Shown: piece after piece, positions 1 to 64,000 of the stretch | Position numbering within the stretch: position 1 is the first letter of the stretch | How the letters are laid out: each line of letters starts with the position of its first letter | Assembly: GCA_947652375.1 (NCBI GenBank) | Contig: CANTCS010000004.1 | Span: 542 to 64,541 of the forward strand | Direction: 5' to 3' | From: an uncultured Mollicutes bacterium | GTDB taxonomy: Bacteria; Bacillota_I; Bacilli_A; RF39; UBA660 | DNA length: 64,000 nucleotides | Translations under genes and position numbers: made by a program | Notes under the pieces: model-generated | Seen by the model: only the letters and a program-made list of their open reading frames with translations | The model's database searches: none | Told to the model about the DNA's origin: nothing

Positions 1-258
1 TTTTCAAAAAAATCTCGAACTAATATTACAAAAATAGGATTAGAAAGATTTAAAGAAGTAGTAAAAAGACTTTCAAAAAAAGATTCTTCTATTAAAGAAA
101 ATATTATAGATTGGTTTTCATATTTATATAAAAATGATAAAGAAATTAATTCTTTAATTTATCCATTAGAAAAAGCTTGTTATTTTACTGCATTTAAGTA
201 TGGTAAAGCACAACTTAAATCTGCTTTACTAAAATATTATAAATATGGATATGCTTAA
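1..258 (+). CDS. 3' end of an unidentified ORF entering from the left edge (partial)
   Basis: Frame 1 is open from nt 1 to TAA 256-258 (...LKYYKYGYA*). No recognisable motif. Broken frames at 300-440 downstream suggest decay. Confidence 0.3.
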   Translation, partial: FSKKSRTNITKIGLERFKEVVKRLSKKDSSIKENIIDWFSYLYKNDKEINSLIYPLEKACYFTAFKYGKAQLKSALLKYYKYGYA

Positions 259-518
259 AGTTTTACAAGAGAAGATAATTCAAGAAATTTATTAAAAGAA
301 AAGATTGAAGCAGAGGAATTATCATTATATATGGAAATTTATCTAAATTCTTATAAAGACGAAAGTGAAATTTATAAATATCGAAAGTTAAGCTTCTTAA
401 ACTTTGATAAATTACTTCAAATTTTTGTAGATAAATTTTAAGAAGAAATGAATAATTATAGTAAAGAAGAAAATAATAAGAAATATTATAAATAATTAAA
501 AAAAATTAATATATAAAT

Positions 519-542
519 CTCTAGTAATCTAGAGGTTTTTTT
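519..542 (+). terminator. Rho-independent terminator
   Basis: CTCTAG-taat-CTAGAG stem followed by G plus a T7 run. Confidence 0.6.
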
Positions 543-604
543 AAAAGAAAGTAGAATGTAATATTTATTTATGATATAATCACTCTAGAAATGGAGGTAA
601 AAAC

Positions 605-2398
605 ATGAAACAGGAAAATAATAGAAACTTTTGTATTATTGCTCATATAGATCATGGTAAGAGTACTTTAGCAGATCGTATTTTAGAATTAACTGGAGCA
701 ATTGATAAAAGAGAATTAAAAACACAAATGTTAGACTCCATGGATTTAGAACGAGAAAGAGGAATTACTATTAAATTGAATGCTGTACAATTAGCATATA
801 AAAAAGATAGTGAAGAGTATCAACTAAATTTAATTGATACTCCTGGTCATGTTGATTTTTCTTATGAAGTGAGTAGAAGTTTGGCTGCTTGTGAAGGGGC
901 TATTTTAGTAGTGGATGCAGCGCAAGGAGTTGAAGCTCAAACTTTAGCAAATCTTTATCTTGCTCTTGATAATAATCTAACAGTAATACCTGTAATTAAT
1001 AAAATAGATTTACCTAGTGCAGATCCTGAAAAAGTAATATCTGAACTTGAGGTAATTGGTTTTTCTAGAGATGAAATAGTTTTAACTAGTGCAAAAACAG
1101 GTGTTGGAGTAGATGAATTATTGGATAAAGTAATTGAAGTAATTCCAAGTCCTAAGGGAGATAAAAAAGCTCCTTTAAAAGCTTTAATTTTTGATAGTTT
1201 ATTTGATTCATATCGTGGTGTAATAACAAGTATTAGGGTTGTTGATGGTGAAGTTAAGGTCGGAGATCTTATTAAAATGATGGAAACAGGAGCAGTTTAT
1301 GATGTTGTTGGGATTTCTATTAATAATCCAAAAGAAGCAAGTGTTAAGAGTTTAAAAGCTGGAGAAGTAGGTTATTTGTATGCTTCTATTAAAAGTATAG
1401 AAGATGTTCATGTTGGAGATACAATTACGTTAGATAATAATCCTACTAAAGAAAGATTATATGGATATAAACCAATGAAACCTACTGTATATTGTGGACT
1501 TTATCCAATTGAATCGAATAAATTCGAGGATTTAAGAGAAGCTTTAAATAAATTAAAACTTAATGATGCTGCATTATCTTTTGAACCAGAAACTTCTAAA
1601 GCTCTTGGGTTTGGATTTAGATGTGGATTTTTAGGTTTACTTCATATGGAGATTATTGAAGAGCGAATTGAAAGAGAGTTTGGTATTGACTTAATTGCTA
1701 CTTCTCCATCAGTTGTTTATGAAGTAGAACTTACTGATAAAAGTTTGGTTATGGTTGATAGTCCAACAAAGATGCCAAAAAGAGAATTGATTTCAAAAAC
1801 AAAAGAACCTTTTGTAAAAGCTAGTATTTTTACACCAAGTGAATATATTGGTTCAATAATGGAACTTTGTCAGGATAAACGTGGAACATTTATTAATATG
1901 GATTATTTAGATGATAAAAGAGTTACAGTTTTTTATGAAATACCTCTATCAGAAATAGTTTATGATTTTTTTGATAAATTAAAATCTTTTACAAAAGGGT
2001 ATGCATCTTTTGATTATGAAGTTATTGGTTATAAGGAAAGTAATTTAGTTAAGATGGATATTTTATTAAATGGGGAAATAGTTGATGCTTTAAGTGTAAT
2101 TGTTCATAAAGATTTTGCTTATAATAGAGGAAAAGTTGTAGTTGAAAAATTAAAAGAAATTATACCTCGTCAAATGTTTGAAGTACCAATTCAAGCTGCT
2201 ATTGGACAACATATAATTGCTAGAACTGATATTAAAGCAATGAGAAAAAATGTTCTTGCAAAATGTTATGGTGGAGATGTTACACGTAAAAAGAAATTGT
2301 TAGAAAAACAAAAAGAAGGAAAGAAAAGAATGAAACAGATCGGTAGTGTTGAAGTACCACAAGAGGCATTCTTATCAATTTTATCAACGAAAGAATAA
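605..2398 (+). CDS. lepA: Elongation factor 4 (LepA)
   Basis: GTPase motifs AHIDHGKST and DTPGHVDF. Full-length LepA-like 597 aa with the characteristic C-terminal domain. GGAGG RBS upstream. Confidence 0.97.
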
Positions 2399-2416
2399 TA
2401 TTAAAGTGGTGAGTTT

Positions 2417-2977
2417 ATGATTAGTGAAGATAAATTAATGATGCGTCTTTTAAGAGATTTTCTTATATGTAAAATATATGTTCAAAAAGGGATTAGTACT
2501 AAAAATATTAGTAGTAAAACAGATATTCCTGTAGCAATAGTAAAAAGAGCTTTAAATGTAGTAACAGATAGAAAAGAAGATTTAATAAGATTATTACCAC
2601 AAGCTTTTAAAAAAGTTAAAGATGATAATTTAATTAAGGAAGAACAAACTGTTACAGAAGAATTACTTAGTCGTTTAGAGATTGCTTTAGAATTAGAAAA
2701 ACAATCTCTTATAGTTAATAATAAATATGTTCATAATAGTATAGCATATGCTGATGAAGATATTATTCTTGTTAAAAATATACATCATAAATATTGTGAA
2801 AATAAAAGAGATTTAGTATTGACAATTAATCAAGTAAAGCAATTAAGAGATGCTGATTTAAGTTATGGTCAAATTGCTTTAAAGTTAGGAATTTCAAAAT
2901 CTCTTGCACATAAGTATTATAATTTAAGCGATGAAGAAGTTTTATCGTTAGGAGAAAAAAGTGCTAAAAAAAGATAA
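2417..2977 (+). CDS. Hypothetical protein with two HTH-like segments
   Basis: 186 aa ORF between lepA and hemW. HTH-like stretches ISSKTDIPVAIVKRAL and LSYGQIALKLGISKSLAHKYY. Family not recognised. Confidence 0.6.
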   Translation: MISEDKLMMRLLRDFLICKIYVQKGISTKNISSKTDIPVAIVKRALNVVTDRKEDLIRLLPQAFKKVKDDNLIKEEQTVTEELLSRLEIALELEKQSLIVNNKYVHNSIAYADEDIILVKNIHHKYCENKRDLVLTINQVKQLRDADLSYGQIALKLGISKSLAHKYYNLSDEEVLSLGEKSAKKR

Positions 2978-4079
2978 AGTGAGGTCAGCTTATATCCATA
3001 TCCCTTTTTGCAATAATATTTGTTCTTATTGTGATTTCTGCAAATTACTTTATAACAAGAAAATAGTGTCTAATTATTTAGAAGAACTTGCGAAGGAAAT
3101 AAGTTTAATTTATCAAGGTGAAGAATTAAAAACTATTTATATCGGTGGAGGAACTCCTAGTGCTTTGTCAGTAGAAGAATTAGAAACACTTTTTAAGATT
3201 TTAACTAGACTAAACAGAAGTAAAGAATTAGAGTATACTATCGAAGGTAATTTTGAAAGTACTACTAAAGAGAAATTATTACTTTACAAAAAATATGGTA
3301 TAAACCGTCTTAGTTTTGGACTTGAATCAATTAGTAATAAAAATCTTCAGTTTTTAGAAAGAACAGTTATTAAACAACAAGTAGAGGAAGTTATCAAGAA
3401 AGCTAGAGAATTAGGTTTTAATAATATTAATATTGATTTAATGTATGCTCTTCCTACAGAGACAGAAAATGACTTAAATATAGATCTAGATTATATTTTA
3501 TTTCTTAATGTCGAGCATATTTCAACTTATTCTTTAATTATTGAACCTCATACAAAATTAAGTATAAAATCAGTAAAAAATATTGATGAAGATTTGGATT
3601 TTAAAATGTATAATTTAATTTGTGAAAAACTTAAACTGAATAATTATTTTCATTATGAAATTAGTAATTTTTCTAAGAATGGTTTTCAGTCAAAACATAA
3701 TTTATGTTATTGGAATAATCAAGAATATTATGGTTTTGGTTTAGGTGCTAGTAGCTATTTAAATAATTGTCGAATTAATAATACAAAATCAATTAATAAA
3801 TATTTAGAGGGTAATTTTTTTCTGAATAAAGATTTTTTGTCTGAGGAAGATAAAATAGAATATGAAATTATGTTAAATCTAAGAAAAAATGAAGGAATTA
3901 ATTTAGAAAAATTTCGTGAAAAATTTGGTAGAGAATTAAATAGTATTTATAATTATTATAGTTTATTAAAAGATGGTTTTTTAATAGAGAAAGATAATTA
4001 TCTTTTCATTCCTGAAGAAAAATGGTATATTAGTAATGAGATAATTATTAGAATTATAGAAGGTGAAGTAGATGGATAG
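2961..4079 (+). CDS. hemW: Radical SAM heme chaperone HemW (HemN-like, oxygen-independent coproporphyrinogen oxidase family)
   Basis: IHIPFCNNICSYCDF CxxxCxxC motif. Conserved lepA-hemN/W synteny of Firmicutes. Confidence 0.9.
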   Translation: MLKKDKVRSAYIHIPFCNNICSYCDFCKLLYNKKIVSNYLEELAKEISLIYQGEELKTIYIGGGTPSALSVEELETLFKILTRLNRSKELEYTIEGNFESTTKEKLLLYKKYGINRLSFGLESISNKNLQFLERTVIKQQVEEVIKKARELGFNNINIDLMYALPTETENDLNIDLDYILFLNVEHISTYSLIIEPHTKLSIKSVKNIDEDLDFKMYNLICEKLKLNNYFHYEISNFSKNGFQSKHNLCYWNNQEYYGFGLGASSYLNNCRINNTKSINKYLEGNFFLNKDFLSEEDKIEYEIMLNLRKNEGINLEKFREKFGRELNSIYNYYSLLKDGFLIEKDNYLFIPEEKWYISNEIIIRIIEGEVDG

Positions 4080-4653
4080 AGAAAAATTAATAGAATGTGA
4101 ACTTGGTTATTTGAAGATAGATAAAGTAAAAAATGCTTGTTTAGAAGTTATTAAATTATTGCCAGATTATTTTTTTGTAGTACCAGCATCATCAACTGGA
4201 AAATATCATCCTGATTATGCTTTAGGAGATGGTGGACTTTTAAGACATTCTAAGGCTGCTATTCGTATTGGGTATGAATTACTTAGTGATCCAGCTATTG
4301 GTGATAAATATACAGAATTAGAAAAGGATTTAATGTTGATGGCTTTATTAATTCATGATGGATTAAAAAGTGGTTTAGAAAAAGAAAAGTATACAAGATT
4401 TGATCATCCGCTTTTAATGGCAGATTTTTTAATGGATAATGAGGAAGTTTTAGGATTAGAGGTAGAAGAAATTGAATTTTTAGGAGATGTTATAAAAACA
4501 CATATGGGTCCTTGGACAAAAGATTATAGTGGAAATGATGTTTTAGAAAAACCAAAAACAAAATATCAAAATTTTGTACATATGTGTGACTTTTTAGCAA
4601 GTAGAAAGTGTATTTTAGTTCCATTTGATGATAAAAACAATATAAGTGTTTAA
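4072..4653 (+). CDS. HD-domain phosphohydrolase
   Basis: H...HD signature (LLIHDGLKSG) with further His/Asp residues. Start overlaps the hemW stop. Confidence 0.7.
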   Translation: MDREKLIECELGYLKIDKVKNACLEVIKLLPDYFFVVPASSTGKYHPDYALGDGGLLRHSKAAIRIGYELLSDPAIGDKYTELEKDLMLMALLIHDGLKSGLEKEKYTRFDHPLLMADFLMDNEEVLGLEVEEIEFLGDVIKTHMGPWTKDYSGNDVLEKPKTKYQNFVHMCDFLASRKCILVPFDDKNNISV

Positions 4654-4738
4654 TTTGACACTTTTTTTATTTTTGCTTGTTTTATTATGATGTATTTGGT
4701 AATATAAAGGAAGGATAAGTTTTATAGGAGGGATAAAT

Positions 4739-5407
4739 GTGGCAGGAAAAATTATTGTAGTTGAGGGGACTGATTGCTCTGGAAAAGAGACACAAACTAA
4801 ATTACTTGTAAAAAAACTTCAGGAAAAAGGTAAGAAATGTATTCGATTTGATTTTCCTAATTATAAATCTCCTACAGGTAAAATAGTAGGTGAAGCATAT
4901 TTAGGGAAACCTGAAATTAGTGAAAGTTTTTTTAAAGAAGGAGCAGTTAATGTTGATCCGTATGTAGTTTCTCTTTATTATGCTGCTGATAGAAAGTATA
5001 ATTTACCAGAAATAGAGAAATATTTAGATGAAGATTATTATGTGATTTTAGATAGATATACTACATCGAATCTTGCACATCAAGGAAGTAAAATTCATGA
5101 AAAAGAAGAACGTTTTAATATGTACCAATGGATAGATAAATTAGAATTTTGGTTATTAAAATTACCTAAACCTGATAAAACAATTTTTCTTCATGTTCCA
5201 TATGAATATACTTTAGAACTTAGAAAAAACAGAACAGATATTGAACATGAAAAGTCCGTTGATCATTTAAAACATGCAGAAGAAGCTTACTTAGAACTTT
5301 CAGAGTTATATAATTGGAATAAAATAGAATGTATAAAAGATGGAGAACTTAGAAGTATTGAAGATATTAATGAAGAAATATTTAAAATTATTGACGATAT
5401 AGATTGA
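4739..5407 (+). CDS. tmk: Thymidylate kinase-like (dTMP kinase family)
   Basis: P-loop VEGTDCSGKETQ and LDRY motif. GTG start 7 nt after AGGAGGG. Confidence 0.8.
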   Translation: MAGKIIVVEGTDCSGKETQTKLLVKKLQEKGKKCIRFDFPNYKSPTGKIVGEAYLGKPEISESFFKEGAVNVDPYVVSLYYAADRKYNLPEIEKYLDEDYYVILDRYTTSNLAHQGSKIHEKEERFNMYQWIDKLEFWLLKLPKPDKTIFLHVPYEYTLELRKNRTDIEHEKSVDHLKHAEEAYLELSELYNWNKIECIKDGELRSIEDINEEIFKIIDDID

Positions 5408-5428
5408 CTTAACATTAAGTCTTTTTTA
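5405..5428 (+). terminator. Rho-independent terminator after tmk
   Basis: GACTTAA-cat-TTAAGTC stem followed by a T6 run. Confidence 0.7.
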
Positions 5429-5769
5429 TTATCAAAATAACTTTCATTTAACAGCTAACGAAGTAAAAAAATACATGACAAGTAGCTGAGATAGAATGAA
5501 ACTTATACTTAAAATGCATAAAAAAAAGTCAAAGTAAGTTTAAAAAATGTTCATTTAAATAAAGATTAAAATTTAGAGATTAAAAGATTATAACCTCACA
5601 AAGATAAAAATGTTCTTTTGCTAATTATTGGTGGTGCATTTATGACAAATAAAGTTTTTATTTAGCACTGTGGTGATTAAAATCGGTATTTAAGAATATT
5701 CTATTTTATACTTATACTACATATAAGATGTATTATTGTAATATAAAAGTGAAAAAAATTAATAAATCA

Positions 5770-5828
5770 AAATGCAACTACCAACTAGTTGTATTTTTAT
5801 ATCCCCCTCCCTATACATAATCGAAGAA
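5770..5828 (+). repeat. Remnant of an adhesin-family gene 3' end plus its downstream sequence (left direct repeat)
   Basis: 59 nt, near-identical to 7773-7832 (AAATGCAACTACCAACTAGTTGTATTTTT..ATCCCCCTCCCTATACATAATCGAAGAA). Degenerate similarity to the adhesin 3' coding end extends about 40 nt further upstream. Confidence 0.85.
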
Positions 5829-6046
5829 AAAATATTTTATAAGTTATTCAATGTTTCATGGTGCATACCCATATCCTGTTGACTTAAAATATATATAATT
5901 CAAACACGATTTAGCACAAAAATTAATACAATATTATTGAACTGTACCAAATGATAATCTATATAATTTGATAAAAATTACACTGGGATACTTTTTCAGA
6001 TAAGTATTCTTATTATGTTAAAACTAATGATATATTAGTGAATCTG

Positions 6047-6055
6047 TGGTATAAT
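6047..6055 (+). promoter_or_regulatory. Extended -10 promoter element for the vbhA-fic operon
   Basis: TGgTATAAT about 25-35 nt upstream of the antitoxin start. Confidence 0.5.
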
Positions 6056-6079
6056 ATATATATAAACTTGAGAAAGTGA

Positions 6080-6280
6080 GTGAATTTAATGAATAATAAA
6101 AAGCAAACTGAAAAAAAAATACAAGAAAAAATAAAAAAAGTTGATGGTGCTATGGCTCAAGAGGGAATGCCATTAACTAAAGAAATAAAACAAAAACTTT
6201 ATAATTGTATAACTGGGAAGTCAACAACTGAAATAGAACGAAATAAAGTATTAGAAAAATATAGGAGAATCTATGGATAA
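6080..6280 (+). CDS. VbhA-like Fic antitoxin (small inhibitory partner)
   Basis: 66 aa ORF overlapping the Fic start by 8 nt. AMAQEG resembles the (S/T)xxxE(G/N) inhibitory motif. The true start may be ATG 6089. Confidence 0.7.
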   Translation: MNLMNNKKQTEKKIQEKIKKVDGAMAQEGMPLTKEIKQKLYNCITGKSTTEIERNKVLEKYRRIYG

Positions 6281-6944
6281 TAAATACAAATATACTTTTG
6301 AAAAAACTGCTGATTACTGTTATAAAGATACTGATGTTTTAATAAATAAACTTAATATAACAAATGATGAAGATTTATTTAATGCCGAAAGAGAACTTGT
6401 ATCTTTAAGAACTTATGAACTAAATGAAAATCCATTAAAAGGGAATTTTGATTTTAAGTATTTAAAAGTTATTCATAAATATTTGTTTCAAGATGTTTAT
6501 AGATGGGCAGGAGATATAAGAAATTGTAATATTGCTAAACAAGATTTATTTTGCTTATCAGAACATATAGAATCATTTGGTACTGATGTATTTAATAAAG
6601 TAAAAAAAGAAAAATACTTTGTAGATTATGATAATGAAACAACATTAGATAAATTAGTGGAATTATTTGCAGATATTAATGCTTTGCACCCTTTTCGTGA
6701 GGGCAATGGCAGAAGTCAAAGAGTATTTATAGAATCACTTGCCAAAATAAATGGAATAAACTTAGATCTTACAAATGTATCTAAAATGGATATGATTGTT
6801 GCTAGTCATGAAAGTATTAATGGCGATTATAAAAAATTAAAGGATATGTTTAAAAATAATAGTCATAATTTAAGTGAAGATGAACAATCAGAATATATAA
6901 ATATTTATTGCTCTGATGAACTAAAACACTTAATAAAATATTAG
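6273..6944 (+). CDS. Fic/DOC family protein (AMP-transferase toxin type)
   Basis: Canonical Fic motif HPFREGNGRSQR, matching HxFx(D/E)GNGRxxR. Confidence 0.92.
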   Translation: MDNKYKYTFEKTADYCYKDTDVLINKLNITNDEDLFNAERELVSLRTYELNENPLKGNFDFKYLKVIHKYLFQDVYRWAGDIRNCNIAKQDLFCLSEHIESFGTDVFNKVKKEKYFVDYDNETTLDKLVELFADINALHPFREGNGRSQRVFIESLAKINGINLDLTNVSKMDMIVASHESINGDYKKLKDMFKNNSHNLSEDEQSEYINIYCSDELKHLIKY

Positions 6945-6949
6945 GAGAA

Positions 6950-7330
6950 TTGGAAATGAAATTAAAAGTGCTAGAAGATAATAATACCTTTATTGATGAA
7001 TATTATTTGGGAGAACCCGGAGTCTCTTATTATATCGAAGATGGTGTTGAAAAAATATTATTTGATACAGGATATTCTTCTGTTATATTAGAAGAAAATG
7101 CAAGTAAAATGAACATTGACTTAAACAAGATAAATAAGCTAGTAATGTCCCATGATCATGATGAACATACTGGAGGTTAAAATATTTTTTTTAGAAGAAA
7201 AGAAACATTGAATTAATTGCCCATCCAGATTGCTTTAACTATAAAGAAGATGGAACTGGCTTATATATTGGAAGTCCACTTAGTAAAGAGGAACTAAACA
7301 GATTAGCGAAGTGTAGATATACCTACTCAT
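6950..7330 (+). pseudogene. Decayed metallo-beta-lactamase-fold gene
   Basis: The N-terminal 76 aa carry LFDTGYS and SHDHDEHTGG (HxHxDH) and then hit a stop. A continuation (ELIAHPDCFNYKEDGTGLYIGSPLSKEEL) lies in another frame. The gene is cut off by the adhesin cassette. Confidence 0.75.
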
Positions 7331-7339
7331 GATTATAAG

Positions 7340-7801
7340 TTGTTTGAAGTTCATGAAAGTGATTTTTCAGGAAGTGATTCTTCTAATATAATTATCTATG
7401 CCTTACAAATAACAGGAACAAATGGAGCGGAATTTAAAATTACAGATAGCTCAGGAGTATCTAAGGGAACAATAACAATTGGAAGTGATGGAATTGGTGA
7501 ATTAAAAGGCTTAAAATCTGGAACTTATACAGTAACTCAAACAAAAGCCCCAGCTGGTTATGCATTAATAAGTGGTTCTCAAACAGTAAAAGTAGGAACT
7601 GGAGGAACACCAGTTTCAGGGAAAGATGGGTACTATAACATTACAATGAGAAATTCCATTTTAGCGATATTACCTTTTACAGGAAGTATGGGAACACTAA
7701 TCTTTACAATTATTGGAACTTTACTTATAATAAGTTCAATTGAATTAATAATAAGATATAAGAAAAAAAATAAAGAAAATAGAAATGCAACTACCAACTA
7801 G
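7340..7801 (+). pseudogene. Promoterless 3' cassette of the LPxTG adhesin family (C-terminal domain, sorting signal and anchor only)
   Basis: 7397-7610 matches 19704-19917 at 212 of 214 nt. Encodes YALQITGTNGAEFKITD...LPFTGS plus TM plus a KKK tail. Lacks the signal peptide and N-terminal 380 aa, with no promoter module. Confidence 0.85.
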
Positions 7802-7832
7802 TTGTATTTTTTTTATCCCCCTCCCTATACAT
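7773..7832 (+). repeat. Right direct repeat (adhesin 3' end plus downstream sequence)
   Basis: Near-identical to 5770-5828. Confidence 0.85.
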
Positions 7833-7862
7833 AATCGAAGAATAAAAATTTAATTTTTTTAC

Positions 7863-7893
7863 TTGACAAATAGTTGGGGGGGGGGGGTATTAT
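7863..7893 (+). promoter_or_regulatory. Sigma-A type promoter of adhesin A with a poly-G spacer
   Basis: TTGACA 7863-7868, 19-bp spacer (AATAGTT plus G12), TATTAT 7888-7893. The module is conserved at 18450-18477. Confidence 0.7.
7876..7887 (+). repeat. G12 homopolymer tract
   Basis: Counted directly from the sequence: 12 consecutive G in a very AT-rich context. Confidence 0.95.
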
Positions 7894-7925
7894 TGAAATA
7901 GATAAGATAAGGAGTGAGAAGAAAA

Positions 7926-9515
7926 ATGGATAAAAAAATAAAGTTATTTGGCTTATTATTTATGTTTATTACTATTTTCTTAACTGGCAATATAAATGTA
8001 AAAGCTGTTGATATTACAACTAATACTACAAGTTTATCAACAGATTCATCATATAAACAGGTAACTAATAAAGGGTCATTTAAAATTTATACTAATCAAA
8101 GTAGCAATGATAGAACTTATTTTGCTTTATACAAAATAGTTAATGTTTATTATAATTCTAGTCAAGATGCTTTAAAGTACCAATTTACAACTGAGTTCCA
8201 ATCATATTTAAACAGTAGTTATTGTCCTAATAAATTTAGGAACTTAACTGTCGAAACATATATGACTTTATATAATGGTGGAGCGATTCGAGATACTATT
8301 AAAGGTACAGGGGAAGTTGTAAGTGGAGGGAATCTAACAACAAATGATTATGCTGAATTAATGAGTAGTTATGCAACTTATGTAAGAGAAGAGTCTATTT
8401 CTTCTAATACAACCATTACAAATTATTATACTTATATATATTCTTATGCTTATACAAATAATGTAGAAGTAGGAACATATTTAGCTTTACCTTATGGAAG
8501 ACAAGGCAATGATAGTTCTCCTTCTGTATTTGCAGTCATGGTTGATAGTGTAAGATTAGAAAAAAATGGTTCTACTTGGGAATTAAAAGACGCTAAAATT
8601 TTATCAAAATCGAGTTATTCATATTTAACTCATTCTATAGCTAAATCATCATCAGGTGGATATAGTTATTCACAAGATGTTACCTATGAAACTGAACTTG
8701 AGGGTAAAATTTCATTTAAAGTTCCAACGTCTCCTGCTAATGGAAAATTTTCTACAATAACTATCAAAATAGATAAAGTTCGTGAAACTCAAAGTGGAAT
8801 TATAAGATTTATTACCTCAGGATTGACAGGGTATATTACAATGCAGAGTGGAGGAGAGATTCAATATAATGGCACAAAAGTTGGCATGGCCAAAGTCAAT
8901 GCCACTACCAAGGAGCTTGAAATCGATTTTGATGGTGAATTACTCCCAAATGAAGTAGAATTTGTATATTATGCTGAGCCATTAACTTCAACTAATAGTG
9001 TAATGGGAGCTAATACTAGAAATGCATCAATAACATTTGACGATCCTTATACTTCATTTGATGTAGGCTATAAAACATCGGGTAGTAAAATTGTAACATT
9101 ATATACATATGCCTTACAAATAACAGGAATAAACGGGGCGGAATTTAAAGTTACAGATAGTTCAGGAATCTCTAAGGGAACAGTAACAATTGGAAGTAAT
9201 GGTATCGGTGAACTAAAAGGATTAGCAAGCGGAACCTATACAGTAACTCAAACAAAAGCCCCAGTTGGTTATGCATTGTTAAGTGGATCTCAAACAGTAA
9301 AAGTAGGAACTGGAGGAACACAAGTCTCAGGGAAAACAGGTTATTATAATATTACAATGAGAAATTCCATTTTAGCGATGTTACCATTTACAGGAAGTAA
9401 AGGAACAATTATATTTTCAATTATAGGAAGTTTACTAATTATAGCTTCAATAATATTTTTAATAAGATATAAAAAGAAGAAAAATAAAGTAAATCAAAAT
9501 GCAACTACTAACTAG
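7926..9515 (+). CDS. LPxTG-anchored surface protein, adhesin/pilin-like, paralogue A
   Basis: Signal peptide. C-terminal Cna-B/SpaA-like domain (YALQITG..GTYTVTQTKAPVGYAL). LPFTGS sortase motif, TM segment and KKKK tail. AAGGAG lies 12 nt before ATG 7926 (the ORF track starts at GTG 7914). Confidence 0.85.
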   Translation: MDKKIKLFGLLFMFITIFLTGNINVKAVDITTNTTSLSTDSSYKQVTNKGSFKIYTNQSSNDRTYFALYKIVNVYYNSSQDALKYQFTTEFQSYLNSSYCPNKFRNLTVETYMTLYNGGAIRDTIKGTGEVVSGGNLTTNDYAELMSSYATYVREESISSNTTITNYYTYIYSYAYTNNVEVGTYLALPYGRQGNDSSPSVFAVMVDSVRLEKNGSTWELKDAKILSKSSYSYLTHSIAKSSSGGYSYSQDVTYETELEGKISFKVPTSPANGKFSTITIKIDKVRETQSGIIRFITSGLTGYITMQSGGEIQYNGTKVGMAKVNATTKELEIDFDGELLPNEVEFVYYAEPLTSTNSVMGANTRNASITFDDPYTSFDVGYKTSGSKIVTLYTYALQITGINGAEFKVTDSSGISKGTVTIGSNGIGELKGLASGTYTVTQTKAPVGYALLSGSQTVKVGTGGTQVSGKTGYYNITMRNSILAMLPFTGSKGTIIFSIIGSLLIIASIIFLIRYKKKKNKVNQNATTN

Positions 9516-9632
9516 TTGTATTTTTTATATTTCACTAAAAAAAATAAATAGATATCAAGAATTTAAAAAATCTATAAATCTATCTAAACAATACCTTATC
9601 ACGATCAATTTTTTTATGTTAATAAATTATAA

Positions 9633-9659
9633 TAAAAAAAACTTCCATTTATCTTGGAA
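9633..9659 (-). terminator. Terminator of the ATPase gene (possibly bidirectional)
   Basis: CTTCCA-tttatct-TGGAAG stem flanked by an A8 run on the + strand, which is a T8 run on the - strand. Confidence 0.6.
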
Positions 9660-9735
9660 GATTTCTTATTTATCTATTTACAGTTTCAAACCAGATTAGG
9701 ACATAAATTAACTTAAATATTCTCAAATAAATATT

Positions 9736-11508
9736 CTATAAACGAGGTAAATCATTAGTTGTTTTTTCTAAATTAGTTTGAGGTTGTTCTGTTTCTAATC
9801 TTTTTGTGATAGGTATATTTGGAGGAACAGTCTCTTGTACTATTGAAGTGTTTGGAATTGGAGAGCTAGTGATACTTGGAATTGTTGAGTTTTGCATATT
9901 AGCAAATGACGGAATATTAACAAGTGTATTTTTCAATGGATTTGTTTCTAAAGTAATTCCTTGTTGTAAATTAGGAATAATATTTGTAGAAGGTAATTTA
10001 TCTACCTTTTCCATTATTAAATTTTTATTCTGCTTATTTAAATCAAGCACTTGACTATTATTGCTATTAGTTATAGCACTATCTTGTTTCTTTTTTGAAT
10101 CATCAAAATCAGCTGCTGTAAATATTGGTGGTGTATTAACTATTGAACCATCATTAGTTGTTTTAATTGAATCATCTAGTAAATCATCACTTTCTTCATC
10201 AACTTCATCTTTTGGAATAGTTTCTTTTACAGTTGTTTGAACTTCATTTTCATAATTATCATCATCTTCATTCTCAATTTCAATGTTTTTGTAAACCTCC
10301 TCAAAAGAAGTTTTTCCCTCTAAACACTTTATTAATGCATCTTGTAGCATTGTAATAGTATTACCAGAATAAACCATTTTTGCTAAATCTTTTTTCTCTA
10401 CATTCTCATTACTTAAGGCACTTCTTATATTATCGTCTAATTCCAAAACTTCATGAATTGCAATACGTCCACGATAACCATGTCGACAACGTTCACATCC
10501 TTTAGGATTAGCATCCCAAATATTTAAAACATCCTTATTCATATATTTTTTAAAAACTTTTCTTTCGTATTGTGTTGTTTTTCTTTGATAGCGACAAGTA
10601 GGACACAACATTTTAGCTAATCTTTGCGATATTATTCCTGATAAAGCCGTTGATAATAAATATCTTTCAACATCCATATCTAAGAGACGTTCAACTGTTG
10701 CTAAGGCATTGTTAGTATGGATAGTAGATAATACTAAGTGTCCTGTTATAGATGCACGAACGGCAATTTGAGCAGTTTCTGAGTCACGAATTTCTCCAAT
10801 TAAAATAATATTTGGATCTTGTCTTAGAATAGATCTTAAAGCAGCAGCAAAAGTCATTCCAATTTCTGTGTTAACTTGAACTTGATTTATACCCTCAATA
10901 TTCATTTCTATAGGGTCCTCAACTGTAATAATATTTGTCTCGGGTTTATTTAATCCTTGTAAAATAGAATAAGTAGTAGTAGATTTACCAGAACCAGTCG
11001 CTCCAGTAGTTAAAATAATCCCATTAGGGATTCCCATCATTCTTTTTATTTTCTCTAAATTTTTTGGATGAAATCCTAAAGAATCAATACCTTGTAAACT
11101 TCTAGTATAATCTAAAATACGAATAACAATTTTTTCTCCCTCATTTAAAGGCAATGCAGAAACACGCATATCTAAATAAGTACCACCATAATCTCCTTTA
11201 ATTGCTCCATCTTGGGGAAGACGTGATTCCGTAATATTCATATTCGAAAGTAATTTTATTCTTGTAACTAAATTTTTTTCATAAGCTTTTGGAACAAAAG
11301 TATAATCTTGTAAATCACCATCTATTCTAAATCTTACCATCATACCATCTTCTCTTGGGTCAAAATGAATATCGGAAGAATTGTGTTTTGATGCTGCTAC
11401 AATTATATAGTCTACTACTTGAGTAACAGGAGTCTTAGTAAAATCAAAAGACACCATGAAACTTTCGGTTCCTTGTTGAACACGTTTTACATCAAACTGG
11501 ACCATCAT
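9736..11508 (-). CDS. GspE/PilB/ComGA-family type IV pilus or competence assembly ATPase with a long low-complexity C-terminal tail
   Basis: Walker A GATGSGKST, Walker B ILIGEIRD, His box GHLVLSTIHT. Tetracysteine CPTC...CERC. The last ~180 aa are acidic and S/N/P/T-rich low complexity. Confidence 0.9.
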   Translation of the reverse strand: MMVQFDVKRVQQGTESFMVSFDFTKTPVTQVVDYIIVAASKHNSSDIHFDPREDGMMVRFRIDGDLQDYTFVPKAYEKNLVTRIKLLSNMNITESRLPQDGAIKGDYGGTYLDMRVSALPLNEGEKIVIRILDYTRSLQGIDSLGFHPKNLEKIKRMMGIPNGIILTTGATGSGKSTTTYSILQGLNKPETNIITVEDPIEMNIEGINQVQVNTEIGMTFAAALRSILRQDPNIILIGEIRDSETAQIAVRASITGHLVLSTIHTNNALATVERLLDMDVERYLLSTALSGIISQRLAKMLCPTCRYQRKTTQYERKVFKKYMNKDVLNIWDANPKGCERCRHGYRGRIAIHEVLELDDNIRSALSNENVEKKDLAKMVYSGNTITMLQDALIKCLEGKTSFEEVYKNIEIENEDDDNYENEVQTTVKETIPKDEVDEESDDLLDDSIKTTNDGSIVNTPPIFTAADFDDSKKKQDSAITNSNNSQVLDLNKQNKNLIMEKVDKLPSTNIIPNLQQGITLETNPLKNTLVNIPSFANMQNSTIPSITSSPIPNTSIVQETVPPNIPITKRLETEQPQTNLEKTTNDLPRL

Positions 11509-11593
11509 TTCAACCCCTTTGTCTACTTTTTATGGTATTTTATTTTATTTTATTATATAATAAATACATTACAATAGCAAGAAAAAGGGAAGA

Positions 11594-12307
11594 ATGAAAA
11601 TGAAAAAAATTAATAGTAAAGGCTTTGTCCTTGCCGAGACTTTAGTTGTAACAGTTTTTTTAATGGTAATATTTGGAATGATTTATAGTAACTTTTATCC
11701 ATTAATGGGCGAATATGAAAAAAGAGAAAATTATAACGATGTTGATAGTATTTATTCAATATTTTGGTTAAAAAGATTTATCGAAGATAGTGATTATCAG
11801 CCAAATAATGCAAAAAAAATGAATCTTTCCAAAAATCATTTTATGCGCTTTGATTGTCATGATATAATTGAAGCTCAAAAACAAGAAACTTGCAAAAACT
11901 TATTAAGTTCTCTTCAAGTAGAAGGTTGTAATAGTCAAGGTAGTAATTGTAATATTTTTATAACTCCTTATAAAATTGATGAATTTAAGGATTTAGTATC
12001 AAAAAAATTTAAAAGATATAAAGAAGATTGTAATTATTCTGATAATTATTGCAAAAATAAATATATAGAAAACAATTATGCTTCAGATAATACTGATGGT
12101 AATTTATCAGAAGAAAAAAGAAAAGAAAAATGGGAAGTTCGTTCTGAAAAAAGTGTTTTTAATAGTGGGATGGAGGATTATATATTTTCTCTTCCAAATT
12201 ACAAAAACACTACTAATAAACCAAAATATAGAGTAATCGCTAGTTTCCAACATAGAAAAGATAATAATAATTTTTACTCCTATGCAACAATTGAGGTGAA
12301 TAAATAA
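11594..12307 (+). CDS. Prepilin-type N-terminal domain protein (pseudopilin-like), Cys-rich
   Basis: N-terminus KGFVLAETLVVTVFL matches the G|F-x-x-x-E class III signal followed by a hydrophobic helix. The body contains 7 Cys. Confidence 0.7.
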   Translation: MKMKKINSKGFVLAETLVVTVFLMVIFGMIYSNFYPLMGEYEKRENYNDVDSIYSIFWLKRFIEDSDYQPNNAKKMNLSKNHFMRFDCHDIIEAQKQETCKNLLSSLQVEGCNSQGSNCNIFITPYKIDEFKDLVSKKFKRYKEDCNYSDNYCKNKYIENNYASDNTDGNLSEEKRKEKWEVRSEKSVFNSGMEDYIFSLPNYKNTTNKPKYRVIASFQHRKDNNNFYSYATIEVNK

Positions 12308-12939
12308 TGAAAAAATTAAATAATCGAGGAATAACAACCATAGAAGTAATAGTTTGTTTTGTATTAGTAGTTATTATTACAGTTACAATGTATTCAACAA
12401 TCTCAGCGTTTAATCAAAAACGCTCATTAGAAAGCTACAAAGCAAGAATTTATACATATAAAAATCTTCTTACCAAAGAAATACAAGATGATTTTATCAA
12501 AAAAGGATTATTAAGCGCTAACTATAAACGAGAAACAAATGATGCAAAAGTTACCTATACCGTAGATTGTCAATTAAAAGATAATACATCAAGGAAATTA
12601 ATTATTGAACAACAACTTACATATTCTAAAGGAGTCCATGAGGGAGGCTCTCCTAATGTTGATGATAGTTTTATGATTAAATATGGACCTCCAAATGATT
12701 TAATTGAATATCCACTCCCTAATATAGGGGAAGAAGATATAGAACAATCAAATGGTACAAAGACTAAAGCCATGGATTTAAGCATTAATAATATCATAAT
12801 CAATAAAGATCAAGATAATGTCTTATCAATATATATTGGATTTTATCATCCAGAATTAGGTACAAGGTATGGAATAGATATAGTTGCCCCAATTAATTAT
12901 TCACCTGGAGGAGGAGATAGTACAGGGTTTGATTTATAA
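12307..12939 (+). CDS. Prepilin-type N-terminal domain protein (pseudopilin-like)
   Basis: N-terminus RGITTIEVIVCFVLVVII (G|ITTIE). Its start overlaps the stop of the upstream pseudopilin gene. Confidence 0.7.
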   Translation: MKKLNNRGITTIEVIVCFVLVVIITVTMYSTISAFNQKRSLESYKARIYTYKNLLTKEIQDDFIKKGLLSANYKRETNDAKVTYTVDCQLKDNTSRKLIIEQQLTYSKGVHEGGSPNVDDSFMIKYGPPNDLIEYPLPNIGEEDIEQSNGTKTKAMDLSINNIIINKDQDNVLSIYIGFYHPELGTRYGIDIVAPINYSPGGGDSTGFDL

Positions 12940-13815
12940 TAATAGTAAAAAAATTCCAAAAGCTAGCATTGTTCCTAAAATTCTTCCAAACAAAAAATAT
13001 CTATATTTTATCTCTGTATCCGCAATAATACTTTTAACCTGCATATGAATAGAAAGTCCTCCAAAAGCAATAAATAACAAAATATAAAAAGCACGTAAAG
13101 TAATATTATTAGTTAAAGTAGTTGAGAAAACACCTTTAGTTAAATCAAAAAAACCATTTAATAAAATAAATCCATTAGTACCCAAAACCATGTATTTAGT
13201 AATAATAGTTGCAACTAAATAAAAAAATAGTGATGTTCCATATATTAATAATAGTGTATTAAAACTATTACTAACAGCCTTACTTAATACACTTGAAAAA
13301 TTACTTGGAATTTTATAATCATTTATAATTTTGTTTTTACTCTTATGAGAAAATAAATAAATTATCAAATTACTAAATATAATTGCTAAAAGCATCTTAA
13401 AACATAAACTTTTATCATTCAAGACCATATAAACAGATCCAAGAATAAATAAAGGATTAGGAAAATGACTAAACATAATAATTTTATTAGCCTCATCCAA
13501 AGAAATTAACCCTTTAAGAAGTAATTCTTTTGTATATTTAGCTCCACTAGGAAAACCACTAATGGCACTGATTAATAAAACATATAAACTACTAGTATTA
13601 ACCTTTAAATACTTTTGAATCAATTGAATTAATCCATATTCAATTAACAAACTTGAAAAAATAAAAAATAATAAACTAACTGGAAATAATTTAGTTAAAA
13701 ATAAAATTGAATAATCGATTATTGCATTAACAATTGTATTTGAATTAAATAAATATAAAATTAATAATGTAATTAATGTGACAAGTATTAATATACTTTT
13801 ATAAGTTTTTTTCAT
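12934..13815 (-). CDS. ylbJ: Polytopic membrane protein, YlbJ-like (sporulation integral membrane protein, nucleoside-recognition domain family)
   Basis: Multi-TM 293 aa. Divergent from a YlbL-like gene, as in the Bacillus ylbJ/ylbL neighbourhood. Confidence 0.55.
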   Translation of the reverse strand: MKKTYKSILILVTLITLLILYLFNSNTIVNAIIDYSILFLTKLFPVSLLFFIFSSLLIEYGLIQLIQKYLKVNTSSLYVLLISAISGFPSGAKYTKELLLKGLISLDEANKIIMFSHFPNPLFILGSVYMVLNDKSLCFKMLLAIIFSNLIIYLFSHKSKNKIINDYKIPSNFSSVLSKAVSNSFNTLLLIYGTSLFFYLVATIITKYMVLGTNGFILLNGFFDLTKGVFSTTLTNNITLRAFYILLFIAFGGLSIHMQVKSIIADTEIKYRYFLFGRILGTMLAFGIFLLLL

Positions 13816-13856
13816 AATTCTCCTTTTCTTTGTTATAATTATTATAAGGTGATAAA

Positions 13857-14873
13857 ATGTTTAAGAAGTTATTTAATTATATTAAGAATTTAATCAAAGA
13901 AGAATATAAATTTATTATTTTTCTAATATTAAGTTATATTGTATTTTCTTTTCCTTTAAATTATTACATAACAGTAGGAGGTGGAACTAGTGATGTTGCA
14001 AGTAGAATAGAAGTAAATGACAACTATAAAAGTAAAGGTTCGTTTAATATTAGCTATGTTACTCAATTAAATGGCACGATCCTAACTTATGGACTAAGCT
14101 ATCTAATACCAACTTGGGAAAGAGAAGATGCCAATCTTTATAAATATGATGAAAGTGAGAGTTTAGAAGATATTAGTTTTCGAGGCGATATCGATCTAAA
14201 AACAGCCAATGCAACAGCAACATATTGGGCCTATACCTTAGCAAATAAAGAAATAAAAGAGAAAAGTTCTAAATTATATGTAATTTCAACTTTTAAAGAA
14301 TATGAGACAACACTAAAAGTTCAAGATGAAATTTTGAGTATTGATAATTTTCACTATGAAACTGTTGAAGAATACAAAAAATATATGCAAACTAAAAAAG
14401 TTAATGATATTTTAAATATTAAAGTTTTAAGAAATAATAAAGAACAAACTTTATCTGCCAAACTCCATGAAGAAAATAATAAATTAATTTTAGGTGTTGC
14501 ACTACAATATGTTAAAGAATATTCCGTAAATCCAAAAGTTAAAATTAATTTTAAGAAAAGTGAATCAGGTCCCTCAGGTGGTTTAATTACAACTCTTGAA
14601 ATATATAATCAATTAACTAAAAAAGATTTGACAAAAGGCCTTAAAATTGCTGGAACAGGAACAATTGAAATTGATGGAACAATCGGTCAAATCGGGGGAA
14701 TAGAACATAAAATTCTTGGTGCCGAAAAAGACCATGCTGATATTTTCTTAGCCCCATCTGGAGAAAATTATCAAGATGCCTTAAACTATAAGAAAAAAAA
14801 TAAATTAAAAATCAAAATAATTGAAGTAAAGACAATAAAAGATTCGATAGAAAAATTAGAGGCCTTAAATTGA
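13857..14873 (+). CDS. YlbL/SepM-type PDZ plus Lon-like (S16) serine protease
   Basis: N-terminal TM, a PDZ-like middle region and a C-terminal Lon protease domain (SGPSGGL...KIAGTGTI...IGGIEHKILGA). Confidence 0.8.
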   Translation: MFKKLFNYIKNLIKEEYKFIIFLILSYIVFSFPLNYYITVGGGTSDVASRIEVNDNYKSKGSFNISYVTQLNGTILTYGLSYLIPTWEREDANLYKYDESESLEDISFRGDIDLKTANATATYWAYTLANKEIKEKSSKLYVISTFKEYETTLKVQDEILSIDNFHYETVEEYKKYMQTKKVNDILNIKVLRNNKEQTLSAKLHEENNKLILGVALQYVKEYSVNPKVKINFKKSESGPSGGLITTLEIYNQLTKKDLTKGLKIAGTGTIEIDGTIGQIGGIEHKILGAEKDHADIFLAPSGENYQDALNYKKKNKLKIKIIEVKTIKDSIEKLEALN

Positions 14874-15418
14874 ATATTGGAATAGATTTAGATGATACAA
14901 TTTGTGCAACTACAGAAGTTATTCAAAAATATTTAGAAAAATATTCAATTAAAGAAAATTTATCTCCCTTTGAAATAATTGATGATGAAATGATAAAATT
15001 AGAATTTTTTAATCTTTACTTAGATAAAATATACCAAAAAGTTAAACCAAAAAAAGATGTGAGTAGTGTCTTAAGAAGAATAAAAAATAGAGGCAATAAG
15101 CTATATATAATTACATCAAGAAGAAATGATTATGCATCAAATGTTAATAATGTTTCAGAAATTATTGAAAATTGGTTAAATAAACACAAAATAAAAGTTG
15201 ATAAAATAATAGTACTTTCTCATGAGCAAACAAAAATTGATATATGTCGCGAAAATAAAATAGATTTAATGATTGATGATGATCCTTATAATTATAAAAA
15301 AATAAATGCCGCAGGTATCAAATGCTTATTATTTGATGAAGACAACAAATTTGATTTAAAAGAAAATTCCGCCTCAAGTTGGTTAGAAATTGAAAGATAT
15401 ATTGAAAGGAATAGGTAG
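14870..15418 (+). CDS. HAD-superfamily 5'(3')-nucleotidase-like hydrolase
   Basis: DLDDT motif I at the N-terminus, ITSR motif II and IDDD motif IV. Confidence 0.7.
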   Translation: MNIGIDLDDTICATTEVIQKYLEKYSIKENLSPFEIIDDEMIKLEFFNLYLDKIYQKVKPKKDVSSVLRRIKNRGNKLYIITSRRNDYASNVNNVSEIIENWLNKHKIKVDKIIVLSHEQTKIDICRENKIDLMIDDDPYNYKKINAAGIKCLLFDEDNKFDLKENSASSWLEIERYIERNR

Positions 15419-15419
15419 T

Positions 15420-16244
15420 ATGAAAAAAATTATCTCATTATTATTAATATTAATTACATTATTTACTATAGAAGTTAATGCTGCAAATTATCAAATAAAA
15501 GAATTAATTCCTCTAGACACTTCTACAACAATAGTAACTGATAATTTTAGTTATAAAGATTTCTATTATAATGATAATAAATTAGAAGCAGAAGCTTTAA
15601 AAAATAATTTTATAATCTTTAAAGGAATAAAAAACATCTCTAATAAAGATCTTCCTGTTTCAATAAGCATCGGTTTATTTGATCAGAACAAACTAAATAT
15701 TGGCACAATAAATTATTGTTCGACAAGTGATAAAACAAGTATTGTAGCAGGGACTATATTAAAAAAAGATGAAGAAAAAGAATATGTTATAGAAGTAAAT
15801 GAAAGATTTCTTGCAGATCAAAAAACAGTACAAGATATTAAATACATTGCTATATTAAATGATAATATTCATTGCCGCAGTACAGGCTCTTTAGAATTTG
15901 TTGGAAAAAAAGTAGAGGACATAAAATTATCAAAAAAATCTCTTTTAGATGATAATCACACTCAATTAGTAATTCAATTATTTACTGTTTTAACGATAAT
16001 TTTAATAATTATTTTCTTATATAGATTTTTATTTACCAATTCATTTAATAATTTTAATGGAGAAGATTATCGTAGAGCTTTTGAAAAAAGAAATAAGCAA
16101 TTAGCTAAAGAAAGAGAAAAACTTCCTAAAGACGAGCCTAAAAAAATACTTTCTGGAAAAAGTGATTTTATTAAAGAACAGGAAGTAGAAGAATCTAAAA
16201 AAGTAAATCAAGAATCAACTGATCTACATAATATGTATAAATAA
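15420..16244 (+). CDS. Secreted/membrane-anchored hypothetical protein
   Basis: Signal peptide MKKIISLLLILITLFTIEVNA, a C-terminal TM and a charged tail. The ORF track start 15390 is probably too far upstream. Confidence 0.6.
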   Translation: MKKIISLLLILITLFTIEVNAANYQIKELIPLDTSTTIVTDNFSYKDFYYNDNKLEAEALKNNFIIFKGIKNISNKDLPVSISIGLFDQNKLNIGTINYCSTSDKTSIVAGTILKKDEEKEYVIEVNERFLADQKTVQDIKYIAILNDNIHCRSTGSLEFVGKKVEDIKLSKKSLLDDNHTQLVIQLFTVLTIILIIIFLYRFLFTNSFNNFNGEDYRRAFEKRNKQLAKEREKLPKDEPKKILSGKSDFIKEQEVEESKKVNQESTDLHNMYK

Positions 16245-16272
16245 TATAAGCTTTAAGTTTATATTTTTTTAT

Positions 16273-16304
16273 TTTCCCACAATTTCCCACAATTTTTTTA
16301 TAAT
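16273..16304 (+). promoter_or_regulatory. Tandem direct repeat TTTCCCACAA x2 abutting a TATAAT box (candidate OmpR-family binding site and promoter)
   Basis: Exact 10-bp tandem repeat at 16273-16292. TATAAT at 16299-16304, upstream of the RR-HK operon. Confidence 0.5.
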
Positions 16305-16471
16305 TCTAACACATTTATAGTTTAAGATTAAATTATCGAAAGGAGGAATGCTCATAAATTTAAAATAAAAATTAAAATAAAAAATATAACATATTAATAA
16401 ACATACAAAAGGAGGTATGTCATAATAGGAATAAAGTAAATATAGTGTTATACTATTAATAGGTGGTAATA

Positions 16472-17137
16472 ATGTATAAAGTGTGTTTAGTTGAAGATGA
16501 AGAAGCTCTCTTAAATATTGTAAAACTTTATTTAGAAAGAGCAGGCTATGAAACTATTTGTTTTACAAAAGGTCAAGAAGCAATAAATTATATTGGAAAT
16601 AGAGTAGATTTGTGGATTTTAGATATCATGTTAGGAGATGATAAAAATGGCTACGATGTAATCAATGCTATTAGAGAATATGATGAAAATGTTCCCGTAA
16701 TATTTACATCAGCTAGAGACCAAGAACTAGATAAAATTTTTGGTCTTGAACTAGGTAGTGATGATTACATGACAAAACCTTATTCCAGTAAAGAATTAGT
16801 ATTAAGAGTAAATAATATTATCAAAAGAGTCTATAAAGATTTAGACTCATCAAATAATATAATAAACTATGAAAACTATATAATTAACCTTGAGAAAAGA
16901 ACAGTTGAATTAAATAAAAAAGAACTAAAATTAACAACTTTAGAATTTGATTTACTAATATTATTTTTAAAAAATAAAGGTAAATGTTTTTCTAGAGAAG
17001 AAATATTAAATACAGTTTGGGGACAGGATTATTTTGGCAATGATAGAGTCGTTGATGATTTAATAAGAAGGATAAGAAAAAAATTATCAAAAATAAAAAT
17101 TGAAGCTGTCTATGGTTATGGATACAGAGTTTTATGA
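16472..17137 (+). CDS. OmpR/PhoB-family response regulator
   Basis: Receiver domain (VEDEE, DLWILDIMLGD, K residue) plus a winged-helix trans_reg_C domain (LTTLEFDLL...GYGYRV). Confidence 0.93.
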   Translation: MYKVCLVEDEEALLNIVKLYLERAGYETICFTKGQEAINYIGNRVDLWILDIMLGDDKNGYDVINAIREYDENVPVIFTSARDQELDKIFGLELGSDDYMTKPYSSKELVLRVNNIIKRVYKDLDSSNNIINYENYIINLEKRTVELNKKELKLTTLEFDLLILFLKNKGKCFSREEILNTVWGQDYFGNDRVVDDLIRRIRKKLSKIKIEAVYGYGYRVL

Positions 17138-18417
17138 ATTTTGGAAAAAATAATTTAAGTAAACAATTACTTTTTGTAGTCGGAATAGCTTTTATCTTAT
17201 TGTTCATTTCCTTAGGCGCTATTCTCCCAAAATTGTTAATTCCTCCAGCTGAAGCTAATATTTATAATTATCTAAATGAACCTTTAAAAATATATGATAT
17301 AAATAATGATAATAAACTTCTTGATACTGAAATAGCTTATATTTACATTACAGACAATTTAATAACAACTAGTGAAAATATTAAAGATGTTATAAAATAT
17401 AACAACCTTGGAAAAATACTTAATAAAATGACCAAATCTTATGGTAAATTTATTTATAATCATAAGACATACTACTACTATACTTTAAAATCAAAAAGAG
17501 TTACAAAAATTGCTATTTCAGATGATAGTTATATAAATAGAACTAAAACCTCTATACTAACTGCCATTTTTCCACTTGTACTTGGAACATTTTTACTAAT
17601 AGGATTGATGTTAGTCATTTGGTCCTCAATCGTTGTAAGAAAAATCGAAAAACTAAAAAATAAAATTGATAATATTGATAATCCAGATTACAATCATAAA
17701 GTAGACTTTACTACAGATGATGAAATAAGATCGCTTGCTCTAGCTATTGATGATATGCGTATTTCTTTAATAAGTCAAGAAGAATATCGTAAGCAAATGT
17801 ATCAAAATATTTCTCATGATTTTAAAACACCTCTTACCGTTATAAAATCATATATTGAAGCAGTAGAAGATGGCGTCGAAGATGAAAAAAATGCTTTCAA
17901 AACCATCAAAGAGCAAACGAACAAATTAGAACAAAAAGTACACTCACTTCTTTATTTAAATAAGCTTGATTATCTCAAAAATCAAAATAATATATCTTCA
18001 GAATTAATAGATATGCATAAATTAATAACTCAAGAAGTAGAAAAATTTAAATTTTTACAAAAAAATATAAAATTTGAAATTTCTATTGACCCAAAATCTA
18101 AATTTTATGGATCATTTGAAAATTGGGAAACAATTCTTGATAATATATTAAGTAATTTTATGAGATATGCTCACGCGACTGTTAAAATAACAGTAAAACA
18201 GAATAGAATAATTCTCTATAATGATGGAAATCAAATTGACACTGATTTACTTGAAGGAATTTTTACTCCGTTCCGAAAAGGAATCAAAGGTGAATTTGGA
18301 CTTGGACTTTCTATCGTTAAAAAAACTCTCAATTTAATGGATTACGATATAAAAATAAAAAACGAAAAGAAAGGTGTTTCATTTATAATTACTAGTAAAA
18401 AAAGGATTCGAAAATAA
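17134..18417 (+). CDS. Sensor histidine kinase
   Basis: Two TM segments, a HAMP-like linker, H-box SHDFKTPLT, N box and G boxes (GLGLSIV). ATGA overlap with the RR gene. Confidence 0.93.
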   Translation: MNFGKNNLSKQLLFVVGIAFILLFISLGAILPKLLIPPAEANIYNYLNEPLKIYDINNDNKLLDTEIAYIYITDNLITTSENIKDVIKYNNLGKILNKMTKSYGKFIYNHKTYYYYTLKSKRVTKIAISDDSYINRTKTSILTAIFPLVLGTFLLIGLMLVIWSSIVVRKIEKLKNKIDNIDNPDYNHKVDFTTDDEIRSLALAIDDMRISLISQEEYRKQMYQNISHDFKTPLTVIKSYIEAVEDGVEDEKNAFKTIKEQTNKLEQKVHSLLYLNKLDYLKNQNNISSELIDMHKLITQEVEKFKFLQKNIKFEISIDPKSKFYGSFENWETILDNILSNFMRYAHATVKITVKQNRIILYNDGNQIDTDLLEGIFTPFRKGIKGEFGLGLSIVKKTLNLMDYDIKIKNEKKGVSFIITSKKRIRK

Positions 18418-18449
18418 TGAATTCTTTTTTTGTTCCTCTTAATTATCGC

Positions 18450-18477
18450 TTGACAAATACTTGGGGGGGGGTATTAT
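18450..18477 (+). promoter_or_regulatory. Sigma-A type promoter of adhesin B with a poly-G spacer
   Basis: TTGACA 18450-18455, 16-bp spacer (AATACTT plus G9), TATTAT 18472-18477. The leader is identical to that of adhesin A. Confidence 0.7.
18463..18471 (+). repeat. G9 homopolymer tract
   Basis: Counted directly from the sequence. Confidence 0.95.
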
Positions 18478-18509
18478 TGAAATAGATAAGATAAGGAGTG
18501 ATAAGAAAA

Positions 18510-20111
18510 ATGGAGAGAAAATTAAAAATAGTTAGTTGTTTAGTTTTTTTCTTGTTTTTATTAATTAATTGTCCACTAAATGTAGAAGCAATAAATATTA
18601 CAACAAATAATGAAACTTATTCAGGTGATTCTTCATATAAAAAAGTAACAAATCATGGAAATTTTAAAATTTATACTAATACAAATAGTCATGATACAAC
18701 AAATTTTAGACTATATAAAATAGTAAATATATATTATAATTCTGTTAGAGATGAAATTAAGTATGGCTTTACAACTAATTTCCAAACATTCTTAAATAGT
18801 AGTGATTGTCCAAGTACTTTTAGAGCAATGACTATTGAAATATTTATGTCTTTAAATAAAGGAACCGCTATACGAGATCAATTAGATGGAAATAATTATG
18901 TAGTAAGTGGAGGAAATTTAACATCAAATGATTTTGCAAGACTAATGAGTGCATATGCAGGTTATGTAAGAGAGCACACAATTAGTACTGATGGATATCT
19001 TTCAATGTATTCTCTTTCGACATCTGGTCGACCATATAAAATGTCAGATTATGTTGAAGCGGGGACACATTTAGCTTTGCCAGATGATAGCATAGGAGCT
19101 GATTATGGAGTATCAGTCTTTGGAGTTATGGTAGATAGTGTAAGACTAGAAAAGAATGGCTCTACTTGGGAATTGAAAGATGCTGAAATTTTAGCTAAAA
19201 CAACTACTACATCTTTATCACATCAAATAGCTGCTAACTATCAAGGACCATTTAATTTGTCAGCAGACGTGGGCTATGGAGGTAGTCCAGAAGGTAAAAT
19301 TTTATTTGCAATCCCAACATATCCAGCCAATAGTTTAGTCCCTCCAATGATAACGGTAACAATTGATAAAGTTCGAAATGAAAGTGGTTGGCTTACTTTT
19401 GTTACTTCTGGATTTTCAATATCTGATATGTCATCAACTGGAGGAACAATTAAATATAATAATCAAACTGTTGGAACAGCTGTTAGAAATAGTAGTACAG
19501 GACAAGTTAAAGTAAAGTTTACAAGTATAAGTCTTATTCCTAAAACAATAGAATTTAAATATCATGCTGAGTCTCTAAACTCAATTAATAGTGTAATGGG
19601 AGCTAACAAAAGAAATGCGAAATTAGAGTTTAGTGATCCTTATACATCTTCTGAAACAGTAGCAATAAATACAGCAGAGAGTAGAGATGCAATATTTTAT
19701 ACATATGCCTTACAAATAACAGGAACAAATGGAGCGGTATTTAAAATTACAGATAGCTCAGGAGTATCTAAGGGAACAATAACAATTGGAAGTGATGGAA
19801 TTGGTGAATTAAAAGGCTTAAAATCTGGAACTTATACAGTAACTCAAACAAAAGCCCCAGCTGGTTATGCATTAATAAGTGATTCTCAAACAGTAAAAGT
19901 AGGAACTGGAGGAACACAAGTATCAGGAAAAACAGGATATTATAATATTACAATGAGAAATAGTATTCTTTTAGTCCTTCCATTTACTGGAAGTAAAGGA
20001 ACAATTATATTTTCAATTATAGGAAGTTTACTAATTATAGTTTCAATAATATTTTTAATAAAATATAAAAAGAAGAAAAATAAAGTAAATCAAAATACAA
20101 CTACTAACTAG
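18510..20111 (+). CDS. LPxTG-anchored surface protein, adhesin/pilin-like, paralogue B
   Basis: Same architecture as 7926-9515. The 3' ~130 nt are near-identical to paralogue A. LPFTGS motif. ATG 18510 follows AAGGAG (the ORF track starts at GTG 18498). Confidence 0.85.
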   Translation: MERKLKIVSCLVFFLFLLINCPLNVEAINITTNNETYSGDSSYKKVTNHGNFKIYTNTNSHDTTNFRLYKIVNIYYNSVRDEIKYGFTTNFQTFLNSSDCPSTFRAMTIEIFMSLNKGTAIRDQLDGNNYVVSGGNLTSNDFARLMSAYAGYVREHTISTDGYLSMYSLSTSGRPYKMSDYVEAGTHLALPDDSIGADYGVSVFGVMVDSVRLEKNGSTWELKDAEILAKTTTTSLSHQIAANYQGPFNLSADVGYGGSPEGKILFAIPTYPANSLVPPMITVTIDKVRNESGWLTFVTSGFSISDMSSTGGTIKYNNQTVGTAVRNSSTGQVKVKFTSISLIPKTIEFKYHAESLNSINSVMGANKRNAKLEFSDPYTSSETVAINTAESRDAIFYTYALQITGTNGAVFKITDSSGVSKGTITIGSDGIGELKGLKSGTYTVTQTKAPAGYALISDSQTVKVGTGGTQVSGKTGYYNITMRNSILLVLPFTGSKGTIIFSIIGSLLIIVSIIFLIKYKKKKNKVNQNTTTN

Positions 20112-20163
20112 TTGTATTTTGATTTTATTATTATCTAACTAAAATATTATTAAAATTTTTGCT

Positions 20164-20198
20164 AAAAAAATTATAGAAAATTTCTATAATTTTTTTTA
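20164..20198 (+). terminator. Bidirectional-looking terminator after adhesin B
   Basis: A-run, ATTATAGA stem, TCTATAAT stem, then T-run. Confidence 0.6.
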
Positions 20199-20361
20199 TT
20201 TTATGCTATAATTAAATAAAAGAATATAAAACTATTAAAAATAAAGAATAGAGAGGGAAGTATAATATGAAAATTTATTTATAATAATCTTTGAAAAAAA
20301 GAGAACGAAACAACTAGTATTTTAACATTTTAAAACAATTATAAAAAGGAAGTTGATAATA

Positions 20362-21225
20362 ATGAGTAGAATAAAAAATAAGACTACAAAAAATATAATC
20401 TCGATATTAATGCTAACAATTGGAACAATAATAGCTTCATTAGCATTAGAGTGTTTTTTAATTCCGAATACTATTTTAGATGGGGGTATTACTGGTATAT
20501 CTATAATAATTTCTAAATTATCAAAAATACCTTTAGCATTTTTGGTATTAGTTTTAAATATTCCTTTCATATTTATAGGTTTTAAAAATCTAGGAAAAAG
20601 TTTTCTTTTAAGAACTTTATATTCTATGATTTGTTTTTCTTTTTTTCTATCATTTTTTGGTAACTTTAAACCGTTTACAGAAGAAATTCTATTAGCAACA
20701 GTTTTCGGTGGAGCTTTATTAGGTTCAGGAGTTGGTATAGTTATTCATTTTGGAGGATGCGTTGATGGTACTGAAAGTGTAGCAATTGTAATAAGTAAAA
20801 GAACAAATTTAAGCGTTGGTCAAATAGTTTTGATGTTCAATTTAATAATTTATACAACAGCAGGTTTTATATTTGGCTTTGATAGAGCAATGTATTCACT
20901 ATTGACCTATCTAATAACATTCAAAGTAATAGATTTTGTATCAGAAGGGTTAGAGCAAGCTAAAGCTGCCTTAATAATAACAGCTAAAGGAACTTCACTA
21001 TCTAAAGAAATTTATGCAAAATTAGGAAGAACAACAACAACAATTAAAGGAAAAGGATTAATAAGCGGAGAAAAAGAAGTTTTATATTGTGTTTTAACTA
21101 GAATTGAAATATATGAATTAAAAAACTTGGTGGAAGAAATGGATGAAAGTGCTTTTATAACTATATTAGATGTTTCAGATATTATTGGAACTCATATAAA
21201 AAGTAATAACAAAAGAAAAATTTAG
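20362..21225 (+). CDS. YitT-family membrane protein (DUF2179 C-terminal domain)
   Basis: Five to six TM helices plus a C-terminal soluble domain typical of YitT. ATG 20362 lies 9 nt after AAAGGAAG. Confidence 0.8.
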   Translation: MSRIKNKTTKNIISILMLTIGTIIASLALECFLIPNTILDGGITGISIIISKLSKIPLAFLVLVLNIPFIFIGFKNLGKSFLLRTLYSMICFSFFLSFFGNFKPFTEEILLATVFGGALLGSGVGIVIHFGGCVDGTESVAIVISKRTNLSVGQIVLMFNLIIYTTAGFIFGFDRAMYSLLTYLITFKVIDFVSEGLEQAKAALIITAKGTSLSKEIYAKLGRTTTTIKGKGLISGEKEVLYCVLTRIEIYELKNLVEEMDESAFITILDVSDIIGTHIKSNNKRKI

Positions 21226-21419
21226 GAAACTAAGTTTTTTTATTTGCCTATAATTTTAATTTACTTATATATCATTTGAAGTCATCTCACTAGATTTTAG
21301 ATTTCTTTGTTTAATTCTCACAAAAATAAAGTATCAATTTTATAAATAAATAACTAAAATTAATAAATTTTGATTAATGTAAAAAAACTTAATTAATTTT
21401 TAATTTTTAAAAAAAACTT

Positions 21420-21467
21420 AAAAAAGTGTTGACATTTTAAAATGTTATTAATATAATGTTAATAACA
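21420..21467 (+). promoter_or_regulatory. Promoter (TTGACA-17-TATAAT) overlapped by a 23-bp near-palindrome: candidate NAD-regulon operator, copy 1
   Basis: TTGACA 21429-21434, TATAAT 21452-21457, palindrome GTTATTAATATAATGTTAATAAC 21444-21466. 45 of 48 nt identical to 29046-29093. Confidence 0.75.
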
Positions 21468-21538
21468 AGCGGGAAAACTTGTTAAAAAATTTAACTATAG
21501 TTATTAACAAAATATTAAAAAGAAGGGTGATGTTGAAA

Positions 21539-21946
21539 ATGGAATTAAATTTTACAAAAGAACAAATGATTTTAATACTAAAAGAATATTATAAAAATCA
21601 TTTTGATATTGAAGGAGAAATTGAAATAAAAGCTTATTCTTCTCAAGTTGGGTATGAAATGTATCCATCACTAGCTACAGTAGTAGAAATGAAGATAGTA
21701 GGTGATATGGATATTAATAATATGAAAACTAAAATAGAACAAAAAATTACAACCGATGATTTAGAAAATGCTTTTAGTTATATATTAAGTAGTAAAAATA
21801 TTGATGTCGAAAGTGTTAAACTTGACAAAGGTATAACATCTATAAGTATTGGTTATGGTTTAGGTGAAAAGAATGTAGAAACTGCTTACTTTAAAGGAGT
21901 GAAAGTTATTACGAAAAATAATAATAAAAATTTAGGAGGAATGTAA
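21539..21946 (+). CDS. Hypothetical protein, first gene of the pncA-pncB operon
   Basis: 135 aa from ATG 21539, 11 nt after AGAAGGG. No recognisable motif. The ORF track start 21479 runs back to just downstream of the operator (21444-21466), within the predicted leader. Confidence 0.6.
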   Translation: MELNFTKEQMILILKEYYKNHFDIEGEIEIKAYSSQVGYEMYPSLATVVEMKIVGDMDINNMKTKIEQKITTDDLENAFSYILSSKNIDVESVKLDKGITSISIGYGLGEKNVETAYFKGVKVITKNNNKNLGGM

Positions 21947-21947
21947 A

Positions 21948-22499
21948 ATGAAAATTAAAAATTTAAAAATGTATAAAGGAATGTTAATTGTTGTAGACAT
22001 GGTTAATGGGTTTGCAAAGAAAGGTGATTTAGCTGATCCTAAAATAGGAGATGTTGTTCCAAGACAAATAGAACTTATTAAAGAAGCAAAAGCAAATGGA
22101 TATTTAATAGTTTTTATTAAAGATACTCATAAGGAAGATTCAGTAGAGCATAAAAGATTTAATGGAAGTAAACATTGTGTTGAAAACTCAGGAGAAGAAT
22201 TAGTAATAGATGAATTAAAAGAATATGAAGATTTAGAAGATACAATTAGTATTCCAAAAAATTCAACAAGTTATATGGAAGCACCAGAATTTAGAGAATT
22301 AATAAGTGAAGCTACTAATATTGAAAAAGTTGATGTAGTTGGATGTTGTACAGATATATGTGTTGCTAATGGAACGATAGGACTTGCAAATTATTTTGAT
22401 CAATGGAATAGAAATGTAGAAATTAGAGTTCATGAAGATGCAATTGCAACATTTTTAGAAGGGATAGACAAAATTATGTTGATGCTGCTAAATTATTAA
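21948..22499 (+). CDS. pncA: Isochorismatase-family nicotinamidase (PncA-like), 3' end probably frameshifted
   Basis: Catalytic D (VVDMVNGF), K (FIKDTH) and C (GCCTDICV). A plausible native C-terminus (NYVDAAKLLMAQQGIKLVKKR*) lies in the -1 frame and ends at 22537. Confidence 0.8.
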   Translation: MKIKNLKMYKGMLIVVDMVNGFAKKGDLADPKIGDVVPRQIELIKEAKANGYLIVFIKDTHKEDSVEHKRFNGSKHCVENSGEELVIDELKEYEDLEDTISIPKNSTSYMEAPEFRELISEATNIEKVDVVGCCTDICVANGTIGLANYFDQWNRNVEIRVHEDAIATFLEGIDKIMLMLLNY

Positions 22500-22659
22500 T
22501 GGCTCAACAAGGAATTAAATTAGTAAAGAAGAGATAGTTTTTTTTAAAACTTTGATATTAATAAAATGATAATAAGAAAATAAAATAATTTATTTGATAT
22601 AAATATATTTTTATAAAAAATGATATTAATGAAATGATAAAAAGATAAAGGAGATTAAA

Positions 22660-24405
22660 ATGAATACAAAGAAATTAAAATTTTTAGAGAGAATATTAAA
22701 TAAATATAATTATAACGGAGTTTACTTTTGTTATAACAATGAGAAAGTTGAACCTGAAAATAATGAGGTAGTAATCAGTGTTTTAGATGACCATTATAGT
22801 GTATATGCAAATTCTTTAGATAACAAATTTAATGCTTATGATTTTAAAAAAGAGGAAATGGTTTTATGTTATGTTGCTTGTTTATTTGATAATGAGGATT
22901 TATATAATGAAATTATGAGTTTTCTTAATGATAAAGAAAATCAAACTTTAATGACAGATTTTTATGAATTAACAATGGCTCAAACTTACTTCAATGAAGG
23001 AAAGAAAGATGAAAAAGTATTTTTTGATATTTTCTTCCGTAAAAATCCTTTTGAAGGTGGTTATACAATGAGTGGAGGACTTGATGAAACAATTAAATAT
23101 ATTGAAAATCTACGTTTTTCTGATAGTGATATTAAATATTTAAGAAAATTAGGAAAGTTTAATGACGAATTTTTAAATTATCTTGCTGATTTAGAGTTTA
23201 GTGGAGATGTATATGGTGTTCCAGATGGAACTGCAATTTTTCCAAATGAGCCAGTGCTTACTGTAGAAACTGATATTATTACTGCTCAACTTTTAGAGAC
23301 TGCTTTACTTGCTAACTTTAATCATGGTTCTTTAGTAACAACAGCAGCAAAAAGAGTTACAAGTGAGGCAAATAATAATGGTAAACAAATTCCAGTTATG
23401 GAGTTTGGAGCACGTCGTGGACGTGGTGTTAATTCTGCAATCGAAGCAAGTAAGAATGCTTTTATTGGAGGCTGCTGTGGAACAAGTAATACTAAAGCAG
23501 GGAAATTATATGGAATTCCAGTACTTGGAACTATGGCACATTCTCTTGTAACAGAGAGTGAAAATGAATATGAAGCATTTTTAGGATATGCTAAAAGTAA
23601 TCCAGATAATTGTATTTTCCTAGTTGATACTTATGACACACTAAAAAGTGGTATTCCTAATGCTATTAGAGTTGCAAATGAATATTTAAAACCAAATGGA
23701 TTTAGTTTTAAAGGAATTAGAATTGATAGTGGAGATTTAGCTTATTTATCAAAAGAAGCAAGAAAAATGTTAGATGAGGCAGGTTATCCTGATGCAACAA
23801 TTTGCTTATCTAATGGTTTAAATGAATACAGTATCAGTGACTTATTAAAACAAGGTGCAGTAATTGATTCAATAGGAGCAGGTGATAATATTGCAGCTCC
23901 AAATGAAAGAGTTGGTGGAGTATATAAATTAGTAGCTGTAGAAAAAGATGGTGTTATAGAAGATAGAATTAAAGTAAGTGAAGATAGTATTAAAACTATC
24001 AATCCAGCAAGAAAAAGAGTTTATCGTTTCTATGACAAAGATACTGGTTATGCTTTAGGTGATGTTATTACATTAGCAGAAGAAAAAATTGCAGATAATC
24101 AATATACTCTTGTTCATCCAGTTGAAACATGGAAAAAAACTACACTTAAAAATTATAATGTTCGTCCATTATTAGAGCCAATTTTTAAAGATGGAAAATT
24201 AGTATACAAAGATCCATCTATAAAAGAAAAACAAACATATTGTCATCAAGAATATGAAAGTTTATATCCAGAAGTTACACGTATTTCTAAACCTAGTGAA
24301 TATTATGTAGATTTATCTAATAAATTAAGAGAATTAAAAAATGAACTTATTAAATTACATCAAGAAGAAGTTTTAGAAAAATCTTATCAAAAGATAAAAA
24401 AGTAG
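22660..24405 (+). CDS. pncB: Nicotinate phosphoribosyltransferase with a ~95 aa N-terminal extension
   Basis: The NAPRTase core starts at TLMTDFYELTMAQTYF (about residue 96). GTMAHS motif present. Confidence 0.92.
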   Translation: MNTKKLKFLERILNKYNYNGVYFCYNNEKVEPENNEVVISVLDDHYSVYANSLDNKFNAYDFKKEEMVLCYVACLFDNEDLYNEIMSFLNDKENQTLMTDFYELTMAQTYFNEGKKDEKVFFDIFFRKNPFEGGYTMSGGLDETIKYIENLRFSDSDIKYLRKLGKFNDEFLNYLADLEFSGDVYGVPDGTAIFPNEPVLTVETDIITAQLLETALLANFNHGSLVTTAAKRVTSEANNNGKQIPVMEFGARRGRGVNSAIEASKNAFIGGCCGTSNTKAGKLYGIPVLGTMAHSLVTESENEYEAFLGYAKSNPDNCIFLVDTYDTLKSGIPNAIRVANEYLKPNGFSFKGIRIDSGDLAYLSKEARKMLDEAGYPDATICLSNGLNEYSISDLLKQGAVIDSIGAGDNIAAPNERVGGVYKLVAVEKDGVIEDRIKVSEDSIKTINPARKRVYRFYDKDTGYALGDVITLAEEKIADNQYTLVHPVETWKKTTLKNYNVRPLLEPIFKDGKLVYKDPSIKEKQTYCHQEYESLYPEVTRISKPSEYYVDLSNKLRELKNELIKLHQEEVLEKSYQKIKK

Positions 24406-24421
24406 AGTTTGGTGAATTAGT

Positions 24422-25048
24422 ATGCGTAAAGAAAAATTGGAACAACTACATAATTATATTAATGAGTTGAAAACGGTACGTAGGACTCTTATAGAACCTG
24501 AATATATCAATATTGATGGTAAATTGCAAAGAAAAGAAGGTTTTATAAATGTTGAAAAATATATGGTGGAACTTGTTAACGGAATGAAAATACCACGAGA
24601 AAAGATTTTAAAAGGTGGAAAAAATAAAAGTGCAGCGGTTGTTATGCCAGTAACAAAAGATAACAATGTCGTTTTAGTTATTCAGTCAAGGAGCAGTACT
24701 CATGAATCAGTTTGTGTAGAGTTTCCGTCTGGTTATATTGAAGAAGGAGAAGACCCAGTTTATGGTGGAGCTAGAGAAGTTACAGAAGAAACTGGTTATA
24801 TTCCAGAAGAAATGGTCTTATTAGATAAATTCTATCAAGACCAATCTTGTGGAGTATGTGCCTATAATTACAATTATCTAGCTTTAGGGTGTCAAAAAAA
24901 ACAAAATCAACAATTAGATGAAAATGAAGCAATAAGATATTTAGAATGTACTATTGATGAAGTATTTGAATTGTTAGAAAAAGGATATATTACCGACATT
25001 CAAACAAAGTACACTCTAAATCTTGCTAAACAGTATATAAAGAGATAA
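24422..25048 (+). CDS. Nudix hydrolase, ADP-ribose pyrophosphatase-like
   Basis: Nudix box GYIEEGEDPVYGGAREVTEETGY. Confidence 0.85.
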   Translation: MRKEKLEQLHNYINELKTVRRTLIEPEYINIDGKLQRKEGFINVEKYMVELVNGMKIPREKILKGGKNKSAAVVMPVTKDNNVVLVIQSRSSTHESVCVEFPSGYIEEGEDPVYGGAREVTEETGYIPEEMVLLDKFYQDQSCGVCAYNYNYLALGCQKKQNQQLDENEAIRYLECTIDEVFELLEKGYITDIQTKYTLNLAKQYIKR

Positions 25049-25085
25049 TAAAAGAAAGAGTGTGTTATTATGAAAAAAAATTGGA

Positions 25086-26309
25086 ATGACTTTTCCAAGA
25101 CAAGATACATCCCTAGGTTTAGAACCGTCATTACTTACGGTTCTACCTGAAGGGGATAATGTAATTTATTCCATGGAAAACAAAGATTTTAATGATGAAG
25201 AAGTAGAAAATTATGCTTGTTCAGTATATATTACTGGAATGAATGAATTTAAAGAATGGGCTAAGAAGCATGATCGCGAAAAAATTATTGTAGGTGGATA
25301 TGAACCAACGATTAATCCAGAAGAATTTGTACCATATGCTAAAAAAGTGATGGTAGGTCCTTGTGATGATTGGTATCAAAGCATTGCTCAAGAAGGAAAT
25401 ATTATCAAAGGAATAACTACTAATAAAAAAATTCCAAGATATGATTTGTATGACATAAAAAATAATCAACAAATAATTCCTGATAAAAAAATTGATGATA
25501 TTTGTACATCTATAGATACATCTCAAGGATGTCCCTTTAAATGTGATTTTTGTTGTAGTCCTTTAATGTGTGATAAACTAATGTCAAAACCTCTTGATTT
25601 GATAAAAAAAGAAGTTGCATATTTAAAGCAATTTAATCCTAAATTTGTTTTTATTCGTGATGAAAATTTTCCTCTTCAAAAAGATTGGAGGGAACGTCTT
25701 CAAGCAATTAATGAAATGGGAGCTAAGATATATCTTTTTGCATCAGCTAATCTTTTGAATGAAGAAACGGTTAAATTTATGAAAGAAAATAATGTTTATA
25801 TGGTATGCTTAGGTTTAGAAGATATTACAGTTGATTATACTAAAAATAAAACTTTAAATGAAGCTTGTAGATTACTTCATGATAATGATATTATGGTTTA
25901 TTTATCTTTCATCGTTAATCCCTTAAAAGTAAGAACCCAAGCAGAAAGTGATGAATTCTATTCTAAATTATTAGATAGATTTATTGAACTTCGTCCTGAA
26001 ATGGTTTGTGGAAACTTTTTAATGCCTTTTAGAGGTACTAAAATTTGGGATGATTATAAAGAATTAGTTTCTGAAGATGATTATGATTTTTATAATTCTA
26101 AAAGTGCTTTTTTAGAAAAAAATCAAGAAAATCGACAACGTATGGAATATGAAATGTTTTATTATCAATGGTTATATTATAATTCAGAATTTTATCAAGA
26201 AAATATTAGAAAGTTTCAAATAAAAGATACTCTACATTTAAGATTTCTTGAATTGGAAGAACAATTTGAAGATTCAAAAAATCTTAAGGTTTATAAAAAG
26301 TTAATATAA
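25086..26309 (+). CDS. Radical SAM protein with an N-terminal B12-binding-like domain
   Basis: CPFKCDFC (CX3CX2C). IVGGYEPTINPEEF is typical of the class B N-terminal domain. Confidence 0.8.
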   Translation: MTFPRQDTSLGLEPSLLTVLPEGDNVIYSMENKDFNDEEVENYACSVYITGMNEFKEWAKKHDREKIIVGGYEPTINPEEFVPYAKKVMVGPCDDWYQSIAQEGNIIKGITTNKKIPRYDLYDIKNNQQIIPDKKIDDICTSIDTSQGCPFKCDFCCSPLMCDKLMSKPLDLIKKEVAYLKQFNPKFVFIRDENFPLQKDWRERLQAINEMGAKIYLFASANLLNEETVKFMKENNVYMVCLGLEDITVDYTKNKTLNEACRLLHDNDIMVYLSFIVNPLKVRTQAESDEFYSKLLDRFIELRPEMVCGNFLMPFRGTKIWDDYKELVSEDDYDFYNSKSAFLEKNQENRQRMEYEMFYYQWLYYNSEFYQENIRKFQIKDTLHLRFLELEEQFEDSKNLKVYKKLI

Positions 26310-26464
26310 TTTAGAAAAACATAATAAAAAAATATAATGATGAGATTTATTTATTGAAACTATAATGAATAATTGTAAATTTTATAAAGAAAGTGATATT
26401 ATATAAAAGTGGATAATGTTGAGTTTTAATTTAATAAAGTTAAAAATGAAAAGGAGAGATTTAT

Positions 26465-28396
26465 ATGAGAGAATATGGATTCATTAGAGTAGGAGCTATA
26501 GTTAATCGCTTAGCTTTAGCTAATCCAATAGAAAATGCAAAAGAAATTATAAAGATGATTAAAGATGCAACAAAAAAAGGAGTAGGGATTGTTACTACTC
26601 CAGAATTAAGTCTAACAGGTTATACTTGTCAGGATTTATTTTTACAAGACTGTTTGATTGATGAGGCATATGAAGCTTTAAAAACAATCTTAAAGGAAAC
26701 TGAGAAAATTAATATTATTAGTATTTTAGGTATGCCCATTAGAGTAGATAATCAACTGTTTAATTGTGGAGTAGTTATAAGTAAAGGAAAGATTTTAGGA
26801 ATTGTTCCAAAAACTTATGTACCAAATTATTCTGAATTTTATGAAAAAAGATGGTTTCAATCTAGTAGTAATCTAATTAGTAATGAAATAAATATTCTAG
26901 ATCAAATAGTTCCAATTGGTACTAATATCCTTTTTAAAGATAAAGAAGTTTGTTTTGGAATAGAAATTTGTGAAGATTTATGGTGTGTAAATCCACCAAG
27001 TAATGCTCATACCTTACATGGAGCAAATATCATCTTTAATTTAAGTAGTAGTAATGAAGTTATTGGTAAATATGAGTATCGAAAAAATTTAGTTTCTATG
27101 CAATCTGCTAAAACTATTAGTGCTTATGTATATGCATCAAGTGGAATTATGGAATCAACATCTGATATTTTATTTAGTGGAGCAAGTATGATTTATGAAA
27201 GTGGTTCACTTTTATGTGAAAATGAAAGGTTTAGTTTAGAAAGTAATTTGATTTATACAGATATTGATGTTTCAAAAATAAATAATGATCGTAATAAAAA
27301 TATAAGTTATATGGGTGTAGTTGGAAATGAGAAATATCGTTACATAGATATAGAAGTAATTGATACAAAAAAAGAATTATCAAGAACTTTTCCAGAGTAT
27401 CCGTTTGTTCCAAAAACAGAAGTAAAAAGAGATGAAAGATGTAGAGAAATTTTTACTATTCAAGCATCTGCTCTTGCTAGAAGACTTTTAACATTAGGAA
27501 AACCAAAATGTGTAATTGGAATTTCAGGAGGACTAGATTCAACATTAGCTTTCTTAGTTATAGTTGAAGCGTTTAAAAAAATTGGGATGGATATGAAAAA
27601 TATTATTGGAGTTACGATGCCAGGTTTTGGTACAACAGGAAGAACATATAATAATTCTTGTGAGTTTGTTCGTGAGTATGGAGCAACTCTAAAAGAAATA
27701 GATATCAAAGCTGCTTGTATTCAACATATGAAAGATATTGGACTTGATGAAAATGATAGAACAATTGCTTATGAAAATACTCAAGCACGTGAGAGAACTC
27801 AAATTTTAATGGATATTGCGAATATGGAAGGTGGCCTTGTTATCGGAACAGGTGACTTATCAGAATTAGCATTAGGTTGGTGTACTTATAACGGAGACCA
27901 TATGAGTATGTATTCAGTAAATACATCTATTCCTAAAACACTTGTTAGGTATTTAGTAAGATGGGTTGCTGATACAGCTGATATAAAAAAGAAAGAAATA
28001 ATTTATGATATTTTGGATACACCAATTTCTCCAGAATTATTACCTCCTGACGAAGCAGGAAATATATTACAAGAAACAGAATCAAGTATTGGTCCTTATG
28101 TTTTACATGACTTTTTCCTATATCATTTCTTAAGATATGGAGCAACTCCGAAGAAAATTTATTATCTTGCTAAAAATACTTTTAAAGAAAGTTTTAGAAA
28201 TACAGAAATATTAAAATGGTTAGAAGTATTTATAAAAAGATTTTTTACTCAACAGTTTAAACGTAATTGTGTACCAGATGGTGTGAAAGTAGGAAGTATT
28301 TCTCTATCTCCAAGAGGAGATCTTAGAATGCCAAGTGATGCTAGTTATGCTATTTGGTTAAAAGAAATAGAAGAATTAAAGGAACTATCAAAATAG
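26465..28396 (+). CDS. nadE: Glutamine-dependent NAD+ synthetase
   Basis: N-terminal CN-hydrolase domain plus a C-terminal NAD synthase domain with the SGGLDS PP-loop. Confidence 0.95.
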   Translation: MREYGFIRVGAIVNRLALANPIENAKEIIKMIKDATKKGVGIVTTPELSLTGYTCQDLFLQDCLIDEAYEALKTILKETEKINIISILGMPIRVDNQLFNCGVVISKGKILGIVPKTYVPNYSEFYEKRWFQSSSNLISNEINILDQIVPIGTNILFKDKEVCFGIEICEDLWCVNPPSNAHTLHGANIIFNLSSSNEVIGKYEYRKNLVSMQSAKTISAYVYASSGIMESTSDILFSGASMIYESGSLLCENERFSLESNLIYTDIDVSKINNDRNKNISYMGVVGNEKYRYIDIEVIDTKKELSRTFPEYPFVPKTEVKRDERCREIFTIQASALARRLLTLGKPKCVIGISGGLDSTLAFLVIVEAFKKIGMDMKNIIGVTMPGFGTTGRTYNNSCEFVREYGATLKEIDIKAACIQHMKDIGLDENDRTIAYENTQARERTQILMDIANMEGGLVIGTGDLSELALGWCTYNGDHMSMYSVNTSIPKTLVRYLVRWVADTADIKKKEIIYDILDTPISPELLPPDEAGNILQETESSIGPYVLHDFFLYHFLRYGATPKKIYYLAKNTFKESFRNTEILKWLEVFIKRFFTQQFKRNCVPDGVKVGSISLSPRGDLRMPSDASYAIWLKEIEELKELSK

Positions 28397-28542
28397 TTCT
28401 TTTTTTTATAAAAAAATCTACAAATTATTAAATTTTGATTAAATTATTATTATATGTAAGTCTTATATTTATTTAATTTTGAATAATTTGCGTTTAAAGA
28501 AAATACTTGCTAATATTCTATTAATAATGTTATAATGAATAT

Positions 28543-28655
28543 GTCAAGGAAACTTGCATAAAATAAAAAAGGAATACCTAGTTTTGAAGAGTTAGGTACT
28601 ATTCCAAAAAATAAATGTTCAAGTACCGACTTTAAACAGTTGATACTATTTTTAT
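28543..28655 (+). ncRNA. Predicted antisense RNA (type I antitoxin candidate), copy 1
   Basis: TTGCTA-18-TATAAT (28507-28536). The conserved 5' segment GAATATGTCAAGGAAACTTGCATAAAATAAAAAAGGA is shared with copy 2. Terminator AGTACCGACT/AGTTGATACT plus a U-run at 28622-28655, overlapping the 3' end of the toxin ORF. Confidence 0.4.
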
Positions 28656-28724
28656 TAAAATGATTAAAATCACAATAATAAGGAGAATTATGATAGTACA
28701 AAGATATTTCTCTGTTTTTTTCAT
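28632..28724 (-). CDS. Small hydrophobic peptide, type I toxin candidate (30 aa: MKKTEKYLCTIIILLIIVILIILIKIVSTV)
   Basis: GGAGGTG lies 6 nt before the ATG. Single TM peptide. The SD can pair with upstream CTCCTTT. Terminator with U-run downstream. A paralogous module is at 39296-39385. Confidence 0.6.
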   Translation of the reverse strand: MKKTEKYLCTIIILLIIVILIILIKIVSTV

Positions 28725-29045
28725 AATTTTCACCTCCTTTCACTTTTTAAAGTAAAGGAGAATAGTACCTAAACTAACTAAATATTCCTGAATTAATTAT
28801 ACCGAACATTTGTTTTTAATACAATAGCTTTATTATAGTTTGATAAATTATTGTAGAGTAGTAAAATTAATTTAAAACTATAATGAGGTATAGAAGAAAT
28901 ATATGATATCAAAATTTTTTTATATAAGGAATTATAACAATATTTATAAGAAATATTTTTAAAACTAGTTTATTTTTTATGGGACTTAACTTTAAGATTA
29001 TATAAATATTTTAGGTGTTTTGAAAGTTTTTATTTGGAAATATAT

Positions 29046-29093
29046 AAAAAAGTGTTGACATTTTATTATGTTATTAATATAATATTAATAACA
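29046..29093 (+). promoter_or_regulatory. Promoter (TTGACA-17-TATAAT) overlapped by a perfect 23-bp palindrome: candidate NAD-regulon operator, copy 2
   Basis: TTGACA 29055-29060, TATAAT 29078-29083, palindrome GTTATTAATATAATATTAATAAC 29070-29092. Confidence 0.75.
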
Positions 29094-29224
29094 CGACTGA
29101 TATTTTTTTTAAAATCAGATATTAACAAAATATTAATAAGAAGAATATTGTTAGTAATTAAATTGGTAAAATTGAAAGTTATAAATAAAAGTAAAAGAAA
29201 TAAAAAAGAGAGGATTATATTTTT

Positions 29225-30322
29225 ATGAATAGTAGAAAATTAAAGTTAATTGTTATGCCTAATTGTAAAAAGTTGGGTGAGAGTATTGATTATGAATTAA
29301 AAAGGATAAATAAAACTGATAATAGTTTTTTAGTGGATTTTAAACCAGATCGATTTGGTAATGGTGAAGGTAAGGTAAAAATTAATGAAAGTGTTAATAA
29401 TACAGATTTATATATATTAAGTGATGTTGGAAATTATGATATTAGTTATAACTATCATGGGAGAACTCATTACATGTCGCCTGATGAGCATTATGAAGAT
29501 ATTAAAAGATGTATTGCTGCAACTAGTGGTCATGCGTCTAAAATAAATGTTTTGATGCCACTACTTTATGAATCTCGTCAGCATAAAAGAAAAGGTAATG
29601 AATCGCTTGATTGTGCTATAGCATTACAAGAACTTGAACATATTGGAGTTAATAATATTATAACTTTTGATGCACATGATCCAAGTGTTTCTAATGCTAT
29701 ACCTCGTCTTCCTTTTGAAAATTTTTATCCAACACATAGAATATTAGAAGAATTGATTGATAATGAAGAGATAAAAGATTTGTTAGTAATTAGTCCAGAT
29801 ATGGGAGCTATGGAGAGAGCAAGATATTATGCTGATATGTTGGAAAGTGATGTCGGAGTTTTTTATAAAAGACGTGATTTATCAAAAGTTGTTAATGGTA
29901 AAAATCCAATAGTTGAGCATATGTATATGGGAGCAGATCCTAAGGGAAAAGATGTTATTATAGTAGATGATATGATAGCATCAGGTGGTTCAATTTTAGA
30001 AGTTGCTTCTAATTTACGAAAAAAAGGAGCAGACAAAATATTTTTAATAGCAACATTTGCATTATTTACAGAAGGAACTGAAAAATTTGTAGAAGCTTTT
30101 GATAAGGGGCTATTCAACAAATTATATTCAACTAATTTAAGTTATGTTCCAGAAAGTATTACAAATAAAAATTGGTATCAAGAAGTAGATTGTTCTAAGT
30201 ATATTGCAGAAATTATAAATACTCTTAATAAAAAAGAAGATATTGAAGGATTATGGAATGGTAAAGAAAAAGTAATTAAAAAAATAAAACAAAAAAAGAA
30301 ATTAGAATTTGAAAACAGTTAA
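29225..30322 (+). CDS. prs: Ribose-phosphate pyrophosphokinase (long PRPP synthetase paralogue)
   Basis: PRPP-binding loop VDDMIASGGS and N-terminal Prs domain motifs. 365 aa. Confidence 0.88.
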   Translation: MNSRKLKLIVMPNCKKLGESIDYELKRINKTDNSFLVDFKPDRFGNGEGKVKINESVNNTDLYILSDVGNYDISYNYHGRTHYMSPDEHYEDIKRCIAATSGHASKINVLMPLLYESRQHKRKGNESLDCAIALQELEHIGVNNIITFDAHDPSVSNAIPRLPFENFYPTHRILEELIDNEEIKDLLVISPDMGAMERARYYADMLESDVGVFYKRRDLSKVVNGKNPIVEHMYMGADPKGKDVIIVDDMIASGGSILEVASNLRKKGADKIFLIATFALFTEGTEKFVEAFDKGLFNKLYSTNLSYVPESITNKNWYQEVDCSKYIAEIINTLNKKEDIEGLWNGKEKVIKKIKQKKKLEFENS

Positions 30323-30339
30323 TAAGGAAAGTGATATTT

Positions 30340-30927
30340 ATGAAAATAGGTATTTTTGGAGGTAGTTTTAATCCTCCTCATAATATGCATATTAATATAG
30401 GTGAGGAATTAATTAAACAAAGTTATCTTGATAAAATTATCTTTGTTCCAACAGGAATAAAGTATAAATATAAGTCTAATTTGTTACCTAATGAAAATCG
30501 ATTTGATATGTTGAAAATACTTACTCAAAAAAATAAAAATTTTTCTGTTAGTAATTATGAATTTAGTGAGAATGTTGTATATACATGTGAAACACTTGAT
30601 TATTTTAAAAATAAATATTTAAATGATGAGATATATTTTATATGTGGTGCAGATAATTTGAGTTATATTGATAAATGGAAAAATGGAGAAGAAATATTAA
30701 AAAATTATAAAATTATTGTTATTTCTAGAAACACTGATAATTTAGAAAGTATTTTAAAAAAATATTCTAAGTATAATGATAATATTTTAGTTGCTAGAAT
30801 TCCTCCTTATGATTTATCATCAACTGAGATTAGAAAATTAATAAGTGATGGAGAATATCATTTATTAGATAAATATTTAGATTGTGATATAATAGATTAT
30901 ATAATTGAAAATAATTTATATATGTAA
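30340..30927 (+). CDS. nadD: Nicotinate-nucleotide adenylyltransferase
   Basis: GGSFNPPHNMH (HxGH-type) and SSTEIR (ISSTxxR) motifs. Confidence 0.93.
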   Translation: MKIGIFGGSFNPPHNMHINIGEELIKQSYLDKIIFVPTGIKYKYKSNLLPNENRFDMLKILTQKNKNFSVSNYEFSENVVYTCETLDYFKNKYLNDEIYFICGADNLSYIDKWKNGEEILKNYKIIVISRNTDNLESILKKYSKYNDNILVARIPPYDLSSTEIRKLISDGEYHLLDKYLDCDIIDYIIENNLYM

Positions 30928-30976
30928 ATTATAAAATGCTAAAAAATGTATATTCTAAAGATTGAGGAGAGATAAT

Positions 30977-31450
30977 ATGTTAAAAGAATTAGTAGAAAAA
31001 TTACTTGATTTAGGTAAAACTATTAGTACAATGGAGTCTTGTACAGGTGGTGGTGTTGCAAATGCAATTACTAATATAGCAGGGGCTAGTGAAGTTTTAA
31101 AATTTAGTGCAGTAACTTATTCTAATGAATTTAAAATTAAAATGGGAGTATCTAGTGAAGTAATTGATAAATATAGTGTTTATAGTATGGAAACAGCAGA
31201 AGAAATGAGTAAAAATATTAGTGCTTTTACAAATAGTGATTTTGGAGTTGGAATTACTGGAAAACTAAATTCAAGTGATAGTAGTAATCCAGAAGGAGAA
31301 AATGATATTGTATTTGTAAGTATATATGATAAAGAAAAAGATAAATACTATAATACTACTATTAAAGTTTTAGTACAAAGTCGTGAGAAAAATAAGGAAT
31401 TAATTATAACAAAGATTAATGAGTTAATTTTAGAGATATTAAATCAATAG
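30977..31450 (+). CDS. pncC: CinA C-terminal-domain protein / NMN amidohydrolase
   Basis: ESCTGG motif. About 157 aa stand-alone CinA_C domain. Confidence 0.85.
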   Translation: MLKELVEKLLDLGKTISTMESCTGGGVANAITNIAGASEVLKFSAVTYSNEFKIKMGVSSEVIDKYSVYSMETAEEMSKNISAFTNSDFGVGITGKLNSSDSSNPEGENDIVFVSIYDKEKDKYYNTTIKVLVQSREKNKELIITKINELILEILNQ

Positions 31451-31509
31451 ATGATTATTGAAAAAAATTAGGAGTATGTGTATAATTTATTTAGAAGTGA
31501 GGTGGTAGT

Positions 31510-32346
31510 ATGGAAAAATATCAAACAGAAGAGGAATTTCTAAGAGATTATAATTCCGATGAATTTGAAAAGCTATCGATGACTGCTGATATTTTAATAC
31601 TAAGTGTTTCGAATCAAGAGACAACTAATTATCGTAAAAATGCTCGTAAAATGATGAGTGTTTTATTAGTAAAAAGAGATGATTATCCTTATAAGGGTAA
31701 ATGGTGTTTACCAGGAGGTTTTTTAAATCCTAAGACAGAAACATTAGAAGAGTGTGCTAAAAAAGTATTGAAAAGAGAAACTAATTTATCAAATATTTAT
31801 TTGGAACAATTATATACATATGATTCTATTAACAGAGATCCACGTATGCGTGTTGTTTCTACTTCTTTTGTTGCTTTAGTTGATAAAGAAAAATTAACTG
31901 AAAAAGTTGAACATGCATCTTGGTTTGATATTGTTTTATATGAAGAAAAAAATAATGTTGTTCATTTAACACTTGATAATGGTTTTGATACGATTAGCTT
32001 AAGTATTAAAAAAGTTTTAAAAGAAAAAACAACTGATCGTTATCAATTTGTTACTAAAACAAATGATAATATTGCCTTTGATCATGATTTAGTTATTTTA
32101 AGTGGTTTGGAAAGAATTCGTAATAAAATAAATTATACTGATGTTGTCTTTAATATGATGCCTACATATTTTACACTTGGAGAACTTCAACAAGTTTATG
32201 AAGTAATACTTAATAAAAAATTATTAGATCCTGCTTTTCGTAGAATTATTGCTGATAAGGTAGAAAAAACTAATAAAATGAAAACAGGAGAAGGACATCG
32301 TCCATCATATTTATTTAAATATAAGAAAAATGAAAAAAATAAATAA
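31510..32346 (+). CDS. nrtR: NrtR-family Nudix-related transcriptional regulator
   Basis: Degenerate Nudix domain (GKWCLPGGF...KRETNL) fused to a C-terminal winged helix with the NrtR signature (FTLGELQQVYEVILNKKLLDPAFRRII). Confidence 0.85.
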   Translation: MEKYQTEEEFLRDYNSDEFEKLSMTADILILSVSNQETTNYRKNARKMMSVLLVKRDDYPYKGKWCLPGGFLNPKTETLEECAKKVLKRETNLSNIYLEQLYTYDSINRDPRMRVVSTSFVALVDKEKLTEKVEHASWFDIVLYEEKNNVVHLTLDNGFDTISLSIKKVLKEKTTDRYQFVTKTNDNIAFDHDLVILSGLERIRNKINYTDVVFNMMPTYFTLGELQQVYEVILNKKLLDPAFRRIIADKVEKTNKMKTGEGHRPSYLFKYKKNEKNK

Positions 32347-33130
32347 AGTAAAATTATTTATAAATAATAATATAAAATCTCGTAAGGTTGCTAAAGAACT
32401 GGTTGAAGTACTTAAAAAAAAGAAATTTCAAATAGTTGATGATGATTTTGATTTAGGCATAGCCATAGGTGGAGATGGCTCATTTTTAAGAATGATAAAG
32501 GATTGTAATTTTAATAATGAAATTTTTTATGTTGGGGTTAATGCAGGAACATTAGGTTTTGCTCAAGATATTAGTGTTGATGAAATAGGGGATTTTGTAG
32601 CTAATCTATCTAGGGGTGAATATACTTATGAAGAAATAGGTGTGCAAGAGGTTCTAATTGTAACTAATACTTCTACTTCAAAAATGTTTTCTTTAAATGA
32701 GATTGTTATTAGAGATGAAGCTTTAAATACAACTAGTTTAGATATTTTAGTAGATGATATATTTTTAGAGCATTATACAGGAGATGGTATTTTAATAGCA
32801 ACTTCTTTTGGTTCAACTGCATATAATCTTAGTTTTGGTGGTAGTTTTGTTTATAATACTTTTAATACTTTACAAATTACTCCAATTGCTCCTTTAAATA
32901 ATAAAAGTTATCATGGTTTAACAAATTCTGTTATAATTCCATCAAATAAAATTATTAAACTTGTTCCTAAAAGAAATAATGGGAATTTGATTGTTACAAT
33001 TGATGGGGATAATAATTTTTATAATAATGTTACAAAAATAGAGACATCAATGAGGACGCAAACAATAAAAATAATTAGAAAAAAAGATTATAATTTTATT
33101 AGAAAGATTAATGAGAAATTTTTAAAGTAG
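32330..33130 (+). CDS. nadK: NAD kinase
   Basis: GGDGSFL motif and TAYNLS motif. Confidence 0.93.
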   Translation: MKKINKVKLFINNNIKSRKVAKELVEVLKKKKFQIVDDDFDLGIAIGGDGSFLRMIKDCNFNNEIFYVGVNAGTLGFAQDISVDEIGDFVANLSRGEYTYEEIGVQEVLIVTNTSTSKMFSLNEIVIRDEALNTTSLDILVDDIFLEHYTGDGILIATSFGSTAYNLSFGGSFVYNTFNTLQITPIAPLNNKSYHGLTNSVIIPSNKIIKLVPKRNNGNLIVTIDGDNNFYNNVTKIETSMRTQTIKIIRKKDYNFIRKINEKFLK

Positions 33131-33139
33131 GCATTTATT

Positions 33140-33682
33140 ATGGAAAATAAGATAATTAAAGGATATAAAGCATTTAATTATAATATGACAAATAGAATTG
33201 GTCTTACATTCAAAGAAGGGAAAATTTATAGGGTAGTTGGTAAATTAAAGTTTGGTAATGATGGAAATGGTTATCATTTTTGTAAAAATTTAGAGGATAC
33301 TCTTCGTTATTTTTCTGCTCGAGATCAAGAAATCAAACTTTGTTGTGTTACTAGTTATGAAGATGTAGTAGAATATTATGATGATTATTATGGATATTAT
33401 AATATGTATGCAGCAAGGTGTATTTCAATTGATAAAATATTAAGTCGTGAAGAAATTATCAATAAAATGTTAAGAGAGAATTCTTTTTCTGTTCAACGAT
33501 TTTGTAGTTTATTTAAACTTACTAAGGAAGAAATGGAAACTTTTAAAAAGCATTTTGATTCTGATATTGCAGTTTTAAGATGTATTCAGTTTTATCAAGA
33601 AAATGATTTGGATGTTTATGCAATAAGAAAAGAGGAAAAAGTTAAAACAAAAAGTTTAAAGAGCATCAATTATGATAATTGA
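33140..33682 (+). CDS. Hypothetical protein
   Basis: 180 aa. N-terminal KGYKAFN...GNGYHFC segment. Family not confidently recognised. Confidence 0.55.
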   Translation: MENKIIKGYKAFNYNMTNRIGLTFKEGKIYRVVGKLKFGNDGNGYHFCKNLEDTLRYFSARDQEIKLCCVTSYEDVVEYYDDYYGYYNMYAARCISIDKILSREEIINKMLRENSFSVQRFCSLFKLTKEEMETFKKHFDSDIAVLRCIQFYQENDLDVYAIRKEEKVKTKSLKSINYDN

Positions 33683-33749
33683 ATGCTTTTTTATTGTTAA
33701 TTTAGTATTTCTTTGATATATTTATTTTAATAATTATTACGAGGTGTTT

Positions 33750-34328
33750 ATGGATACGTATTTTTATAAAATTATTAGACCGTTTATTAGTTTTTTATTT
33801 AAAATATTATTTCGACCTGTTGTTTTGGGAATTGAAAATATACCATCTAGTGGAGGAGTAGTTTTAGCTGGTAATCATACTAAATGGCTAGATCCTATAG
33901 CGTTAATTGCTATTAATAAGAGACAAGTTCATTTTTTATGTAAAGATGAATTGTTTCATGGAATTACAAAGCCAATAGTAAAGGCAATGGGATGTATTTC
34001 TGTAAATAGAAAGATTCATGATAAAGAAGCTCTTAGTTTAGGTTACAAAACTTTAGAAAAAAATAATGTGATTGGAATTTTTCCAGAAGGAACAATTAAT
34101 AGAAGTAGTGATATTATTATGCCTTTTAAAATAGGAGCAGTGAAAATGGTTAGTAAAACTAATTCTTATTTAGTTCCTTTTACTATTACTGGTAAATATA
34201 AATTATTTAAAAAGAGTATTAAAATAGAGTTTTTAAAACCTTATAAAATTAAAGATAGTAAAACTTTAGATGATGAAAATAAAAAGTTAATGCATATAAT
34301 TAGTAAAAATCTTCAAAAAAGTATTTAA
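33750..34328 (+). CDS. plsC: 1-acyl-sn-glycerol-3-phosphate acyltransferase
   Basis: NHTKWLD (HX4D) and FPEGT motifs. Confidence 0.88.
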   Translation: MDTYFYKIIRPFISFLFKILFRPVVLGIENIPSSGGVVLAGNHTKWLDPIALIAINKRQVHFLCKDELFHGITKPIVKAMGCISVNRKIHDKEALSLGYKTLEKNNVIGIFPEGTINRSSDIIMPFKIGAVKMVSKTNSYLVPFTITGKYKLFKKSIKIEFLKPYKIKDSKTLDDENKKLMHIISKNLQKSI

Positions 34329-34340
34329 TAGGAGAATAAA

Positions 34341-35168
34341 ATGAAGAAGGAAAAAATGTTTTTATATAAAATATTAAAACCGATTTTAGGAATTATTTAT
34401 AAGTTATGGTATAATCCTAAAATAATTGGGGCAGAAAATATTCCTGATAGGGGATCAATATTAATGGTTGGAAACCATATTCATTTAATGGATCAATGTA
34501 ATGTAATTATAAGTACAAAAAGAGTTTTACATTTTATGGCAAAAAAAGAATATTTTGAGAGTAAGTTTGCTTGGTTTTTTAAAAATGTAGGTTGTATTCC
34601 AGTTGATAGGAGTAAAAAGGACGAAAAGGCAACAAATAAAGCAATAGAAGTATTAAATAATAACTTAGCTTTAGGACTTTTTCCAGAAGGAACAAGAAAT
34701 GGTTTAAAAGAAGAAAAAATTAAAGAAATTTATAATTTATATTTGAAAGATAATTTATCTTATCGAGAAGCAATAGTAAAATTAAAGAAAAATAAAACAT
34801 CACAGTATAATTTTTTAGAAGATTTATTTTTAAAAAAAATTATTACTAAAGATGAATTTATCGATAATATATTTGAGATTGATGAATTTTTAAAAGATTT
34901 AATTATAAATAAACGTATAACAACAGAAGAATATTTTTCTAATTTACTTTTACCTTTTAAGTTTGGAGCAGTATCAATGGCAAGTAAGACAAATTCTTAT
35001 TTAGTTCCTTACGCTATAACAGGAGAATATAAATTTAGAAGTAATAATTTGGTGATTAGAATTGGAAAAAGTTTTAAAATAGGTAATGATTTAGAAAAAG
35101 AAAATCAAAGACTTTATGAAGAAATAAAAAAATTAATGAAGGAAAATCTTAATAATAATGGTAAATAG
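34341..35168 (+). CDS. PlsC-family acyltransferase paralogue with an internal insertion
   Basis: NHIHLMD (HX4D) and FPEGTRN motifs. About 80 extra residues between block III and block IV. Confidence 0.8.
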   Translation: MKKEKMFLYKILKPILGIIYKLWYNPKIIGAENIPDRGSILMVGNHIHLMDQCNVIISTKRVLHFMAKKEYFESKFAWFFKNVGCIPVDRSKKDEKATNKAIEVLNNNLALGLFPEGTRNGLKEEKIKEIYNLYLKDNLSYREAIVKLKKNKTSQYNFLEDLFLKKIITKDEFIDNIFEIDEFLKDLIINKRITTEEYFSNLLLPFKFGAVSMASKTNSYLVPYAITGEYKFRSNNLVIRIGKSFKIGNDLEKENQRLYEEIKKLMKENLNNNGK

Positions 35169-35234
35169 TGTAAAATAAAGAAAGCTTATAATTAGTAAGT
35201 TTTCTTTTTATGTTATTATATAAGTGGTGGTAAT

Positions 35235-36098
35235 ATGAAAGAGTCTGAATTATTTTTTAAATGTAATTTATATAAAAGTATAAGAGAAATTCTACATCCA
35301 AGTATTTCTAAAAAAAATATTAGTAATTATAAAATAATTATAGACCAAGATTTACTACCTTTAAAAGTTTATTATCCTAAAAAAGTATCGAATTTAAATA
35401 ATATTTTAATATATATCGAAGGTGATAGTAATATTACTAAGAATGTTTTAGGAGATAATTTTTATTTAGAAAAATTTGCTACAGAATATAATCAATTAAT
35501 TATAGAGATAGATTATAAAGATTATAAAAATTTATATTTATTAGATTTATATAAAAAAATATATGAAACATTTAAATTTATTTATCAAGAATTATTAAAA
35601 AATAAAATTTCTAAAGAAAATATTTTTGTTGCTGGTGATTCAACAGGAGCAACAGCTATATTATATTTGATAAATAATATGAATAAAGATTATATAGAAG
35701 TTGCGGGACAAATCCTTTTTTATCCTTTGTTATCAGGTGAATATTTTGGGAAGAGTAAGTTTTTATCTATAAATGATTGTGATGATTATAATAAAAGTAT
35801 TTTAAATAATATAGAAGAGTTTTATAAAAATAAATTAAAATATAAAAAAGATTATAAAGATAGTAATATATTTCCGCTATTAAAAAAAGACTTTTCTAAT
35901 TATCCTAGAACTTTGATTATATGTGGTAGTGTTGATTTTTTAATAGATGAAGTAAAGTGTTTGAATACTCTTTTACAAGAAAATTGTGAAGTTGTAGAAA
36001 TTCCATTTACTTATCATGGATTTTTAAATGGACTGGATTTTGATATAGAGAAAGTATATAAAGAAAAATTAAAAGAATTTTTAAAAATAAATATTTAG
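35235..36098 (+). CDS. Alpha/beta hydrolase (esterase/lipase family)
   Basis: Nucleophile elbow GDSTGA and a C-terminal His (YHGF). Confidence 0.75.
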   Translation: MKESELFFKCNLYKSIREILHPSISKKNISNYKIIIDQDLLPLKVYYPKKVSNLNNILIYIEGDSNITKNVLGDNFYLEKFATEYNQLIIEIDYKDYKNLYLLDLYKKIYETFKFIYQELLKNKISKENIFVAGDSTGATAILYLINNMNKDYIEVAGQILFYPLLSGEYFGKSKFLSINDCDDYNKSILNNIEEFYKNKLKYKKDYKDSNIFPLLKKDFSNYPRTLIICGSVDFLIDEVKCLNTLLQENCEVVEIPFTYHGFLNGLDFDIEKVYKEKLKEFLKINI

Positions 36099-36158
36099 TG
36101 AAAATATTTATTTTTTTGTTAAATGTGTTATAATAACGTATTAAAAAGAGGGGTTGTT

Positions 36159-37961
36159 ATGGCAAAAGTAAAATATTTTATTGCAAATATGCCTTTAAAA
36201 GAATGGTGTCTTTTAAATGGTTATTCTTATAGTACTGCAACTAATTTTATTGCTAGAAACAAGAATAAATATTTAATTGTTGATGATTTATTAGAAGCAT
36301 TAGAAGATTATTTAAAAAATATGAATACCTTTTATTATTATGAAGGGTTGCTTTTTAAAGAATGGTGTAATTTAAATGGATATTCATATAATACAGCTTT
36401 TTCAATATTAAATAAACTTAAAAGTGAAATTACAGATAAAGATGAGCTAGTTAAACAGACTGTTCTGTTACTTAAGGAAACACCACGAAAAACACAGTAT
36501 TTTTATAAAGGGCAAAATTTAATAGATTATTGTAGAGAAAATGATCTTAATTATTCAACGATTCTTTCAAGGATTAGAAAAATAAAGAAATATAATAAAG
36601 ATATAGAAAATGATGCTGCTGTTATTATTGCTATTGAAGATTATACTGATACAAGATGTAAATTTTTTTATAATGCTATGTCTTTAAAAAGATATTGTGA
36701 GTTAAATGGTTATGATTATCCTTATATTTATCGTCAAATTAAAGATTTAGATGAGAATGATGCAAAAGATAAAATGAAAGCTTATTTTGAAAATGCTCCT
36801 GTAAAGATAAATGGAAGTTATAAAATAGCAGGTCTAAGTTTAAGGCAATATTGTATAAAAAATAATTATAATTATTCAACTGTGAAATCATATATTAGCT
36901 TTGTAAAGAAAGAATATCCTTCTTTTACACAAGAAGAAGTTGTTATCACTGCTATAAATTATTATAAAATTAGATATATTGATAATGAAAAGTTTTTTTA
37001 TAAAGGAGAAAAACTTATAGATTTTTTAAAAAGAGTTAATTGCTCTTATAAAATTTTTATGTATTATTTAAGTCATATGAGAGTGGATGATTATAATTTA
37101 TCTGATGAAATAGTAACTAAATGTCTTTATAAATGTAGAATAAAATTACGTAATGATTTATTTAAAAGTTTAGAAGAGATAGATTATAATACTTGTTTAG
37201 AAATTGCTAAGAATTTATCAATTGATGAAGACTGTTTAAATAAATTAGTAGGATATGGTTTTTCTTATAAAAAGGCTATAAATTTTATTTGGTATTTTGG
37301 AACTTTTAATGTTAATAAGTTAATTATTAATGATGAACAAATAAAAAAAATAATTATGAAAGATGTATCAAGGAATATGGATTTACTATTATTAATAGGT
37401 TATTATAAAAGTGGTTTAAGTGATACAAGAAATTTAATTATTGAAAAGGTTTATTTATCTTGTATGGCTATTTTAAATAAATTATTAGAAGTATACTCAC
37501 TTTTTAATCAAGAAGTAAAAGAAGAATTAAAATGTCAATTGTATTTATTAATACTTGAATTTATTGAAAAAACTAATAGTAATAGTTTAGAGGAAATTAA
37601 TAGTTATTTGAATAATTATATAAGAGGTAAATTATTAAGTAAAATTTTAAAGTATCTTGAAGAAATTAAAGATATAAGTTTAAATCAAACGTTAAATAAC
37701 GATGAAAAAACTAAGTTAGATTTTATAGTTTCCAAAAATAGTATTGACAGAGAATATATAAGTAATGAATTATTTGAAAGTATATTAACTCTTTCTTTTA
37801 TAGAACAAAAGGTTATTATATTATTTTATCAGAAACAGTTTACGAAAGAGGAAGTAGCGTTAAAGTTAAATATTACTGTTCAGGAAGTAGTTGATATTAA
37901 AAATACAAGTTTAGAGAAATTACAAAAGAAGATAAAACCGAATGTAAAAATAAAAAAGTAG
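36159..37961 (+). CDS. Sigma-70 region-4-containing protein with six N-terminal ~55 aa HTH-like repeats
   Basis: Repeats of the form (Y/F)FYxGxxLx(E/D)(W/Y)CxxNGYxYST... occur six times. C-terminal LSFIEQKVIILFYQKQFTKEEVALKLNITVQEVVDIKNTSLEKL resembles sigma region 4.2. TGTTATAAT extended -10 upstream. Confidence 0.7.
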   Translation: MAKVKYFIANMPLKEWCLLNGYSYSTATNFIARNKNKYLIVDDLLEALEDYLKNMNTFYYYEGLLFKEWCNLNGYSYNTAFSILNKLKSEITDKDELVKQTVLLLKETPRKTQYFYKGQNLIDYCRENDLNYSTILSRIRKIKKYNKDIENDAAVIIAIEDYTDTRCKFFYNAMSLKRYCELNGYDYPYIYRQIKDLDENDAKDKMKAYFENAPVKINGSYKIAGLSLRQYCIKNNYNYSTVKSYISFVKKEYPSFTQEEVVITAINYYKIRYIDNEKFFYKGEKLIDFLKRVNCSYKIFMYYLSHMRVDDYNLSDEIVTKCLYKCRIKLRNDLFKSLEEIDYNTCLEIAKNLSIDEDCLNKLVGYGFSYKKAINFIWYFGTFNVNKLIINDEQIKKIIMKDVSRNMDLLLLIGYYKSGLSDTRNLIIEKVYLSCMAILNKLLEVYSLFNQEVKEELKCQLYLLILEFIEKTNSNSLEEINSYLNNYIRGKLLSKILKYLEEIKDISLNQTLNNDEKTKLDFIVSKNSIDREYISNELFESILTLSFIEQKVIILFYQKQFTKEEVALKLNITVQEVVDIKNTSLEKLQKKIKPNVKIKK

Positions 37962-38004
37962 AAGTAAAAAAAATATTATGATATAATTTATATGGTGAAG
38001 ATAA

Positions 38005-38532
38005 ATGGAAAAAAGAAAAACAAAAAAAGAGATAGTTCAAATGTTACTTAAAAATAATTCTATGGATATAAAAGATGAAGAAGAGTTATTGGATCTTTTG
38101 ATAGATCAACCGATTAGTATTGATGTTGATAAACAAGAAGAAGCAAAAATGACTTTTGGTGATAGAGTAGCTGATAAAGTAAGTGAAATAGCTGGTTCTT
38201 GGGGTTTTATTTTAGGGTTTAGTGCTTTTTTAATTTTTTGGATAGTTTTAAATACTGTACTTTTAAAAGGAGATGCTAAAGTTGACGAGTATCCATTCAT
38301 TTTACTTAATTTACTTCTTTCTTGTATTGCAGCATTACAAGCACCAATTATTATGATGAGTCAAAATAGACAGGCTGAAAAAGATAGTTTAAGAAATCAA
38401 AATGATTATCGAACTGATTTAAAAAGTGAATTAATTTTAGAATCTCTTCATGATGATTTAGAATTACTTTTAAAAAATCAGAAAAAAATTTTAAAATTTA
38501 TTGAGGAGGCAAATAATGATGAAAAAAATTAG
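38005..38532 (+). CDS. DUF1003-family membrane protein
   Basis: FGDRVADKVSEIAGSWGFI... two TM helices, then PFILLNLLLS...QAPIIMMSQNRQ, characteristic of DUF1003. Confidence 0.8.
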   Translation: MEKRKTKKEIVQMLLKNNSMDIKDEEELLDLLIDQPISIDVDKQEEAKMTFGDRVADKVSEIAGSWGFILGFSAFLIFWIVLNTVLLKGDAKVDEYPFILLNLLLSCIAALQAPIIMMSQNRQAEKDSLRNQNDYRTDLKSELILESLHDDLELLLKNQKKILKFIEEANNDEKN

Positions 38533-39028
38533 TTTAACAATAATGTTTTTTTTAAGTTTATTTTTAGTTACAGGGTGTAGTAATGATGATAATAAAGTAG
38601 TTAGTAATGGTCATAAAGTTAATACTAGTAAAATGCAAGTGATGCATTGTAGTAGAAAAGCATCAGCAAACACTGGAGTAGAAGTTGAATTAAAATATGA
38701 TCTTTATTATACTGGTGAAGATTTAAATATATTACATTCAGAAGAAAAAGTTATTTCTGCAAGTGATGAAAGTTTAGATTTATATGAAGATGCTTATAAA
38801 AAAATTCATGAAAACTATGAAGGATTAGAATATTATGATGCTAAGGTGGATAGAGGAGATACTACAGTAATAAGTGATATAACAATAAATTATGAGAAAA
38901 TAGATGTTGAAAAACTTTTAGAAATAGAAGGTGAAGAAGATAATATCATTGAAAATGGTAAAGCTAAAGTAGAAAAATGGTTAACATTAGCTAAGAAATT
39001 TGGAACAGAATGTGAAGATGAGGAATAA
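38516..39028 (+). CDS. Lipoprotein (DUF1307/YehR-like)
   Basis: Lipobox LVTGC after a hydrophobic signal. GAGGAGG RBS before ATG 38516. Confidence 0.75.
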   Translation: MMKKISLTIMFFLSLFLVTGCSNDDNKVVSNGHKVNTSKMQVMHCSRKASANTGVEVELKYDLYYTGEDLNILHSEEKVISASDESLDLYEDAYKKIHENYEGLEYYDAKVDRGDTTVISDITINYEKIDVEKLLEIEGEEDNIIENGKAKVEKWLTLAKKFGTECEDEE

Positions 39029-39042
39029 TTAACCTCTTAAAT

Positions 39043-39118
39043 GTTCAGATAGTCTAAGTGGATAAAATATTTCCCTCCGACGGAAATGTTAAGGGTTCGA
39101 ATCCCTTTCTGAACGCCA
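39043..39118 (+). tRNA. tRNA-Arg (anticodon CCG), CCA encoded
   Basis: Folded by hand. 7-bp acceptor GTTCAGA/TCTGAAC. Anticodon stem TTTCC/GGAAA with loop CTCCGAC. T arm AAGGG-TTCGAAT-CCCTT. D loop AAGTGGATA. One C-A mismatch in the D stem. Confidence 0.7.
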
Positions 39119-39189
39119 TTATGTAAACATGTCAGTAACAATAGAAAACGCACTTGATAATGATGTGTATTTTATGTTATTATGAATAT

Positions 39190-39305
39190 GTCAAGGAAAC
39201 TTGCATAAAATAAAAAAAGGAAATACTTAACTTTGGCTAGTTGAGTACTTACCTAAATATTTAGATTTGTACTTAATCTTTTGCTAGATTGAGTACTATT
39301 TTTTT
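39190..39305 (+). ncRNA. Predicted antisense RNA (type I antitoxin candidate), copy 2
   Basis: TTGATA-18-TATTAT (39154-39183). Conserved 5' segment shared with copy 1. 10-bp terminator stem 39269-39278/39287-39296 plus a T7 run, overlapping the toxin stop codon. Confidence 0.45.
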
Positions 39306-39385
39306 ATGCATAGAATTATTAAAGAGACTATTAATAAAATGATAATTAATATTAGAAATGAGATTAACAAATCTTTTTTCTTCAT
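39296..39385 (-). CDS. Small hydrophobic peptide, type I toxin candidate (29 aa: MKKKDLLISFLILIIILLIVSLIILCIKK)
   Basis: AAGGAGGC lies 8 nt before the ATG. The SD can pair with upstream GCCTCC. Single TM peptide. Paralogous organisation to 28632-28724. Confidence 0.6.
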   Translation of the reverse strand: MKKKDLLISFLILIIILLIVSLIILCIKK

Positions 39386-39619
39386 AATATCAAGCCTCCT
39401 TTCTCATGAGTTGGAGGCAAGTACTCAACAGTTTAGTATTTTCTAATAAAAATTATACTATAAAGGAAAAACTAAAAAAGTGAACAATTTTGATAATTTA
39501 TATTATACTTATATTAGTTAAAATTATTACTATTTCTTATATTATTAGGGTTAAAAATTGGAAAGAGATTAAAGAAATTTTAGAAAATATCTAATCTTCA
39601 TTTAATCAAGGAGGGAAAT

Positions 39620-40159
39620 ATGTATATATTTTTAGGAATTGATGTGGATAATCAATTTGCAGAAATTAAAAATAAAGCTTATTTAATAGATAAAAATATT
39701 GGTTTTAAAAATTCATGTTTTACTTTACCTCTACATATTTCTATAAAAGCATCTTTTAAAATTGATAGTTCTAATTTTAATAATATAATTGAAGAAGTTA
39801 TAAACTATTATTCATCTATACAATCTTTTAAAATAGATATTTGTAGGTTAGAAATGTATGAGAATATAATTTGGATAAGAATGTGTCGAAATAAAGAATT
39901 AGATAAAGTTCATGATGATCTAAATAATCTTTTATTAGAAAAATATAATGTAAGATTACATGAATATGATTTGGATTATAAGTATCATACAACATTATTT
40001 ATGGATAATAATACTAATAGTATTAAAGAAGCATACGATTTGATAAATAAAATGGAGTTGCCACAAAGTATTATGGCGAATCAATTTATTATTGGTGTTT
40101 CTGAAACAGGTGAATTAGGTTCGTATACTATTTCTCATAAAATAAAAAGAAAACAATAA
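39620..40159 (+). CDS. 2H phosphoesterase superfamily protein (LigT-like 2'-5' RNA ligase/cyclic phosphodiesterase)
   Basis: Two Hx(S/T)x motifs: LHISIK and YHTTLF. Confidence 0.7.
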   Translation: MYIFLGIDVDNQFAEIKNKAYLIDKNIGFKNSCFTLPLHISIKASFKIDSSNFNNIIEEVINYYSSIQSFKIDICRLEMYENIIWIRMCRNKELDKVHDDLNNLLLEKYNVRLHEYDLDYKYHTTLFMDNNTNSIKEAYDLINKMELPQSIMANQFIIGVSETGELGSYTISHKIKRKQ

Positions 40160-40164
40160 TGTTT

Positions 40165-40863
40165 TTAAAAATTTATATATGGTAAATTGTTACAAATATA
40201 AATTAAATTATTATCTATAATTTCTTTTTTATCTTCTATTGTCCAGATAAGAGTAGGGATACTTTTAGATAGTTTTCTAAATTTCTTATTATCTAATAAA
40301 GTTTTTGAAATAGCTAAAAAGTCAGGATTACAGTATTTTAAAATAAAATTACTTTTTAGAAGTTTATTATATAAAAAATTATTAGATTTATCCGTAATTA
40401 ATAATCCTACTTCTAATTCTTTATAGTTTGTTTTTAAGTATTTTACTATTCTTGGATTAAATGATTTTATAATATAATTAGAGTAGTTTTTTAATTCATT
40501 TATTAAGATATCACACGTTTCCTTTATTTTATTGGTATTTTTTATTTCAATGTCTATTAGAATTTTATTATCAACAAGCTCTAGAACTTCTTTTAGAGTT
40601 GGAATTTTTTCATTTGTATTTAAAAGTTTTAAATCTTTAATATCTTGATAGTTAGTATCTTGAATATAGTTTGTATTTTTAGTCATTCTTGTTAATGAGA
40701 AATCATGAAAAACGACTAAAATATTATCCTTAGTAAGTTGAACATCAAGTTCAATTGGATAGTTATATTCTATTGCTTTTTTAAAAGCTTCTAAAGAATT
40801 TTCTGGAGTTCTTTTATTGTCGTGTACTCCTCTATGAGCAATAATATTTCCATTTATTTTCAT
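40165..40863 (-). CDS. glpQ: Glycerophosphodiester phosphodiesterase
   Basis: AHRG...ENSLEAF...ELDVQLTKD...VFHD motifs. ATG 40863 preceded by AGAGGTG. Confidence 0.88.
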   Translation of the reverse strand: MKINGNIIAHRGVHDNKRTPENSLEAFKKAIEYNYPIELDVQLTKDNILVVFHDFSLTRMTKNTNYIQDTNYQDIKDLKLLNTNEKIPTLKEVLELVDNKILIDIEIKNTNKIKETCDILINELKNYSNYIIKSFNPRIVKYLKTNYKELEVGLLITDKSNNFLYNKLLKSNFILKYCNPDFLAISKTLLDNKKFRKLSKSIPTLIWTIEDKKEIIDNNLIYICNNLPYINF

Positions 40864-40996
40864 AAGACACCTCTTTTTACATTTTAACATAGTTATTAAT
40901 AATATATTTAAGCTTTTTAAAAAATTAAATTATATTTAACTATTGATGAGAATTAATTTGTTTGGTAATATTATGGGGAAGAGAAAGGAATAAATT

Positions 40997-42049
40997 ATGA
41001 ATAAAAATAAAATAGAGTTTATTGAATTTTTAACTATAAAAAGAAATAATTTAATTAAAGAATTACAACCACTTTACGAAAGATATGAGCAAAGAGAGGC
41101 TGCTTGTATGAATGTTTATGGAGTAGCAACTTTAAAAGAAGAAAATAATTTAAGAGAATTAGAAAGAATTAATAATCTTTTAAGTGTAATTGAAGCTTCT
41201 TTTGATTTAGATGAAGTTAAATCTTTGTTAGAGAGTAGTTTGAGTGCAGATAATAAATATACTGTTGAATACCAATTAGGTTTAATTAATCAGTTTTTAG
41301 ATTTAAAAAGTAGGAATGAAATTCCTTATTATGAAGCTAATAAGTTACCTGATTTTTTTTCAGTAAGAAATGTTGAACAAATAAATTATTCTTTTGAAGG
41401 AATGGAAGGTAAGAAATGTTTTTGTTTTTTTGATAATGGATTTAATTCAAATATTATTGAAGGAAATAAAAGAGATATAAGATTTATTTGGGATGGTTTT
41501 ATTCTTTTTACTGATAAATCTTATACTTTAGAAGATCTTCAAAATGGAATAGATTTATATGACAGTAGATTAGTAGCATTACAACGAGTAAATCTTTTAG
41601 GTAAGGAAGCTAACTCTTTAGAAGTTAGAAATTATATTACCAATTTATTAAATGAGAAAAATATTCCTTATGAATTGATGCCAGATAAACGTACACCAAT
41701 TGGCAATTATCCATCAAAATGTGATTTGTGGTCTACTAGGGAATCAGCTGTTTTACTAGATGCAATTGATTGTGTTGGCAATGGAGATGCTTATTTCTTT
41801 AAAGATAATAATTTTATGTATACAATTAATTTTACTGACTCTCGGATTAAACCATTTATTTATAGTCATAAAGGAGCATTAGTTTTACGTGGTGAAAATA
41901 GCACTGCCATTTCAAGATTAATTAAGTATAATTCTGATCTCCAAGAACAACTTATTGATATTATAGGTGAAGATAAGCTAAAAGCATATTTAACAGGTGA
42001 AGAAATATCAGGTACTTATATTGATAATGTAAAAAGATCATTTAAATAA
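40997..42049 (+). CDS. Hypothetical protein (350 aa)
   Basis: Long ORF with an RBS. N-terminal coiled-coil-like region. No recognisable motif. Confidence 0.6.
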   Translation: MNKNKIEFIEFLTIKRNNLIKELQPLYERYEQREAACMNVYGVATLKEENNLRELERINNLLSVIEASFDLDEVKSLLESSLSADNKYTVEYQLGLINQFLDLKSRNEIPYYEANKLPDFFSVRNVEQINYSFEGMEGKKCFCFFDNGFNSNIIEGNKRDIRFIWDGFILFTDKSYTLEDLQNGIDLYDSRLVALQRVNLLGKEANSLEVRNYITNLLNEKNIPYELMPDKRTPIGNYPSKCDLWSTRESAVLLDAIDCVGNGDAYFFKDNNFMYTINFTDSRIKPFIYSHKGALVLRGENSTAISRLIKYNSDLQEQLIDIIGEDKLKAYLTGEEISGTYIDNVKRSFK

Positions 42050-42158
42050 AATATATAAAATCCTTATATTATTCTAAAATATAATTTTATTTACAATATT
42101 TATAAATCAAAAGATCTTTATATATATAAATATTTTTATCTAAAATTAACTAATCAAA

Positions 42159-42190
42159 TAGATATAATTTTTATATCTTTTTTATTTTTT
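42159..42190 (+). terminator. Rho-independent terminator
   Basis: AGATATAA-tttt-TATATCT stem followed by a T-rich run. Confidence 0.6.
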
Positions 42191-42270
42191 TATTGACAAG
42201 TGTATCAATATACACATATAATTAAAGTGTTAGAAGTTATAAAATAGTATCTTATAGGAGAGGTGTATTT

Positions 42271-43377
42271 ATGAAATGTTTAAAGATTGCTTTAACTGGA
42301 GGTCCATGTGGTGGAAAAACTACTTCGATTGATAAAGTTGTTTTAGAATTTACTGAAAAAAATTATAGAGTCTTAGTTGTTCCTGAGGCAGCAACAATTC
42401 TTATTAATATGGGAATTAAACCATTTGGAGAAACTAAAATTGATATTATTGAATTTCAAAGAATGGTAATTGATTTACAGTTAAAATTAGAAAGTTATGC
42501 AGAAGAGGTGGCTAGAAAAAGTGATAAGAAAACTATTATATTATGTGATAGGGGAATAATGGATGATAAAGCTTATGTCACTAAAGAACAATTTTTAGAA
42601 TTATTAAAAGAAAGAAATTTAACTCAATTTGAGGTTTGTAAATCTTATGATTTAGTAATTCATCTTGTAACTGCTGCTAATGGTAAAAAAGAGTTTTATA
42701 CATTAGATAATAATTCAGCCCGAAGCGAATCGATAGAAGAAGCAATTATAAAAGACCAAAAAACTCTTGAAGCATGGCTTTTACATGATAATTTAAAAAT
42801 TATAGGTAATGATACTGATTTCGAAACAAAAATAAATAAAGTTATTTATAATATTTATTCAATACTAGATCGTCCTTATCCTTTACAAAATCAAGAAAAA
42901 TATCTTATTGATAATATAGATTTAAAAAATATCGAAAATTTTAGCCCTGTTAAAATATCTATAGAACAATATATACTTCCTAAAGACAATGGTGAAATTA
43001 TCTATCGTAAAACTTCGTGTGATGGCGAAGTTAAATATTCTGAAATTATTAAAACAGATACAAATATAAATAATGAAAGAATTAAAAAACAAAGAAATAT
43101 TAATGAAAACGAATATTTTACTAATATTCCTGTTAATGAAATACCAATAAGAAAAGTTAGATATTGTTTTGAATATAAAGAACAAAACTTTCGCTTAGAT
43201 ATCTTTGATGATGGATTAAAGTTACTTGAAATAGAAGATACAAATAAAACTAAAAAAAGAATTATTCCAAAATATTTAAATGTTATAGATGATGTTACTA
43301 CAAATGAAATTTATCGAAATAGTAATATATATTTTAGAAAGAATAATAAAAATAAACAAAAGAAAAAAACAATTTAA
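42271..43377 (+). CDS. AAA_28/NadR-like P-loop ATPase fused to a C-terminal beta-rich domain (possibly CYTH-like)
   Basis: Walker A LTGGPCGGKTT and Walker B-like IILCDRG. The C-terminal half has ExE-type strands (ISIEQY, LLEIED). The domain call is tentative. Confidence 0.65.
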   Translation: MKCLKIALTGGPCGGKTTSIDKVVLEFTEKNYRVLVVPEAATILINMGIKPFGETKIDIIEFQRMVIDLQLKLESYAEEVARKSDKKTIILCDRGIMDDKAYVTKEQFLELLKERNLTQFEVCKSYDLVIHLVTAANGKKEFYTLDNNSARSESIEEAIIKDQKTLEAWLLHDNLKIIGNDTDFETKINKVIYNIYSILDRPYPLQNQEKYLIDNIDLKNIENFSPVKISIEQYILPKDNGEIIYRKTSCDGEVKYSEIIKTDTNINNERIKKQRNINENEYFTNIPVNEIPIRKVRYCFEYKEQNFRLDIFDDGLKLLEIEDTNKTKKRIIPKYLNVIDDVTTNEIYRNSNIYFRKNNKNKQKKKTI

Positions 43378-43575
43378 AGAAAATATTTATCTAAGAAAAT
43401 TGTAGTCTTAAATCAAATGAAAAAATAGTTTTCTTTTAAGGAGCAAAATAAATAAAACATAAAAAGTAGTAAAAAACCTACTTTTTCTTTTTCGACAAAA
43501 TTCACAATATCTTTCTAAAAATTTATGTTATAATAACATATAGTAAGAATAAAAAAAGTTAAAAGGGTGATTAAG

Positions 43576-46203
43576 ATGAAAGATAAAAATTATTATTCCA
43601 TGAGTAAAGATGAAATATATAAAAAACTACAAACAAGTGATGATGGTTTAACAGCTAAAGAAGCAGAAAAAAGATTATTAAAATATGGTAAAAACGAATT
43701 ACCTAAGAAAAAAGCTGACAGTATATTAAAAATATTTTTTAATGAACTATTAGATCCCATCGTTCTATTATTAATAGTAGCAATTGTTGCATCTTTTATG
43801 GTCGGGGAAGTTGTAGATGCAATTGCAATTATCTTTATTATTAGTATTGATTTAATAATGGGAACTTATCAAGAGAAAAAAGCTTCAAATACTGCAGAAG
43901 CTTTGCAACACCTCGTAAAAGAAAAAGTAAAAGTACAAAGAAACTCAAAAGAAATTCTCATTGATTCAACAGAATTAGTTTTAGGGGACTATGTTTATTT
44001 AGAATCAGGTGATAAAATATCAGCAGATTTGAGAATATTAGAAGCCCACAACTTTACAGTAGATGAATCAATATTAACAGGAGAAAGTTTAGCCATTGAA
44101 AAAAATTCTAAAGTTTTAGCTAACAAAAAAATTTCATTAAATCAAAGAACTAATATGTTATTTGCTGGAACAAGTGTTGTAACTGGTCGAGCAAAAGCTA
44201 TCGTTGTTCATACTGCCCTTGATACAGAGATAGGTAATATAGCTACTACCTTAAATAATACCAAAGAAGAAAAATCTCCATTAACAATTAGAGTAGAAAA
44301 ATTTTCCAAACAAATTACAATTTTAATAGCAATTATTTCAGTTATCATAGCCATAATTTTAGGAATTAAAAATTTTCCCTTTGATGAAATTTTATTATCA
44401 GTTGTAGCTCTTGGTGTTTCAGCAATGCCAGAAGGATTACCTTTAGCCTTAACTATGGCTTTAACAATAGCATCAAATAAAATGTCCAAGCATAAAGTAG
44501 TTGCTAAAAAACTTAATTCAATCGAGTCTCTAGGTAGCTGTACAGTAATTGCCAGTGATAAAACAGGAACTTTGACAGTAAATGAACAAACAGCTAAAAA
44601 AATTCTCTTACCAAATGATTATGAATACTTAGTAACAGGATCTGGTTATTCCATTAATGGAAGTGTTACTGGAGAAAAATTAAACTACGCTAAAGAATTA
44701 GCTCTATTAGGAGTTATAAATAATGAAGCAAAATTTTCCAATGATACTAAAATAGGAGATTCAATAGATATTGCCTTTCTTGTACTTGGAGAAAAAATGA
44801 AAGTTAAAACAAATGATACAAAAATCCTTGAGACAATCCCTTATGAATCTGCTAATAAATATTCAGCAGTTTTCTATGAAAAAAATAATGAAGTATATTG
44901 TACCATCAAAGGATCATTAGAAGTTGTAACCTCTTTTTGTAAAAGTATTAATTTAAAAAAAGAATTTAATTTAAATAGAATAGAAGAACAAAATGAAAGT
45001 TTAGCTAAAGATGGTTATCGAGTTATAGCTATTGCTAATGGTAAAATAACTAAAAAAGATAATTATAATAAGAATGATATAAAAGATTTAAAATTTATGG
45101 GTTTAGTAGGCTTTATCGACCCAATTAGAAAAGAAGCTGTACAAGCTATAAAAAAATGTACACTTGCAGGTATAAAAGTTTTAATGATTACAGGAGACCA
45201 TCCTTTAACTGCTTTTAAAATTGCTAAAGATTTAAAATTAACAACTAACTATGATGAAGTTACAAACGGTGAAGAAGTTGACAAATATTTAGAAAAAAGT
45301 ACACAAGAGTTTGATCAATTCGTAAAAAGTAAAAAAATATTTACTAGAGTTACACCAATTCAAAAACTTAAAATAGTTGAATCTTTAAAAAGACAAGGCG
45401 AGTTTGTTGCAGTAACAGGTGATGGGGTAAACGATGCTCCTGCTCTTCGTGCAGCTAATGTAGGAATTGCTATGGGAAGTGGAACAGATATTGCTAAAGA
45501 AACAGCTAAAATGATTGTAATTGATGATAATTTTAAATCAATTGTTAACGGAGTATTAGAGGGTAGAGTAGCTTATTCTAATATTCGAAAAATAATTTAC
45601 TTTCTGATTTCTAACGGTTTAGCCGAAGTACTTTTCTTTACCTTATCAATTTTATTAGATATGCCAATGCCATTAGTTGCTATTCAATTACTATGGCTAA
45701 ATGTCGTTACAGATGGAATTCAAGATTTTGCTTTATCTTTTGAAAAAGCCGAGAAAAATATTATGAAAGAAAAACCACGAAATCCCAAAGAAAATCTTTT
45801 TGATAAAATACTGATTGAAGAAATATTTGTATCTGGTATCTCTATAGGTTTAATAGTATTTGCTCTTTGGTTTTATCTTATAAATTTTGTCAAAATGGAT
45901 GTAGCAAGTGCCAGAGGTTATGTAATGGCTTTAATGATTATTATCCAAAACATTCATGCCTTTAATTGTCGTAGTGAAAAAGCAAGTGCTTTTACTGTAC
46001 CAATTACAAATAATTTAATTTTCTTATTTGGAATAATTGGCTCTGTAATTTTAGGAATTGCAGTTATGGAAATAGATATCTTATCCATGTTTTTAAAAAC
46101 AACATCAATTCCTTTGATTAATTTACTTAATTTATTTTGTTTAGGTTTTTGCATTTTTATAATAATGGAAATATACAAAATAATAAAATTTCATAAAAAA
46201 TAG
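43576..46203 (+). CDS. P-type cation-transporting ATPase (Ca2+-ATPase-like, P2 type)
   Basis: DKTGTLT phosphorylation site, TGES, TGDGVNDAPAL and 10 predicted TM helices. Confidence 0.93.
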   Translation: MKDKNYYSMSKDEIYKKLQTSDDGLTAKEAEKRLLKYGKNELPKKKADSILKIFFNELLDPIVLLLIVAIVASFMVGEVVDAIAIIFIISIDLIMGTYQEKKASNTAEALQHLVKEKVKVQRNSKEILIDSTELVLGDYVYLESGDKISADLRILEAHNFTVDESILTGESLAIEKNSKVLANKKISLNQRTNMLFAGTSVVTGRAKAIVVHTALDTEIGNIATTLNNTKEEKSPLTIRVEKFSKQITILIAIISVIIAIILGIKNFPFDEILLSVVALGVSAMPEGLPLALTMALTIASNKMSKHKVVAKKLNSIESLGSCTVIASDKTGTLTVNEQTAKKILLPNDYEYLVTGSGYSINGSVTGEKLNYAKELALLGVINNEAKFSNDTKIGDSIDIAFLVLGEKMKVKTNDTKILETIPYESANKYSAVFYEKNNEVYCTIKGSLEVVTSFCKSINLKKEFNLNRIEEQNESLAKDGYRVIAIANGKITKKDNYNKNDIKDLKFMGLVGFIDPIRKEAVQAIKKCTLAGIKVLMITGDHPLTAFKIAKDLKLTTNYDEVTNGEEVDKYLEKSTQEFDQFVKSKKIFTRVTPIQKLKIVESLKRQGEFVAVTGDGVNDAPALRAANVGIAMGSGTDIAKETAKMIVIDDNFKSIVNGVLEGRVAYSNIRKIIYFLISNGLAEVLFFTLSILLDMPMPLVAIQLLWLNVVTDGIQDFALSFEKAEKNIMKEKPRNPKENLFDKILIEEIFVSGISIGLIVFALWFYLINFVKMDVASARGYVMALMIIIQNIHAFNCRSEKASAFTVPITNNLIFLFGIIGSVILGIAVMEIDILSMFLKTTSIPLINLLNLFCLGFCIFIIMEIYKIIKFHKK

Positions 46204-46241
46204 ATTATTATGGTATAATACTTTAAATGGGAGTGGTGAAT

Positions 46242-48233
46242 ATGTTACATCATACAAAAAAAGAAGAAGAAATAAATCATCAAAAAATAATAGATCAAAT
46301 AAGATGTTTAGGTCTTGATATGATAAATGAGGCAAAAAGTGGTCATCCAGGAATTGTTTTAGGAGCAGCCCCAATAATCTATAGTTTATACGCCAATCAT
46401 TTAAGAATCGATCCCAAAAATCCTAAATATTTTAATAGAGACAGATTTATAATGTCTGCTGGACATGGAGCTGCACTTTTATATGCAACATTGTATATGG
46501 CAGGATTTGATTTAGAAATAGAAGATTTAAAAAGATTTCGTCAAATTGATTCTAAAACTCCAGGACATCCAGAGTATAATGTAACACCAGGAGTTGACTG
46601 TACTACTGGACCATTAGGACAAGGATTCGCAACAGCAGTAGGAATCGCAATGGCAGAAGCAAATTTAAGAAGTAGATATAACAAAAGTAAAACTAAGCTT
46701 ATTGACTTCAATACGTATGTTTTATGTAGTGATGGAGATTTAATGGAGGGTATCTCATATGAAGCCTCATCCTTAGCAGGAACTTTGAAATTAAATAAGC
46801 TAATAGTTTTATATGATTCAAATAATATCTGTTTAGATGGAAAAACATCAGATACTTTTAACGATAATGTTGCTATGCGTTTTATTGCTCAAGGTTGGAA
46901 TGTAATGACTGTAGAAGATGGAGAAAGTTATGAATTAATTTCTGAAGCTATTGAAGAAGCCAAAAAAAGTACTGATAAACCAACTTTAATTGAAATTAAA
47001 ACCACAATAGGAAAATATTCAGCTTTAGAAGGTACTAATTCCGTTCATGGAACTCCGTTAACAAAAGAAGATCTTTCAAATATAAAAGAAAAATTAGGAA
47101 TGCGCGATATAAGTTTTGCTATTTCTCAAAATACATGTGATGATTTCAAATTATTAATTAATAAAAGATGTAAAAATTTAAATGAGAAATTTTTAGATAA
47201 AATAAAACGTTTAAAAGAACAAGATCAAAATGAACTTAATTATTTTATGAATGATAACAAAAAAATTGATTTTGTCGATTTAATATATGAAGCACCTGAA
47301 AATAAAGAAGAAGCTCCAAGAGATACTTCATCAAAAATACTTAACTCTATAGTGAAAAAATATCCTTATTTAATCGGAGGTTCAGCTGATTTATTTTCTT
47401 CTAATAAAACTTATATAGAAGAAGGAGGTAATTTTACAGCTGATAATTATTTAGGAAAAAATATATTTTATGGTGTAAGAGAACATGCTATGGGAGCCAT
47501 AACTAATGGTTTCAGTTTATGTGGATTCAAACCTTATGCTTCAACATTCTTAACATTTAGTGACTATTTAAAACCAGCATTACGACTAACATCTCTTATG
47601 AATCTTTCAAATATTTTTATTTTTACTCATGATTCGATTAGTGTAGGAGAGGATGGTCCCACTCATCAACCAGTCGAGCAATTACTTGACTTAAGAGTTC
47701 TTCCTAATATGGATGTCTTTAGACCTGCTGATGCTAATGAAGTAATAGGCTCTTATAAGACTATTCTAGAAAAAGAGCAAGGACCAAGTGCTATAGCCTT
47801 ATCTAGAAATACTCTTCCTATTTTAGAATATACCAAAGCAAATGAAGTTGAAAATGGCGGTTATATCTTAATTGATTCTATGAAAAAACCAGATGGAATA
47901 ATTATATCTAGTGGGGAAGAGTTACATCAAGTTATTAAAGCTACGCAAATTTTAAAAACAAAAGGAATCGACATCAGAGTTGTTTCTATGCCAAATTTAA
48001 ATAGGTTTTTAAAACAAGACACTGAATATATTGAAAATATTCTTCCTGTAGAAATAAGAAAAATAGTTGTAGAAACTTCACCATCTTATTCATGGAATAG
48101 TTTGATTTTTAATCAAAAATACATTATTACTCAAGAAGACTTTGGAGTTTGTGGAAAATGTGAAGATATTTATAAAAAGTTTGGTTTTGATGCTGAAACT
48201 TTAGCAACTAAATTAGAAGATCTACTAAAATAA
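46242..48233 (+). CDS. tkt: Transketolase
   Basis: SGHPG, the GDG thiamine-diphosphate motif (CSDGDLMEG) and the full three-domain length. Confidence 0.95.
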   Translation: MLHHTKKEEEINHQKIIDQIRCLGLDMINEAKSGHPGIVLGAAPIIYSLYANHLRIDPKNPKYFNRDRFIMSAGHGAALLYATLYMAGFDLEIEDLKRFRQIDSKTPGHPEYNVTPGVDCTTGPLGQGFATAVGIAMAEANLRSRYNKSKTKLIDFNTYVLCSDGDLMEGISYEASSLAGTLKLNKLIVLYDSNNICLDGKTSDTFNDNVAMRFIAQGWNVMTVEDGESYELISEAIEEAKKSTDKPTLIEIKTTIGKYSALEGTNSVHGTPLTKEDLSNIKEKLGMRDISFAISQNTCDDFKLLINKRCKNLNEKFLDKIKRLKEQDQNELNYFMNDNKKIDFVDLIYEAPENKEEAPRDTSSKILNSIVKKYPYLIGGSADLFSSNKTYIEEGGNFTADNYLGKNIFYGVREHAMGAITNGFSLCGFKPYASTFLTFSDYLKPALRLTSLMNLSNIFIFTHDSISVGEDGPTHQPVEQLLDLRVLPNMDVFRPADANEVIGSYKTILEKEQGPSAIALSRNTLPILEYTKANEVENGGYILIDSMKKPDGIIISSGEELHQVIKATQILKTKGIDIRVVSMPNLNRFLKQDTEYIENILPVEIRKIVVETSPSYSWNSLIFNQKYIITQEDFGVCGKCEDIYKKFGFDAETLATKLEDLLK

Positions 48234-48279
48234 ACAAAAATAGACATTTTATTTTGATACCATTAATATGGTGATAAAA

Positions 48280-48711
48280 ATGAAAGTCTATTATGCTTTT
48301 AAGTTAAAAACTGAATTTTTAAATCTTTATAAAGATAAGCCTAGTGTACTCTATAGTATTTTAAAAAGTATTTATTTTTTAGATAAAAGTGATGTTGCGT
48401 ATGGTTATAACTTATTTAAACAATTGATTACCCCATTACGAAAAAATAATATCGATCGTAACATTTTTATAAAATTACATAAAGAATATCCATATATTAA
48501 AAGAGAAAATATTCATTATATAAATAATTTTTATAAAGATGAAGTAAGTAGATTGATAATTAATAATTATTATATTAGATTAGAATTGGATCAAGATTTT
48601 TCTAGTTTCTTTTCCATTTTATATGATGAAATAGATAATTTATTTGTTTGTAATTTTAAACAGACTGATTTTTTCTTTTTAAAAGAATATCTGAGAAAAG
48701 AACTTGTCTAA
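48280..48711 (+). CDS. sirA: SirA-like protein (sporulation inhibitor of replication), assigned mainly by synteny
   Basis: ~143 aa ORF lying between tkt and yneF, exactly as in B. subtilis tkt-sirA(yneE)-yneF. The N-terminus YYAFKLKTEF resembles SirA. Confidence 0.45.
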   Translation: MKVYYAFKLKTEFLNLYKDKPSVLYSILKSIYFLDKSDVAYGYNLFKQLITPLRKNNIDRNIFIKLHKEYPYIKRENIHYINNFYKDEVSRLIINNYYIRLELDQDFSSFFSILYDEIDNLFVCNFKQTDFFFLKEYLRKELV

Positions 48712-48755
48712 ATATTCTTATTTATGTAAAATAGAAGTTAAGGAGATGATTTTTT

Positions 48756-48965
48756 ATGTTACATGATATTTTAATTTTGTCAGCAGGACTTTTATTAGGT
48801 TTAGTAATAGGTTTCTTTGGAGCTAAATATTTTATGAAGAAATATTTAAAAAAGAACCCTCCAATTAATGAAAATATGATTAAAACATTAATGATGCAAA
48901 TGGGCAGAAAACCTAATCAAAAACAAATTAATCAAATGATGAAAGCTATGGAAAAATATCAATAA
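48756..48965 (+). CDS. yneF: UPF0154 small membrane protein YneF
   Basis: 69 aa, an N-terminal TM helix then [23 protein letters not shown]..., typical of YneF. Confidence 0.85.
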
Positions 48966-49053
48966 TTAATATGTAGAGAAATTTACATATTTTTTATTGT
49001 AAAATAAAAAGAATAATGATATTATACTAAAAAAAGTTTAGGAATGTGATAGT

Positions 49054-49611
49054 ATGGCAGGAAAGAGAGAAGAATATCTTAGTTGGGAAGAGTATTATAT
49101 GGGAATAGCTCTTTTAGCATCAATGAGAAGTAAAGATCCACATAATCAAATTGGGGCCTGCATCGTTGATGAAGAAGAACATCAAATTTTATCAATTGGT
49201 TATAATGGTTTAACTAAAGGTATGAATGATGATTTATTTGATTGGCTTTCAACAGGAGAAGCTACAAATAATAAAAAACATATTAAAGATTATTATGTTA
49301 TACATGCAGAGAGAAATGCAATTTTAAACTTTTCAGGTGATAAAAAAATCTTACAAGGAAAAACTTTATATGTAACTTGGTCACCTTGTACAGAATGTAT
49401 AAAAGAAATTATTCAAGTTGGAATCTCCAAAATTATCTATTTAAGAGAATACTCAAAAAAAGATTTAATTGAAATTGGTAATATAATGTTAAATTGTGCT
49501 GATGTAATAATAGAACCTTATAATAAAAAAAGAGAAATTTCTAAAGAAGAATTTGCAAAAACAACAGCGAATATACAACAGAAAATAAAGAAATTAGGTG
49601 AATGGAAGTAA
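49054..49611 (+). CDS. comEB: dCMP deaminase (ComEB family)
   Basis: Zinc motifs HAERNA and PCTEC. Confidence 0.9.
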   Translation: MAGKREEYLSWEEYYMGIALLASMRSKDPHNQIGACIVDEEEHQILSIGYNGLTKGMNDDLFDWLSTGEATNNKKHIKDYYVIHAERNAILNFSGDKKILQGKTLYVTWSPCTECIKEIIQVGISKIIYLREYSKKDLIEIGNIMLNCADVIIEPYNKKREISKEEFAKTTANIQQKIKKLGEWK

Positions 49612-49671
49612 CTATTCAGTCGAGTACTTTTATTTTTAAATTTTTTAAAATAGTTAGTAGATGGTGATTAA

Positions 49672-50475
49672 ATGAATTTTTTATATTTAAATAAAATGGT
49701 TGAATATATCGAAGATAATATTGATGACTTCATAGATTATAATATGCTTAGTAAAATAGTGAATACTAATATATTTATTCTTGAAAGAATTTTTATGTTT
49801 TTAACAAATATGACAATAAATGAATATATAAAAATGAGAAGATTAAGTAAAGCTTTTGAAGATATAAGAAATACAGATAAAAAAATTATAGATATAGCTT
49901 TAAAATATCAATATAATTCAGCAACATCTTTTAATAGAGCTTTTAAAAAATTATTCAATATAACTCCAAGTGAATGCAGAAAAAGTGACGGTATTTATAA
50001 AATTATACCTAAATTATATTTTGAATCTAATAATAAAATTTATAATTTTGACTATAATATAAAAAAAATAAATTCTATAAGTTTGTATTGCTATCATGTA
50101 AAAGCAGAATCACATTCTAATTTATTGTACAAAATTAAAGAGTTATATGAAAAAATTAAAATTAATGGTAGATATGAACAATTTAATGAAACAGGAATGT
50201 ATGGCATATTTTCTAAAGAAGAAAATATTTATCATTATTATTTAGGTCCTACTTTGTCTTTTTTAGATTTAGAAATTTTAAAGCTAGAAGAAAATCAATA
50301 TGCAGAGTTTAAACTTAATACAAGAAATCAAGAAAAAATTGTAGCATTACAAGATAGAATTAATAAGCAATGGATACCATCAACGAATTATAATGTTAAA
50401 AACAATTTAAAAATCGAATTATATAAAAAAGAAGAATGTTTTATATATTTACCTATAAATAGTTTACAATTTTAA
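49672..50475 (+). CDS. AraC-family transcriptional regulator with a GyrI-like effector domain
   Basis: HTH_18 signature (YNSATSFNRAFKKLFNITPSECRK) plus a ~150 aa C-terminal SOUL/GyrI-like region. Confidence 0.85.
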   Translation: MNFLYLNKMVEYIEDNIDDFIDYNMLSKIVNTNIFILERIFMFLTNMTINEYIKMRRLSKAFEDIRNTDKKIIDIALKYQYNSATSFNRAFKKLFNITPSECRKSDGIYKIIPKLYFESNNKIYNFDYNIKKINSISLYCYHVKAESHSNLLYKIKELYEKIKINGRYEQFNETGMYGIFSKEENIYHYYLGPTLSFLDLEILKLEENQYAEFKLNTRNQEKIVALQDRINKQWIPSTNYNVKNNLKIELYKKEECFIYLPINSLQF

Positions 50476-50533
50476 TATTTAAAATGTAGTGCAAGAGAAT
50501 TTTAAACATACTATACTTTTATTGGTGAATATT

Positions 50534-52229
50534 ATGTTTAAAAGAAATAAAAAAATTATAAAAGACTATTTTTCATTAGTAAAATTTAAGAATAAATATT
50601 TAATACTATTTATAATAGTTGATTTAATTAATGTTTTAGTTGGTTTATTGATACCATATTTTATGTCAATTATAGTTAATAAAGTAACTAATAATTTTTA
50701 TTTTGAAGCATTTATTTTTGTTGTTTTTTTAGGTTTAAGCTTTTTATTTAATAAAATTCTTTCTTATTATACTAATTGGACTTATGCTAATTTTTTTAAA
50801 GAGATTTATGTAGATATACATCGATTATTAGTAAGTAGTATCTGTAATTATGATTTTTTAAAATTAAAAAAATTATCTATTGGAAAAGTTATTCATTCTT
50901 CAAATATGGATATTATAAATATTGCTGAAATGCCTTCATTTTTTATTAAAATTTTTTTTGAGGTAATTAAATTAATTATTATATATTTTGTATTTTTTAG
51001 ACAAAATATAATTATAGCTCTTTATGTTATTGCAATTAATGTGATATATTATAAATATTTCGAAAGGATATAATCATAAGAGTATATTTTATTTAAAGAA
51101 ACAGAGAAAATATGCTGATAAATTAATTGAAGTGGTTAGTGAGATTATTGAGGGATTTAAGGATATTAAATGTTTTGGAATAGGTGATAAATTAAACAAA
51201 AAATTAAATTTATATAGAAGTAAGTGGCAAGAAAGTTACTTTTTTAAAAGAAAGTATAATTTTACTCGAAAAACATTAGTAGGTCTAATAATTGATTTTG
51301 GAAAAATAGGTTTATTAATTATTATGGTAATAATGATTTCAAAAGATAAAATGGATATTGCTATGTTTTTATTATTAATTTCTTATTTTGATAAAATAAA
51401 AGAAGCAACTAATAATATAATTAGTTTTGATGTTTCAATTATGGAAGAGGCTGTTTGTTTATATAGAATAAGAGATATTATATTTTATAAAAATAAATTG
51501 ACGGGGTTATATGGTAGAAAGCATAAGAGTAATGTTTTAGGTTTTGTAGAATTTAGAAATGTATCTTTTAAATATAGTCAAGATTTTATTTTGAAAAATA
51601 TTTCATTTTGTACAAATCCACAAAGCATAACCGCAATTGTTGGTAAAACAGGAGTGGGGAAAACTACTATATTTAATCTTCTTTTAAAATTAATCAAAGT
51701 AAAAAAAGGTGAAATTTTTATTGATAATATTAATATTTATGAATATTCTTTGGATATTTATAATTCAATAGTTACTGTTGTAAATCAAAAAACATTTATT
51801 TTTAATATGAGTATTAGAGAAAATTTATCACTAATTGATACTAATAAAAAAAGACAAATTGAAGTTTGTAAGAAAGTTGGAATTCATGATTTCATAATGT
51901 CTTTACCGCAAGGATATAATACAATTTTAAAAGATGATGCAACTAATATTAGTGGAGGACAAAAACAATTATTATCTTTAGCTAGAGCATTACTTTCTAA
52001 TACTAAAATAATACTTCTTGATGAAGTAACATCTTCATTAGATCCTAATACAAAAGAGCAAATTATAAAACTTTTAGAAGAATTAAAAATTAATCATACA
52101 CTTATTGTTATAACGCATGAGATGGAATTAATGAAAATAGCCGATAAAATTATCATGTTGGAAAATAAATATGTAAAAAGTTTCAATACAATGGAAGAAA
52201 TGATAAGCAATAAGAAAAAATCAAACTAA
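50534..52229 (+). pseudogene. ABC exporter (fused TMD-NBD) interrupted by a frameshift
   Basis: The TMD N-terminal part ends at TAA 51071-51073. The same protein continues in another frame from about 51069 (YNHKSIFYLKKQRKYADKLIE...). NBD motifs GKTGVGKTT, LSGGQKQ, ILLDE. Confidence 0.8.
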
Positions 52230-52326
52230 ATATTTTATAATAATTCATAAATAGACATACAGTTTTATTTATGATAATATAAAAGAAAATGTCTACAGTA
52301 ACTAAAATAATTATAGGAGGAAGAGA

Positions 52327-54087
52327 ATGAAAGACTTTAAAGAAAAACTTAGTTTAGTTCCAACCAAACCAGGAAGTTATCAAATGAAAAACAAAGATGG
52401 AATAATAATTTATGTTGGAAAAGCTAAAAATTTACAACGTAGACTTAGAAGTTATTTTACAAGAACAGTTACTGGAAAGACTAAAATGCTAGTTGAAGAT
52501 ATAGATGATTTTGAGTATATTGTTACATCAAGTGAATTAGAAAGCTTGATACTAGAAATTACTTTAATTAAAAAATATGATCCAAAATATAATATTCTTC
52601 TTCGTGACGATAAATCTTATCCATACATTGAATTAACTAATGATAAATTTCCAACACTTAAAGTTGTACGCAATGTTAAAAGAAAAAAGAATAAAAATCA
52701 CTTATACGGACCATATCCTAACGTTAGTGCTGCAAGAAAAACAGTTAATATTATTAATCGTATTTATCCATTACGAAAATGTGATAATTTAAAGAAAGAT
52801 TTATGTCTTTATTTTCATATAAATGAATGCCTAGGTTATTGTAAAAAAGAAGTAGATACTGAAAAAATTGCTTTGATGAAAAAAGAAATAATTTCTTTTC
52901 TAAAAGGAGATAGTTCGATTATAGCAAATAAAATAGAAAATGAGATGCAACGAGCTAGTGAAAATCTAAATTATGAACGAGCTTTAGAATTAAAAAATAT
53001 GCTTGAAGATATCGATACAACTTTAAAGAAACAAAAAATCGACTTAAACAAGAATTATAATTTTGACTTAATTAATTATTATTATGAAAATAATTATTTA
53101 GCCATAGAAATTTTCTTTATAAGAGAGGGACTTCTTTTTGGACGTCACAATGAAATTATATCCTCACTTGGAGATATCTCTAATGAAATTACTGAGTATT
53201 TAGTAAAATTTTATGATAAAGGAATATTACCACGTGAATTAGTAATACCTAATGAATTAGATGAAGAACTTCTTAGTAATTATTTTAATATAAAAGTTGT
53301 AAAACCTCAAAAAGGTAAATTGAAAAATTTAGTAAATTTAGCCTATGAAAATGCCAAAGAACAATTAGAACTTGAAAAAGAAACATTAAAAAGAGATGAT
53401 GACGAAAGATTAAATGCTTTAAATGAGTTAAAAAACTTATTACAATTAGATAAATTAAGTCGTATGGAATCATTTGACAATTCACATTTATTTGGAACTT
53501 TTTATGTTGGAGGAATGGTTGTTTTCGATGATTTTTTACCCAATAAAGATTTATATCGTAAATATAAAATTTCTACGGAAGTTAAAGATGATTTATCAGC
53601 AATGAAAGAAGTTATTTATAGGCGTTATTTTAAAACTTTAATGGAAGAATCTTATAAACCCGATCTAATTGTAATGGATGGAGGTAAATTACAAATAAGT
53701 GTTTGTAAAGAAATAATTGATTCTTTAGGTTTAAAAATTCCTATAATTGGTTTAGTAAAGGATAAAACACATCGTACTAGTTATATAATGAATGATAAAT
53801 ATGAAATTTTAAATGTAAGTAAAGATTCTAAGTTGTTTTTATTCTTAACAAGAATTCAAGACGAAGTCCATCGCTTTGCAATAAGTTATCATCGTAATAT
53901 TAAAGCCAAAGGAGCATTATCAAGCATTTTAGATGTAGTGCCAGGAATAGGAGAAGTGCGTAAAAAAGAATTGTTAAAACATTTTGGTTCTCTAAAAAAG
54001 ATTAAAGAAGCATCGATTGAGGAGTTAAGTAATATTGTAGGGAATGAGATTGCAACAAATTTATTAAATTATTTAAAAGAAGTGTAG
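52327..54087 (+). CDS. uvrC: Excinuclease ABC subunit C
   Basis: GIY-YIG N-terminus (GSYQMK..IIYVGKAKNL), UVR domain, endonuclease V-like region and C-terminal HhH. Confidence 0.96.
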   Translation: MKDFKEKLSLVPTKPGSYQMKNKDGIIIYVGKAKNLQRRLRSYFTRTVTGKTKMLVEDIDDFEYIVTSSELESLILEITLIKKYDPKYNILLRDDKSYPYIELTNDKFPTLKVVRNVKRKKNKNHLYGPYPNVSAARKTVNIINRIYPLRKCDNLKKDLCLYFHINECLGYCKKEVDTEKIALMKKEIISFLKGDSSIIANKIENEMQRASENLNYERALELKNMLEDIDTTLKKQKIDLNKNYNFDLINYYYENNYLAIEIFFIREGLLFGRHNEIISSLGDISNEITEYLVKFYDKGILPRELVIPNELDEELLSNYFNIKVVKPQKGKLKNLVNLAYENAKEQLELEKETLKRDDDERLNALNELKNLLQLDKLSRMESFDNSHLFGTFYVGGMVVFDDFLPNKDLYRKYKISTEVKDDLSAMKEVIYRRYFKTLMEESYKPDLIVMDGGKLQISVCKEIIDSLGLKIPIIGLVKDKTHRTSYIMNDKYEILNVSKDSKLFLFLTRIQDEVHRFAISYHRNIKAKGALSSILDVVPGIGEVRKKELLKHFGSLKKIKEASIEELSNIVGNEIATNLLNYLKEV

Positions 54088-54096
54088 GTGTATTTA

Positions 54097-55893
54097 ATGA
54101 GTAGTATAACAGTAATGGATGAAGTTTTAGCCAATAAAATTGCTGCCGGAGAAGTAGTAGAAAAAACAATGAATGTAGTTAAAGAACTTGTTGAGAATTC
54201 TATTGATGCTAAAAGTAGTGAAATAACTATTAAACTAATTGATTCAGGTGTTAAAGAAATTGAGGTTTCAGATAACGGAATCGGAATGGATGAAGAGGAT
54301 GCTAAACTGGCCTTTCAACGTCATGCCACTTCTAAATTAAAAAATTTAGATGATTTATTTTATATCGAAAGTTTAGGTTTTCGTGGGGAGGCATTACCAT
54401 CTATTGCAAGTGTATCTAATATAACATTAAAAACAAGCGATGGAAAAAAAGGAACACTAGTTACTATTGCAGGTGGAAAAGCCATGACAGTAGAAAGATG
54501 CGATTTACAAAAAGGTACGACAATTACTGTAAGTGATTTATTTTATAATACTCCTGTTAGATTAAAATATTTAAAAAATCTTTATGTTGAACTTGCTCAT
54601 ATTGTTGAATATTTAAATAAGATGGCCTTGTCATATCCAAATATAAAATTTACATTAATAAATAATGAGAAAACCCTTCTTCAAACAGACGGTAATGGCG
54701 ATTTATTAAAAGTAATTTACTTTATATATGGAGTAGATATAACTAAAAAGATGATTGCTATAAATGGCGAAAATGATGATTATTATATTACTGGCTATAT
54801 CTCTTATCCAGAAGTTACTAAAGGAAATAGAAATTCAATTACTACTTTAATAAATGGAAGAGTTATAAAAAATAACGAATTAAATAAATGTATAATCGAT
54901 TGCTACCACACTTATATTCACAAAGATCGTTATCCTGTTATAATTTTAAATATTGACGTTGATCCAATATTAATAGATATAAATATTCATCCTACAAAAA
55001 TGGATATAAAGTTTTCTAAAATGGATACATTAAAAGAATTAATCATTAAACTAATTACTGAGCGATTAGAAGAACTAACTTTAATTCCTGAAGTGTCTGT
55101 TCGTGATAATTATTCGGTTAGTGAAGTTCATCGTCAAATTGTCAATAAAGAAATAATTCCTGAACCACATGAGGAAAAAAAAGAAGAACAAGTTTATGAA
55201 GAAATGACTCTTGACTTTGAAGTTGCCGAAAAAGAGCAAAAATACGAATCGATTAAAGAAGCGGTTGAACTATCCTCTAAAAAAGAAGAAATTCCTAAAG
55301 AAAATAAAGTTCGAATCAAAAAAATGATTCCAAGAGGTGTTGTTCTATTAACCTATATTGTAGCTGAAAATGAAGATGGGATGTATTTAATTGATCAACA
55401 TGCTGCAGCTGAGAGAATTAATTATGAAAAAATTTTAAAGGAAATGAAAGAAGAGCCTATTATCATTGATTTACTTGTTCCAATAAAAATAGAACTTCGT
55501 CCCGATGAATATATACTTATTAAAGAACGATTTACAATATTAGAAAAATATGGTTTTAGAATATCCGAGTTTGGTTTTAATACCATAATAATAAGAAGTC
55601 ATCCAGCTTGGATTAAAGAAGAAAGAGCAGAGGATATAATTAAAAAAATAGTTGATATCATTATTGAAAAATCTTCTTTTGATTTTGATCAATTTGTTTG
55701 GCGTATGGCTGCCACTACTTCTTGTCGTATGTCTGTCATGGCTAATACTTATATTTCTAAAGAAGAACAAGAGTGGATTTTAGAAAATATTAGATATTGT
55801 GATAATCCTTTTACTTGTCCCCATGGACGACCGACTATTATAACTTATACTCGTTATGAATTAGAGCGATTATTTAAGCGTCAGCTCGATTAA
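54097..55893 (+). CDS. mutL: DNA mismatch repair protein MutL
   Basis: GHKL ATPase motifs (IAAGEVVE, DNGIGM, GFRGEAL) and a C-terminal dimerisation/endonuclease domain. Confidence 0.95.
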   Translation: MSSITVMDEVLANKIAAGEVVEKTMNVVKELVENSIDAKSSEITIKLIDSGVKEIEVSDNGIGMDEEDAKLAFQRHATSKLKNLDDLFYIESLGFRGEALPSIASVSNITLKTSDGKKGTLVTIAGGKAMTVERCDLQKGTTITVSDLFYNTPVRLKYLKNLYVELAHIVEYLNKMALSYPNIKFTLINNEKTLLQTDGNGDLLKVIYFIYGVDITKKMIAINGENDDYYITGYISYPEVTKGNRNSITTLINGRVIKNNELNKCIIDCYHTYIHKDRYPVIILNIDVDPILIDINIHPTKMDIKFSKMDTLKELIIKLITERLEELTLIPEVSVRDNYSVSEVHRQIVNKEIIPEPHEEKKEEQVYEEMTLDFEVAEKEQKYESIKEAVELSSKKEEIPKENKVRIKKMIPRGVVLLTYIVAENEDGMYLIDQHAAAERINYEKILKEMKEEPIIIDLLVPIKIELRPDEYILIKERFTILEKYGFRISEFGFNTIIIRSHPAWIKEERAEDIIKKIVDIIIEKSSFDFDQFVWRMAATTSCRMSVMANTYISKEEQEWILENIRYCDNPFTCPHGRPTIITYTRYELERLFKRQLD

Positions 55894-55908
55894 AAAAGGA
55901 GATTATTA

Positions 55909-56363
55909 ATGTTACAAAATGGCAAAATTCTAGTTTCTGATAAATTAAATAGTGAAGAATTAGAATTTCTTATAGATCAATCTTTTGAATTGTTTTGTAA
56001 ATTAAGAAATTACACAAATTTATCTCCAAATAAGGTTCTTTTTCTAAAAGAACAACTTCAAAAAATGTATTTAGAAAATAAAAATAATCTTAGAATATAC
56101 ACCATAAAAATAAATGAGGAAATTATAGGTTGTGCATGTTTACTAAAGGATAGTGGAAATATTAGAGACTTGTTTGTCAAAGAAGAAAATCAAAGACAAG
56201 GAATTGGAACTTTACTATTAAAAAAATCATTCAAGATATGGCAAGTATAAAAGATATAACTATAACAACACACAATTCTATTGTTGATTTTTATAGGAAA
56301 AACGATTTTTTAGTTGTTGAATCAAATGAACATAATCTAATAATGAAAAAATCAAATAAGTAG
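55909..56363 (+). pseudogene. GNAT acetyltransferase disrupted by a frameshift in an A7 run
   Basis: QRQGIGTLLLKK (acetyl-CoA motif A), then a stop at 56248-56250. The native-looking C-terminus (IIQDMASIKDITITTHNSIVDFYRKNDFLVVE...) is in the +1 frame from the A7 run at 56220-56226 and ends at TAG 56361-56363. Confidence 0.75.
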
Positions 56364-56510
56364 ATAAAGATCATGCTATTTTTTTAATAGATGAGATGAA
56401 GACCTATAACCTATATAAACAATCTTGACCATCAGAAGGGAGCATGATATAATCCCCTCTAACAAAATATGTGGACAATGTGCTTGTATCAAAAAGGAAA
56501 AGGTGATTTT

Positions 56511-57380
56511 ATGCAAGATATTATAGTTATTGTTGGACCTACAGGAGTAGGAAAAACCAAATTAAGTATTGAATTAGCTAAAAGATTTGATGCTGAAATA
56601 ATTAATGGTGATAGTGTAGCAATCTATAAAAGGTTAAATATAGGTAGTGCTAAACCAAATATTGAAGAGCGCGAAAATATTCCTCATCATTTAATTGATA
56701 TTAAAGAGGTGAATGAAAACTATACGGTTTATGACTATCAAAAAGACTTGAGAAAAAAGATTATTGAAATTGCCAGTCGTGGTAAAAGAATTATTATAGT
56801 TGGGGGGACAGGTCTTTATATTAAAGCAGGTTTATATGATTACAAATTTGTTTCAGGAACCACTAATAATACTTATGAAGAATTAACTAATTCTGAGCTC
56901 TTATCTAAAATTCAAAATTATCACCTTGAAAATATTCCAGATTTAAATAACCGACGCCGTCTAGTTAGACTTTTAAATAAACTAGAAAATAGAGAGGAGA
57001 TAACAAATAGCAAAGATAAATTATTATATAATATTAAAGTCATTGGATTAACTACAGAACGCTCTCTTCTATATCACAGAATTAATAAAAGAGTTGATAA
57101 TATGATTGAAAATGGTTTATTAGAAGAAATAAATTTATTAAAAAATTTCTATAAAGATTCTCGAATATTGAATAGTGCAATTGGTTATAAAGAATTTTCT
57201 GATTATTTATTCCATAATAAACCATTAGAAGATGTAATATCAGAAATAAAGTTAAACTCTCGTAGATATGCCAAAAGACAGTATACTTTTTTTAAAAATC
57301 AATTTGAAACAAAATGGTTTGATGTAGATTTTAATTGTTTTACAAATACCATCGAAAAGATAATTGCATTTTTAAATTAA
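56511..57380 (+). CDS. miaA: tRNA dimethylallyltransferase
   Basis: P-loop GPTGVGKT, full-length MiaA. TTGACC-17-TATAAT promoter at 56436-56464. Confidence 0.95.
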   Translation: MQDIIVIVGPTGVGKTKLSIELAKRFDAEIINGDSVAIYKRLNIGSAKPNIEERENIPHHLIDIKEVNENYTVYDYQKDLRKKIIEIASRGKRIIIVGGTGLYIKAGLYDYKFVSGTTNNTYEELTNSELLSKIQNYHLENIPDLNNRRRLVRLLNKLENREEITNSKDKLLYNIKVIGLTTERSLLYHRINKRVDNMIENGLLEEINLLKNFYKDSRILNSAIGYKEFSDYLFHNKPLEDVISEIKLNSRRYAKRQYTFFKNQFETKWFDVDFNCFTNTIEKIIAFLN

Positions 57381-57492
57381 TTTAAATTCAGGGGGTTAAA
57401 AAGAGAGAATTTAATCAGATGAAAAATATATTGACAAAAAAACATTTAAAAGAGTATGATTAAATAAAGTAGATTAGAAAGAGGTTGTTTTA

Positions 57493-58875
57493 ATGAAAAA
57501 GTTTTCTTTAAAAATAGGGTATTTTATCATTATATTTCTTGTTCTATGCATTAGTATTGGTTATTCTGCTTTGAACGAAAGATTATTAATAGATAATATC
57601 ACTGCAGAAGTACGAGTTGAAAAAGATATAAGAATTACTAATGTAGGAATTAATTCTAGCGAAAATGAAGCAATCTCTAAATATGAAAACTATAATATTA
57701 ATAATATTACTAGCTCTGTTTCTCTTCCCACAGTTAACTCAAATATTACTTATCGAATTGATATTACTAATCTTGGAAATACAGAAATGGCTATTAAAAC
57801 AATTACTGGTCTTCCAGAAAACTTAACATATGAATTATTAAATTATAATTTAAAAGATAAAATATGTGCAAATAATAAATGTAATTTAGGTATAAAAAAA
57901 GAGATTCTTTTAAAAATAAAATATAAAAACTTTAATCCCAGTCAAACTAATTATACCTTTAAATTAGATTTTGAATTTAGCCAAATTTATTCAATCAAAT
58001 ATTTAAATTTAGAAAATAATAATTTATACCCTAAAGAAATCTTAGATAAAGAGACATTAAAAATCAATTTTCAAAATTCTCTTCCAAATAGTTTAAGTAT
58101 AAAAATGAATAATCTTTCTTTACAAGAAAATATTGATTATACTTTTACTAACAATTGTCTAACTATTCCAAATATAAATGGAAATATAGAAATTATTCTA
58201 AATTATCAATCTTTCTTAAAAGAAATAAATAAAGGCGAATATTTTAAAGAAGAACTTTATTTTGACAAAATAAAAAATGTTTATTTTGTCGACTATATTG
58301 AAAAGGATAATTTTTTAAAAAGTTATGATGTTACAGAAGAACAAAATGGACGAATTATAGCTTGGATAGTTGCCAATGAAAGTGATTTTGATTTATATAT
58401 TGGTTCCAATGAAGAAATAAAAGCCAAAAGTTTAAAAGGTCTATTTCAAGATATGTTAATAGAAAATATTGATTTTAATAACTTTTCCACTGAAGAAACA
58501 ATCAATTTTCAAGATATGTTTAATAATTGTCAAAATTTAAAAAAACTAAATCTTAATAATTTTACTACAGAAAAAGCAAAGAATTTAGAAAGAATGTTTG
58601 CCAATTGCGAGAATTTATTAAGTTTAAATTTTTCTAATTCTATCTTCAATCAAGATAATAATTTAAATGAAATGTTTTACAATTGCACTACATTAAAAGA
58701 TTTAAAACTTGGCACTATTTCTCCAAATGTTATTCTCTGTAGCAATATATTTAAAAATGTAAATATCAGTGCAGAAATTACTGTAAAAAATGAAGAAACA
58801 AAGAATTGGATTTTAAATCTACCTGTAAATGATCGCCCTGAAGTATGGTCTGATGTAAATATAAGCATTGTCTAA
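57493..58875 (+). CDS. Surface protein with C-terminal BspA/DUF285-type leucine-rich repeats
   Basis: N-terminal signal anchor. Repeats of the form F(x)NCxNLKxLNLxNFxT...NLxxMF. Confidence 0.75.
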   Translation: MKKFSLKIGYFIIIFLVLCISIGYSALNERLLIDNITAEVRVEKDIRITNVGINSSENEAISKYENYNINNITSSVSLPTVNSNITYRIDITNLGNTEMAIKTITGLPENLTYELLNYNLKDKICANNKCNLGIKKEILLKIKYKNFNPSQTNYTFKLDFEFSQIYSIKYLNLENNNLYPKEILDKETLKINFQNSLPNSLSIKMNNLSLQENIDYTFTNNCLTIPNINGNIEIILNYQSFLKEINKGEYFKEELYFDKIKNVYFVDYIEKDNFLKSYDVTEEQNGRIIAWIVANESDFDLYIGSNEEIKAKSLKGLFQDMLIENIDFNNFSTEETINFQDMFNNCQNLKKLNLNNFTTEKAKNLERMFANCENLLSLNFSNSIFNQDNNLNEMFYNCTTLKDLKLGTISPNVILCSNIFKNVNISAEITVKNEETKNWILNLPVNDRPEVWSDVNISIV

Positions 58876-59128
58876 AAAAATAAAAAACTACATGATTTTT
58901 TAAGTAAACCTTATATTTTATTTTTTTCACATTTACTAATACTATTAATTATTAAAACTTCTATTTTTCATATTTAAAAGGATAAAGAGATATGAGTGAT
59001 AAATATGATAGGAATGCTCTAGGAAAAAATAATTACATAAAATATTTGCTTATAAATATGCTTGTAATTTAGAATTAAAATATAAATAAAATGGTGCGGT
59101 TGAAATTACAATAAAGAAAAGAAGCTAA

Positions 59129-60040
59129 TTAAGCTTCTTTTAATTCACTAAATATTTCTTTATCGAATTGATGTTCAGTTATATCTAATTTTAGTAATTT
59201 CTTTGTAGATATTAAAAAGTAATTATGTTCTAAATAGTTATTTCCATCACTTGCAACTGGATCATCCCAAGTAAGATCTAAATGATACCATTTATTATCC
59301 AAATAAACAGCATTCCAAATATGATTATTACTAGAAACTTTAAAGCTTTTAATCATTAATCGTTCCAGAAATAATTCCATTAAATCAGTATATCCACCAC
59401 AAATAGCATATCCCTCAAATAATGGGCCATAAGCTATATCAGATTTATAATTTGATAATTTATTTTCGCTTCTATTTGAATCATATTTGGAATTATTAAT
59501 AATAAAATCATGAATATTTTTAATTTTCTCTCGATTAGTCATATTCGCATTAATTAATTGTTCAAGCAATTCACTAATTTTATTTTCAATTAAATCAATT
59601 TGATTATCAGTATAACTTTTAGTAATCTTTATTACAACTTTTCCTAAATTATCATATTCAGTTTCAATATGAGAAAATCCATTATAAGGGTGAACATAAT
59701 TATTTATATTAGATAAAGTTTCTTGATTATTAGCAAGCGTTTTGACTTCATTTAAACAATCTTTATAGTCTTTTGGACAATGAAAAACAAATTCATCCTT
59801 ACCAGCATTTATAGCCGTGTAATAAATATTTAAAATGTCTTGTTTAGAATAAGGTTTAAAATTATTAGTATTTTGTACAAATTGAAAATCATAGTCACGA
59901 TAATATTTATTTTTTTCTTCCATTTTAATATTATTAATATTTAAGATATTGTCATTAACAAAGTTAATAATATGTTCTTTATTATTTAAAGCTAAACCAG
60001 TTAAAATTAAAAATAATCCTAAGAATATAATTTTTTTCAT
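59129..60040 (-). CDS. Secreted transglutaminase-like cysteine protease-fold protein
   Basis: Signal peptide. Core triad context CGGYTDL ... HIWNAVY ... HLDLTWDD. Confidence 0.8.
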   Translation of the reverse strand: MKKIIFLGLFLILTGLALNNKEHIINFVNDNILNINNIKMEEKNKYYRDYDFQFVQNTNNFKPYSKQDILNIYYTAINAGKDEFVFHCPKDYKDCLNEVKTLANNQETLSNINNYVHPYNGFSHIETEYDNLGKVVIKITKSYTDNQIDLIENKISELLEQLINANMTNREKIKNIHDFIINNSKYDSNRSENKLSNYKSDIAYGPLFEGYAICGGYTDLMELFLERLMIKSFKVSSNNHIWNAVYLDNKWYHLDLTWDDPVASDGNNYLEHNYFLISTKKLLKLDITEHQFDKEIFSELKEA

Positions 60041-60186
60041 AAATCCTCCTAATATAAATATATTTAGAAAATAAAAAATAACAACAAAATTATAAATTCT
60101 TAACTATAATGATTTTATCTTATCTTTTAAAATCTGTCTACCATTTAAAAGTATTCTAAAAATAAAAACCAATTAATTAAATTGGT

Positions 60187-60450
60187 TTATTTTATTGCAT
60201 TCTTCATTTTTGTTAATCTTGATTTTAAACGAGCAGCTTTATTTTTATGAACTAATCCACTTGTCATAGCTTTATCAATTCTTTGAAAAGCAATATTTAA
60301 ATTATTATTAGCTTCTTGAGCATTTCCTGCTTTTACTTCTTTTTCAAAACTTTTAATAGCAGTTTTCATACTTGAAGTTATTAAATTATTAACTTCAGCT
60401 TTTTTTGCATTTGAACGCATACGTTTTTTTGCACTTTTAATATTTGGCAT
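60187..60450 (-). CDS. rpsT: 30S ribosomal protein S20
   Basis: MPNIKSAKKRMR... 87 aa. Terminator hairpin AACCAATT/AATTGGTT downstream. Confidence 0.96.
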   Translation of the reverse strand: MPNIKSAKKRMRSNAKKAEVNNLITSSMKTAIKSFEKEVKAGNAQEANNNLNIAFQRIDKAMTSGLVHKNKAARLKSRLTKMKNAIK

Positions 60451-60551
60451 TTTTTCACCTCACTTTTTGTAAACACATTAATTTTACCAAAAAACAAAAA
60501 AAAAAGCAAATAAAATTACAAATTTTGTCAATATTATTAAAAGGTGATAAA

Positions 60552-61358
60552 ATGCATACAATTAATACAAATAATTTAAATATACGTACAGATCTGGTAA
60601 TAGAGCAAGATTTAACAAAAAATGAAGATACGGAACTTATCAAAGATAATGTCAAAATAACAACTTCTAAAATTGAAGATAATCTTTATTCAACAATAGA
60701 ATTTGATGATATTACAGATAAAGATAATTTTCAAATAGTCCAAGATGTATTTATTAAAGAATTAAAAAAATATATAACCATTAATAAAGATGATATATTT
60801 TTAATAATAGGATTAGGAAATAGTAACAGTACCCCAGACTCTTTAGGACCAAAAACACTTGATAATATCGTTGTAACTAGGCACCTATATCTTTTAGGCG
60901 ATACAGATCCCAATTATAGTAATGTCGCTAAATTTAAGCCAAATGTAATAGGGGAGACAGGAATTGATTCAATCTCAATATTAAAAGGTATTATCAAAGA
61001 TAGTAAAGCCACAAAAGTAATAATAATAGATGCCCTTAAAGCAAGTAAAGTAGAAAGACTAAATAGAGTAATTCAAATAACTAATAAGGGTATTAATCCC
61101 GGAAGTGGAATAAACAATAATCGTGGTGAAGTTAGTAAAAAAACTATGAAAACAGAAGTAATTGCGATAGGAGTTCCAACTGTAGTAGATGTAAAAACAA
61201 TTGTAGAAGATCTTATTAAAGAAGAAATAACTCTAAAAGAAAATCTGATAGTTACACCAACTAATATTGACTTCACAATTGAAAAATTAAGTCTTTTAAT
61301 TGGCAATGGTTTAAACATATTTTTACATAAAGACTTCAAACGACAAAATAATTATTAA
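60552..61358 (+). CDS. gpr: Germination protease (spore endopeptidase GPR)
   Basis: IRTDL, GLGN..TPDSLGP and IAIGVPTVVD motifs. rpsT-gpr-spoIIP synteny. Confidence 0.88.
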   Translation: MHTINTNNLNIRTDLVIEQDLTKNEDTELIKDNVKITTSKIEDNLYSTIEFDDITDKDNFQIVQDVFIKELKKYITINKDDIFLIIGLGNSNSTPDSLGPKTLDNIVVTRHLYLLGDTDPNYSNVAKFKPNVIGETGIDSISILKGIIKDSKATKVIIIDALKASKVERLNRVIQITNKGINPGSGINNNRGEVSKKTMKTEVIAIGVPTVVDVKTIVEDLIKEEITLKENLIVTPTNIDFTIEKLSLLIGNGLNIFLHKDFKRQNNY

Positions 61359-61387
61359 ATCAAGTTTATAATAAACTTGGTGATATA

Positions 61388-62305
61388 ATGAAAAGAAAAT
61401 TTATTACTAAAAAACTCAAATCAAATAAAAAAATAAAATTTTTATTTGTTTTTATTATGTTTTTAATTGGTATCTATGCGAGCTATAAAAATTTAGAAAA
61501 ATCAAAAATTGAAATAACAGATAAAGATTTAATCAATTTAGTAATAAAAAATAGTTTTAACAATGAAGAAAATATTCTTGAAAAAATGATTGATAAGACT
61601 TTGAAAGTAAGCAATCCAATTAAACTTTTAAATAAAAATTACAATAAGTATATTACAGCTTCTCAAATAGAACAAAAAGTAGTAAAAGAAGAAGTAGAAC
61701 CCATGATATATATTTATAATTCTCATCAAACAGAAGAATATGCCTCGAGTAATTATGCCGAATTTAGTATTAATCCAACCGTTGTTATGAATAATTACAT
61801 TTTAGAAGATATTTTTAATAAGAATGGTTATAAAACTTTAGTTGAAGAGAGAAATATTAAAGAAATCCTTAATAAAAATAATTGGAAATATGCAAATAGT
61901 TATAGAGCAAGTCGAGTCTTTCTTGAAGATGTAATAGTAACTAATCCAACTTTAAAATATTTTATTGATGTACATAGAGATAGTTTAGGAAAAGATAAAA
62001 CAACAATCAAAATAGATGATAAAGATTATGCTAAAGTTATATTTTTAATCGGAACAGAAAATAAAAACTATCAAGCTAATCTTGCTTTGACAGAAAAAAT
62101 TAACAATAATTTAAATAAGTATTATCCAGGCCTCAGTAAAGGAATTTATAAAAAAGGTGGCACAGGAGTTAATGGAGTTTATAATCAAGATTTTTCCCCA
62201 AATACTATTTTAATAGAAATGGGAGGCTATGAAAATACAACAAATGAAGTTTTAAATACAGCTATTGCATTCTCAAAATGTTTTATGGAGGCTATCAATG
62301 AATAA
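61388..62305 (+). CDS. spoIIP: Stage II sporulation protein P
   Basis: N-terminal TM. IYIYNSHQTEEY, DVHRDS and ILIEMGG motifs of SpoIIP amidase/peptidase. Confidence 0.88.
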   Translation: MKRKFITKKLKSNKKIKFLFVFIMFLIGIYASYKNLEKSKIEITDKDLINLVIKNSFNNEENILEKMIDKTLKVSNPIKLLNKNYNKYITASQIEQKVVKEEVEPMIYIYNSHQTEEYASSNYAEFSINPTVVMNNYILEDIFNKNGYKTLVEERNIKEILNKNNWKYANSYRASRVFLEDVIVTNPTLKYFIDVHRDSLGKDKTTIKIDDKDYAKVIFLIGTENKNYQANLALTEKINNNLNKYYPGLSKGIYKKGGTGVNGVYNQDFSPNTILIEMGGYENTTNEVLNTAIAFSKCFMEAINE

Positions 62306-62594
62306 ATTATTAAAAGTATCTACAGTAATTGTATTAATACTATTTTTTTCTCTCTTTTTTAGTCGTTACAACAATTATTATGAAAATAAAAAAGTCCTAA
62401 CTGATACAGCAATAGAAAGATTTGAACAAGATTTAAAAGATGGAAAAGAGATAGTGGCTAGTAATTATATAGAAAAAGAAAAAAATTATAATAACAGAAT
62501 ATCTAAAATAGGCATCAAAACATCTAAATTAATTGAAAATACCTTTAACAAAGGCATGAAACTATTAATGAAATATATAGAAAAATTACAATAA
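62298..62594 (+). CDS. YqxA-like small membrane-anchored protein
   Basis: 98 aa with an N-terminal TM. The position after spoIIP matches B. subtilis yqxA. GGAGG lies 6 nt before ATG 62298. Confidence 0.55.
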   Translation: MNKLLKVSTVIVLILFFSLFFSRYNNYYENKKVLTDTAIERFEQDLKDGKEIVASNYIEKEKNYNNRISKIGIKTSKLIENTFNKGMKLLMKYIEKLQ

Positions 62595-62632
62595 AAAAAT
62601 CCTCTTTTTAGAAGATTTTTTTTATACTAAAT

Positions 62633-63508
62633 TTATTGATACATTTCCTTTTTTATGATTTCTAAATTATCGTTCATTATTGAAGAATAATTAAAGTTTT
62701 CACTTCTTTCATTATCTGTAATATTATCTAATTTATGTAGACCTAGCGTTTTAACATTAGGATATTTAGCAATAAGTTTATTAGCGTTATCATTAAGCTT
62801 TTGTCCTTTAAACATTAAAATATAACTAATTTTCTCACTTTTAATTAAATTTTCAACATCACTTAATGTTTTTTGTGTTGCATCACTATCTATACAGAAA
62901 ACTTTTAATCCAAATTTCTCAAGATATTTTAAAGCACTATCAGCTACGACTACAATGTTATTATTTGTACTTTCAACAGCTAATCTATATTCTGCATCTA
63001 TTTCAGATAATTCTATTTTTAGTTTATCATAAGCTTGATTAACTTCTTTTTTTAAATAAGTACTAGTAATATATTCTACTAATCCAAGTCTTACGTTTTG
63101 ACTCATCATTAATAAGGATGATGGGTTAAGCCATAACTCCTCAGGAGAATAGTCAGTTTCCAAAACATAGGCAGTATCAATTATTTTTAAATCAGAATTA
63201 ATTGCTAATAAATCAACAGCTAAATTTCTTTCTTTTTCTAATAATCCGTTATAGATAAATAAATCTTTCTTAGCCCAATCTTGTTTTTGCTTATTACTTA
63301 TCTTATAATCATCAATTATAACTCCATCAGGATAAATCGAACTTATAGTAGCATGATCCCCATATAGTTTTTTTACTATATATTCATTAGGATAATTAGT
63401 TACAATAATTTCTATATTATCCATCGTATCATTAGTACATCCTGTTGTTAAAAATATAATTGGCATTAAAAAAATTATAAATAAAATTAATCTTTTGTTT
63501 TTTTTCAT
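62633..63508 (-). CDS. Lipoprotein of the ZnuA/TroA solute-binding fold lacking the usual metal-binding histidines
   Basis: Lipobox LTTGC. Family-like blocks ([27 protein letters not shown]). AAGGAG lies 7 nt before ATG 63508. Confidence 0.6.
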
Positions 63509-63742
63509 ATTTATCTCCTTTTTATCTGGTACTGGATCATATCCAGTCGGACCAAAGGGGTTACATTTTAAAATTCTTTTAATACTAAGAAAAAAGCCCC
63601 TTATTATTCCATATCGATTAATTGCTTCTTTGGCATAATTTGAACAAGTAGGAAAAAACCTACATTGTCGATGACTTGCAAATGGAATTTTCTGATATAA
63701 ATTAATGATAGATATAATTAATCTCTTCACTATCATCACCAT
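63509..63742 (-). CDS. yidD: YidD (membrane protein insertion efficiency factor) reading frame, in frame with the downstream lipoprotein and with no stop
   Basis: [15 protein letters not shown] and GYDPVP motifs in the first 72 aa of the 369 aa ORF 62633-63742. No stop codon before the lipoprotein ATG. Confidence 0.7.
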
Positions 63743-63863
63743 TTTAATTTTATATTATTTTCTAAAAATTTACAAGACTAGTTTTTAATTAATAGAATAA
63801 TTTATTTTATCTTGGCTTTCTATGAAAAATATGTTAAAATATAAAACCAAATGGAGGGGGACC

Positions 63864-64000
63864 ATGTTTTTATTTAAAAAAAATAAGATAAAAAATAATC
63901 AGAAAGATAATATAGATATTTTAATAGAGACTTTATTACTATTATTAGAAAATTTAGGTCTATTCAATTATTTAGAAATACAAAAAAAACTTAATGAGAA
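63864..64000 (+). CDS. 5' end of an unidentified ORF leaving the right edge (partial)
   Basis: ATG 63864 lies 5 nt after GGAGGGGG. Open to the window end (MFLFKKNKIKNNQKDNIDILIETLLLLLENL...). Confidence 0.4.
   Translation, partial: MFLFKKNKIKNNQKDNIDILIETLLLLLENLGLFNYLEIQKKLNE

Follow-up and report, generated by a model that had tools for sequence, protein, structure and literature searches.

A truncated, probably deletion-derived backbone-pilin-like gene with mosaic ancestry in an uncultured member of the Bacilli

In Neisseria pilE/pilS, the MgPa repeats of Mycoplasma genitalium and Borrelia vlsE, numerous silent copies hold the variable regions, flanked by short conserved anchors; sequence moves in one direction only, and different strains retain the same arrangement. 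In the babA/babB/babC genes of Helicobacter pylori and the opa genes of Neisseria, gene conversion takes place among outer-surface paralogues with conserved ends. The literature searched contained no description of silent-copy variation of sortase pilins. Sortase-dependent pili of Bifidobacterium breve are controlled by switches that act through slippage of G tracts (PMC9187656).

We analyzed a 64-kb stretch of DNA (the window) from the metagenome-assembled genome (MAG) of an uncultured Bacilli bacterium, centering on a 5′-truncated gene fragment at 7307-7801 (the cassette). An earlier note had described it as a promoterless 3′ fragment of mosaic ancestry, shaped by gene conversion, and as a possible silent donor driving antigenic variation of a C-terminal domain; the description stood up to our analysis, whereas the donor role was not supported. 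With a probability of roughly three in four, the cassette is what a deletion left of a pilin-like paralogue, recently gene-converted with intact family members, the switching of the family residing mainly elsewhere.

The locus resembles pilE/pilS in that a promoterless, 5′-truncated partial pilin copy lies near expressed copies and has recently exchanged a tract with one of them. Unlike pilE/pilS, it offers one usable copy, which holds a conserved domain and a cleaved sorting signal, was apparently born by a deletion fusing two pseudogenes and has no counterpart in relatives. With babA/babB/babC and opa it shares full-length paralogues at separate loci, conserved 5′ leaders and 3′ ends as anchors, divergent middles, and mosaic blocks attributable to non-reciprocal recombination, with putative simple-repeat phase variation on top. 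It differs from them in belonging to a Gram-positive-type, sortase-anchored pilin-like family of uncultured gut Bacilli, in having as its repeat a poly-G tract placed inside the promoter spacer, and in that one participant is a truncated pseudogene. The B. breve case (PMC9187656) likewise concerns pilus genes that depend on sortase, in a gut commensal, with a homopolymeric G tract of varying length; the tract there is intragenic and acts by frameshift, whereas here it lies between the -35 and -10 hexamers, and the comparison concerns the family rather than the cassette itself.

A backbone-pilin-like family and its truncated member

The window holds two intact paralogues, A and B (Table 1), both of which gave Pfam matches to SpaA and Gram_pos_anchor and display the architecture of pilins, with a signal peptide, tandem Ig-like/CnaB domains and a C-terminal LPXTG sorting signal. 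Paralogue A was modeled by AlphaFold2 from an alignment of 19 family sequences (mean pLDDT 87, pTM 0.76), and Foldseek comparison of the model with the PDB revealed three-domain backbone pilins matching along its full length (E 1e-21 to 1e-12). The top matches were the sortase-assembled pilins CppA of C. perfringens (5xcc), T6 of S. pyogenes (4p0d), PilA (8wxd) and PilB of S. sanguinis, BcpA of B. cereus (3kpt), and SpaD (4hss) and SpaA (3htl) of C. diphtheriae. Judged by this model, the family members look like LPXTG-anchored proteins resembling three-domain backbone pilins, with which they have in common the signal peptide, three beta-sandwich domains, a C-terminal SpaA/CnaB-type domain, an LPXTG-type signal (LPFTG), a hydrophobic segment and a charged tail; the word adhesin, used for them before, is imprecise in view of these fold matches. 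Unlike known backbone pilins, to which the sequence identity of A is only 11-17%, A and B are monocistronic, each with its own putatively phase-variable promoter, and no sortase or accessory pilin adjoins either gene among the ORFs scanned at 4-22 kb. The gene for the related protein P0008 shares its operon with those for a sortase and two more SpaA-domain proteins.

The cassette is a pseudogene: of a third paralogue (C) in this sortase-anchored backbone-pilin-like family, it retains just the quarter at the 3′ end. It encodes 29 linker codons, a C-terminal SpaA/CnaB-type domain (PF17802, SpaA prealbumin/CnaB-type, E 8e-12), LPFTG, a hydrophobic segment, a charged tail and a stop codon; the LPXTG anchor match in Pfam was weak. 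The same SpaA domain and LPXTG anchor terminate A and B. ORF listing and translation placed an upstream TAG at 7304-7306 and the terminal stop codon at 7799-7801. The public annotation records a 153-aa ORF (P0053; TTG at 7340), but the frame is already open from 7307. No promoter, ribosome-binding site, signal peptide or N-terminal domain was found 5′ of the cassette, in keeping with the earlier note; the promoter scan itself returned 30 matches near the cassette against 29.1 by chance and is uninformative in DNA so A+T-rich. In tblastn searches with family proteins, the cassette, A and B were the only family copies in the 64 kb, and a third N-terminal part was absent from the whole window.

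The remnant's frame of 164 codons is still intact in DNA of about 27% G+C. A random frame of this length would hardly ever be open at such composition, so the remnant is young, refreshed by conversion or selected; selection may act on the open frame. A terminator-like hairpin overlapping the stop codon is kept in all four copies, namely the cassette, A, B and an upstream remnant, and was missed by the terminator scan because its stem is too A+T-rich.

Table 1. Coordinates of the features discussed, given as positions in the window
Feature	Position	Strand	Basis or remarks
Second, older 3′ remnant of a family gene, frame broken	5689..5840	+	Repeat comparison
Metallo-beta-lactamase-fold hydrolase pseudogene, 3′ half lost	6956..7323	+	Pfam Lactamase_B; six-frame translation
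Deletion junction (putative)	7306..7325		tblastn of P0054, P0056 and P0008 against 6900-7450
Cassette: 5′-truncated remnant of paralogue C, LPXTG backbone-pilin-like gene	7307..7801	+	Pfam; tblastn
Recent gene-conversion tract common to cassette and B (19704-19917)	7397..7610	+	212/214 nt
Tail of cassette, unlike B	7611..7801	+	Protein nearly identical to P0003 (another contig)
Terminator-like hairpin (inferred), CAACTA-CCAAC-TAGTTG then T run	7788..7814	+	Read directly; stem A+T-rich
Putative promoter of A: TTGACA, 19-nt spacer with G12 (7876-7887), TATTAT	7863..7893	+	
Intact paralogue A, 529 aa, P0001	7926..9515	+	AlphaFold2 model; backbone-pilin fold matches
Putative promoter of B: TTGACA, 16-nt spacer with G9 (18463-18471), TATTAT	18450..18477	+	
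Intact paralogue B, 533 aa, P0002	18510..20111	+	Tract partner (19704-19917); tail common with A

At its 5′ end the cassette abuts a second truncated gene. Homology to metallo-beta-lactamase-fold proteins (tblastn with P0054 and P0056) ends at about 7323, around residue 123 of about 268, and pilin homology begins at 7310, in another frame, at residue 378 of the 536 of P0008, leaving zero spacer between the stumps; at the junction, SVDIPTHDYKLFEVHESDFSGSDSSNIIIYALQ of the window aligned with SVSNRYHDCDIFKSDESDLTGSARVSIYVYALQ of P0008. Full-length homologues of the hydrolase measure 264-270 aa, and the pseudogene is further broken by a frameshift or stop at 7178-7204, separating a frame at 6956-7177 from a second one that runs from 7204. 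Two stumps in contact point to a deletion or an illegitimate join, as does the finding that a truncated gene touches an unrelated truncated gene with its missing part nowhere nearby in the 64 kb. The linker of the cassette resembles that of P0008 and shows the fragment to derive from a separate third paralogue, not from a duplicated A or B. We also weighed, and dismissed, a simple insertion of the Fic/metallo-beta-lactamase-fold segment into gene C, since no third 5′ part of the family lies upstream.

The older remnant, 2 kb upstream of the cassette, consists of about 100 nt of the family 3′ end plus a shared 50-nt downstream flank and is 87% identical to 7752-7854. Between it and the cassette lie the metallo-beta-lactamase-fold stump and, at 6080-6944, a gene for a Fic/DOC-family protein (223 aa, VbhT/Fic-like) preceded by an overlapping ORF of 63-66 aa; the two ORFs, 100% conserved in two other samples, are probably a toxin-antitoxin pair. 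The locus looks like a decaying tandem array, and the bracketing of the Fic pair and the stump by two remnants may reflect either the collapse of such an array or the scar of a recombinational insertion.

Two further features of the window were recorded. Immediately downstream of A, on the opposite strand (9736-11508, minus), lies a gene for a T2SSE-family (type II/IV secretion) ATPase, so the organism may also possess a type IV pilus or competence apparatus. Two pairs of intergenic repeats, 74-85% identical (21412-21546 with 29038-29164; 28505-28570 with 39152-39217), contain strong TTGACA...TATAAT promoters and are unrelated to the pilin family.

Mosaic blocks and their recurrence in independent assemblies

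Recomputing the pairwise comparisons reproduced the near-identity of the cassette to B over the tract that had been reported (Table 1), with mismatches at 7431 and 7575 enclosing an exact core of 143 nt (7432-7574); informative sites restrict the tract to at least 7419-7576. Paralogue A is indeed more diverged there, with 23 differences (A 9108-9321). The A-like character claimed for 7646-7668 was borne out, this segment being identical to A 9357-9379 and differing from B at 9 of 23 positions. For the tails of A and B, the three differences were recovered in 132 nt, but the register had been one base off and should read 9393-9524 = 19989-20120. The N-terminal halves of A and B are loosely similar, as stated before, the proteins being 60% identical overall and 30-70% in their N-terminal parts.

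A three-way alignment of the cassette (C), A and B over 7397-7801 yielded 68 informative triplet sites, which fall into four blocks. In the first (7397-7610), C agrees with B at 23 sites and with A at 2; in the second (7611-7654), A agrees with B at 6 sites against 1; in the third (7655-7688), C agrees with A at 12 sites against 1; and in the fourth (7689-7801), A agrees with B at 21 sites against 2. The site patterns form 16 runs, and the minimum among 100,000 label permutations was 28. Within the tail, 7640-7668 is identical to A, and 12 sites at which the cassette equals A and B differs lie in 7655-7681. By the Nei-Gojobori method, the cassette and B show no synonymous differences at 54 sites in block 1, where the cassette and A differ by 0.22, and beyond block 1 the synonymous difference between the cassette and B rises to 0.55. 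Selective constraint was therefore rejected as the source of the identity blocks, and the absence of synonymous differences in the tract indicates a recent exchange instead. With blocks conflicting beyond chance and a tract identical down to its synonymous sites, no reasonable account of the block structure is left other than gene conversion within the family, in agreement with the earlier attribution of the patchwork to non-reciprocal recombination.

Both differences between the cassette and B inside the tract are specific to B and non-synonymous (E to V and G to D), and the cassette carries the family consensus at each, which is compatible with either the cassette or a full-length ancestor as donor. 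A Chi-like AGCGG at 7426, on the left edge of the tract (B 19733), was set aside, since a 5-mer found 11 times in the window carries no weight.

The mosaicism spans the whole family, N-termini included. Two putative further paralogues from the same public sources but other contigs, P0003 and P0004, were compared as proteins; exact-protein look-ups with A, B, P0003, P0004 and the cassette ORF returned no contigs. B and P0003 are 96% identical over residues 1-45 and about 60% thereafter; B and P0004 are 86-93% identical in alignment columns 241-315; and A and B are 90-96% identical over their final 75 residues. The cassette protein is B-like from YALQ to VGTGGT and, from VSGKDGYY onward, nearly P0003-like. 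P0010 and P0014, from a relative that is better sampled, have identical N-terminal halves and different C-terminal halves. Mosaics across full-length genes suggest that recombination among such genes is the general process, in which the remnant merely participates.

Exact look-up of the Fic protein, and of a variant of A from its 90% cluster, retrieved three contigs from two other samples. L007 matches window 3249-7426 at 100%, L008 covers 5552-7623 with 2 mismatches, neither in the cassette, and L002 corresponds to 7642-10340 at 99.7%. The window comes from a metagenome assembly, and these contigs end within the cassette (at 7426, and between 7623 and 7642), where repeats trouble assemblers; the mosaic might thus have arisen from B reads threaded through the cassette locus by a short-read assembler, or from a collapsed metagenome repeat. 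This is extremely unlikely, for in L008, the product of another sample and another assembler, unique upstream DNA continues across all of the shared tract to the cassette-specific 7611-7623, with identity to the window there, and the mismatches to B at 7431 and 7575 recur. Moreover, unique flanks to the left and right of the cassette both join the shared core in any assembly, so that the block would be real even if the flanks had been swapped. Contig breaks inside the cassette are to be expected at repeats, and the structure is nonetheless reproduced. No variation was seen inside the cassette among the three near-identical assemblies, a sample that says little. The sole coding difference in A between two samples is at 9445 (L002 1804), C to T, changing Ala to Val; it brings A to the state of B at the homologous site and could be a micro-conversion or a coincidence.

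Poly-G promoter spacers and other putative repeat switches

Poly-G tracts separate the -35 and -10 hexamers of the putative promoters of both intact paralogues (Table 1), an arrangement that, read from the sequence, looks like promoter-spacer phase variation by slippage. The G12 of A also occurs in the independent contig L002, relatives carry G8 (L001, 53-100) and G14 (L004, 1650-1700), and G4 and G5 distinguish strains (L009 versus L010/L011/L015). A would probably be off, and B either on or weak. The third tandem paralogue of a related species has a poly-A tract where its signal peptide is encoded: two samples carry A8, and the 518-aa protein is intact, and two others carry A7, with a frameshift and a 445-aa gene call (L009 9723-9760, L010, L011 5717-5760, L015); this tract is a predicted second, intragenic repeat switch within the pilin-like family.

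About 55 nt upstream of the poly-G at 7876-7887 lies a complementary C-rich motif, CCCCCTCCC (7817-7825), and the pair encloses the -35 element. The motif is also present at 5803-5811, and equivalent pairs were found in L004 (1613-1624/1676-1689) and L009 (9618-9630/9675-9688). The pairing is retained in relatives despite sequence change (CCCACAA/TTGTGGG in L009), its folding z-scores being modest, at -1.6 to -2.8. The motif could serve as an insulator or a terminator, or could affect slippage.

These elements bear on whether the remnant has a function of its own, which we regard as very unlikely. It might be expressed as the 153-aa protein by read-through from the Fic operon, and the scan indeed found no convincing terminator from the Fic gene to the cassette; alternatively, its terminator and the C-rich element might insulate or regulate the promoter of A, and hairpin and motif are conserved after the cassette and even in the decayed upstream remnant. 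The putative protein, however, has neither a ribosome-binding site nor a signal peptide, without which an LPXTG protein cannot reach the sortase, and regulation would account for the retention of 7788-7862 only, not of the coding part.

The remnant as donor or bystander

As a dedicated silent donor, the cassette would be a promoterless 3′ copy kept as a reservoir and copied unidirectionally into expressed pilin genes in the manner of pilE/pilS. It shares a recent tract with the expressed gene B, its reading frame is still open, and it has consensus residues where B has two derived non-synonymous changes; the family, moreover, is evidently pressed to vary, as judged by the poly-G promoters, the poly-A frameshift switch in a relative and the pervasive mosaicism. 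We consider this role unlikely all the same, first because of what the cassette contains. The domain that it carries is the most conserved in the family, with an amino-acid identity of 80-86% to its counterparts in A and B, and the 96 residues that would belong to the mature protein show 6 differences relative to B and 11 relative to A. One third of the cassette is sorting signal. Sortase removes everything after LPFT. The near-identical tail of A and B, consisting of cleaved sorting signal and terminator hairpin, would hence never be exposed, and a cassette of the most conserved domain plus a cleaved signal has little exposed diversity to donate. The divergent linker (7310-7396) has no homology anchor on its 5′ side and so cannot be moved by two-sided conversion.

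The genomic setting argues in the same direction. The cassette is fused directly to another pseudogene, as a deletion predicts, and the upstream remnant has been left to decay; the cassette is a promoterless partial copy such as pilE/pilS-type loci contain, the only other one here having decayed, but it lacks variable exposed regions between two anchors. The tract in common with B fits no one direction of transfer in particular, and the cassette is invariant in the three near-identical assemblies. Relatives have tandem arrays of 2-3 full-length genes, and at least four related organisms contributed 11 further loci in which each C-terminal domain of the family is accompanied by an N-terminal part, with no orphan C-terminal copy and no conserved silent-copy array (contigs L001, L003-L006 and L009-L016 were checked for domain pairing). 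Protein searches agree: a C-terminal profile run against 5.8 billion proteins gave the cassette's own ORF as the only close short match, and a search with the cassette protein returned only the cassette itself. A genome-collection scan found a single distant relative (L001, 35% identity, from a mouse-gut MAG), and JGI metagenome scans gave no match. Conserved content, fusion to a pseudogene and the absence of orphan cassettes in relatives thus speak against the silent-donor inference of the earlier note. That the remnant, perhaps together with further partial copies elsewhere in the genome, is a working, pilS-like reservoir for phase-variable genes of a sortase pilus shaft in a Gram-positive-type gut commensal, operating alongside poly-G switching, appears quite improbable.

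The favored reading, a deletion remnant converted with its intact relatives, can be put as a sequence of events. A deletion or other illegitimate join would have removed the promoter, the signal peptide and the first ~375 codons of C, and the same event would have taken the 3′ half of the adjacent metallo-beta-lactamase-fold gene, fusing the two stumps. Because the stump keeps stretches that are 80-100% identical to the intact paralogues, it would then have joined the RecA-type recombination that homogenizes and shuffles the family, recently exchanging with B, in either direction, a tract of 158-214 nt; further tracts would tie it to A and to P0003. The conserved 3′ ends (last pilin domain, LPFTG and terminator) are probably alike through function as well as conversion, the functional constraints presumably being recognition by a shared sortase, joining of subunits and termination of transcription.

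Antigenic switching would then follow two routes, one turning divergent full-length paralogues on and off through the promoter-spacer poly-G tracts and the other exchanging sequence among full-length genes by conversion, and both account for the switching more plausibly than a cassette donor does. The remnant would be a bystander, at most an occasional minor donor. Against so passive a part, the two successive 3′ remnants upstream of the putatively phase-variable A do resemble the layout of a silent-copy locus.

If expressed genes did draw sequence from the remnant, we would know of no earlier silent-copy variation system for Gram-positive pili. By itself, the cassette is an ordinary outcome of genome decay and gene conversion. 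The family is of more interest, in that several divergent backbone-pilin-like genes, reshuffled by recombination, coexist in an uncultured gut bacterium of low G+C content belonging to the Bacilli. An apparent poly-G promoter switch for each gene, together with this reshuffling, suggests that the sortase pili of a commensal undergo surface variation driven by the host.

Follow-up and report, generated by a model that had tools for sequence, protein, structure and literature searches.

[quoted passage not shown]

Genes and promoters at the locus

The stretch of DNA analysed here (the window, 64 kb), from an AT-rich Bacilli bacterium of gut type, carries two paralogous genes for LPXTG-anchored surface proteins, A and B. 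A homopolymer of at least about 8 nt lies between the −35 and −10 hexamers of both promoters, G12 in copy A, where the hexamers stand 19 nt apart, and G9 in copy B, where the spacer is 16 nt (Table 1). The position of promoter A, its 19-nt spacer, the AAGGAG and the ATG at 7926 had all been claimed in an earlier sequence-only reading of this DNA and proved exact on re-reading; the homologous tract that it placed at 18463–18471 was likewise confirmed, as the G9 of the paralogous promoter. Tract A is separated from the ATG by 38 nt, transcription of copy A is predicted to start near position 7900, and neither gene A nor gene B contains a run of six or more G's or C's. An extended −10 (TGn) reading of promoter A was rejected, the bases preceding TATTAT being GGG, as was reiterative transcription from a start site in the G run, for which a conserved promoter upstream of the tract is absent.

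Table 1. Coordinates of the features at promoters A and B (positions in the window).
Feature	Position	Strand	Basis or remark
3′ fragment of a third paralog (SpaA domain, LPFTG)	7340–7801	+	directly upstream of promoter A
Terminator hairpin and T-run of the upstream fragment, then C-box TCCCCCTCCCT (7816–7826)	7781–7826	+	fold prediction
−35 hexamer TTGACA, copy A	7863–7868	+	direct read; kept in 11/11 homologous promoters
Non-repeat part of spacer, AATAGTT, copy A	7869–7875	+	direct read; copy B counterpart AATACTT
G12 homopolymer, proposed slippage-prone, length-variable part of spacer, copy A	7876–7887	+	direct read
−10 hexamer TATTAT, copy A	7888–7893	+	kept as TATTAT/TACTAT among homologous promoters
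Conserved leader, copy A	7894–7925	+	one base differs from copy B
Shine-Dalgarno AAGGAG, copy A leader	7909–7914	+	ATG at 7926
Gene A: signal peptide, putative three-domain shaft-pilin-like protein, LPFTG anchor (529 aa)	7926–9515	+	Pfam SpaA, Gram_pos_anchor
Copy B promoter: TTGACA (18450–18455), AATACTT, G9 (18463–18471), TATTAT (18472–18477)	18450–18477	+	
Copy B leader and gene (P0002; ATG 18510; 533 aa)	18478–20111	+	~60% amino acid identity to A

The window has a G+C content of 25.0%, with G making up 15% and C 10% of the + strand. Its only runs of six or more G's are the G12, the G9 and an intragenic G6 at 56802, and C runs of that length are absent from the whole 64 kb, while base composition predicts ~9e-6 G12 runs and ~2.5e-3 G9 runs per 64 kb. 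Both runs of seven or more G's occupy the equivalent site in the promoters of two paralogous surface-protein genes, and this equivalent placement is not chance. The asserted rarity, by which G runs longer than six in this AT-rich window are limited to the G12 and its homolog at 18463–18471, was borne out by the count. The G6, which encodes Gly-Gly, was discarded as a third tract.

When copies A and B are aligned (7763–9531 versus 18350–20160), the upstream regions are unrelated and homology begins at 7862, one base ahead of the −35 box; from TTGACA to the ATG the two match near-perfectly, the G count aside. A 30-nt segment comprising the −10 box and leader is the same in A and B, absent elsewhere in the window and unmatched in shuffled sequence (0 of 100 shuffles). 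Identity is 92% over the promoter and leader, 45–75% over the signal-peptide and central coding regions, and 83–97% over the last ~400 nt, which hold the C-terminal domain, the anchor and the terminator. A variable middle between conserved ends points to gene conversion, or to an exchange of cassettes, among the paralogs. A two-component system (16463–18417) stops 33 nt upstream of promoter B.

Both genes are intact, with 529 and 533 codons. Protein A shows the layout of a backbone pilin, namely a signal peptide, a multi-domain Ig-like (CnaB/SpaA) fold and a C-terminal LPXTG sorting signal, and gene B (18510–20111) encodes a signal peptide, a SpaA/CnaB-type domain and an LPFTG cell-wall anchor. 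Searched against the PDB, the family profile matches backbone pilins. An AlphaFold2 model of A (mean pLDDT 84, pTM 0.73) had its best Foldseek matches in the S. pyogenes T6 pilin (4p0d, E = 1.7e-21) and C. perfringens CppA (5xcc), with further matches to S. sanguinis PilA/PilB, B. cereus BcpA and corynebacterial SpaD/SpaA. On this modelled fold, the product is a putative three-domain shaft-pilin-like LPXTG surface protein, and its signal peptide, SpaA domain, LPFTG anchor and pilin fold are those of a surface-exposed product. The sequence-only reading spoke of an adhesin and of an LPxTG surface protein; secretion and LPXTG anchoring (SpaA, LPFTG) are borne out, but the predicted fold is that of backbone (shaft) pilins, and adhesin is at most a putative role.

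The pilin motif YPKN is absent from proteins A and B, the family consensus being TYPAN, and an E-box-like YTVTQTKAPVGY carries Q in place of the canonical E-box glutamate. A non-canonical lysine serves in some pilins, those of S. pyogenes among them, so the missing YPKN does not exclude polymerisation. The sortase motif TLxTC occurs in no ORF of the 64-kb window, and no class C sortase was found adjacent to the genes. In a relative (L046, 115–5725; Logan SRR14167427), a sortase gene lies 2.5 kb downstream of the homolog, as part of a cluster that also holds a GT2 glycosyltransferase and a further SpaA-domain protein. The family is small: 18 homologs were found among 5.8 billion clustered proteins, and the only organism name attached to them, or to close LepA homologs, is "MAG: Bacilli bacterium".

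The third-paralog fragment upstream of promoter A appears to be a remnant of a tandem array, and the region as a whole looks like the recombination-scarred remains of a tandem pilin array. Ahead of this fragment come part of a metallo-beta-lactamase gene and a Fic/DOC gene that has a small ORF upstream of it (6950–7180, 6080–6944). A ~60-nt repeat (5772–5830 and 7784–7845) comprises the last codons of a pilin paralog (NATTN-stop), a terminator hairpin, the C-box TCCCCCTCCCT and TATACATAATCGAAGAA; the copy at 5772 is orphaned, as no gene precedes it, and the identical C-box within that copy (5802–5812) is followed by no G tract. A similar C-box follows gene 1 of a tandem array in the contigs L001 and L004 of a related organism, and C-rich 11-mers are absent elsewhere on this strand of the window. 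The C-box resembles an anti-Shine-Dalgarno sequence.

Conservation of the hexamers and the spacer norm

A promoter comparison set was built by recovering the upstream DNA of homologs from further samples and organisms; it comprises 11 homologous sequences of seven gene types, from several species or samples, with the promoters of two other full-length paralogs (P0003 and P0004) lying outside it. Exact-protein look-ups returned no record for 4 of 12 proteins (P0001, P0003, P0004 and the histidine kinase beside copy B). Among the GTDB representative genomes, an exact-pattern scan for the 22-nt leader gave no match, and a protein-profile scan gave 165 pattern matches but no relative; because neither scan gave a relative, the lineage is absent from the searchable representative genomes. 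A gapped −10/leader pattern matched five sequences in the JGI metagenomes, which are chance matches because all five are unrelated coding sequence in contigs of 33–41% GC. No match to G8 plus the leader was found in an IMG/VR viral scan.

TTGACA is invariant in all 11 homologous promoters, and the sequence of the spacer is free. The −10 box reads TATTAT in eight of them (five gene types) and TACTAT in the remaining three (two more distant gene types), in every case 16–20 nt past TTGACA. The leader element AAGATAAGGAG is retained in L001, L004 and L046, and a conserved GATAAGATAAGG repeat lies within the leader. In two samples (L012 and L014, 1–1500), different sequence has taken the place of the DNA ahead of the P0013 pilin promoter; the breakpoint is ~20 nt before the −35 box, and a divergently oriented gene with a Pfam UPF0236 domain now stands upstream. 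The P0013 promoter is still retained. There is thus strong comparative support for TTGACA…TATTAT behaving as a genuine conserved promoter.

The homologous promoters that are free of a tract retain both boxes and lack the G's. Their spacer is 18 nt long in four of the five such gene types (P0005, P0006, P0007 and P0013) and 17 nt in the fifth (P0014), and four unrelated TTGACA promoters in the window, each preceding an ORF, have spacers of 17–18 nt. Since the family and the unrelated window promoters share this spacing, the organism appears to use canonical housekeeping-sigma promoters with a norm of 17–18 nt. The G run is the sole length-variable part of the promoter and shifts A (19 nt) and B (16 nt) off that norm. 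The optimum of G10 (17 bp) proposed by the sequence-only reading applies to one tract-free gene type, the family-typical value being 18 nt; copy A stands a single G off the typical spacing, and both G11 and G10 would be expected ON.

Two TTGACA-17-TATAAT promoters in the window (21429–21457 and 29055–29083) have a 50-nt block in common, in which a palindrome TGTTATTAATATAATATTAATAACA lies over the −10 box. They precede ORFs at 21479 (with the NAPRTase gene next, at 22660) and 29225, and the palindrome is probably a shared repressor operator, perhaps of an NAD-salvage regulon. At 57431–58875, a "Mycoplasma" DUF285 domain protein has a TTGACA-18-TATGAT promoter of its own; it may be another surface protein, and it hints at an affinity with Mollicutes-related Bacilli.

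Tract length and its candidate role

Homologous tracts have lengths of G9, G12, G13, G14 and at least 16 G's. In the related organism, known from Logan assemblies, the tract promoter (TTGACA, AAAAGC, G run, TATTAT) is that of gene 2 of a three-paralog tandem array. One contig (L001, 1–4758; Logan SRR17182828) holds such an array with all three paralogs intact, in which one paralog has a G13/G14 promoter and its neighbour a fixed, purine-rich spacer of 18 nt. Since tracts belong to individual paralogs and this neighbour has a fixed 18-nt spacer, we infer that the family mixes constitutive and switchable members.

The homolog P0008 (526 aa, ~40% identical to A) has identical coding sequence in six samples, and six Logan contigs (L004–L009) carry its tract. 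The public runs with these loci are SRR17182828, SRR17464406, SRR17464450, SRR17464400, SRR17464447 and SRR17182785. Two of these, L004 and L005, come from different samples and span the tract, reading G14 (SRR17182828) and G13 (SRR17464406), respectively; over 3233 nt they show no mismatch and one gap column, which is located in the tract. The other four, which carry the identical P0008 gene, terminate inside the tract, at 4, 12, 13 and 16 G's. The contig breaks and the one-G difference are what a hypervariable tract would give in short-read assemblies, but they are suggestive rather than decisive, because Illumina sequencing handles G tracts poorly, its reads tending to continue as G's (the "G's end" effect; PMC9187656).

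The window's own locus is present in a second assembly (L045; ENA ERZ14650943), which differs from the window by 9 substitutions in 2702 nt, encodes a protein with 528 of 529 residues identical, and also has G12. Because it is reproduced in this independent assembly, G12 is a real, reproducible modal length and not a random error. The tract had been put forward as a slippage site, with a comparison of related isolates and metagenome bins as a check. Variation is indeed seen among the homologous tracts, down to the G13 versus G14 of the related organism, whereas the window's own tract is G12 in both of its assemblies.

We consider it probable that the tract is a slipped-strand promoter-spacer switch of a pilin-like LPXTG gene, of the type known from porA, tp0126 and vlp. 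The G run would serve as the variable spacer of a housekeeping-sigma (sigma-70/SigA-type) promoter, to which slipped-strand mispairing at replication would add, or from which it would remove, G's; each gain or loss would alter the distance and rotational phasing between TTGACA and TATTAT, and hence recognition by RNA polymerase. We infer that switching within a clone is reversible and that expression depends on tract length. Copy A would be expected to reach full transcription at G10–G11 (17–18 nt) and to be weak or OFF at the observed G12, one step from ON, while copy B at G9 would be reduced or intermediate, one to two steps under the optimum, and the related G13–G14 alleles (19–20 nt) would be OFF. 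With a separate tract for each paralog, the population would come to display differing combinations of pilin variants, as expected of a contingency locus. Because mutL is present in the window, slippage would not go wholly unrepaired. The mutL gene (54088–55893) lies directly after uvrC (region 52327–55893), mutS is not adjacent, and the completeness of mismatch repair bears on the mutability of the tract.

A G tract in short-read data invites the suspicion that it, or at least its length, is an artefact of assembly or sequencing, a caveat already attached to the sequence-only reading. Illumina chemistry does miscall G tracts (PMC9187656), and four of the six Logan contigs break at the homologous tract. 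Tract A, however, is internal, with unique flanks on both sides; G12 is recovered again in an assembly that differs at 9 other sites, which largely answers the caveat, although Illumina is still poor at G tracts (PMC9187656); and the homologous promoters of a paralog and of another organism carry G tracts at this site too. We give an artefact hardly any credence. More weight attaches to the view that the tract is hypermutable but neutral or degenerative, its promoters having drifted off the working spacer range and its paralogs having been silenced or left weakly constitutive. The observed alleles have spacers of 16, 19, 19, 20 and at least 22 nt, none of them within 17–18 nt, with G13 to G16 several steps away from the ON length, and the neighbourhood is scarred, with a truncated paralog, an orphan 3′ module and gene fragments. 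Yet genes A and B are intact, the promoter and leader form the best-conserved stretch of the 5′ region, and a G tract is found at the equivalent site of both paralogs and of a homolog from a second organism, with protein identity of only ~40%, which speaks for its maintenance. Decay is, in our judgement, unlikely.

The G run could also act other than through spacer length in a housekeeping promoter. It could be a binding or spacing element of a regulator-dependent promoter, as at Bordetella fim or meningococcal opc, the response regulator by copy B (16463–17137) being one candidate: the two-component system ends just ahead of promoter B, and the repeat in the leader is conserved. Against this stand the perfect TTGACA at canonical distance in all homologs and the tract-free homologs, which keep the boxes but not the G's, as well as copy A, which has no adjacent regulator. 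A regulator is unnecessary because the −35 box is perfect, and tract length would have its effect even in the presence of one, so that we regard this account as improbable. Less probable still, and in our view very unlikely, is an action through structure, whether a hairpin with the C-box (~50 nt upstream) that insulates the promoter or terminates read-through, or a G-quadruplex. A 13-bp stem between C-box and G tract is predicted in copy A and in L004 (z-scores −2.8 and −3.1), and the C-box accompanies both tracts of at least 12 G's. However, copy B has its G9 and no C-box, the identical C-box at 5802 is tract-less and belongs to a repeated 3′-end module, and the strong terminator ahead of the C-box means that little RNA would include it. 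No Rfam family matches the region; a search of 7000–20500 at a permissive threshold returned only two sub-threshold matches to eukaryotic families, which were judged noise. As a partner of the G tract the C-box is weakened by the tract-less copy and by its absence from copy B, and its link to the switch is doubtful.

Relation to known switches and meaning for the lineage

Simple-sequence contingency loci are textbook material in Neisseria, Haemophilus, Campylobacter, Treponema and the mycoplasmas; to our knowledge, they have rarely been documented in walled Firmicutes or Bacilli and hardly ever in uncultured commensals. In M. hyorhinis, the vlp genes reportedly carry a poly-A tract in each promoter spacer, as Yogev et al. 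in 1991 and Citti and Wise in 1995 are said to have described. The likeness to vlp extends to a multigene family of surface proteins with highly conserved promoters and 5′ regions and divergent coding regions, to a separate homopolymer promoter for each paralog (here seen with a tract in some), to combinatorial ON/OFF states, and to AT-rich hosts in or near the Bacilli/Mollicutes radiation. The vlp tracts, however, are poly-A and control lipoproteins of a wall-less cell, whereas those described here are poly-G and precede genes for LPXTG pilin-like proteins of a walled cell.

It is a tentative possibility that the two tracts belong to a vlp-like, genome-wide system of surface variation, in which phase and antigenic variation of sortase-anchored pili would be combined. 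At least four full-length pilin paralogs, together with fragments, would make up its repertoire; conserved promoter/leader and 3′ cassettes would flank variable middles, some paralogs would be switched independently by poly-G, and all would be open to inter-paralog recombination. We know of no description of such combinatorial variation of sortase-anchored pili in walled Firmicutes.

The M. hyorhinis vlp system is among those listed in PMC11868660. In N. meningitidis porA and T. pallidum tp0126, the spacer between the −35 and −10 hexamers holds a poly-G tract whose length governs expression; what counts is the nearness of the spacer to 17 nt (PMC7864442). The promoters described here resemble these in that a G tract fills the spacer of a surface-protein gene; they differ in host and product, since porA and tp0126 encode outer-membrane proteins of diderms and have ~7–11 G's, whereas the present tracts, known from sequence alone, run from G9 to at least G14 in AT-rich Bacilli and precede a sortase-anchored pilin-like product.

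Sortase-dependent pili under the control of simple repeats are known from other Gram-positive bacteria, by different routes. In Bifidobacterium breve UCC2003, also a gut commensal, replication slippage in G tracts controls sortase-dependent pilus genes, and G11 and G12 coexist in cultures (PMC9187656). That tract is part of the first coding sequence and works through frameshifting, whereas the one described here belongs to a promoter spacer and would affect transcription; an intragenic switch of the Bifidobacterium type was not found at copy A, whose tract ends 38 nt upstream of the ATG. Promoter G tracts in the B. breve genome are mentioned in that paper only in passing (PMC9187656). The Pil1 pilus of Streptococcus gallolyticus is turned ON and OFF stochastically, driven by a simple sequence repeat that precedes the pilin gene (PMC3894217), but through attenuation by a leader peptide with repeats and a terminator, not through promoter spacing. 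In S. pyogenes M28, the intergenic homopolymer between Spy1336/R28 and Spy1337 is polymorphic in natural populations (PMC7098570); it differs in being poly-T, located ahead of R28 between divergent genes, with a regulator gene involved, and is not described as a spacer tract (PMC7098570). Our literature search turned up no description of a Firmicute in which the −35/−10 spacer of a sortase-anchored pilin gene contains a poly-G tract.

The mechanism itself is already known, and the present case is a candidate contingency locus, clean and open to testing, from a commensal lineage that is uncultured. It supplies a search rule for further loci, by which low-GC genomes are screened for conserved −35 and −10 boxes that enclose a run of at least eight G's. 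If the promoter-spacer switch is real, a poorly known AT-rich lineage of Bacilli that is widespread in metagenomes would tune the display of pilin-like proteins by promoter poly-G, with a bearing on colonisation, on evasion of IgA and phage, and on a population heterogeneity that the consensus sequences of MAGs would hide.

Follow-up and report, generated by a model that had tools for sequence, protein, structure and literature searches.

A homopolymeric tract of nine G residues (G9) was found inside the -35/-10 spacer of the putative promoter of gene B, which encodes a pilin-like surface protein in an uncultured low-G+C bacterium of gut type. We consider it probable that this tract acts as a slippage-driven promoter-spacer expression switch of the classical kind rather than by a new mechanism. 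Four observations underlie this reading: the anatomy of the module, the conservation of its hexamers, the 17-18 nt spacing kept in relatives, and a length polymorphism at a related locus. Throughout, the window is the whole 64-kb stretch of DNA that was analysed, and locus A is the paralogous copy of the module within it.

Anatomy of the poly-G promoter module and its gene

The two loci contain the following features.

18450-18455, plus strand: -35 hexamer TTGACA of the locus B promoter (sequence and sigma-70-type scan)
18456-18462, plus strand: non-repeat part of the locus B spacer, AATACTT (its equivalent at locus A is AATAGTT)
18463-18471, plus strand: G9 homopolymeric tract of locus B, occupying the 3' side of the 16-nt spacer; proposed slippage site
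18472-18477, plus strand: -10 hexamer TATTAT of the locus B promoter (sequence and scan)
18478-18509, plus strand: locus B leader, with the ribosome-binding site AAGGAG at 18493-18498; its first 24 nt are those of locus A
18510-20111, plus strand: gene B, encoding a secreted surface protein of 533 aa that is LPFTG-anchored, has SpaA/CnaB at its C-terminus and resembles backbone pilins in its fold
20087-20125, plus strand: 17-bp terminator-like hairpin over the gene B stop codon (-18.5 kcal/mol)
7863-7893, plus strand: locus A promoter module, TTGACA, AATAGTT, G12 (7876-7887) and TATTAT, with a 19-nt spacer
7926-9515, plus strand: gene A, a 529-aa paralogue that is 60% identical to B

Every base of the module given in the initial annotation is correct: 18450-18477 reads TTGACA, AATACTT, GGGGGGGGG and TATTAT. 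Locus B had been taken as a second copy of the locus A module, and this is what the alignment gave, as homology between the two loci runs from one base before the -35 hexamers (7862 and 18449) into the genes. The 24-mer TGAAATAGATAAGATAAGGAGTGA, which opens the leader (18478-18501 at B), has two occurrences in the window (7894 and 18478), where chance would give 0, which bears out the claimed identity of the leaders. The two modules do differ by tract length and one spacer base (AATACTT versus AATAGTT), as had been stated, and their spacers of 16 nt (B) and 19 nt (A) fall on either side of the 17-18 nt of the tract-free family members.

In a sigma-70-type scan of 4.6 kb (16000-20600), the locus B promoter was the only 11-of-12 match. 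As a class, promoter-like matches were found about as often as in shuffles of this A+T-rich DNA (34 found versus 35 expected), and the promoter call therefore rests on conservation and not on the scan. Two alternative assignments were rejected. GTG at 18498 directly abuts GGAG, which disfavors it as the start of gene B, and ATG at 18510 opens a typical signal peptide. At locus A, the hexamer that would lie in register 17 nt upstream of the -10 box is GACAAA, which matches the -35 consensus at 2 of 6 positions.

The tracts stand out from the base composition of the window, whose G+C content is ≈25%. Runs of eight or more G residues occur at 7876-7887 (G12) and 18463-18471 (G9) and nowhere else in the window, corresponding to 7 overlapping matches of the G8 pattern compared to 0.03 in shuffles. 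The census of G runs proceeds from 4 (32 runs) to 5 (4 runs) and 6 (1 run), and then jumps to 9 and 12, which makes both tracts strong outliers at the same place of the same module. Even the longest A and T runs reach 10 and 8, respectively, in this 75% A+T sequence. At 9 and 12 nt, both tracts are of the length (about 8 or more) at which mononucleotide tracts are taken to be slippage-prone.

Proteins A and B each have a signal peptide, and both carry an LPFTG sorting signal and, in the C-terminal part, a SpaA/CnaB domain. For B, Pfam matches were to SpaA (1.8e-11) and Gram_pos_anchor (2.1e-05), and LPFTG is at residue 490. An AlphaFold model of protein B (mean pLDDT 84.5) gave as its best Foldseek matches Clostridium perfringens CppA (5xcc), Streptococcus pyogenes T6 (4p0d) and Streptococcus sanguinis PilA (8wxd), with E-values of 1e-18 to 1e-20 and TM-scores of 0.44-0.59; S. 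sanguinis PilB and Corynebacterium diphtheriae SpaD were further top matches, and E-values across the top set were 1e-16 to 1e-20. The lysine of the pilin motif (YPKN) is absent, the family having YPAN, or YPIN in P0008, as is the E-box glutamate, where the matching motif of the family reads TQTKAPxGY. Nor did the 64-kb window yield a sortase, as tblastn with the sortase of a relative gave E > 1 and no open frame contained TLxTC. Since the YPKN lysine, the E-box glutamate and a sortase in the window are all missing, we call the gene B product pilin-like and wall-anchored, and do not regard it as a proven pilus subunit. Polymerisation through a non-canonical lysine, in the manner of S. pyogenes pilins, is possible in these proteins, and in one relative (L040) a sortase gene and a glycosyltransferase gene adjoin the family genes.

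The hairpin at 20087-20125 ends gene B, which implies that B is a single-gene unit. The stop codons of family genes lie inside their own hairpins (…AACTAGTTG…), followed by a T run, as at 7775-7816 and 20087-20125 in the window; the family terminator is thus partly encoded by conserved C-terminal codons.

The genes around the two loci are chromosomal housekeeping genes (lepA, hemW, tmk, nadE, tkt, uvrC and mutL). Two 3' fragments of the pilin-like family, at 7340-7801 and 5739-5840, flank a Fic-domain gene (6273-6944). One fragment retains ≈145 codons from the end of the gene, with 86% identity to the C-terminal part of B, and the other is a remnant of ≈100 nt with a terminator and a C-rich arm (see below). 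These fragments point to a tandem array that has decayed or to earlier recombination between paralogues. In four samples (L006, L007, L010 and L011), the array that contains family member P0011 has transposase genes (UPF0236 and Y1_Tnp) in place of the yebC-side genes found in other samples, and the junction is immediately upstream of the promoter; the P0011 arrays sit in rearrangement-prone regions. Elsewhere in the window, 57493-58875 encodes a 460-aa protein with DUF285 ("Mycoplasma protein of unknown function"), which fits a Mollicutes-related lineage of low-G+C Bacilli.

Promoter spacing and tract length across the family

We compared the upstream DNA of homologues at 34-54% identity, which was read and aligned by anchoring on the hexamers. 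The promoters have the following spacers.

P0005, tract-free: 18 nt
P0011, tract-free: 18 nt
P0013, tract-free: 17 nt
P0007, tract-free: 17 nt
P0008, tract-free: 18 nt
518-aa gene, two alleles, no homopolymer: 17 and 18 nt
B, G9: 16 nt
A, G12: 19 nt
P0012 locus, G13 / G14: 19 / 20 nt

All seven tract-free family promoters consist of a TTGACA-like hexamer, a spacer of 17 or 18 nt, TA[TC]TAT and a leader of 27-34 nt with GGAG. TTGACA is exact in 9 of the 11 family promoters, and TA[TC]TAT is present in all. This comparison shows the hexamers to be the conserved elements of the family's predicted promoters. Counted by locus, the spacer lies outside 17-18 nt at none of the six tract-free loci versus all three tract-bearing ones. 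A single slippage step would bring either window copy into this range, as B at G10 has a spacer of 17 nt and A at G11 one of 18 nt. The 518-aa paralogue has an interrupted G-rich spacer, GTGGGAGTGGGG(G), in which strains differ by one G (17 versus 18 nt); this variant is accompanied by a TTGATA/TTGACA change (L002, L003, L005 and L009; e.g., L003 5706-5740). This spacer looks like a decayed or nascent tract.

Several further searches were unproductive. Exact-protein look-ups for genes A and B and their close paralogues P0001-P0003 gave no match, and a family-alignment scan of genome contigs gave one 24%-identical locus with no G or C run of at least 6. A degenerate -10/leader pattern had seven matches in metagenome contigs, all of them chance matches in unrelated contexts, and a pattern of G8 plus -10 and leader had none in viral contigs.

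Length variation was found at the P0012 locus, whose encoded protein is identical in six samples. The sole difference between two of these samples over 3,233 nt, with zero mismatches, is G14 (L015) versus G13 (L016). In four of the six samples, the contig is broken inside the tract, and one of these contigs (L020) opens with 16 G residues; all four broken contigs are 100% identical to L015 across the 1.7-1.9 kb aligned. By contrast, the promoter of a tract-free paralogue (P0013), which served as a control, is invariant in ten contigs. At locus A, the window and an independent assembly (L028), which are 99.7% identical over 2,699 nt, agree on a tract of G12. The G13/G14 difference and the contig breaks at the P0012 locus are as predicted for a hypermutable tract, and hypermutability is supported at the level of the family by these contig sequences. 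Homopolymers of 12-16 G residues are error-prone in Illumina sequencing and break de Bruijn assemblies for technical reasons. It follows that the lengths may be off by one and that the contig breaks are to be read as suggestive only; both G13 versus G14 and the breaks at the P0012 locus could be partly artefactual. Mismatch repair is probably present in the host, given a MutL homologue encoded at 54088-55893, directly downstream of uvrC, and slippage would be moderated by it.

The same technical trouble raises the question of whether the tracts or their lengths, coming from a metagenome-assembled genome, were created in sequencing or assembly. Illumina sequencing and assembly are both known to have difficulty with long poly-G (discussed in PMC9187656), and contigs of the related locus terminate in poly-G. 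However, the window holds two independent copies with unique sequence on both flanks, G12 recurs in the independent assembly L028, and homologous tracts are contig-internal at the same promoter position in L015 and L016. We regard an artefact as extremely improbable and conclude that the tracts are real, although their exact lengths may be off by one. A different possibility is that the tract is a fixed G-rich spacer retained by descent, so that the differences between A and B would be ordinary fixed differences between paralogues with constitutively low promoter strength. The relatives' non-homopolymeric G- or purine-rich spacers (e.g., GTGGGAAGAGAGG, GTGGGAGTGGGGG and GTTATGAGAGAGCG) and the G12 of locus A in two assemblies are consistent with a fixed spacer. 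A precedent also exists in the T-tract near the promoter of Mycoplasma agalactiae vpma, which has no role (PMC2268961), so that not every homopolymer adjoining a -10 box acts as a switch. Against fixation, pure runs of 9-16 G residues are far beyond the homopolymer distribution of the window, all tract-bearing promoters have left the 17-18 nt that every tract-free relative keeps, and one tract G is the sole difference between two samples in 3.2 kb at the P0012 locus. Taken together, we judge a fixed spacer unlikely.

The proposed switch and its neighbouring elements

In the proposed mechanism, the locus B promoter would be of the housekeeping-sigma type (TTGACA / TATTAT), with G9 setting the length of its spacer. 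Slipped-strand mispairing during replication would add G residues to the tract or remove them, and the altered -35/-10 distance would change the strength of the promoter of this single-gene, pilin-like unit. Slippage at A and B and its rate, the start site of transcription, and the response of transcription to tract length are the inferred parts of this model. At G9 and 16 nt, B would be one nucleotide short of the family's 17-18 nt and hence reduced but not fully off, with its high state at G10 or G11. At G12 and 19 nt, A would be one step past the range on the opposite side, in a low state. These assignments of a reduced state to B and a low state to A are made by analogy. With its own tract at each paralogue, cells of one population may express different subsets of surface proteins, and surface-exposed, pilin-like products are the usual cargo of such switches. 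Two properties of the tract itself bear on the predicted spacing. Its G residues at -13 to -15 form a partial extended -10 element at locus B (GGn for TGn), which could lessen the dependence of the promoter on -35 spacing. Moreover, the helical twist of poly-G is slightly different, so the best spacing may differ from the expected one by as much as one base.

Upstream of locus B lies a two-component system with the following features.

16463-17137, plus strand: OmpR-type response regulator (Response_reg and Trans_reg_C)
17134-18417, plus strand: histidine kinase (HAMP/HisKA/HATPase_c)
18396-18432, plus strand: A/U-rich 15-bp hairpin over the kinase stop codon (-11 kcal/mol), a possible weak terminator

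The initial annotation had placed the gene 30 nt after the stop of this operon. The close spacing stands, but it is the -35 hexamer, not the gene, that lies 32 nt past the kinase stop; the ATG is 92 nt away. This proximity would allow gene B to be controlled mainly by signals, either through the OmpR-type regulator binding upstream of the -35 hexamer or through read-through from the operon, with the tract in a secondary role. The intervening hairpin is A/U-rich and weak, has no G+C-rich stem, and was not flagged by a terminator scan that demands G+C, which makes read-through plausible. A precedent for a regulator acting jointly with poly-G is the Tp0262 CRP homologue at the tprE/G/J promoters of Treponema pallidum (PMC7864442). 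However, the two loci are homologous only from the -35 hexamer onward, which places the sequence upstream of B outside the duplicated module, and an OmpR-type pair directly upstream is lacking both at locus A and in the other family members examined. The closest gene of this kind, in L002, L003 and L008, encodes a 267-aa receiver-domain protein and is ≈2.4 kb and four genes upstream. No direct repeat of 10-11 nt periodicity that could be a candidate site for the regulator was found in 18380-18450, and the TTTCCCACAA repeat is absent at B. We therefore consider mainly signal-dependent control very unlikely, and the earlier suggestion of a switch superimposed on two-component control found no support in this comparison: the module begins at the -35 hexamer, the relatives lack such a pair, and B has no counterpart of TTTCCCACAA. 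The adjacency of the two-component system looks incidental, and weak read-through from its operon into B is possible.

TTTCCCACAA itself forms a perfect direct repeat (2.3 copies, 10-nt period) at 16273-16295, ≈170 nt upstream of the regulator gene, and is a plausible candidate autoregulatory site of the OmpR-type regulator. As a regulator site shared with the pilin-like genes it was rejected, since matches with at most 2 mismatches numbered 68 versus 79 expected, none of them at promoters A or B.

The G-rich spacers of locus A and of three diverged relatives are each accompanied by a C-rich arm 43-51 nt upstream.

7817-7825, plus strand: C-rich arm CCCCCTCCC of locus A, complementary to the tract there, with the -35 hexamer enclosed between the two
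L015 1388-1398, L003 about 5663-5675, and L040 1-7: C-rich arms in relatives

CCCCCTCCC lies just past the terminator of the upstream gene fragment, its pairing with the G tract has a fold z-score of -4.4, and the only C runs of at least 5 in the window (7817-7825 and 5803-5811) are both copies of the arm. The arms co-vary with their G-rich spacers, non-G positions included: CCCCCTCCC is paired with G12, CCCCTCCACCC with G14, CCCTCACCCACAA with TTGTGGGAGTGGGGG, and CCTCTTC with GAAGAGAGG. No C-rich arm is present at locus B or in family promoters whose spacers are not G-rich. The variable tract could be half of a conserved inverted repeat whose C-rich arm is functional, although we hold this to be doubtful. 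In read-through RNA, the arm might form a hairpin whose stability varies with tract length and which shields each paralogue in a tandem array from the gene upstream; alternatively, a hairpin in the DNA might favor slippage or bias it. Neutral co-evolution through quasi-palindrome template switching is a candidate alternative. If the functional reading is true, the arm would give a simple-repeat switch a structural partner, and the arm-less locus B would be its natural control. An invertible promoter bounded by the C- and G-rich arms was rejected: the enclosed segment is ≈45-50 bp with no adjacent recombinase, and its orientation is the same in all four contigs covering such loci.

Relation to known systems

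The switch proposed for locus B resembles several described systems. One is Neisseria meningitidis porA, where poly-G between the -35 and -10 boxes gives graded expression of a surface protein by one-base changes: 11G is high, 10G is ≈2-fold lower, and 9G is 6-13-fold lower (PMC3639595). PorA differs in being a Gram-negative outer-membrane porin of a cultured pathogen, with switching measured experimentally, whereas the present locus belongs to uncultured low-G+C Bacilli, carries an LPFTG-anchored pilin-like cargo, and is a predicted switch. T. pallidum tp0126 and tprE/G/J/L are likewise a paralogous surface family with its own poly-G length at each promoter. The optimum for tp0126 is a -35/-10 distance of 17 nt, and a CRP-like regulator acts together with tract length (PMC7864442). 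In the tpr genes of this spirochaete, however, the tract is just upstream of the transcription start and not strictly in the spacer, and heterogeneity was established by fragment analysis, whereas here it is deduced from assemblies.

Mycoplasma hyorhinis vlp, Mycoplasma arthritidis maa2 and Mycoplasma mycoides vmm also form combinatorial surface-protein families with spacer indels, and their lineage, likewise of low G+C content, is related to Bacilli. In vlp, the tract consists of poly-A and serves lipoproteins of wall-less cells, unlike the poly-G found here, in a genome of 25% G+C, upstream of sortase substrates. Spacer indels turn vlp, maa2 and vmm on and off (PMC2268961 and references therein).

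Sortase-dependent pili of Bifidobacterium breve, a gut commensal, are controlled by replication slippage in G10-G12 tracts, with several loci giving combinations of states (PMC9187656). In this high-G+C actinobacterium, however, the tracts lie in coding sequence and cause frameshifting, whereas the tract described here lies in a promoter spacer and would affect transcription initiation. In Gram-positive cocci, changes in repeat length upstream of LPXTG or pilus genes alter transcript amounts (PMC3894217, PMC7098570), as for Streptococcus gallolyticus pil1 and S. pyogenes R28. Neither has a spacer tract: the pil1 repeats are GCAGA units in a leader peptide, combined with a terminator (attenuation), and the R28 poly-T separates a pair of direct repeats within the intergenic region of divergent genes.

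In the literature searched, such a switch is undescribed for this lineage and gene family, and the conserved C-rich arm is the sole element for which no precedent was found. Locus B by itself opens no new mechanistic question. If confirmed, the switch would extend poly-G spacer phase variation, a mechanism known in Neisseria, Treponema and mycoplasmas, to uncultured Bacilli of very low G+C content from a metagenome-only lineage, and to a sortase-anchored pilin-like family. Consensus assemblies of metagenomes would then mask heterogeneity of surface-protein expression in such commensals, and tract lengths taken directly from existing read sets could stand in for the in vivo state of the surface proteins.

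Follow-up and report, generated by a model that had tools for sequence, protein, structure and literature searches.

In the window (the whole 64-kb stretch of DNA that was analysed), the two operons of a cluster of NAD genes are preceded by promoters of nearly the same sequence, each with a palindrome lying over its -10 box, which raises the question of what this palindrome does there and which protein, if any, recognises it. By direct reading, segments 21420-21467 and 29046-29093 are identical at 45 of 48 nt, the three differences being AA/TT at 21440-41 and G/A at 21458. The TTGACA, 17-bp spacer and TATAAT described for both segments by the initial annotation are present, and the palindrome is, as it had also stated, centred on the -10 box, perfectly in copy 2 and with one arm mismatch in copy 1. 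The two promoters were the sole 12/12 matches found in a promoter scan of 20000-34000. They are listed here together with a third, promoter-like site and the presumed regulator gene:

21429..21457, + strand: promoter 1, with TTGACA (21429-21434), a 17-bp spacer and TATAAT (21452-21457); 12/12 to consensus
29055..29083, + strand: promoter 2, with TTGACA (29055-29060), a 17-bp spacer and TATAAT (29078-29083); 12/12 to consensus
31458..31486, + strand: promoter-like site before nrtR, TTGAAA-17-TATAAT; 11/12, directly 5′ of nrtR
31510..32346, + strand: nrtR, encoding a Nudix-like domain and an NrtR winged-helix domain; presumed repressor

Promoter 1 lies upstream of hyp-pncA-pncB-nudix-rSAM-nadE and promoter 2 upstream of prs-nadD-pncC-nrtR-nadK. 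These gene calls, also made initially, were borne out by Pfam and NCBIfam for all genes of both operons except nadK (32330-33130), the call for which rests on the initial annotation and on conserved synteny in tblastn maps. In operon 1, the matches describe an isochorismatase-type PncA, PncB, a Nudix protein, a B12-type radical SAM protein and a glutamine-dependent NadE, following a 135-aa protein (the first gene after the box) for which no Pfam or NCBIfam family was found. Those of operon 2 are Prs, NadD, CinA/PncC and NrtR (NUDIX and NrtR_WHD).

The NrtR protein has the architecture of its family, an N-terminal Nudix fold and a C-terminal NrtR-type winged helix-turn-helix, with Pfam placing NUDIX at residues 48-141 and NrtR_WHD (PF21906) at residues 213-270 (58.8 bits, cut-off 27). 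Against PDB, its best sequence match is BtAraR (5bs6, 2e-25), followed by full-length similarity to 2fml over residues 8-272 (E = 6e-22) and by SoNrtR (3gz5, 3e-19). The best NrtR match in NCBIfam was NF050029 (“ADPR responsive transcriptional repressor”), with 143 bits being below its cut-off of 400; judged by architecture, the protein is thus a member of the family and not an equivalog of the characterised clade. Its Nudix signature appears degenerate by eye (AKKVLKRETNL against the expected REUxEExGU), as in non-catalytic NrtRs.

The palindrome, hereafter the box, has the form GTTATTAA-N7-TTAATAAC over 23 bp and a half-site consensus of GTTATTAAYAW. A position weight matrix (PWM) was built from 40 seed sites. 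At up to three mismatches, the 23-mer occurs at only two places in 64 kb, these being the O1 boxes of the two promoters (0.01 expected). Aligning the two intergenic regions revealed a second conserved block, O2, which is a degenerate copy of O1. The O2 box of each leader, the two boxes before pncB and the 5′ hairpin discussed below had all been missed initially. The sites, none of which is assigned a strand, are as follows:

21444..21466, unstranded: box O1 of copy 1, GTTATTAATATAATGTTAATAAC; one arm mismatch (T9/G15), 33.9 bits
21500..21522, unstranded: box O2 of copy 1, GTTATTAACAAAATATTAAAAAG; 23.6 bits, 56 bp from O1 and directly adjoining the 135-aa gene's ribosome-binding site
22554..22576, unstranded: box in the pncA-pncB spacer, GATATTAATAAAATGATAATAAG; 25.8 bits
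22622..22644, unstranded: weak box adjoining the pncB ribosome-binding site, 15.1 bits; may be non-functional
29070..29092, unstranded: box O1 of copy 2, GTTATTAATATAATATTAATAAC; perfect 11+1+11 palindrome, 30.5 bits
29118..29140, unstranded: box O2 of copy 2, GATATTAACAAAATATTAATAAG; 25.4 bits, 48 bp from O1

Parts of these sequences are shared with other signals. The left arm of O1 is fixed as T because this is the first base of TATAAT, and the last base of O2 is G because the box there runs into the Shine-Dalgarno sequence. No PWM match of at least 12 bits was found at the nrtR promoter-like site (31458-31486), which could provide basal, unregulated synthesis of the repressor. A conserved A/T element (CTTTTTAAAAAAATGTTAAAAAG) is also present at 21403-21425, approximately 41 bp upstream of O1, with orthologous elements in other genomes (e.g., L005 at 640, L010 at 2475 and 7309, and L011 at 2220). 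It is weakly box-like (12-18 bits); its position is exactly that of an UP element, and it was classed as UP-like rather than as a genuine box.

With the NrtR protein as query, 28 loci were retrieved from species-representative genomes. The closest (L001), from an uncultured mouse-gut Bacilli metagenome-assembled genome (MAG), has an NrtR 99% identical to that of the window; in a further group (L002-L024), comprising MAGs labelled as uncultured Bacilli, “Erysipelotrichaceae” and Mycoplasmatota, identity is 57-80%, and in the most distant (L025-L028), mostly labelled Clostridium, it is 34-40%. Tblastn maps show that the NAD supercluster is syntenic, with rearrangements, across the loci with NrtR identity of at least 57%. 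In the window and 26 non-redundant loci (approximately 500 kb), all PWM matches of at least 12 bits lie in NAD-cluster intergenic regions and none elsewhere, the downstream gene being hyp, pncA, pncB, prs, nadD or nrtR. Boxes orthologous to that at 22554-22576 are located 12-22 nt before pncB in L005, L006, L010, L011, and L017. The NrtR-bearing loci L003, L004, L012, and L023 have no box and their operon start lies off the contig. The PWM scan found no box in the distant Clostridium-type loci. Among 24 strong orthologous boxes, a -35 hexamer (at least 5/6) stands at exactly 17 bp, and the box therefore always embeds the -10 hexamer.

Exact matches to GWTATTAAYAWAATRTTAATAAS were then sought in public collections. 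Metagenomes yielded at least 142 matches on at least 120 stretches. Among the 142 matches listed, 104 are directly upstream of NAD genes (pncA 84, hyp 9, prs 6, nadD 3, nadK 1, nadE 1) and 36 are on loci where no NAD gene was recognised. On our reading, 19 of these 36 possess the full architecture, meaning either a -35 at 17 bp together with a hairpin and a second box, or a box abutting a ribosome-binding site. Most of these 19 stand before NAD-linked genes, and the downstream proteins that could be identified are a 164-aa cytidylyltransferase-like protein, a 183-aa P-loop kinase and radical SAM proteins of 291 and 224 aa, alongside unknown proteins. The remaining 17, bare matches within coding sequence or in surroundings of higher GC, appear unrelated. 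No match was found among the 2.9 million contigs of a viral collection. As the metagenome matches cluster before NAD genes and the viral contigs give none, the box is not a general promoter feature; with approximately 88% of the listed metagenome matches in regulon context, it is a very specific tag. Occurrence at many unrelated promoters, which the initial annotation had named as speaking against an operator, was seen neither in the window, nor in 27 related loci, the metagenome loci (at least 120) or the viral contigs. In all, across over 20 species and over 100 metagenome contigs, the box is confined to promoters and leaders of the NAD cluster.

As a side observation, the exact 23-mer GTTATTAACAAAATGTTAATAAC is found on six contigs without NAD genes (L046 at 1336, L048 at 185, L070 at 481, L072 at 1488, L118 at 3029, and L148 at 7911). 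These have mostly a G+C of 0.44-0.54, that of L046 and L048 being 0.31, and in these latter two further inverted repeats lie alongside. This looks like an unrelated element sharing the sequence by chance.

The simplest account of the twin 48-mers would be that they are just a recently duplicated strong promoter, the palindrome having no regulatory role. The similarity of the two copies goes beyond what function would demand, as 16 of the 18 positions outside the hexamers and box are identical, against a between-genome mean of 10.7; same-genome promoter pairs in other genomes agree at 7-13 such positions. However, the palindrome, including arm positions that are dispensable for the promoter, persists at orthologous sites in genomes whose NrtR is as little as 57% identical, as well as in the metagenome contigs (more than 100), and it is also present outside the -35/-10 context, at the O2 and pncB sites. 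A palindrome without regulatory role has, in our estimation, next to no probability. Duplication as such is another matter. The 135-aa gene heads the pncA operon in the window (21539-21946) and the prs operon in L007 (4431-4811), L010 (7392-7754), and L011 (7249-7644), and it is not present in the long prs leader of the window. Together with the identity at free positions, this suggests a recent duplication of the two control regions of this genome, or recombination between them. The prs leader (29141-29224) is approximately 85 nt longer than that of copy 1 and a spurious ORF runs through it and terminates in an ATGA where prs starts; this leader may be a remnant left by loss or relocation of the 135-aa gene.

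Turning to the binding protein, the 23-bp palindrome is predicted, with good confidence, to be the DNA operator of the NrtR encoded at 31510-32346, as the initial annotation had proposed. This reading is supported by the confinement of the box, its co-occurrence with nrtR, the correspondence between box and DNA-binding domain, and the geometry of the palindrome. In keeping with NrtR operators, the box is located in NAD-operon promoters and co-localises with nrtR across genomes, and its 23 bp (a perfect palindrome in copy 2) falls within their size of 21-23 bp, which suits a dimer footprint of approximately 25 bp. Among the listed metagenome loci that carry a box and extend at least 7 kb downstream of it, nrtR lies in the cluster at 14 of 18, the other four being truncated or split. 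The winged-helix region (FTLGELQQVYEVILNKKLLDPAFRRII...GHRPS) is nearly invariant in box-positive genomes and clearly different in box-negative ones.

The closest precedent is the NrtR operator of Mycobacterium smegmatis, a 23-bp palindrome (GTTTTCGA-N7-TCGAAAAC) demonstrated by EMSA and SPR (PMC6800001). The box shares with it the 23-bp length, the 8-N7-8 geometry, an identical outer GTT...AAC and a position in an NAD-gene promoter adjoining nrtR, the M. smegmatis regulator being an autorepressor. The two differ in the inner half-site, which is TCGA in M. smegmatis and TTAA in the box, and in the genes concerned, these being the de novo nadABC genes there and salvage, PRPP and universal steps here, where the box is predicted (PMC6800001). 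Most NrtR boxes are 21-bp palindromes, with a GT-N7-AC core in 12 of 18 groups and dissimilar boxes in the other six (Rodionov et al., 2008; PMC2330246). In the box, each of the 40 seed sites has AA-N7-TT at the corresponding positions, and this core is consequently missing; the departure from GT-N7-AC, a caveat raised initially, is therefore real.

The NrtR regulons of Firmicutes and gamma-proteobacteria also include pncA, pncB, nadD, nadE and prs, and have sites before pncA and pncB as well as tandem sites (PMC2330246). The layout in Clostridium acetobutylicum, for example, is #nrtR-pncA-#pncB-nadD-nadE, and tandem sites in Shewanella oneidensis give two shifted complexes, with ADP-ribose as the anti-repressor (PMC2330246). 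Unlike the boxes of those regulons, that described here measures 23 bp, has an interior made up of A/T and includes the -10 hexamer, and the regulon is larger, adding nadK, pncC, the Nudix protein, the radical SAM protein and the 135-aa protein. Bacteroides thetaiotaomicron AraR (PDB 5bs6, 5dd4), also of the NrtR family, has tandem semi-palindromic sites; its structure with DNA shows a dimer covering approximately 25 bp, and two dimers bind where such sites are separated by 3 or 42 nt (PMC4666351). However, the effector of AraR is L-arabinose, its regulon is that of arabinose use and its box sequence is different (PMC4666351).

The missing GT-N7-AC core could also mean that the box is the operator of another transcription factor encoded elsewhere, such as NiaR or an unknown repressor, with NrtR binding otherwise or not at all; it should be mentioned here that the regulator and box evidence from the organism's own genome covers the 64-kb window. 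NiaR (YrxA) sites of Firmicutes do serve in the repression of NAD genes (in some species also of pncAB) and likewise lie over the -10, but they are 22-bp inverted repeats with a TGT-N4-ACA core and their regulator has HTH and 3H domains (PMC2330245). The box has no symmetric TGT/ACA core of this kind, and no NiaR gene was seen at the locus. Furthermore, nrtR is the sole regulator gene to have remained in the cluster despite its many rearrangements, the winged helix tracks the presence of the box, and the box geometry is that of a validated NrtR operator. A different factor is accordingly considered quite improbable. Taken with NrtR as its binding protein, the box is very probably a lineage-specific, all-A/T variant of the NrtR operator in uncultured gut Bacilli, and the regulon one of an ordinary kind.

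The leaders downstream of O1 have a modular structure. In addition to O2, each of the two possesses a hairpin:

21464..21483, + strand: 5′-terminal leader hairpin of copy 1, AACAAG-cgggaaaa-CTTGTT, starting at the predicted +1; seen in the RNA fold
29097..29118, + strand: weak leader hairpin of copy 2, CTGAT-N12-ATCAG, displaced relative to copy 1; read from the sequence

In a direct search for hairpins, 18 of 21 orthologous leaders proved to have one with a perfect stem of 5-9 bp that starts within 0-2 nt of the predicted +1. Stem length averaged 5.6 bp, as compared with 3.8 ± 0.5 for shuffled leaders and a highest value of 5.29 among 500 shuffles; the copy 2 hairpin was not picked up by this 5′-proximal search. 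Paired changes in the stem are apparent across leaders (ACAAGT/ACTTGT, ACAGAT/ATCTGT, ACAAAT/ATTTGT, ACAAGA/TCTTGT). RNAalifold, applied to a MAFFT alignment of the leaders in which the variable loops are unaligned, gave no structure. The spacing from box to box is conserved at 54-57 bp among leaders, being 48 bp in copy 2 of the window, and a T-run lies 9-15 nt ahead of each downstream box. Where boxes occur in triple arrays, the covarying hairpin is present again after the middle box. At three promoters, O1 is followed directly by the ribosome-binding site, indicating that O1 alone can be the whole control region.

Transcription of the cluster was examined in metatranscriptome data, which consist of assembled contigs and not reads, making transcript starts approximate. 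In run X9, from a strain approximately 97% identical, a 4.7-kb contig starts at 21493, some 30 nt past the predicted +1 of promoter 1, with zero depth over the 590 nt upstream, and continues unbroken across the pncA-pncB spacer. An RNA contig for prs starts at 29206, with no depth at 28726-29009. These contigs agree with promoter 1 and with co-transcription, and O2 falls within the transcribed part of the leader. The X9 contig also skips 46 nt just inside pncA (21975-22020), not a multiple of three, which could be strain variation, a frameshifted pncA of that strain or an assembly artefact.

Given that O2 is transcribed, keeps a constant distance to the ribosome-binding site and is in nearly all cases found in a single orientation, and that the 5′ hairpin covaries, the leader elements (hairpin, T-run and O2) might instead work as RNA, riboswitch-like or by binding a protein, with the resemblance of O2 to O1 being secondary. 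We regard this as very improbable. An Rfam search of 20000-34000 returned no relevant match at E ≤ 1, NAD+ riboswitches included. The folding of the leaders does not surpass that of shuffles (z = -1.4, +0.3, +0.3), and the RNA of O2 is without structure. Changes in the box do not compensate between its arms, O1 has the same sequence as O2 yet lies mostly upstream of +1, and overlap with TATAAT in O1 and with the Shine-Dalgarno G in O2 accounts for the bias in orientation. The three promoters with O1 alone likewise argue against an RNA element.

On the operator reading, the extra boxes are read as additional operators or roadblocks. Stem-loops at the 5′ terminus can stabilise mRNA in Firmicutes, and the leader hairpin is read as probably a structure of this kind. 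A general function of hairpin and T-run as intrinsic terminator was rejected: a T-run stands directly 3′ of the stem in only about 5 of 18 hairpins by our reading, and the promoter/terminator scan called none. O2-type boxes, with no -35 and no TG extension, were judged unlikely to be full promoters. There is also the thought, in our view rather unlikely, that the box-hairpin-T-run unit, with its period of 54-57 bp and two or three copies per leader, is more than a stack of operators. In one variant, attenuation by roadblock, NrtR at the downstream box would stall polymerase on the T-run after the hairpin, and the weak hairpin would become a conditional terminator. In the other, that of tandem repressible promoters, every box, all of them containing a TAWAAT -10 hexamer, would itself be a weak promoter giving a hairpin-capped transcript.

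With NrtR as the repressor, and with the binding protein, the effector and the direction of regulation being what we infer, the regulon may operate as follows. An NrtR dimer on O1 would cover the -10 hexamer, located inside the box, and the start site, blocking RNA polymerase at both promoters. Further dimers on O2 and on the box of the pncA-pncB spacer would add occupancy or act as roadblocks. Cooperativity between O1 and O2 is not obvious, as 54-57 bp (approximately 5.3 helical turns) puts the dimers off one face of the DNA. ADP-ribose is a product of NAD cleavage, and by analogy with characterised NrtR proteins it would release the repressor, whereupon NAD salvage, PRPP synthesis, NAD synthesis and phosphorylation would be turned on together. 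Being a gene of the second operon, nrtR would also come under its own control, and it possibly has a separate promoter that lacks a box.

The box also draws attention to genes with no established place in such a regulon. Radical SAM enzymes of three sizes are found behind the same promoter and box architecture in different genomes, namely at 25086-26309 in the window, as a 291-aa ORF some 73-75 nt after the box in L030, L112, and L119, and as a 224-aa ORF in L128. To our knowledge, no radical SAM step in NAD salvage has been described. In L055, L089, and L135, the same promoter and box precede the 164-aa cytidylyltransferase-like ORF, the GGKFMPLHKGH of which represents the GxFxPxHxGH motif of NMN adenylyltransferase type. 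The 183-aa P-loop kinase ORF follows them in L049 and shows weak similarity to AAA_28 (E = 0.002, under the Pfam cut-off), which we take to be the family of the NadR ribosylnicotinamide kinase domain. Both ORFs probably belong to the regulon as additional members serving nicotinamide riboside salvage.

Of interest here are the all-A/T box with its embedded -10, the modular arrays and the regulon's uncharacterised members. The variant extends the set of NrtR boxes described so far, a gain for regulon databases and for work relating recognition-helix residues to box bases. The candidates tagged by the box (radical SAM, 135-aa, NMNAT-like and kinase-like proteins) may act in NAD or ADP-ribose metabolism. 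For this widespread, uncultured lineage of small-genome gut Bacilli, which apparently relies on salvage, the predicted operator offers a testable regulon model of NAD supply.

Follow-up and report, generated by a model that had tools for sequence, protein, structure and literature searches.

The nadE-prs spacer of the 64,000-nucleotide stretch of DNA analysed here (the window), together with the family of loci to which it belongs, probably constitutes a chromosomal module of the type I toxin-antitoxin (TA) kind, in which a predicted toxin peptide encoded on the minus strand faces a convergent antisense RNA gene on the plus strand. The family is large, apparently undescribed and spread over uncultured gut Bacilli; conserved in silico are its ORF, the pairing between the 5' and 3' ends of the toxin mRNA, both promoters and both terminators. 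A type I TA-like layout had been put forward in a sequence-only reading of this DNA, and the conservation of the ORF, of the 5'-3' lock and of the antisense promoter and terminator supports it; the sequence features listed in that reading were all found again by direct reading, one coordinate being 1 nt off. To our knowledge, type I catalogues rest mostly on cultured bacteria, and the present family comes wholly from uncultured, low-G+C gut Bacilli. Detecting type I systems is difficult, as their toxins are tiny and their antitoxins are RNAs. Proteobacteria, Firmicutes and Tenericutes are the only groups in which they are stated to have been found to date (PMC12390103).

Two convergent gene pairs in the window

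The domain content of the flanking genes (CN_hydrolase and NAD_synthase for nadE, Pribosyltran for prs) bears out the location given earlier for the first module, hereafter copy 1. Its predicted features are collected in Table 1. On the minus strand, a family profile (nhmmer) matches positions 28789-28565 with E = 6e-30. The -35 element of the toxin promoter is weak, with 3/6 matches to TTGACA, and the consensus promoter scan called no minus-strand promoter for copy 1; in most of the 82 modules printed, the 5' arm is preceded at 6-7 nt by TATAAT or a sequence one base away from it. The TG extension found in many relatives is lacking from the copy 1 toxin promoter. No terminator was called by the terminator scan on either strand of copy 1, maybe because the hairpins, rich in A+U and on the toxin strand also bulged, fall below the tool's G-C and stem criteria. 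The plus-strand RNA folds with z = -3.2, and its complementarity to the toxin 3' UTR and last codons, as described before, can be read directly from the overlap.

A second module, absent like the wider family from the sequence-only reading, lies at about 39.2-39.45 kb, next to a tRNA-Arg gene. Copy 2 encodes a different peptide and has arms unrelated to those of copy 1 in the same layout; its mRNA folds with z = -6.3 into the same 5'-3' pairing and is matched by nhmmer with E = 3e-42. A 36-nt block, corresponding to the start of the antisense RNA, is identical in both of them.

Table 1. Predicted features of the two modules, in window coordinates
Feature	Position	Strand	Details or basis
Copy 1 toxin promoter	-35 28824-28819; -10 28801-28796	-	TTGTAT, 17-nt spacer, TATAAT; read from sequence
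Copy 1 toxin mRNA, predicted start	~28790/28789	-	
Copy 1 predicted toxin mRNA, ~225 nt	28565..28790	-	Fold and family-profile match
5' arm of long-distance interaction, AGGAAUAUUUAGUUAGUUUAGGUACUAUUC	28760..28789	-	Fold, inverted repeat, covariation
Anti-SD/SD hairpin, CUCCUUU...AAAGGAG	28733..28760	-	Sequence and fold; anti-SD CTCCTTT 28760-28754, SD GGAGG 28737-28733, ATG 8 nt further on
30-codon ORF, MKKTEKYLCTIIILLIIVILIILIKIVSTV, subfamily A	28632..28724	-	ATG 28724, stop 28634-28632
3' arm of long-distance interaction	28571..28605	-	Fold, covariation
Copy 1 toxin 3' hairpin, GGAATAGTACCTAAC...CTAGGTATTCC	28605-28571	-	Followed by T6-A-T4
U-run of copy 1 toxin mRNA	28570-28565	-	
Copy 1 antisense promoter	28507..28536	+	TTGCTA, 18 nt, TG-n-TATAAT; scores 10/12 in promoter scan
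Copy 1 antisense RNA, ~110-115 nt	28541..28656	+	Fold; nhmmer antisense profile E = 9e-17
SL1, AUGUCAAG-GAAA-CUUGCAU	28541-28559	+	
A-rich linker	28560-28570	+	
SL2	28571-28605	+	
SL3 terminator	28622-28647	+	Stem 28622-28630 / 28639-28647, U-run to 28656
tRNA-Arg(CCG)	39043..39118	+	Directly upstream of copy 2 antisense gene, same orientation
Copy 2 antisense gene	39155..39322	+	-35 TTGATA 39155-39160, -10 TATTAT 39178-39183; RNA about 39188-39322
Copy 2 toxin gene	39212..39457	-	-10 TATAAT 39457-39452; mRNA about 39445-39212
Copy 2 ORF, MKKKDLLISFLILIIILLIVSLIILCIKK, subfamily B	39385-39296	-	

The family and its peptides

A 26-nt seed taken from the shared block retrieved at least 119 loci from MAGs of uncultured gut Bacilli/'Tenericutes'; as an exact SL1 match, it misses by design modules with an intact toxin but without the antisense gene. 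Judging from the MAG record titles, the low-G+C Bacilli concerned come from the guts of rabbit, mouse, chicken, ruminants and humans. An intact hydrophobic ORF of 24-30 codons, preceded by an SD, is found at 82 of the 102 listed loci with enough flanking DNA (~80%); among the matches listed, these ORFs end 66-109 nt before the seed and fall into six subfamilies. ORF length, SD and start are retained across relatives and the peptides contain hydrophobic runs of 19-21 residues, so that each of these loci appears to offer a translatable ORF for a small, single-helix hydrophobic peptide. Values of pN/pS range from 0.20 to 0.70, and differences rank 3 > 1 > 2 by codon position in every subfamily, among the matches listed; subfamily A, that of the copy 1 peptide, stands at 0.70, so protein-level constraint is weak there. 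The toxin ORF is partly constrained by the antisense terminator as well.

Gene callers almost never call these peptides: a phmmer search of 1.8 billion representative proteins recovered four homologous peptides, all of subfamily A and ending in KIVPTV, and the versions present in the window are found nowhere in a 15-billion-protein collection. The four homologues use the 30-codon frame, which agrees with the earlier dismissal of a 77-aa ORF at 28510-28743 as probably spurious; that ORF spans the terminator and the antisense promoter, is itself absent from the protein collection and was rejected as a gene. The peptide had been said to belong to no nameable family, and six subfamily representatives indeed gave no significant match in Pfam, NCBIfam or PHROGs: Pfam and NCBIfam returned sub-threshold transmembrane-segment noise alone, e.g., KdpF and SecE, PHROGs returned nothing, and neither the Fst nor the Ldr family appeared among matches with E up to 10. 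Likewise, the Pfam search found no Hok_Gef domain, and none of the leaders listed contains an upstream ORF that overlaps the toxin ORF. At the RNA level, an Rfam search of 27800-29800 with E up to 10 placed nothing within 28500-28830, and at Rfam gathering thresholds tRNAs alone were matched across 18 loci.

Strain variation bears on what the peptide may be. At ~20% of loci among the matches listed, the toxin gene is decayed or missing beside an intact antisense gene, ~13 listed loci being antisense-only and several others carrying frameshifted, startless or truncated ORFs. This pattern counts in favour of the type I reading and bears indirectly on the predicted toxicity of the peptide and its neutralisation by the RNA. 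In a sister strain, the copy 1 locus has its ATG, SD, toxin -35 and antisense -10 all mutated, and the module is absent from the L013 and L014 strains. One toxin copy (L065, 3902-3685) stands without SL1 or a U-run, and its own -10 looks damaged too. Could the peptide instead be a benign small membrane protein, such as a component of a membrane complex or its regulator, with the peptide level tuned by a cis-antisense RNA? The sub-threshold matches fall in membrane-spanning stretches of ordinary membrane proteins (KdpF, SecE), pN/pS below 1 implies that the peptide sequence matters, the peptides lack a charged C-terminal tail of the Fst type, and their toxicity is a prediction. Such a role nevertheless appears improbable: the modules are multi-copy, patchy among strains and set in varied contexts where a subunit gene would be expected beside its partners; the toxin gene frequently decays with the antisense gene retained; and a heavily locked mRNA is typical of products that are normally not to be made.

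A toxin mRNA predicted to be closed

The inverted repeat reported around the ORF is present as a perfect 13-mer (28592-28604 versus 28760-28772), the sole perfect pair of that word in the 64 kb, its right arm having been placed 1 nt off. That the mRNA leader joins the 3' end also stands, with an extent of ~30 bp by fold instead of the 14-16 first given. For the 236-nt minus-strand RNA the folding energy is -66.9 kcal/mol, compared with -36.9 +/- 4.0 for its shuffles (z = -7.5; 0/200 as good). The same closure characterizes the family: at least 15 bp form between the first 40 and last 55 nt of the MFE structure in 77 of the 79 unique mRNAs listed, with a median of 27, and the RNAalifold consensus consists of the 5'-3' pairing alone, with compensatory changes in 16 of its 20 pairs. 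Across 75 mRNAs among the matches listed, pairing holds in 94.8% of cells and drops to 31-48% once the partners are slid, and the covariation score of 0.589 falls to 0.10-0.15 on sliding and is reached by 0/500 shuffles. The helix contains many G-U pairs, which are valid on the toxin strand only, as the opposite strand would have C-A mismatches there. Maintenance of the lock through compensatory changes is thus strongly supported at the level of sequence comparison. The 3' arm can, according to the fold, alternatively form the terminator hairpin of the toxin mRNA.

The same arms could be taken for the terminal repeats of a miniature mobile element, the ORF and promoters having arisen by chance in DNA of 25% G+C: inverted repeats enclose a ~170-bp core, the module is multi-copy and present or absent between strains, and assembly contigs end at its edge. 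Several observations make this highly unlikely. The arms covary (16/20 pairs) instead of being conserved in sequence, with G-U pairs valid on one strand only; they start 6-7 nt after the -10 box and finish at the U-run; and the ORF has codon-position bias and pN/pS below 1. Searches of phage and plasmid collections (blastn) and of viral contigs (seed) returned no match, so that an origin from phages or plasmids finds no support. As for the contig ends, Logan contigs all stop 168 nt after nadE, exactly 30 nt into the 36-nt block common to both window copies; this is where an assembly graph with k = 31, the value we assume for the Logan assembler, would stop at the repeat, and an insertion polymorphism was rejected on this ground.

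SD sequestration is not well separated from chance by modelling. Among the matches listed, 71% of real mRNAs have every base of the SD pentamer paired, versus 56% of leader-shuffled ones, the local leader folds have a mean z of -1.9 (79 loci among the matches listed), and an anti-SD hairpin is discernible in all subfamilies; whole-mRNA folding was discounted as evidence for sequestration, the leader-shuffle control being almost as high.

The antisense gene and its tRNA neighbours

The antisense promoter is nearly invariant across 114 unique upstream regions, which lie outside the seed. Its profile is TTGnnA-17-TGnTAnnAT, the counts of 114 being T109 T103 G100 n n A108, 17 nt, T114 G113 n T114 A113. 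The hairpin at the stop codon (SL3) is stabler in the antisense orientation at 65 of 80 loci among the matches listed, and the three-hairpin architecture recurs across the family, so that an antisense gene with a promoter and terminator of its own, overlapping the toxin mRNA, can be recognized from sequence. The 5' stem-loop and A-rich linker are near-identical across all toxin subfamilies among loci gathered by the SL1 seed; the apparent invariance of SL1 is an ascertainment effect, the exact seed sitting inside it, and in diverged copies its sequence differs with the hairpin kept. Taken together, the structural elements of the type I reading appear to be kept across dozens of diverged relatives, as function predicts.

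In copy 2, the antisense gene begins 64 nt downstream of tRNA-Arg(CCG), and a fixed distance of ~70 nt after a tRNA gene is found at 44/109 (40%) of the family loci listed. These tRNAs have at least six amino-acid identities and always the same orientation as the antisense gene, and at tRNA-adjacent loci the antisense -35 falls inside the tRNA terminator hairpin. This raises the question as to whether the antitoxin is wired to tRNA transcription, which is unlikely on our estimate. If it were, the antitoxin would be supplied or shaped by read-through from tRNA promoters under growth-rate control, or by the nucleases that mature tRNAs, toxin release would be coupled to a drop in tRNA synthesis, and the common 5' domain would be a shared handle for one host factor; alternatively, the linkage would mean that the family guards tRNA-flanking integration hot spots. 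Placement of the module within a tRNA-integrating island was rejected: in L074 versus L039, foreign sequence stands in place of the tRNA body, with the module on the chromosomal side of the junction.

The tRNA linkage also enters a reading in which the plus-strand RNA is the main product, a tRNA-linked sRNA with trans targets or a protein partner, and the peptide mRNA a sponge or passenger. This would account for the conservation of the 5' stem-loop and linker, in that the locus is most conserved at the non-overlapping 5' end of that RNA, and it fits the ~13 listed loci that retain the RNA gene alone as well as the 44/109 listed loci that place it ~70 nt after a tRNA gene. It is very unlikely, even so. 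SL1 conservation is partly a seed effect, and diverged copies keep the hairpin, as for a stabilising 5' stem-loop; the ORF has a coding substitution pattern and the mRNA its own covarying structure; and orphan antitoxins are likewise expected under the TA model.

Proposed mechanism and relation to known type I systems

For the TA-like module we infer transcription, toxicity, the order of events and the nucleases involved, and propose the following scheme. A minus-strand mRNA of ~225 nt would encode a 30-residue, single-helix membrane peptide, and the plus strand would yield, from an extended -10 promoter and with its own terminator, a convergent antisense RNA of ~110 nt fully complementary to the last codons and 3' UTR of the mRNA. 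The first ~30 nt of the mRNA would pair with the ~35 nt just before the terminator U-run, giving a closed molecule whose ends are protected from exonucleases and which stacks on the local anti-SD/SD hairpin; in this closed, stacked form, the primary transcript would therefore be stable yet poorly translated. The antisense RNA would consist of a 5' GNRA-capped SL1, a single-stranded A-rich linker and SL2 plus SL3; pairing could start where the linker meets the U-rich mRNA 3' tail and where SL2/SL3 meet the complementary hairpin loops. The resulting duplex of ~90 bp would invite double-strand-specific cleavage or fix the untranslated fold, and loss of the antisense RNA, or trimming of the mRNA 3' end, would open the lock, allowing the peptide to be made and the membrane to be damaged. 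In design, this amounts to a hok-like 5'-3' lock combined with a bsrG-like 3' antisense RNA, represented by ~80 natural variants in six toxin subfamilies: a ready covariation data set for how such mRNAs stay silent, and a covariance-model seed with which such loci can be annotated in MAGs.

The Bacillus subtilis systems bsrG/SR4 and txpA/RatA are chromosomal, with an SD held in a helix and a 3'-overlapping antitoxin RNA that has its own promoter and terminator. The present modules share with them a gene for a small hydrophobic peptide whose 3' end overlaps that of a convergent antisense RNA gene, a putative antitoxin with its own promoter and terminator, an SD that may lie in a helix and a Gram-positive chromosomal locus. 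They differ in showing no above-threshold sequence similarity to them (Pfam, NCBIfam, Rfam), in their shorter peptides of 24-30 aa, in an mRNA closed by ~25-30 bp of 5'-3' pairing whose 3' arm is the antisense target, and in being, by the searches above, not prophage-borne and often located after a tRNA gene.

Among the key determinants described for type I toxin mRNAs are anti-SD elements and long-distance pairing between the 5' and 3' ends (PMC8594479). The combination of a long-distance 5'-3' lock with SD sequestration, which keeps the primary transcript inert in hok/Sok of plasmid R1 and aapA1/IsoA1 of Helicobacter pylori, would be shared by the present modules, where SD sequestration is putative; the hosts of those systems are Proteobacteria and Campylobacterota. 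Their antisense RNAs, however, target the translation-initiation region at the 5' end, whereas here the pairing is with the 3' end; unlike hok/Sok, the present family has no mok-type overlapping leader ORF and no Hok_Gef domain.

By comparison with Fst/RNAII (par, pAD1) and the Fst/Ldr superfamily, the resemblance lies in convergent genes in Firmicutes, a one-helix predicted toxin of ~30 aa and a 5' structure that may limit translation. No Fst match was obtained, and the charge is N-terminal here, the C-terminus carrying K or KK alone with no long acidic or basic tail; unlike in Fst/RNAII, no 5' direct repeats providing pairing are seen, and the two RNAs end at separate terminators instead of one shared bidirectional terminator.

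Two copies of the module in the window

Reading of 28300-29000 on both strands, together with an ORF listing, recovered all the elements that the sequence-only reading had named at 28500-28800 as a type I toxin-antitoxin-like module between nadE and prs, with a putative toxin gene on the minus strand and an antisense RNA gene on the plus strand (copy 1; see the table). The inverted repeat described as flanking the ORF is a perfect 13-mer whose right arm had been placed 1 nt off, and the proposed pairing of the mRNA leader with its own 3' end is present and had been underestimated: the minimum free energy (MFE) fold of the minus-strand RNA (236 nt) has about 30 bp linking the first 30 nt with the 35 nt preceding the U-run. 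This fold has an MFE of -66.9 kcal/mol against -36.9 +/- 4.0 in dinucleotide shuffles (z = -7.5); for the plus-strand RNA z is -3.2. A consensus scan of the copy 1 region called no terminators and missed the minus-strand promoter, the -35 of which matches TTGACA at three of six positions.

When the window was scanned for short hydrophobic ORFs preceded by a Shine-Dalgarno sequence (SD), one further ORF was found, in a layout identical to that of copy 1 (TATAAT box, 5' arm, anti-SD/SD, ORF, stop-codon hairpin, 3' arm, U-run). In this copy 2, GCCUCC lies opposite GGAGGC and the fold (z = -6.3) shows the same end-to-end pairing; its peptide and arms are unlike those of copy 1. Just beyond the U-run both copies carry an identical block, which on the plus strand covers the antisense -10 region and the opening nucleotides of the antisense RNA. 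A search of the window with nhmmer and the family profiles gave no copies beyond these two. A 612-aa ORF whose C-terminus resembles sigma-70 region 4 lies shortly upstream of the region with the tRNA-Arg and copy 2.

Positions of the modules and neighbouring features (window coordinates unless a locus is named)
Feature	Position	Strand	Description	Basis
Copy 1 toxin promoter	TTGTAT 28824-28819; TATAAT 28801-28796	minus	17-nt spacer	sequence reading
Copy 1 leader anti-SD and SD	CUCCUUU 28760-28754; GGAGG 28737-28733	minus	CUCCUUU opposite AAAGGAG	sequence reading
Copy 1 ORF	ATG 28724; stop 28634-28632	minus	30 codons, MKKTEKYLCTIIILLIIVILIILIKIVSTV	ORF listing
Copy 1 bulged 3' hairpin	28605-28571	minus	followed by U6-A-U4	sequence reading
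Copy 1 inverted repeat	28592-28604; 28760-28772		perfect 13-mer	
Copy 1 antisense promoter	28507-28536	plus	TTGCTA-18-TATAAT with TG extension	10/12 in promoter scan
Copy 1 antisense 3' stem	28622-28647	plus	9 bp, then U-run	sequence reading
Copy 2 ORF	39296-39385	minus	MKKKDLLISFLILIIILLIVSLIILCIKK	
Identical block	28535-28563; 39182-39210		29-mer	
Exact shared run with T-tract	28535-28570; 39182-39218		36 nt	sequence reading
tRNA-Arg(CCG)	39043-39118	plus	copy 2 begins 64 nt after	
612-aa ORF	36123-37961	plus	~35-aa motif ('...EWC.LNGYSYSTA...') repeated about nine times	
Variable nadE-prs spacer	28397-29224			
Consensus promoter upstream of prs-nadD-cinA-nrtR-nadK	~29055-29093	plus	TTGACA-17-TATAAT	12/12
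Altered subfamily B copy	L065 3685-3902	minus	ORF intact	

The family and its peptides

With 26 nt of the shared block as seed, at least 119 stretches were matched in a one-genome-per-species collection. Among the matches listed, the hosts are nearly all metagenome-assembled genomes (MAGs) labelled uncultured Bacilli, 'Tenericutes', Erysipelotrichaceae, Ca. Ventrenecus and Ca. Onthousia, from the gut of rabbit, mouse, chicken, ruminant and human according to record titles. Several MAGs hold two or three seed matches; in L045 and L083 a single contig bears the exact seed twice, and nhmmer added more second copies at other loci. An intact hydrophobic ORF of 24-30 codons, preceded by an SD and stopping 66-109 nt short of the seed, is present in 82 of the 102 listed loci with enough upstream DNA. 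The peptides form subfamilies A (M[RK]K.EKYLCTIIILLIIVILIILIKIVPTV, with copy 1), B (MKKKDLLISFLILIIILLIVSLMILCIKK, with copy 2), C (MKTKTFIIKVLKLIAIILFLLIIMIVVIKK), D (MKKRTFIIKVLRYIAIILLLLTLLVIAIKI), E (MSKKDFLIFSLIIIILLLIVLLFVILK) and F (MTKREFSQFIIILLLFLVVIILLLK); among 1.8 billion representative proteins, phmmer returned only four that are related to the window peptide, each of subfamily A and ending KIVPTV.

Within every subfamily, differences by codon position follow the order 3 > 1 > 2, and pN/pS is 0.20-0.42 except in subfamily A (0.70); judged by its substitutions, the ORF is coding. The antisense terminator also constrains its last codons, and in subfamilies B and C and some members of E, the AAA AAA that encodes the C-terminal lysines complements the terminator U-run. 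That the product is a benign membrane peptide under antisense control is considered improbable. Among the roughly 20% of listed loci with no intact ORF, about 13 keep the antisense-RNA span alone, and in the others the ORF is frameshifted, truncated, startless or interrupted. A reading of the locus centred on the small RNA is given little credence. In the altered L065 copy the U-run, linker and first antisense stem-loop are precisely lost and the toxin -10 box appears mutated as well; it may be a silenced copy with no normal antitoxin start.

RNA structures and promoters

In 77 of 79 unique predicted toxin mRNAs the MFE fold pairs the first 40 nt with the last 55 nt through at least 15 bp (median 27). 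For 75 mRNAs aligned with MAFFT, the RNAalifold consensus consists of this 5'-3' pairing and nothing else, with compensatory double changes at 16 of its 20 pairs. Standard pairs reach 94.8% and drop to 31-48% if the 3' partners are shifted by 1-3 columns. The covariation score of 0.589 (0.10-0.15 when shifted) was reached by none of 500 shuffles; by this covariation the 5'-3' structure of the toxin mRNA is under selection. G-U pairs are frequent in the helix (29 of 75 at one position), which places it on the toxin strand. Most of 82 printed modules have a 5' arm starting 6-7 nt past a box resembling TATAAT and a 3' arm stopping at the U-run; these limits fit RNA ends and not DNA repeats. An origin of the module as a repeat or mobile-element artefact is scarcely credible.

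An anti-SD hairpin is seen in all six subfamilies, and leader segments are more stable than shuffles (mean z = -1.9; 51 of 79 below -1.64). In a harder control, which does not discriminate, the SD is wholly paired in 56% of leader-shuffled mRNAs against 71% of the real ones; SD sequestration is rated likely.

Outside the seed, the antisense promoter reads T109 T103 G100 n n A108, 17 nt, T114 G113 n T114 A113 over 114 unique upstream regions among the matches listed. By this consensus it is of the sigma-A type and has an extended -10, and it is kept with or without an upstream tRNA gene. The predicted antisense RNAs (105-125 nt) have three hairpins in common: SL1 at the extreme 5' end (AUGUCAAG-GAAA-CUUGCAU, then linker AAAAUAAAAAAG), SL2, which complements the toxin 3' arm, and SL3 over the toxin stop codon, followed by a U-run. 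In the SL3 region the antisense orientation is the more stable in 65 of 80 loci. SL1 appears invariant because it was the search seed; further copies recovered by nhmmer, with no seed SL1, keep a hairpin of different sequence (AUGGAG-GGAA-CUCCAU, CAAG-UAAA-CUUG, GCAA-GAAAAA-UUGC). The simplest reading of SL1 is a stabilising 5' stem-loop.

Genomic setting and known systems

The end of a tRNA gene (Leu, Met, Arg, Thr, Ala or Lys, always oriented as the antisense gene) lies 36-126 nt from the seed in 44 of 109 listed loci, most often 70-72 nt. The stretch from the tRNA to the antisense start contains two hairpins, one small and covarying, the other terminator-like and including the antisense -35; the adjacency may reflect co-transcription or insulation, or no more than a preferred insertion site. 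Near modules in L074, L112, L128, L043, L045 and L141, GCACCA is joined to a recurring sequence, AAAGTTGTTGTACTTCATCCTTTAGG; this sequence replaces the tRNA body beside some modules (L074 versus L039), resembles the terminus of an element integrating into tRNA 3' ends, and occurs as its reverse complement within the toxin leader of L093.

Window G+C is 20-29%, and the exact NadE and Prs proteins fall in clusters with named members from 'Bacilli bacterium' MAGs. Around copy 1 lies an NAD gene cluster (NAPRTase, NUDIX, radical SAM, nadE, prs, nadD, cinA, nrtR, NAD kinase), the nadE-prs spacer of which is a variable hot spot among close strains (L011-L029). Its variants include the module alone, the module with a His_Phos_1 gene, the module at 99.5% identity with an additional 148-aa ORF (L012, L015, L016, L018), and spacers of 272 and 380 nt with no module (L013, L014); in a more distant lineage three other, unrelated genes occupy it. 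In L011, L017 and L020 the module is damaged: a 1-nt deletion turns the toxin ATG into TTG, the SD GGAGG is GAAGA, the toxin -35 is changed, one 3'-arm C is deleted and its partner 5'-arm G altered, and the antisense -10 is TATAAG instead of TATAAT. Nine Logan contigs (L002-L010) with identical nadE all stop exactly 168 nt past the nadE stop, 30 nt into the 36-nt shared run; an insertion boundary was rejected, and these ends fit a break in the assembly graph at a repeat, assuming k = 31. The consensus promoter upstream of prs is overlapped by a perfect palindrome of about 25 bp (TGTTATTAATATAATATTAATAACA), invariant in all related strains, with NrtR encoded downstream in relatives; it is a candidate operator for an NAD regulon repressor.

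The module has no known-family match in Rfam, Pfam, NCBIfam or PHROGs, and none in phage and plasmid DNA or viral contigs. As far as sequence analysis goes, the type I interpretation is supported, and this chromosomal module is quite probably a type I toxin-antitoxin system. Both RNAs would be transcribed, the locked toxin mRNA would be inert, its duplex with the antisense RNA would trigger decay, and the peptide would be toxic. Both anti-SD elements and 5'-3' interactions have been described as characteristic of type I toxin mRNAs (PMC8594479). In its logic the module unites two known designs, the 3'-overlapping convergent antisense arrangement of bsrG/SR4 and txpA/RatA and the end-to-end mRNA lock of hok and aapA1, while belonging to none of these families by sequence; by comparison of their sequences the family is new, of a known (type I) kind.
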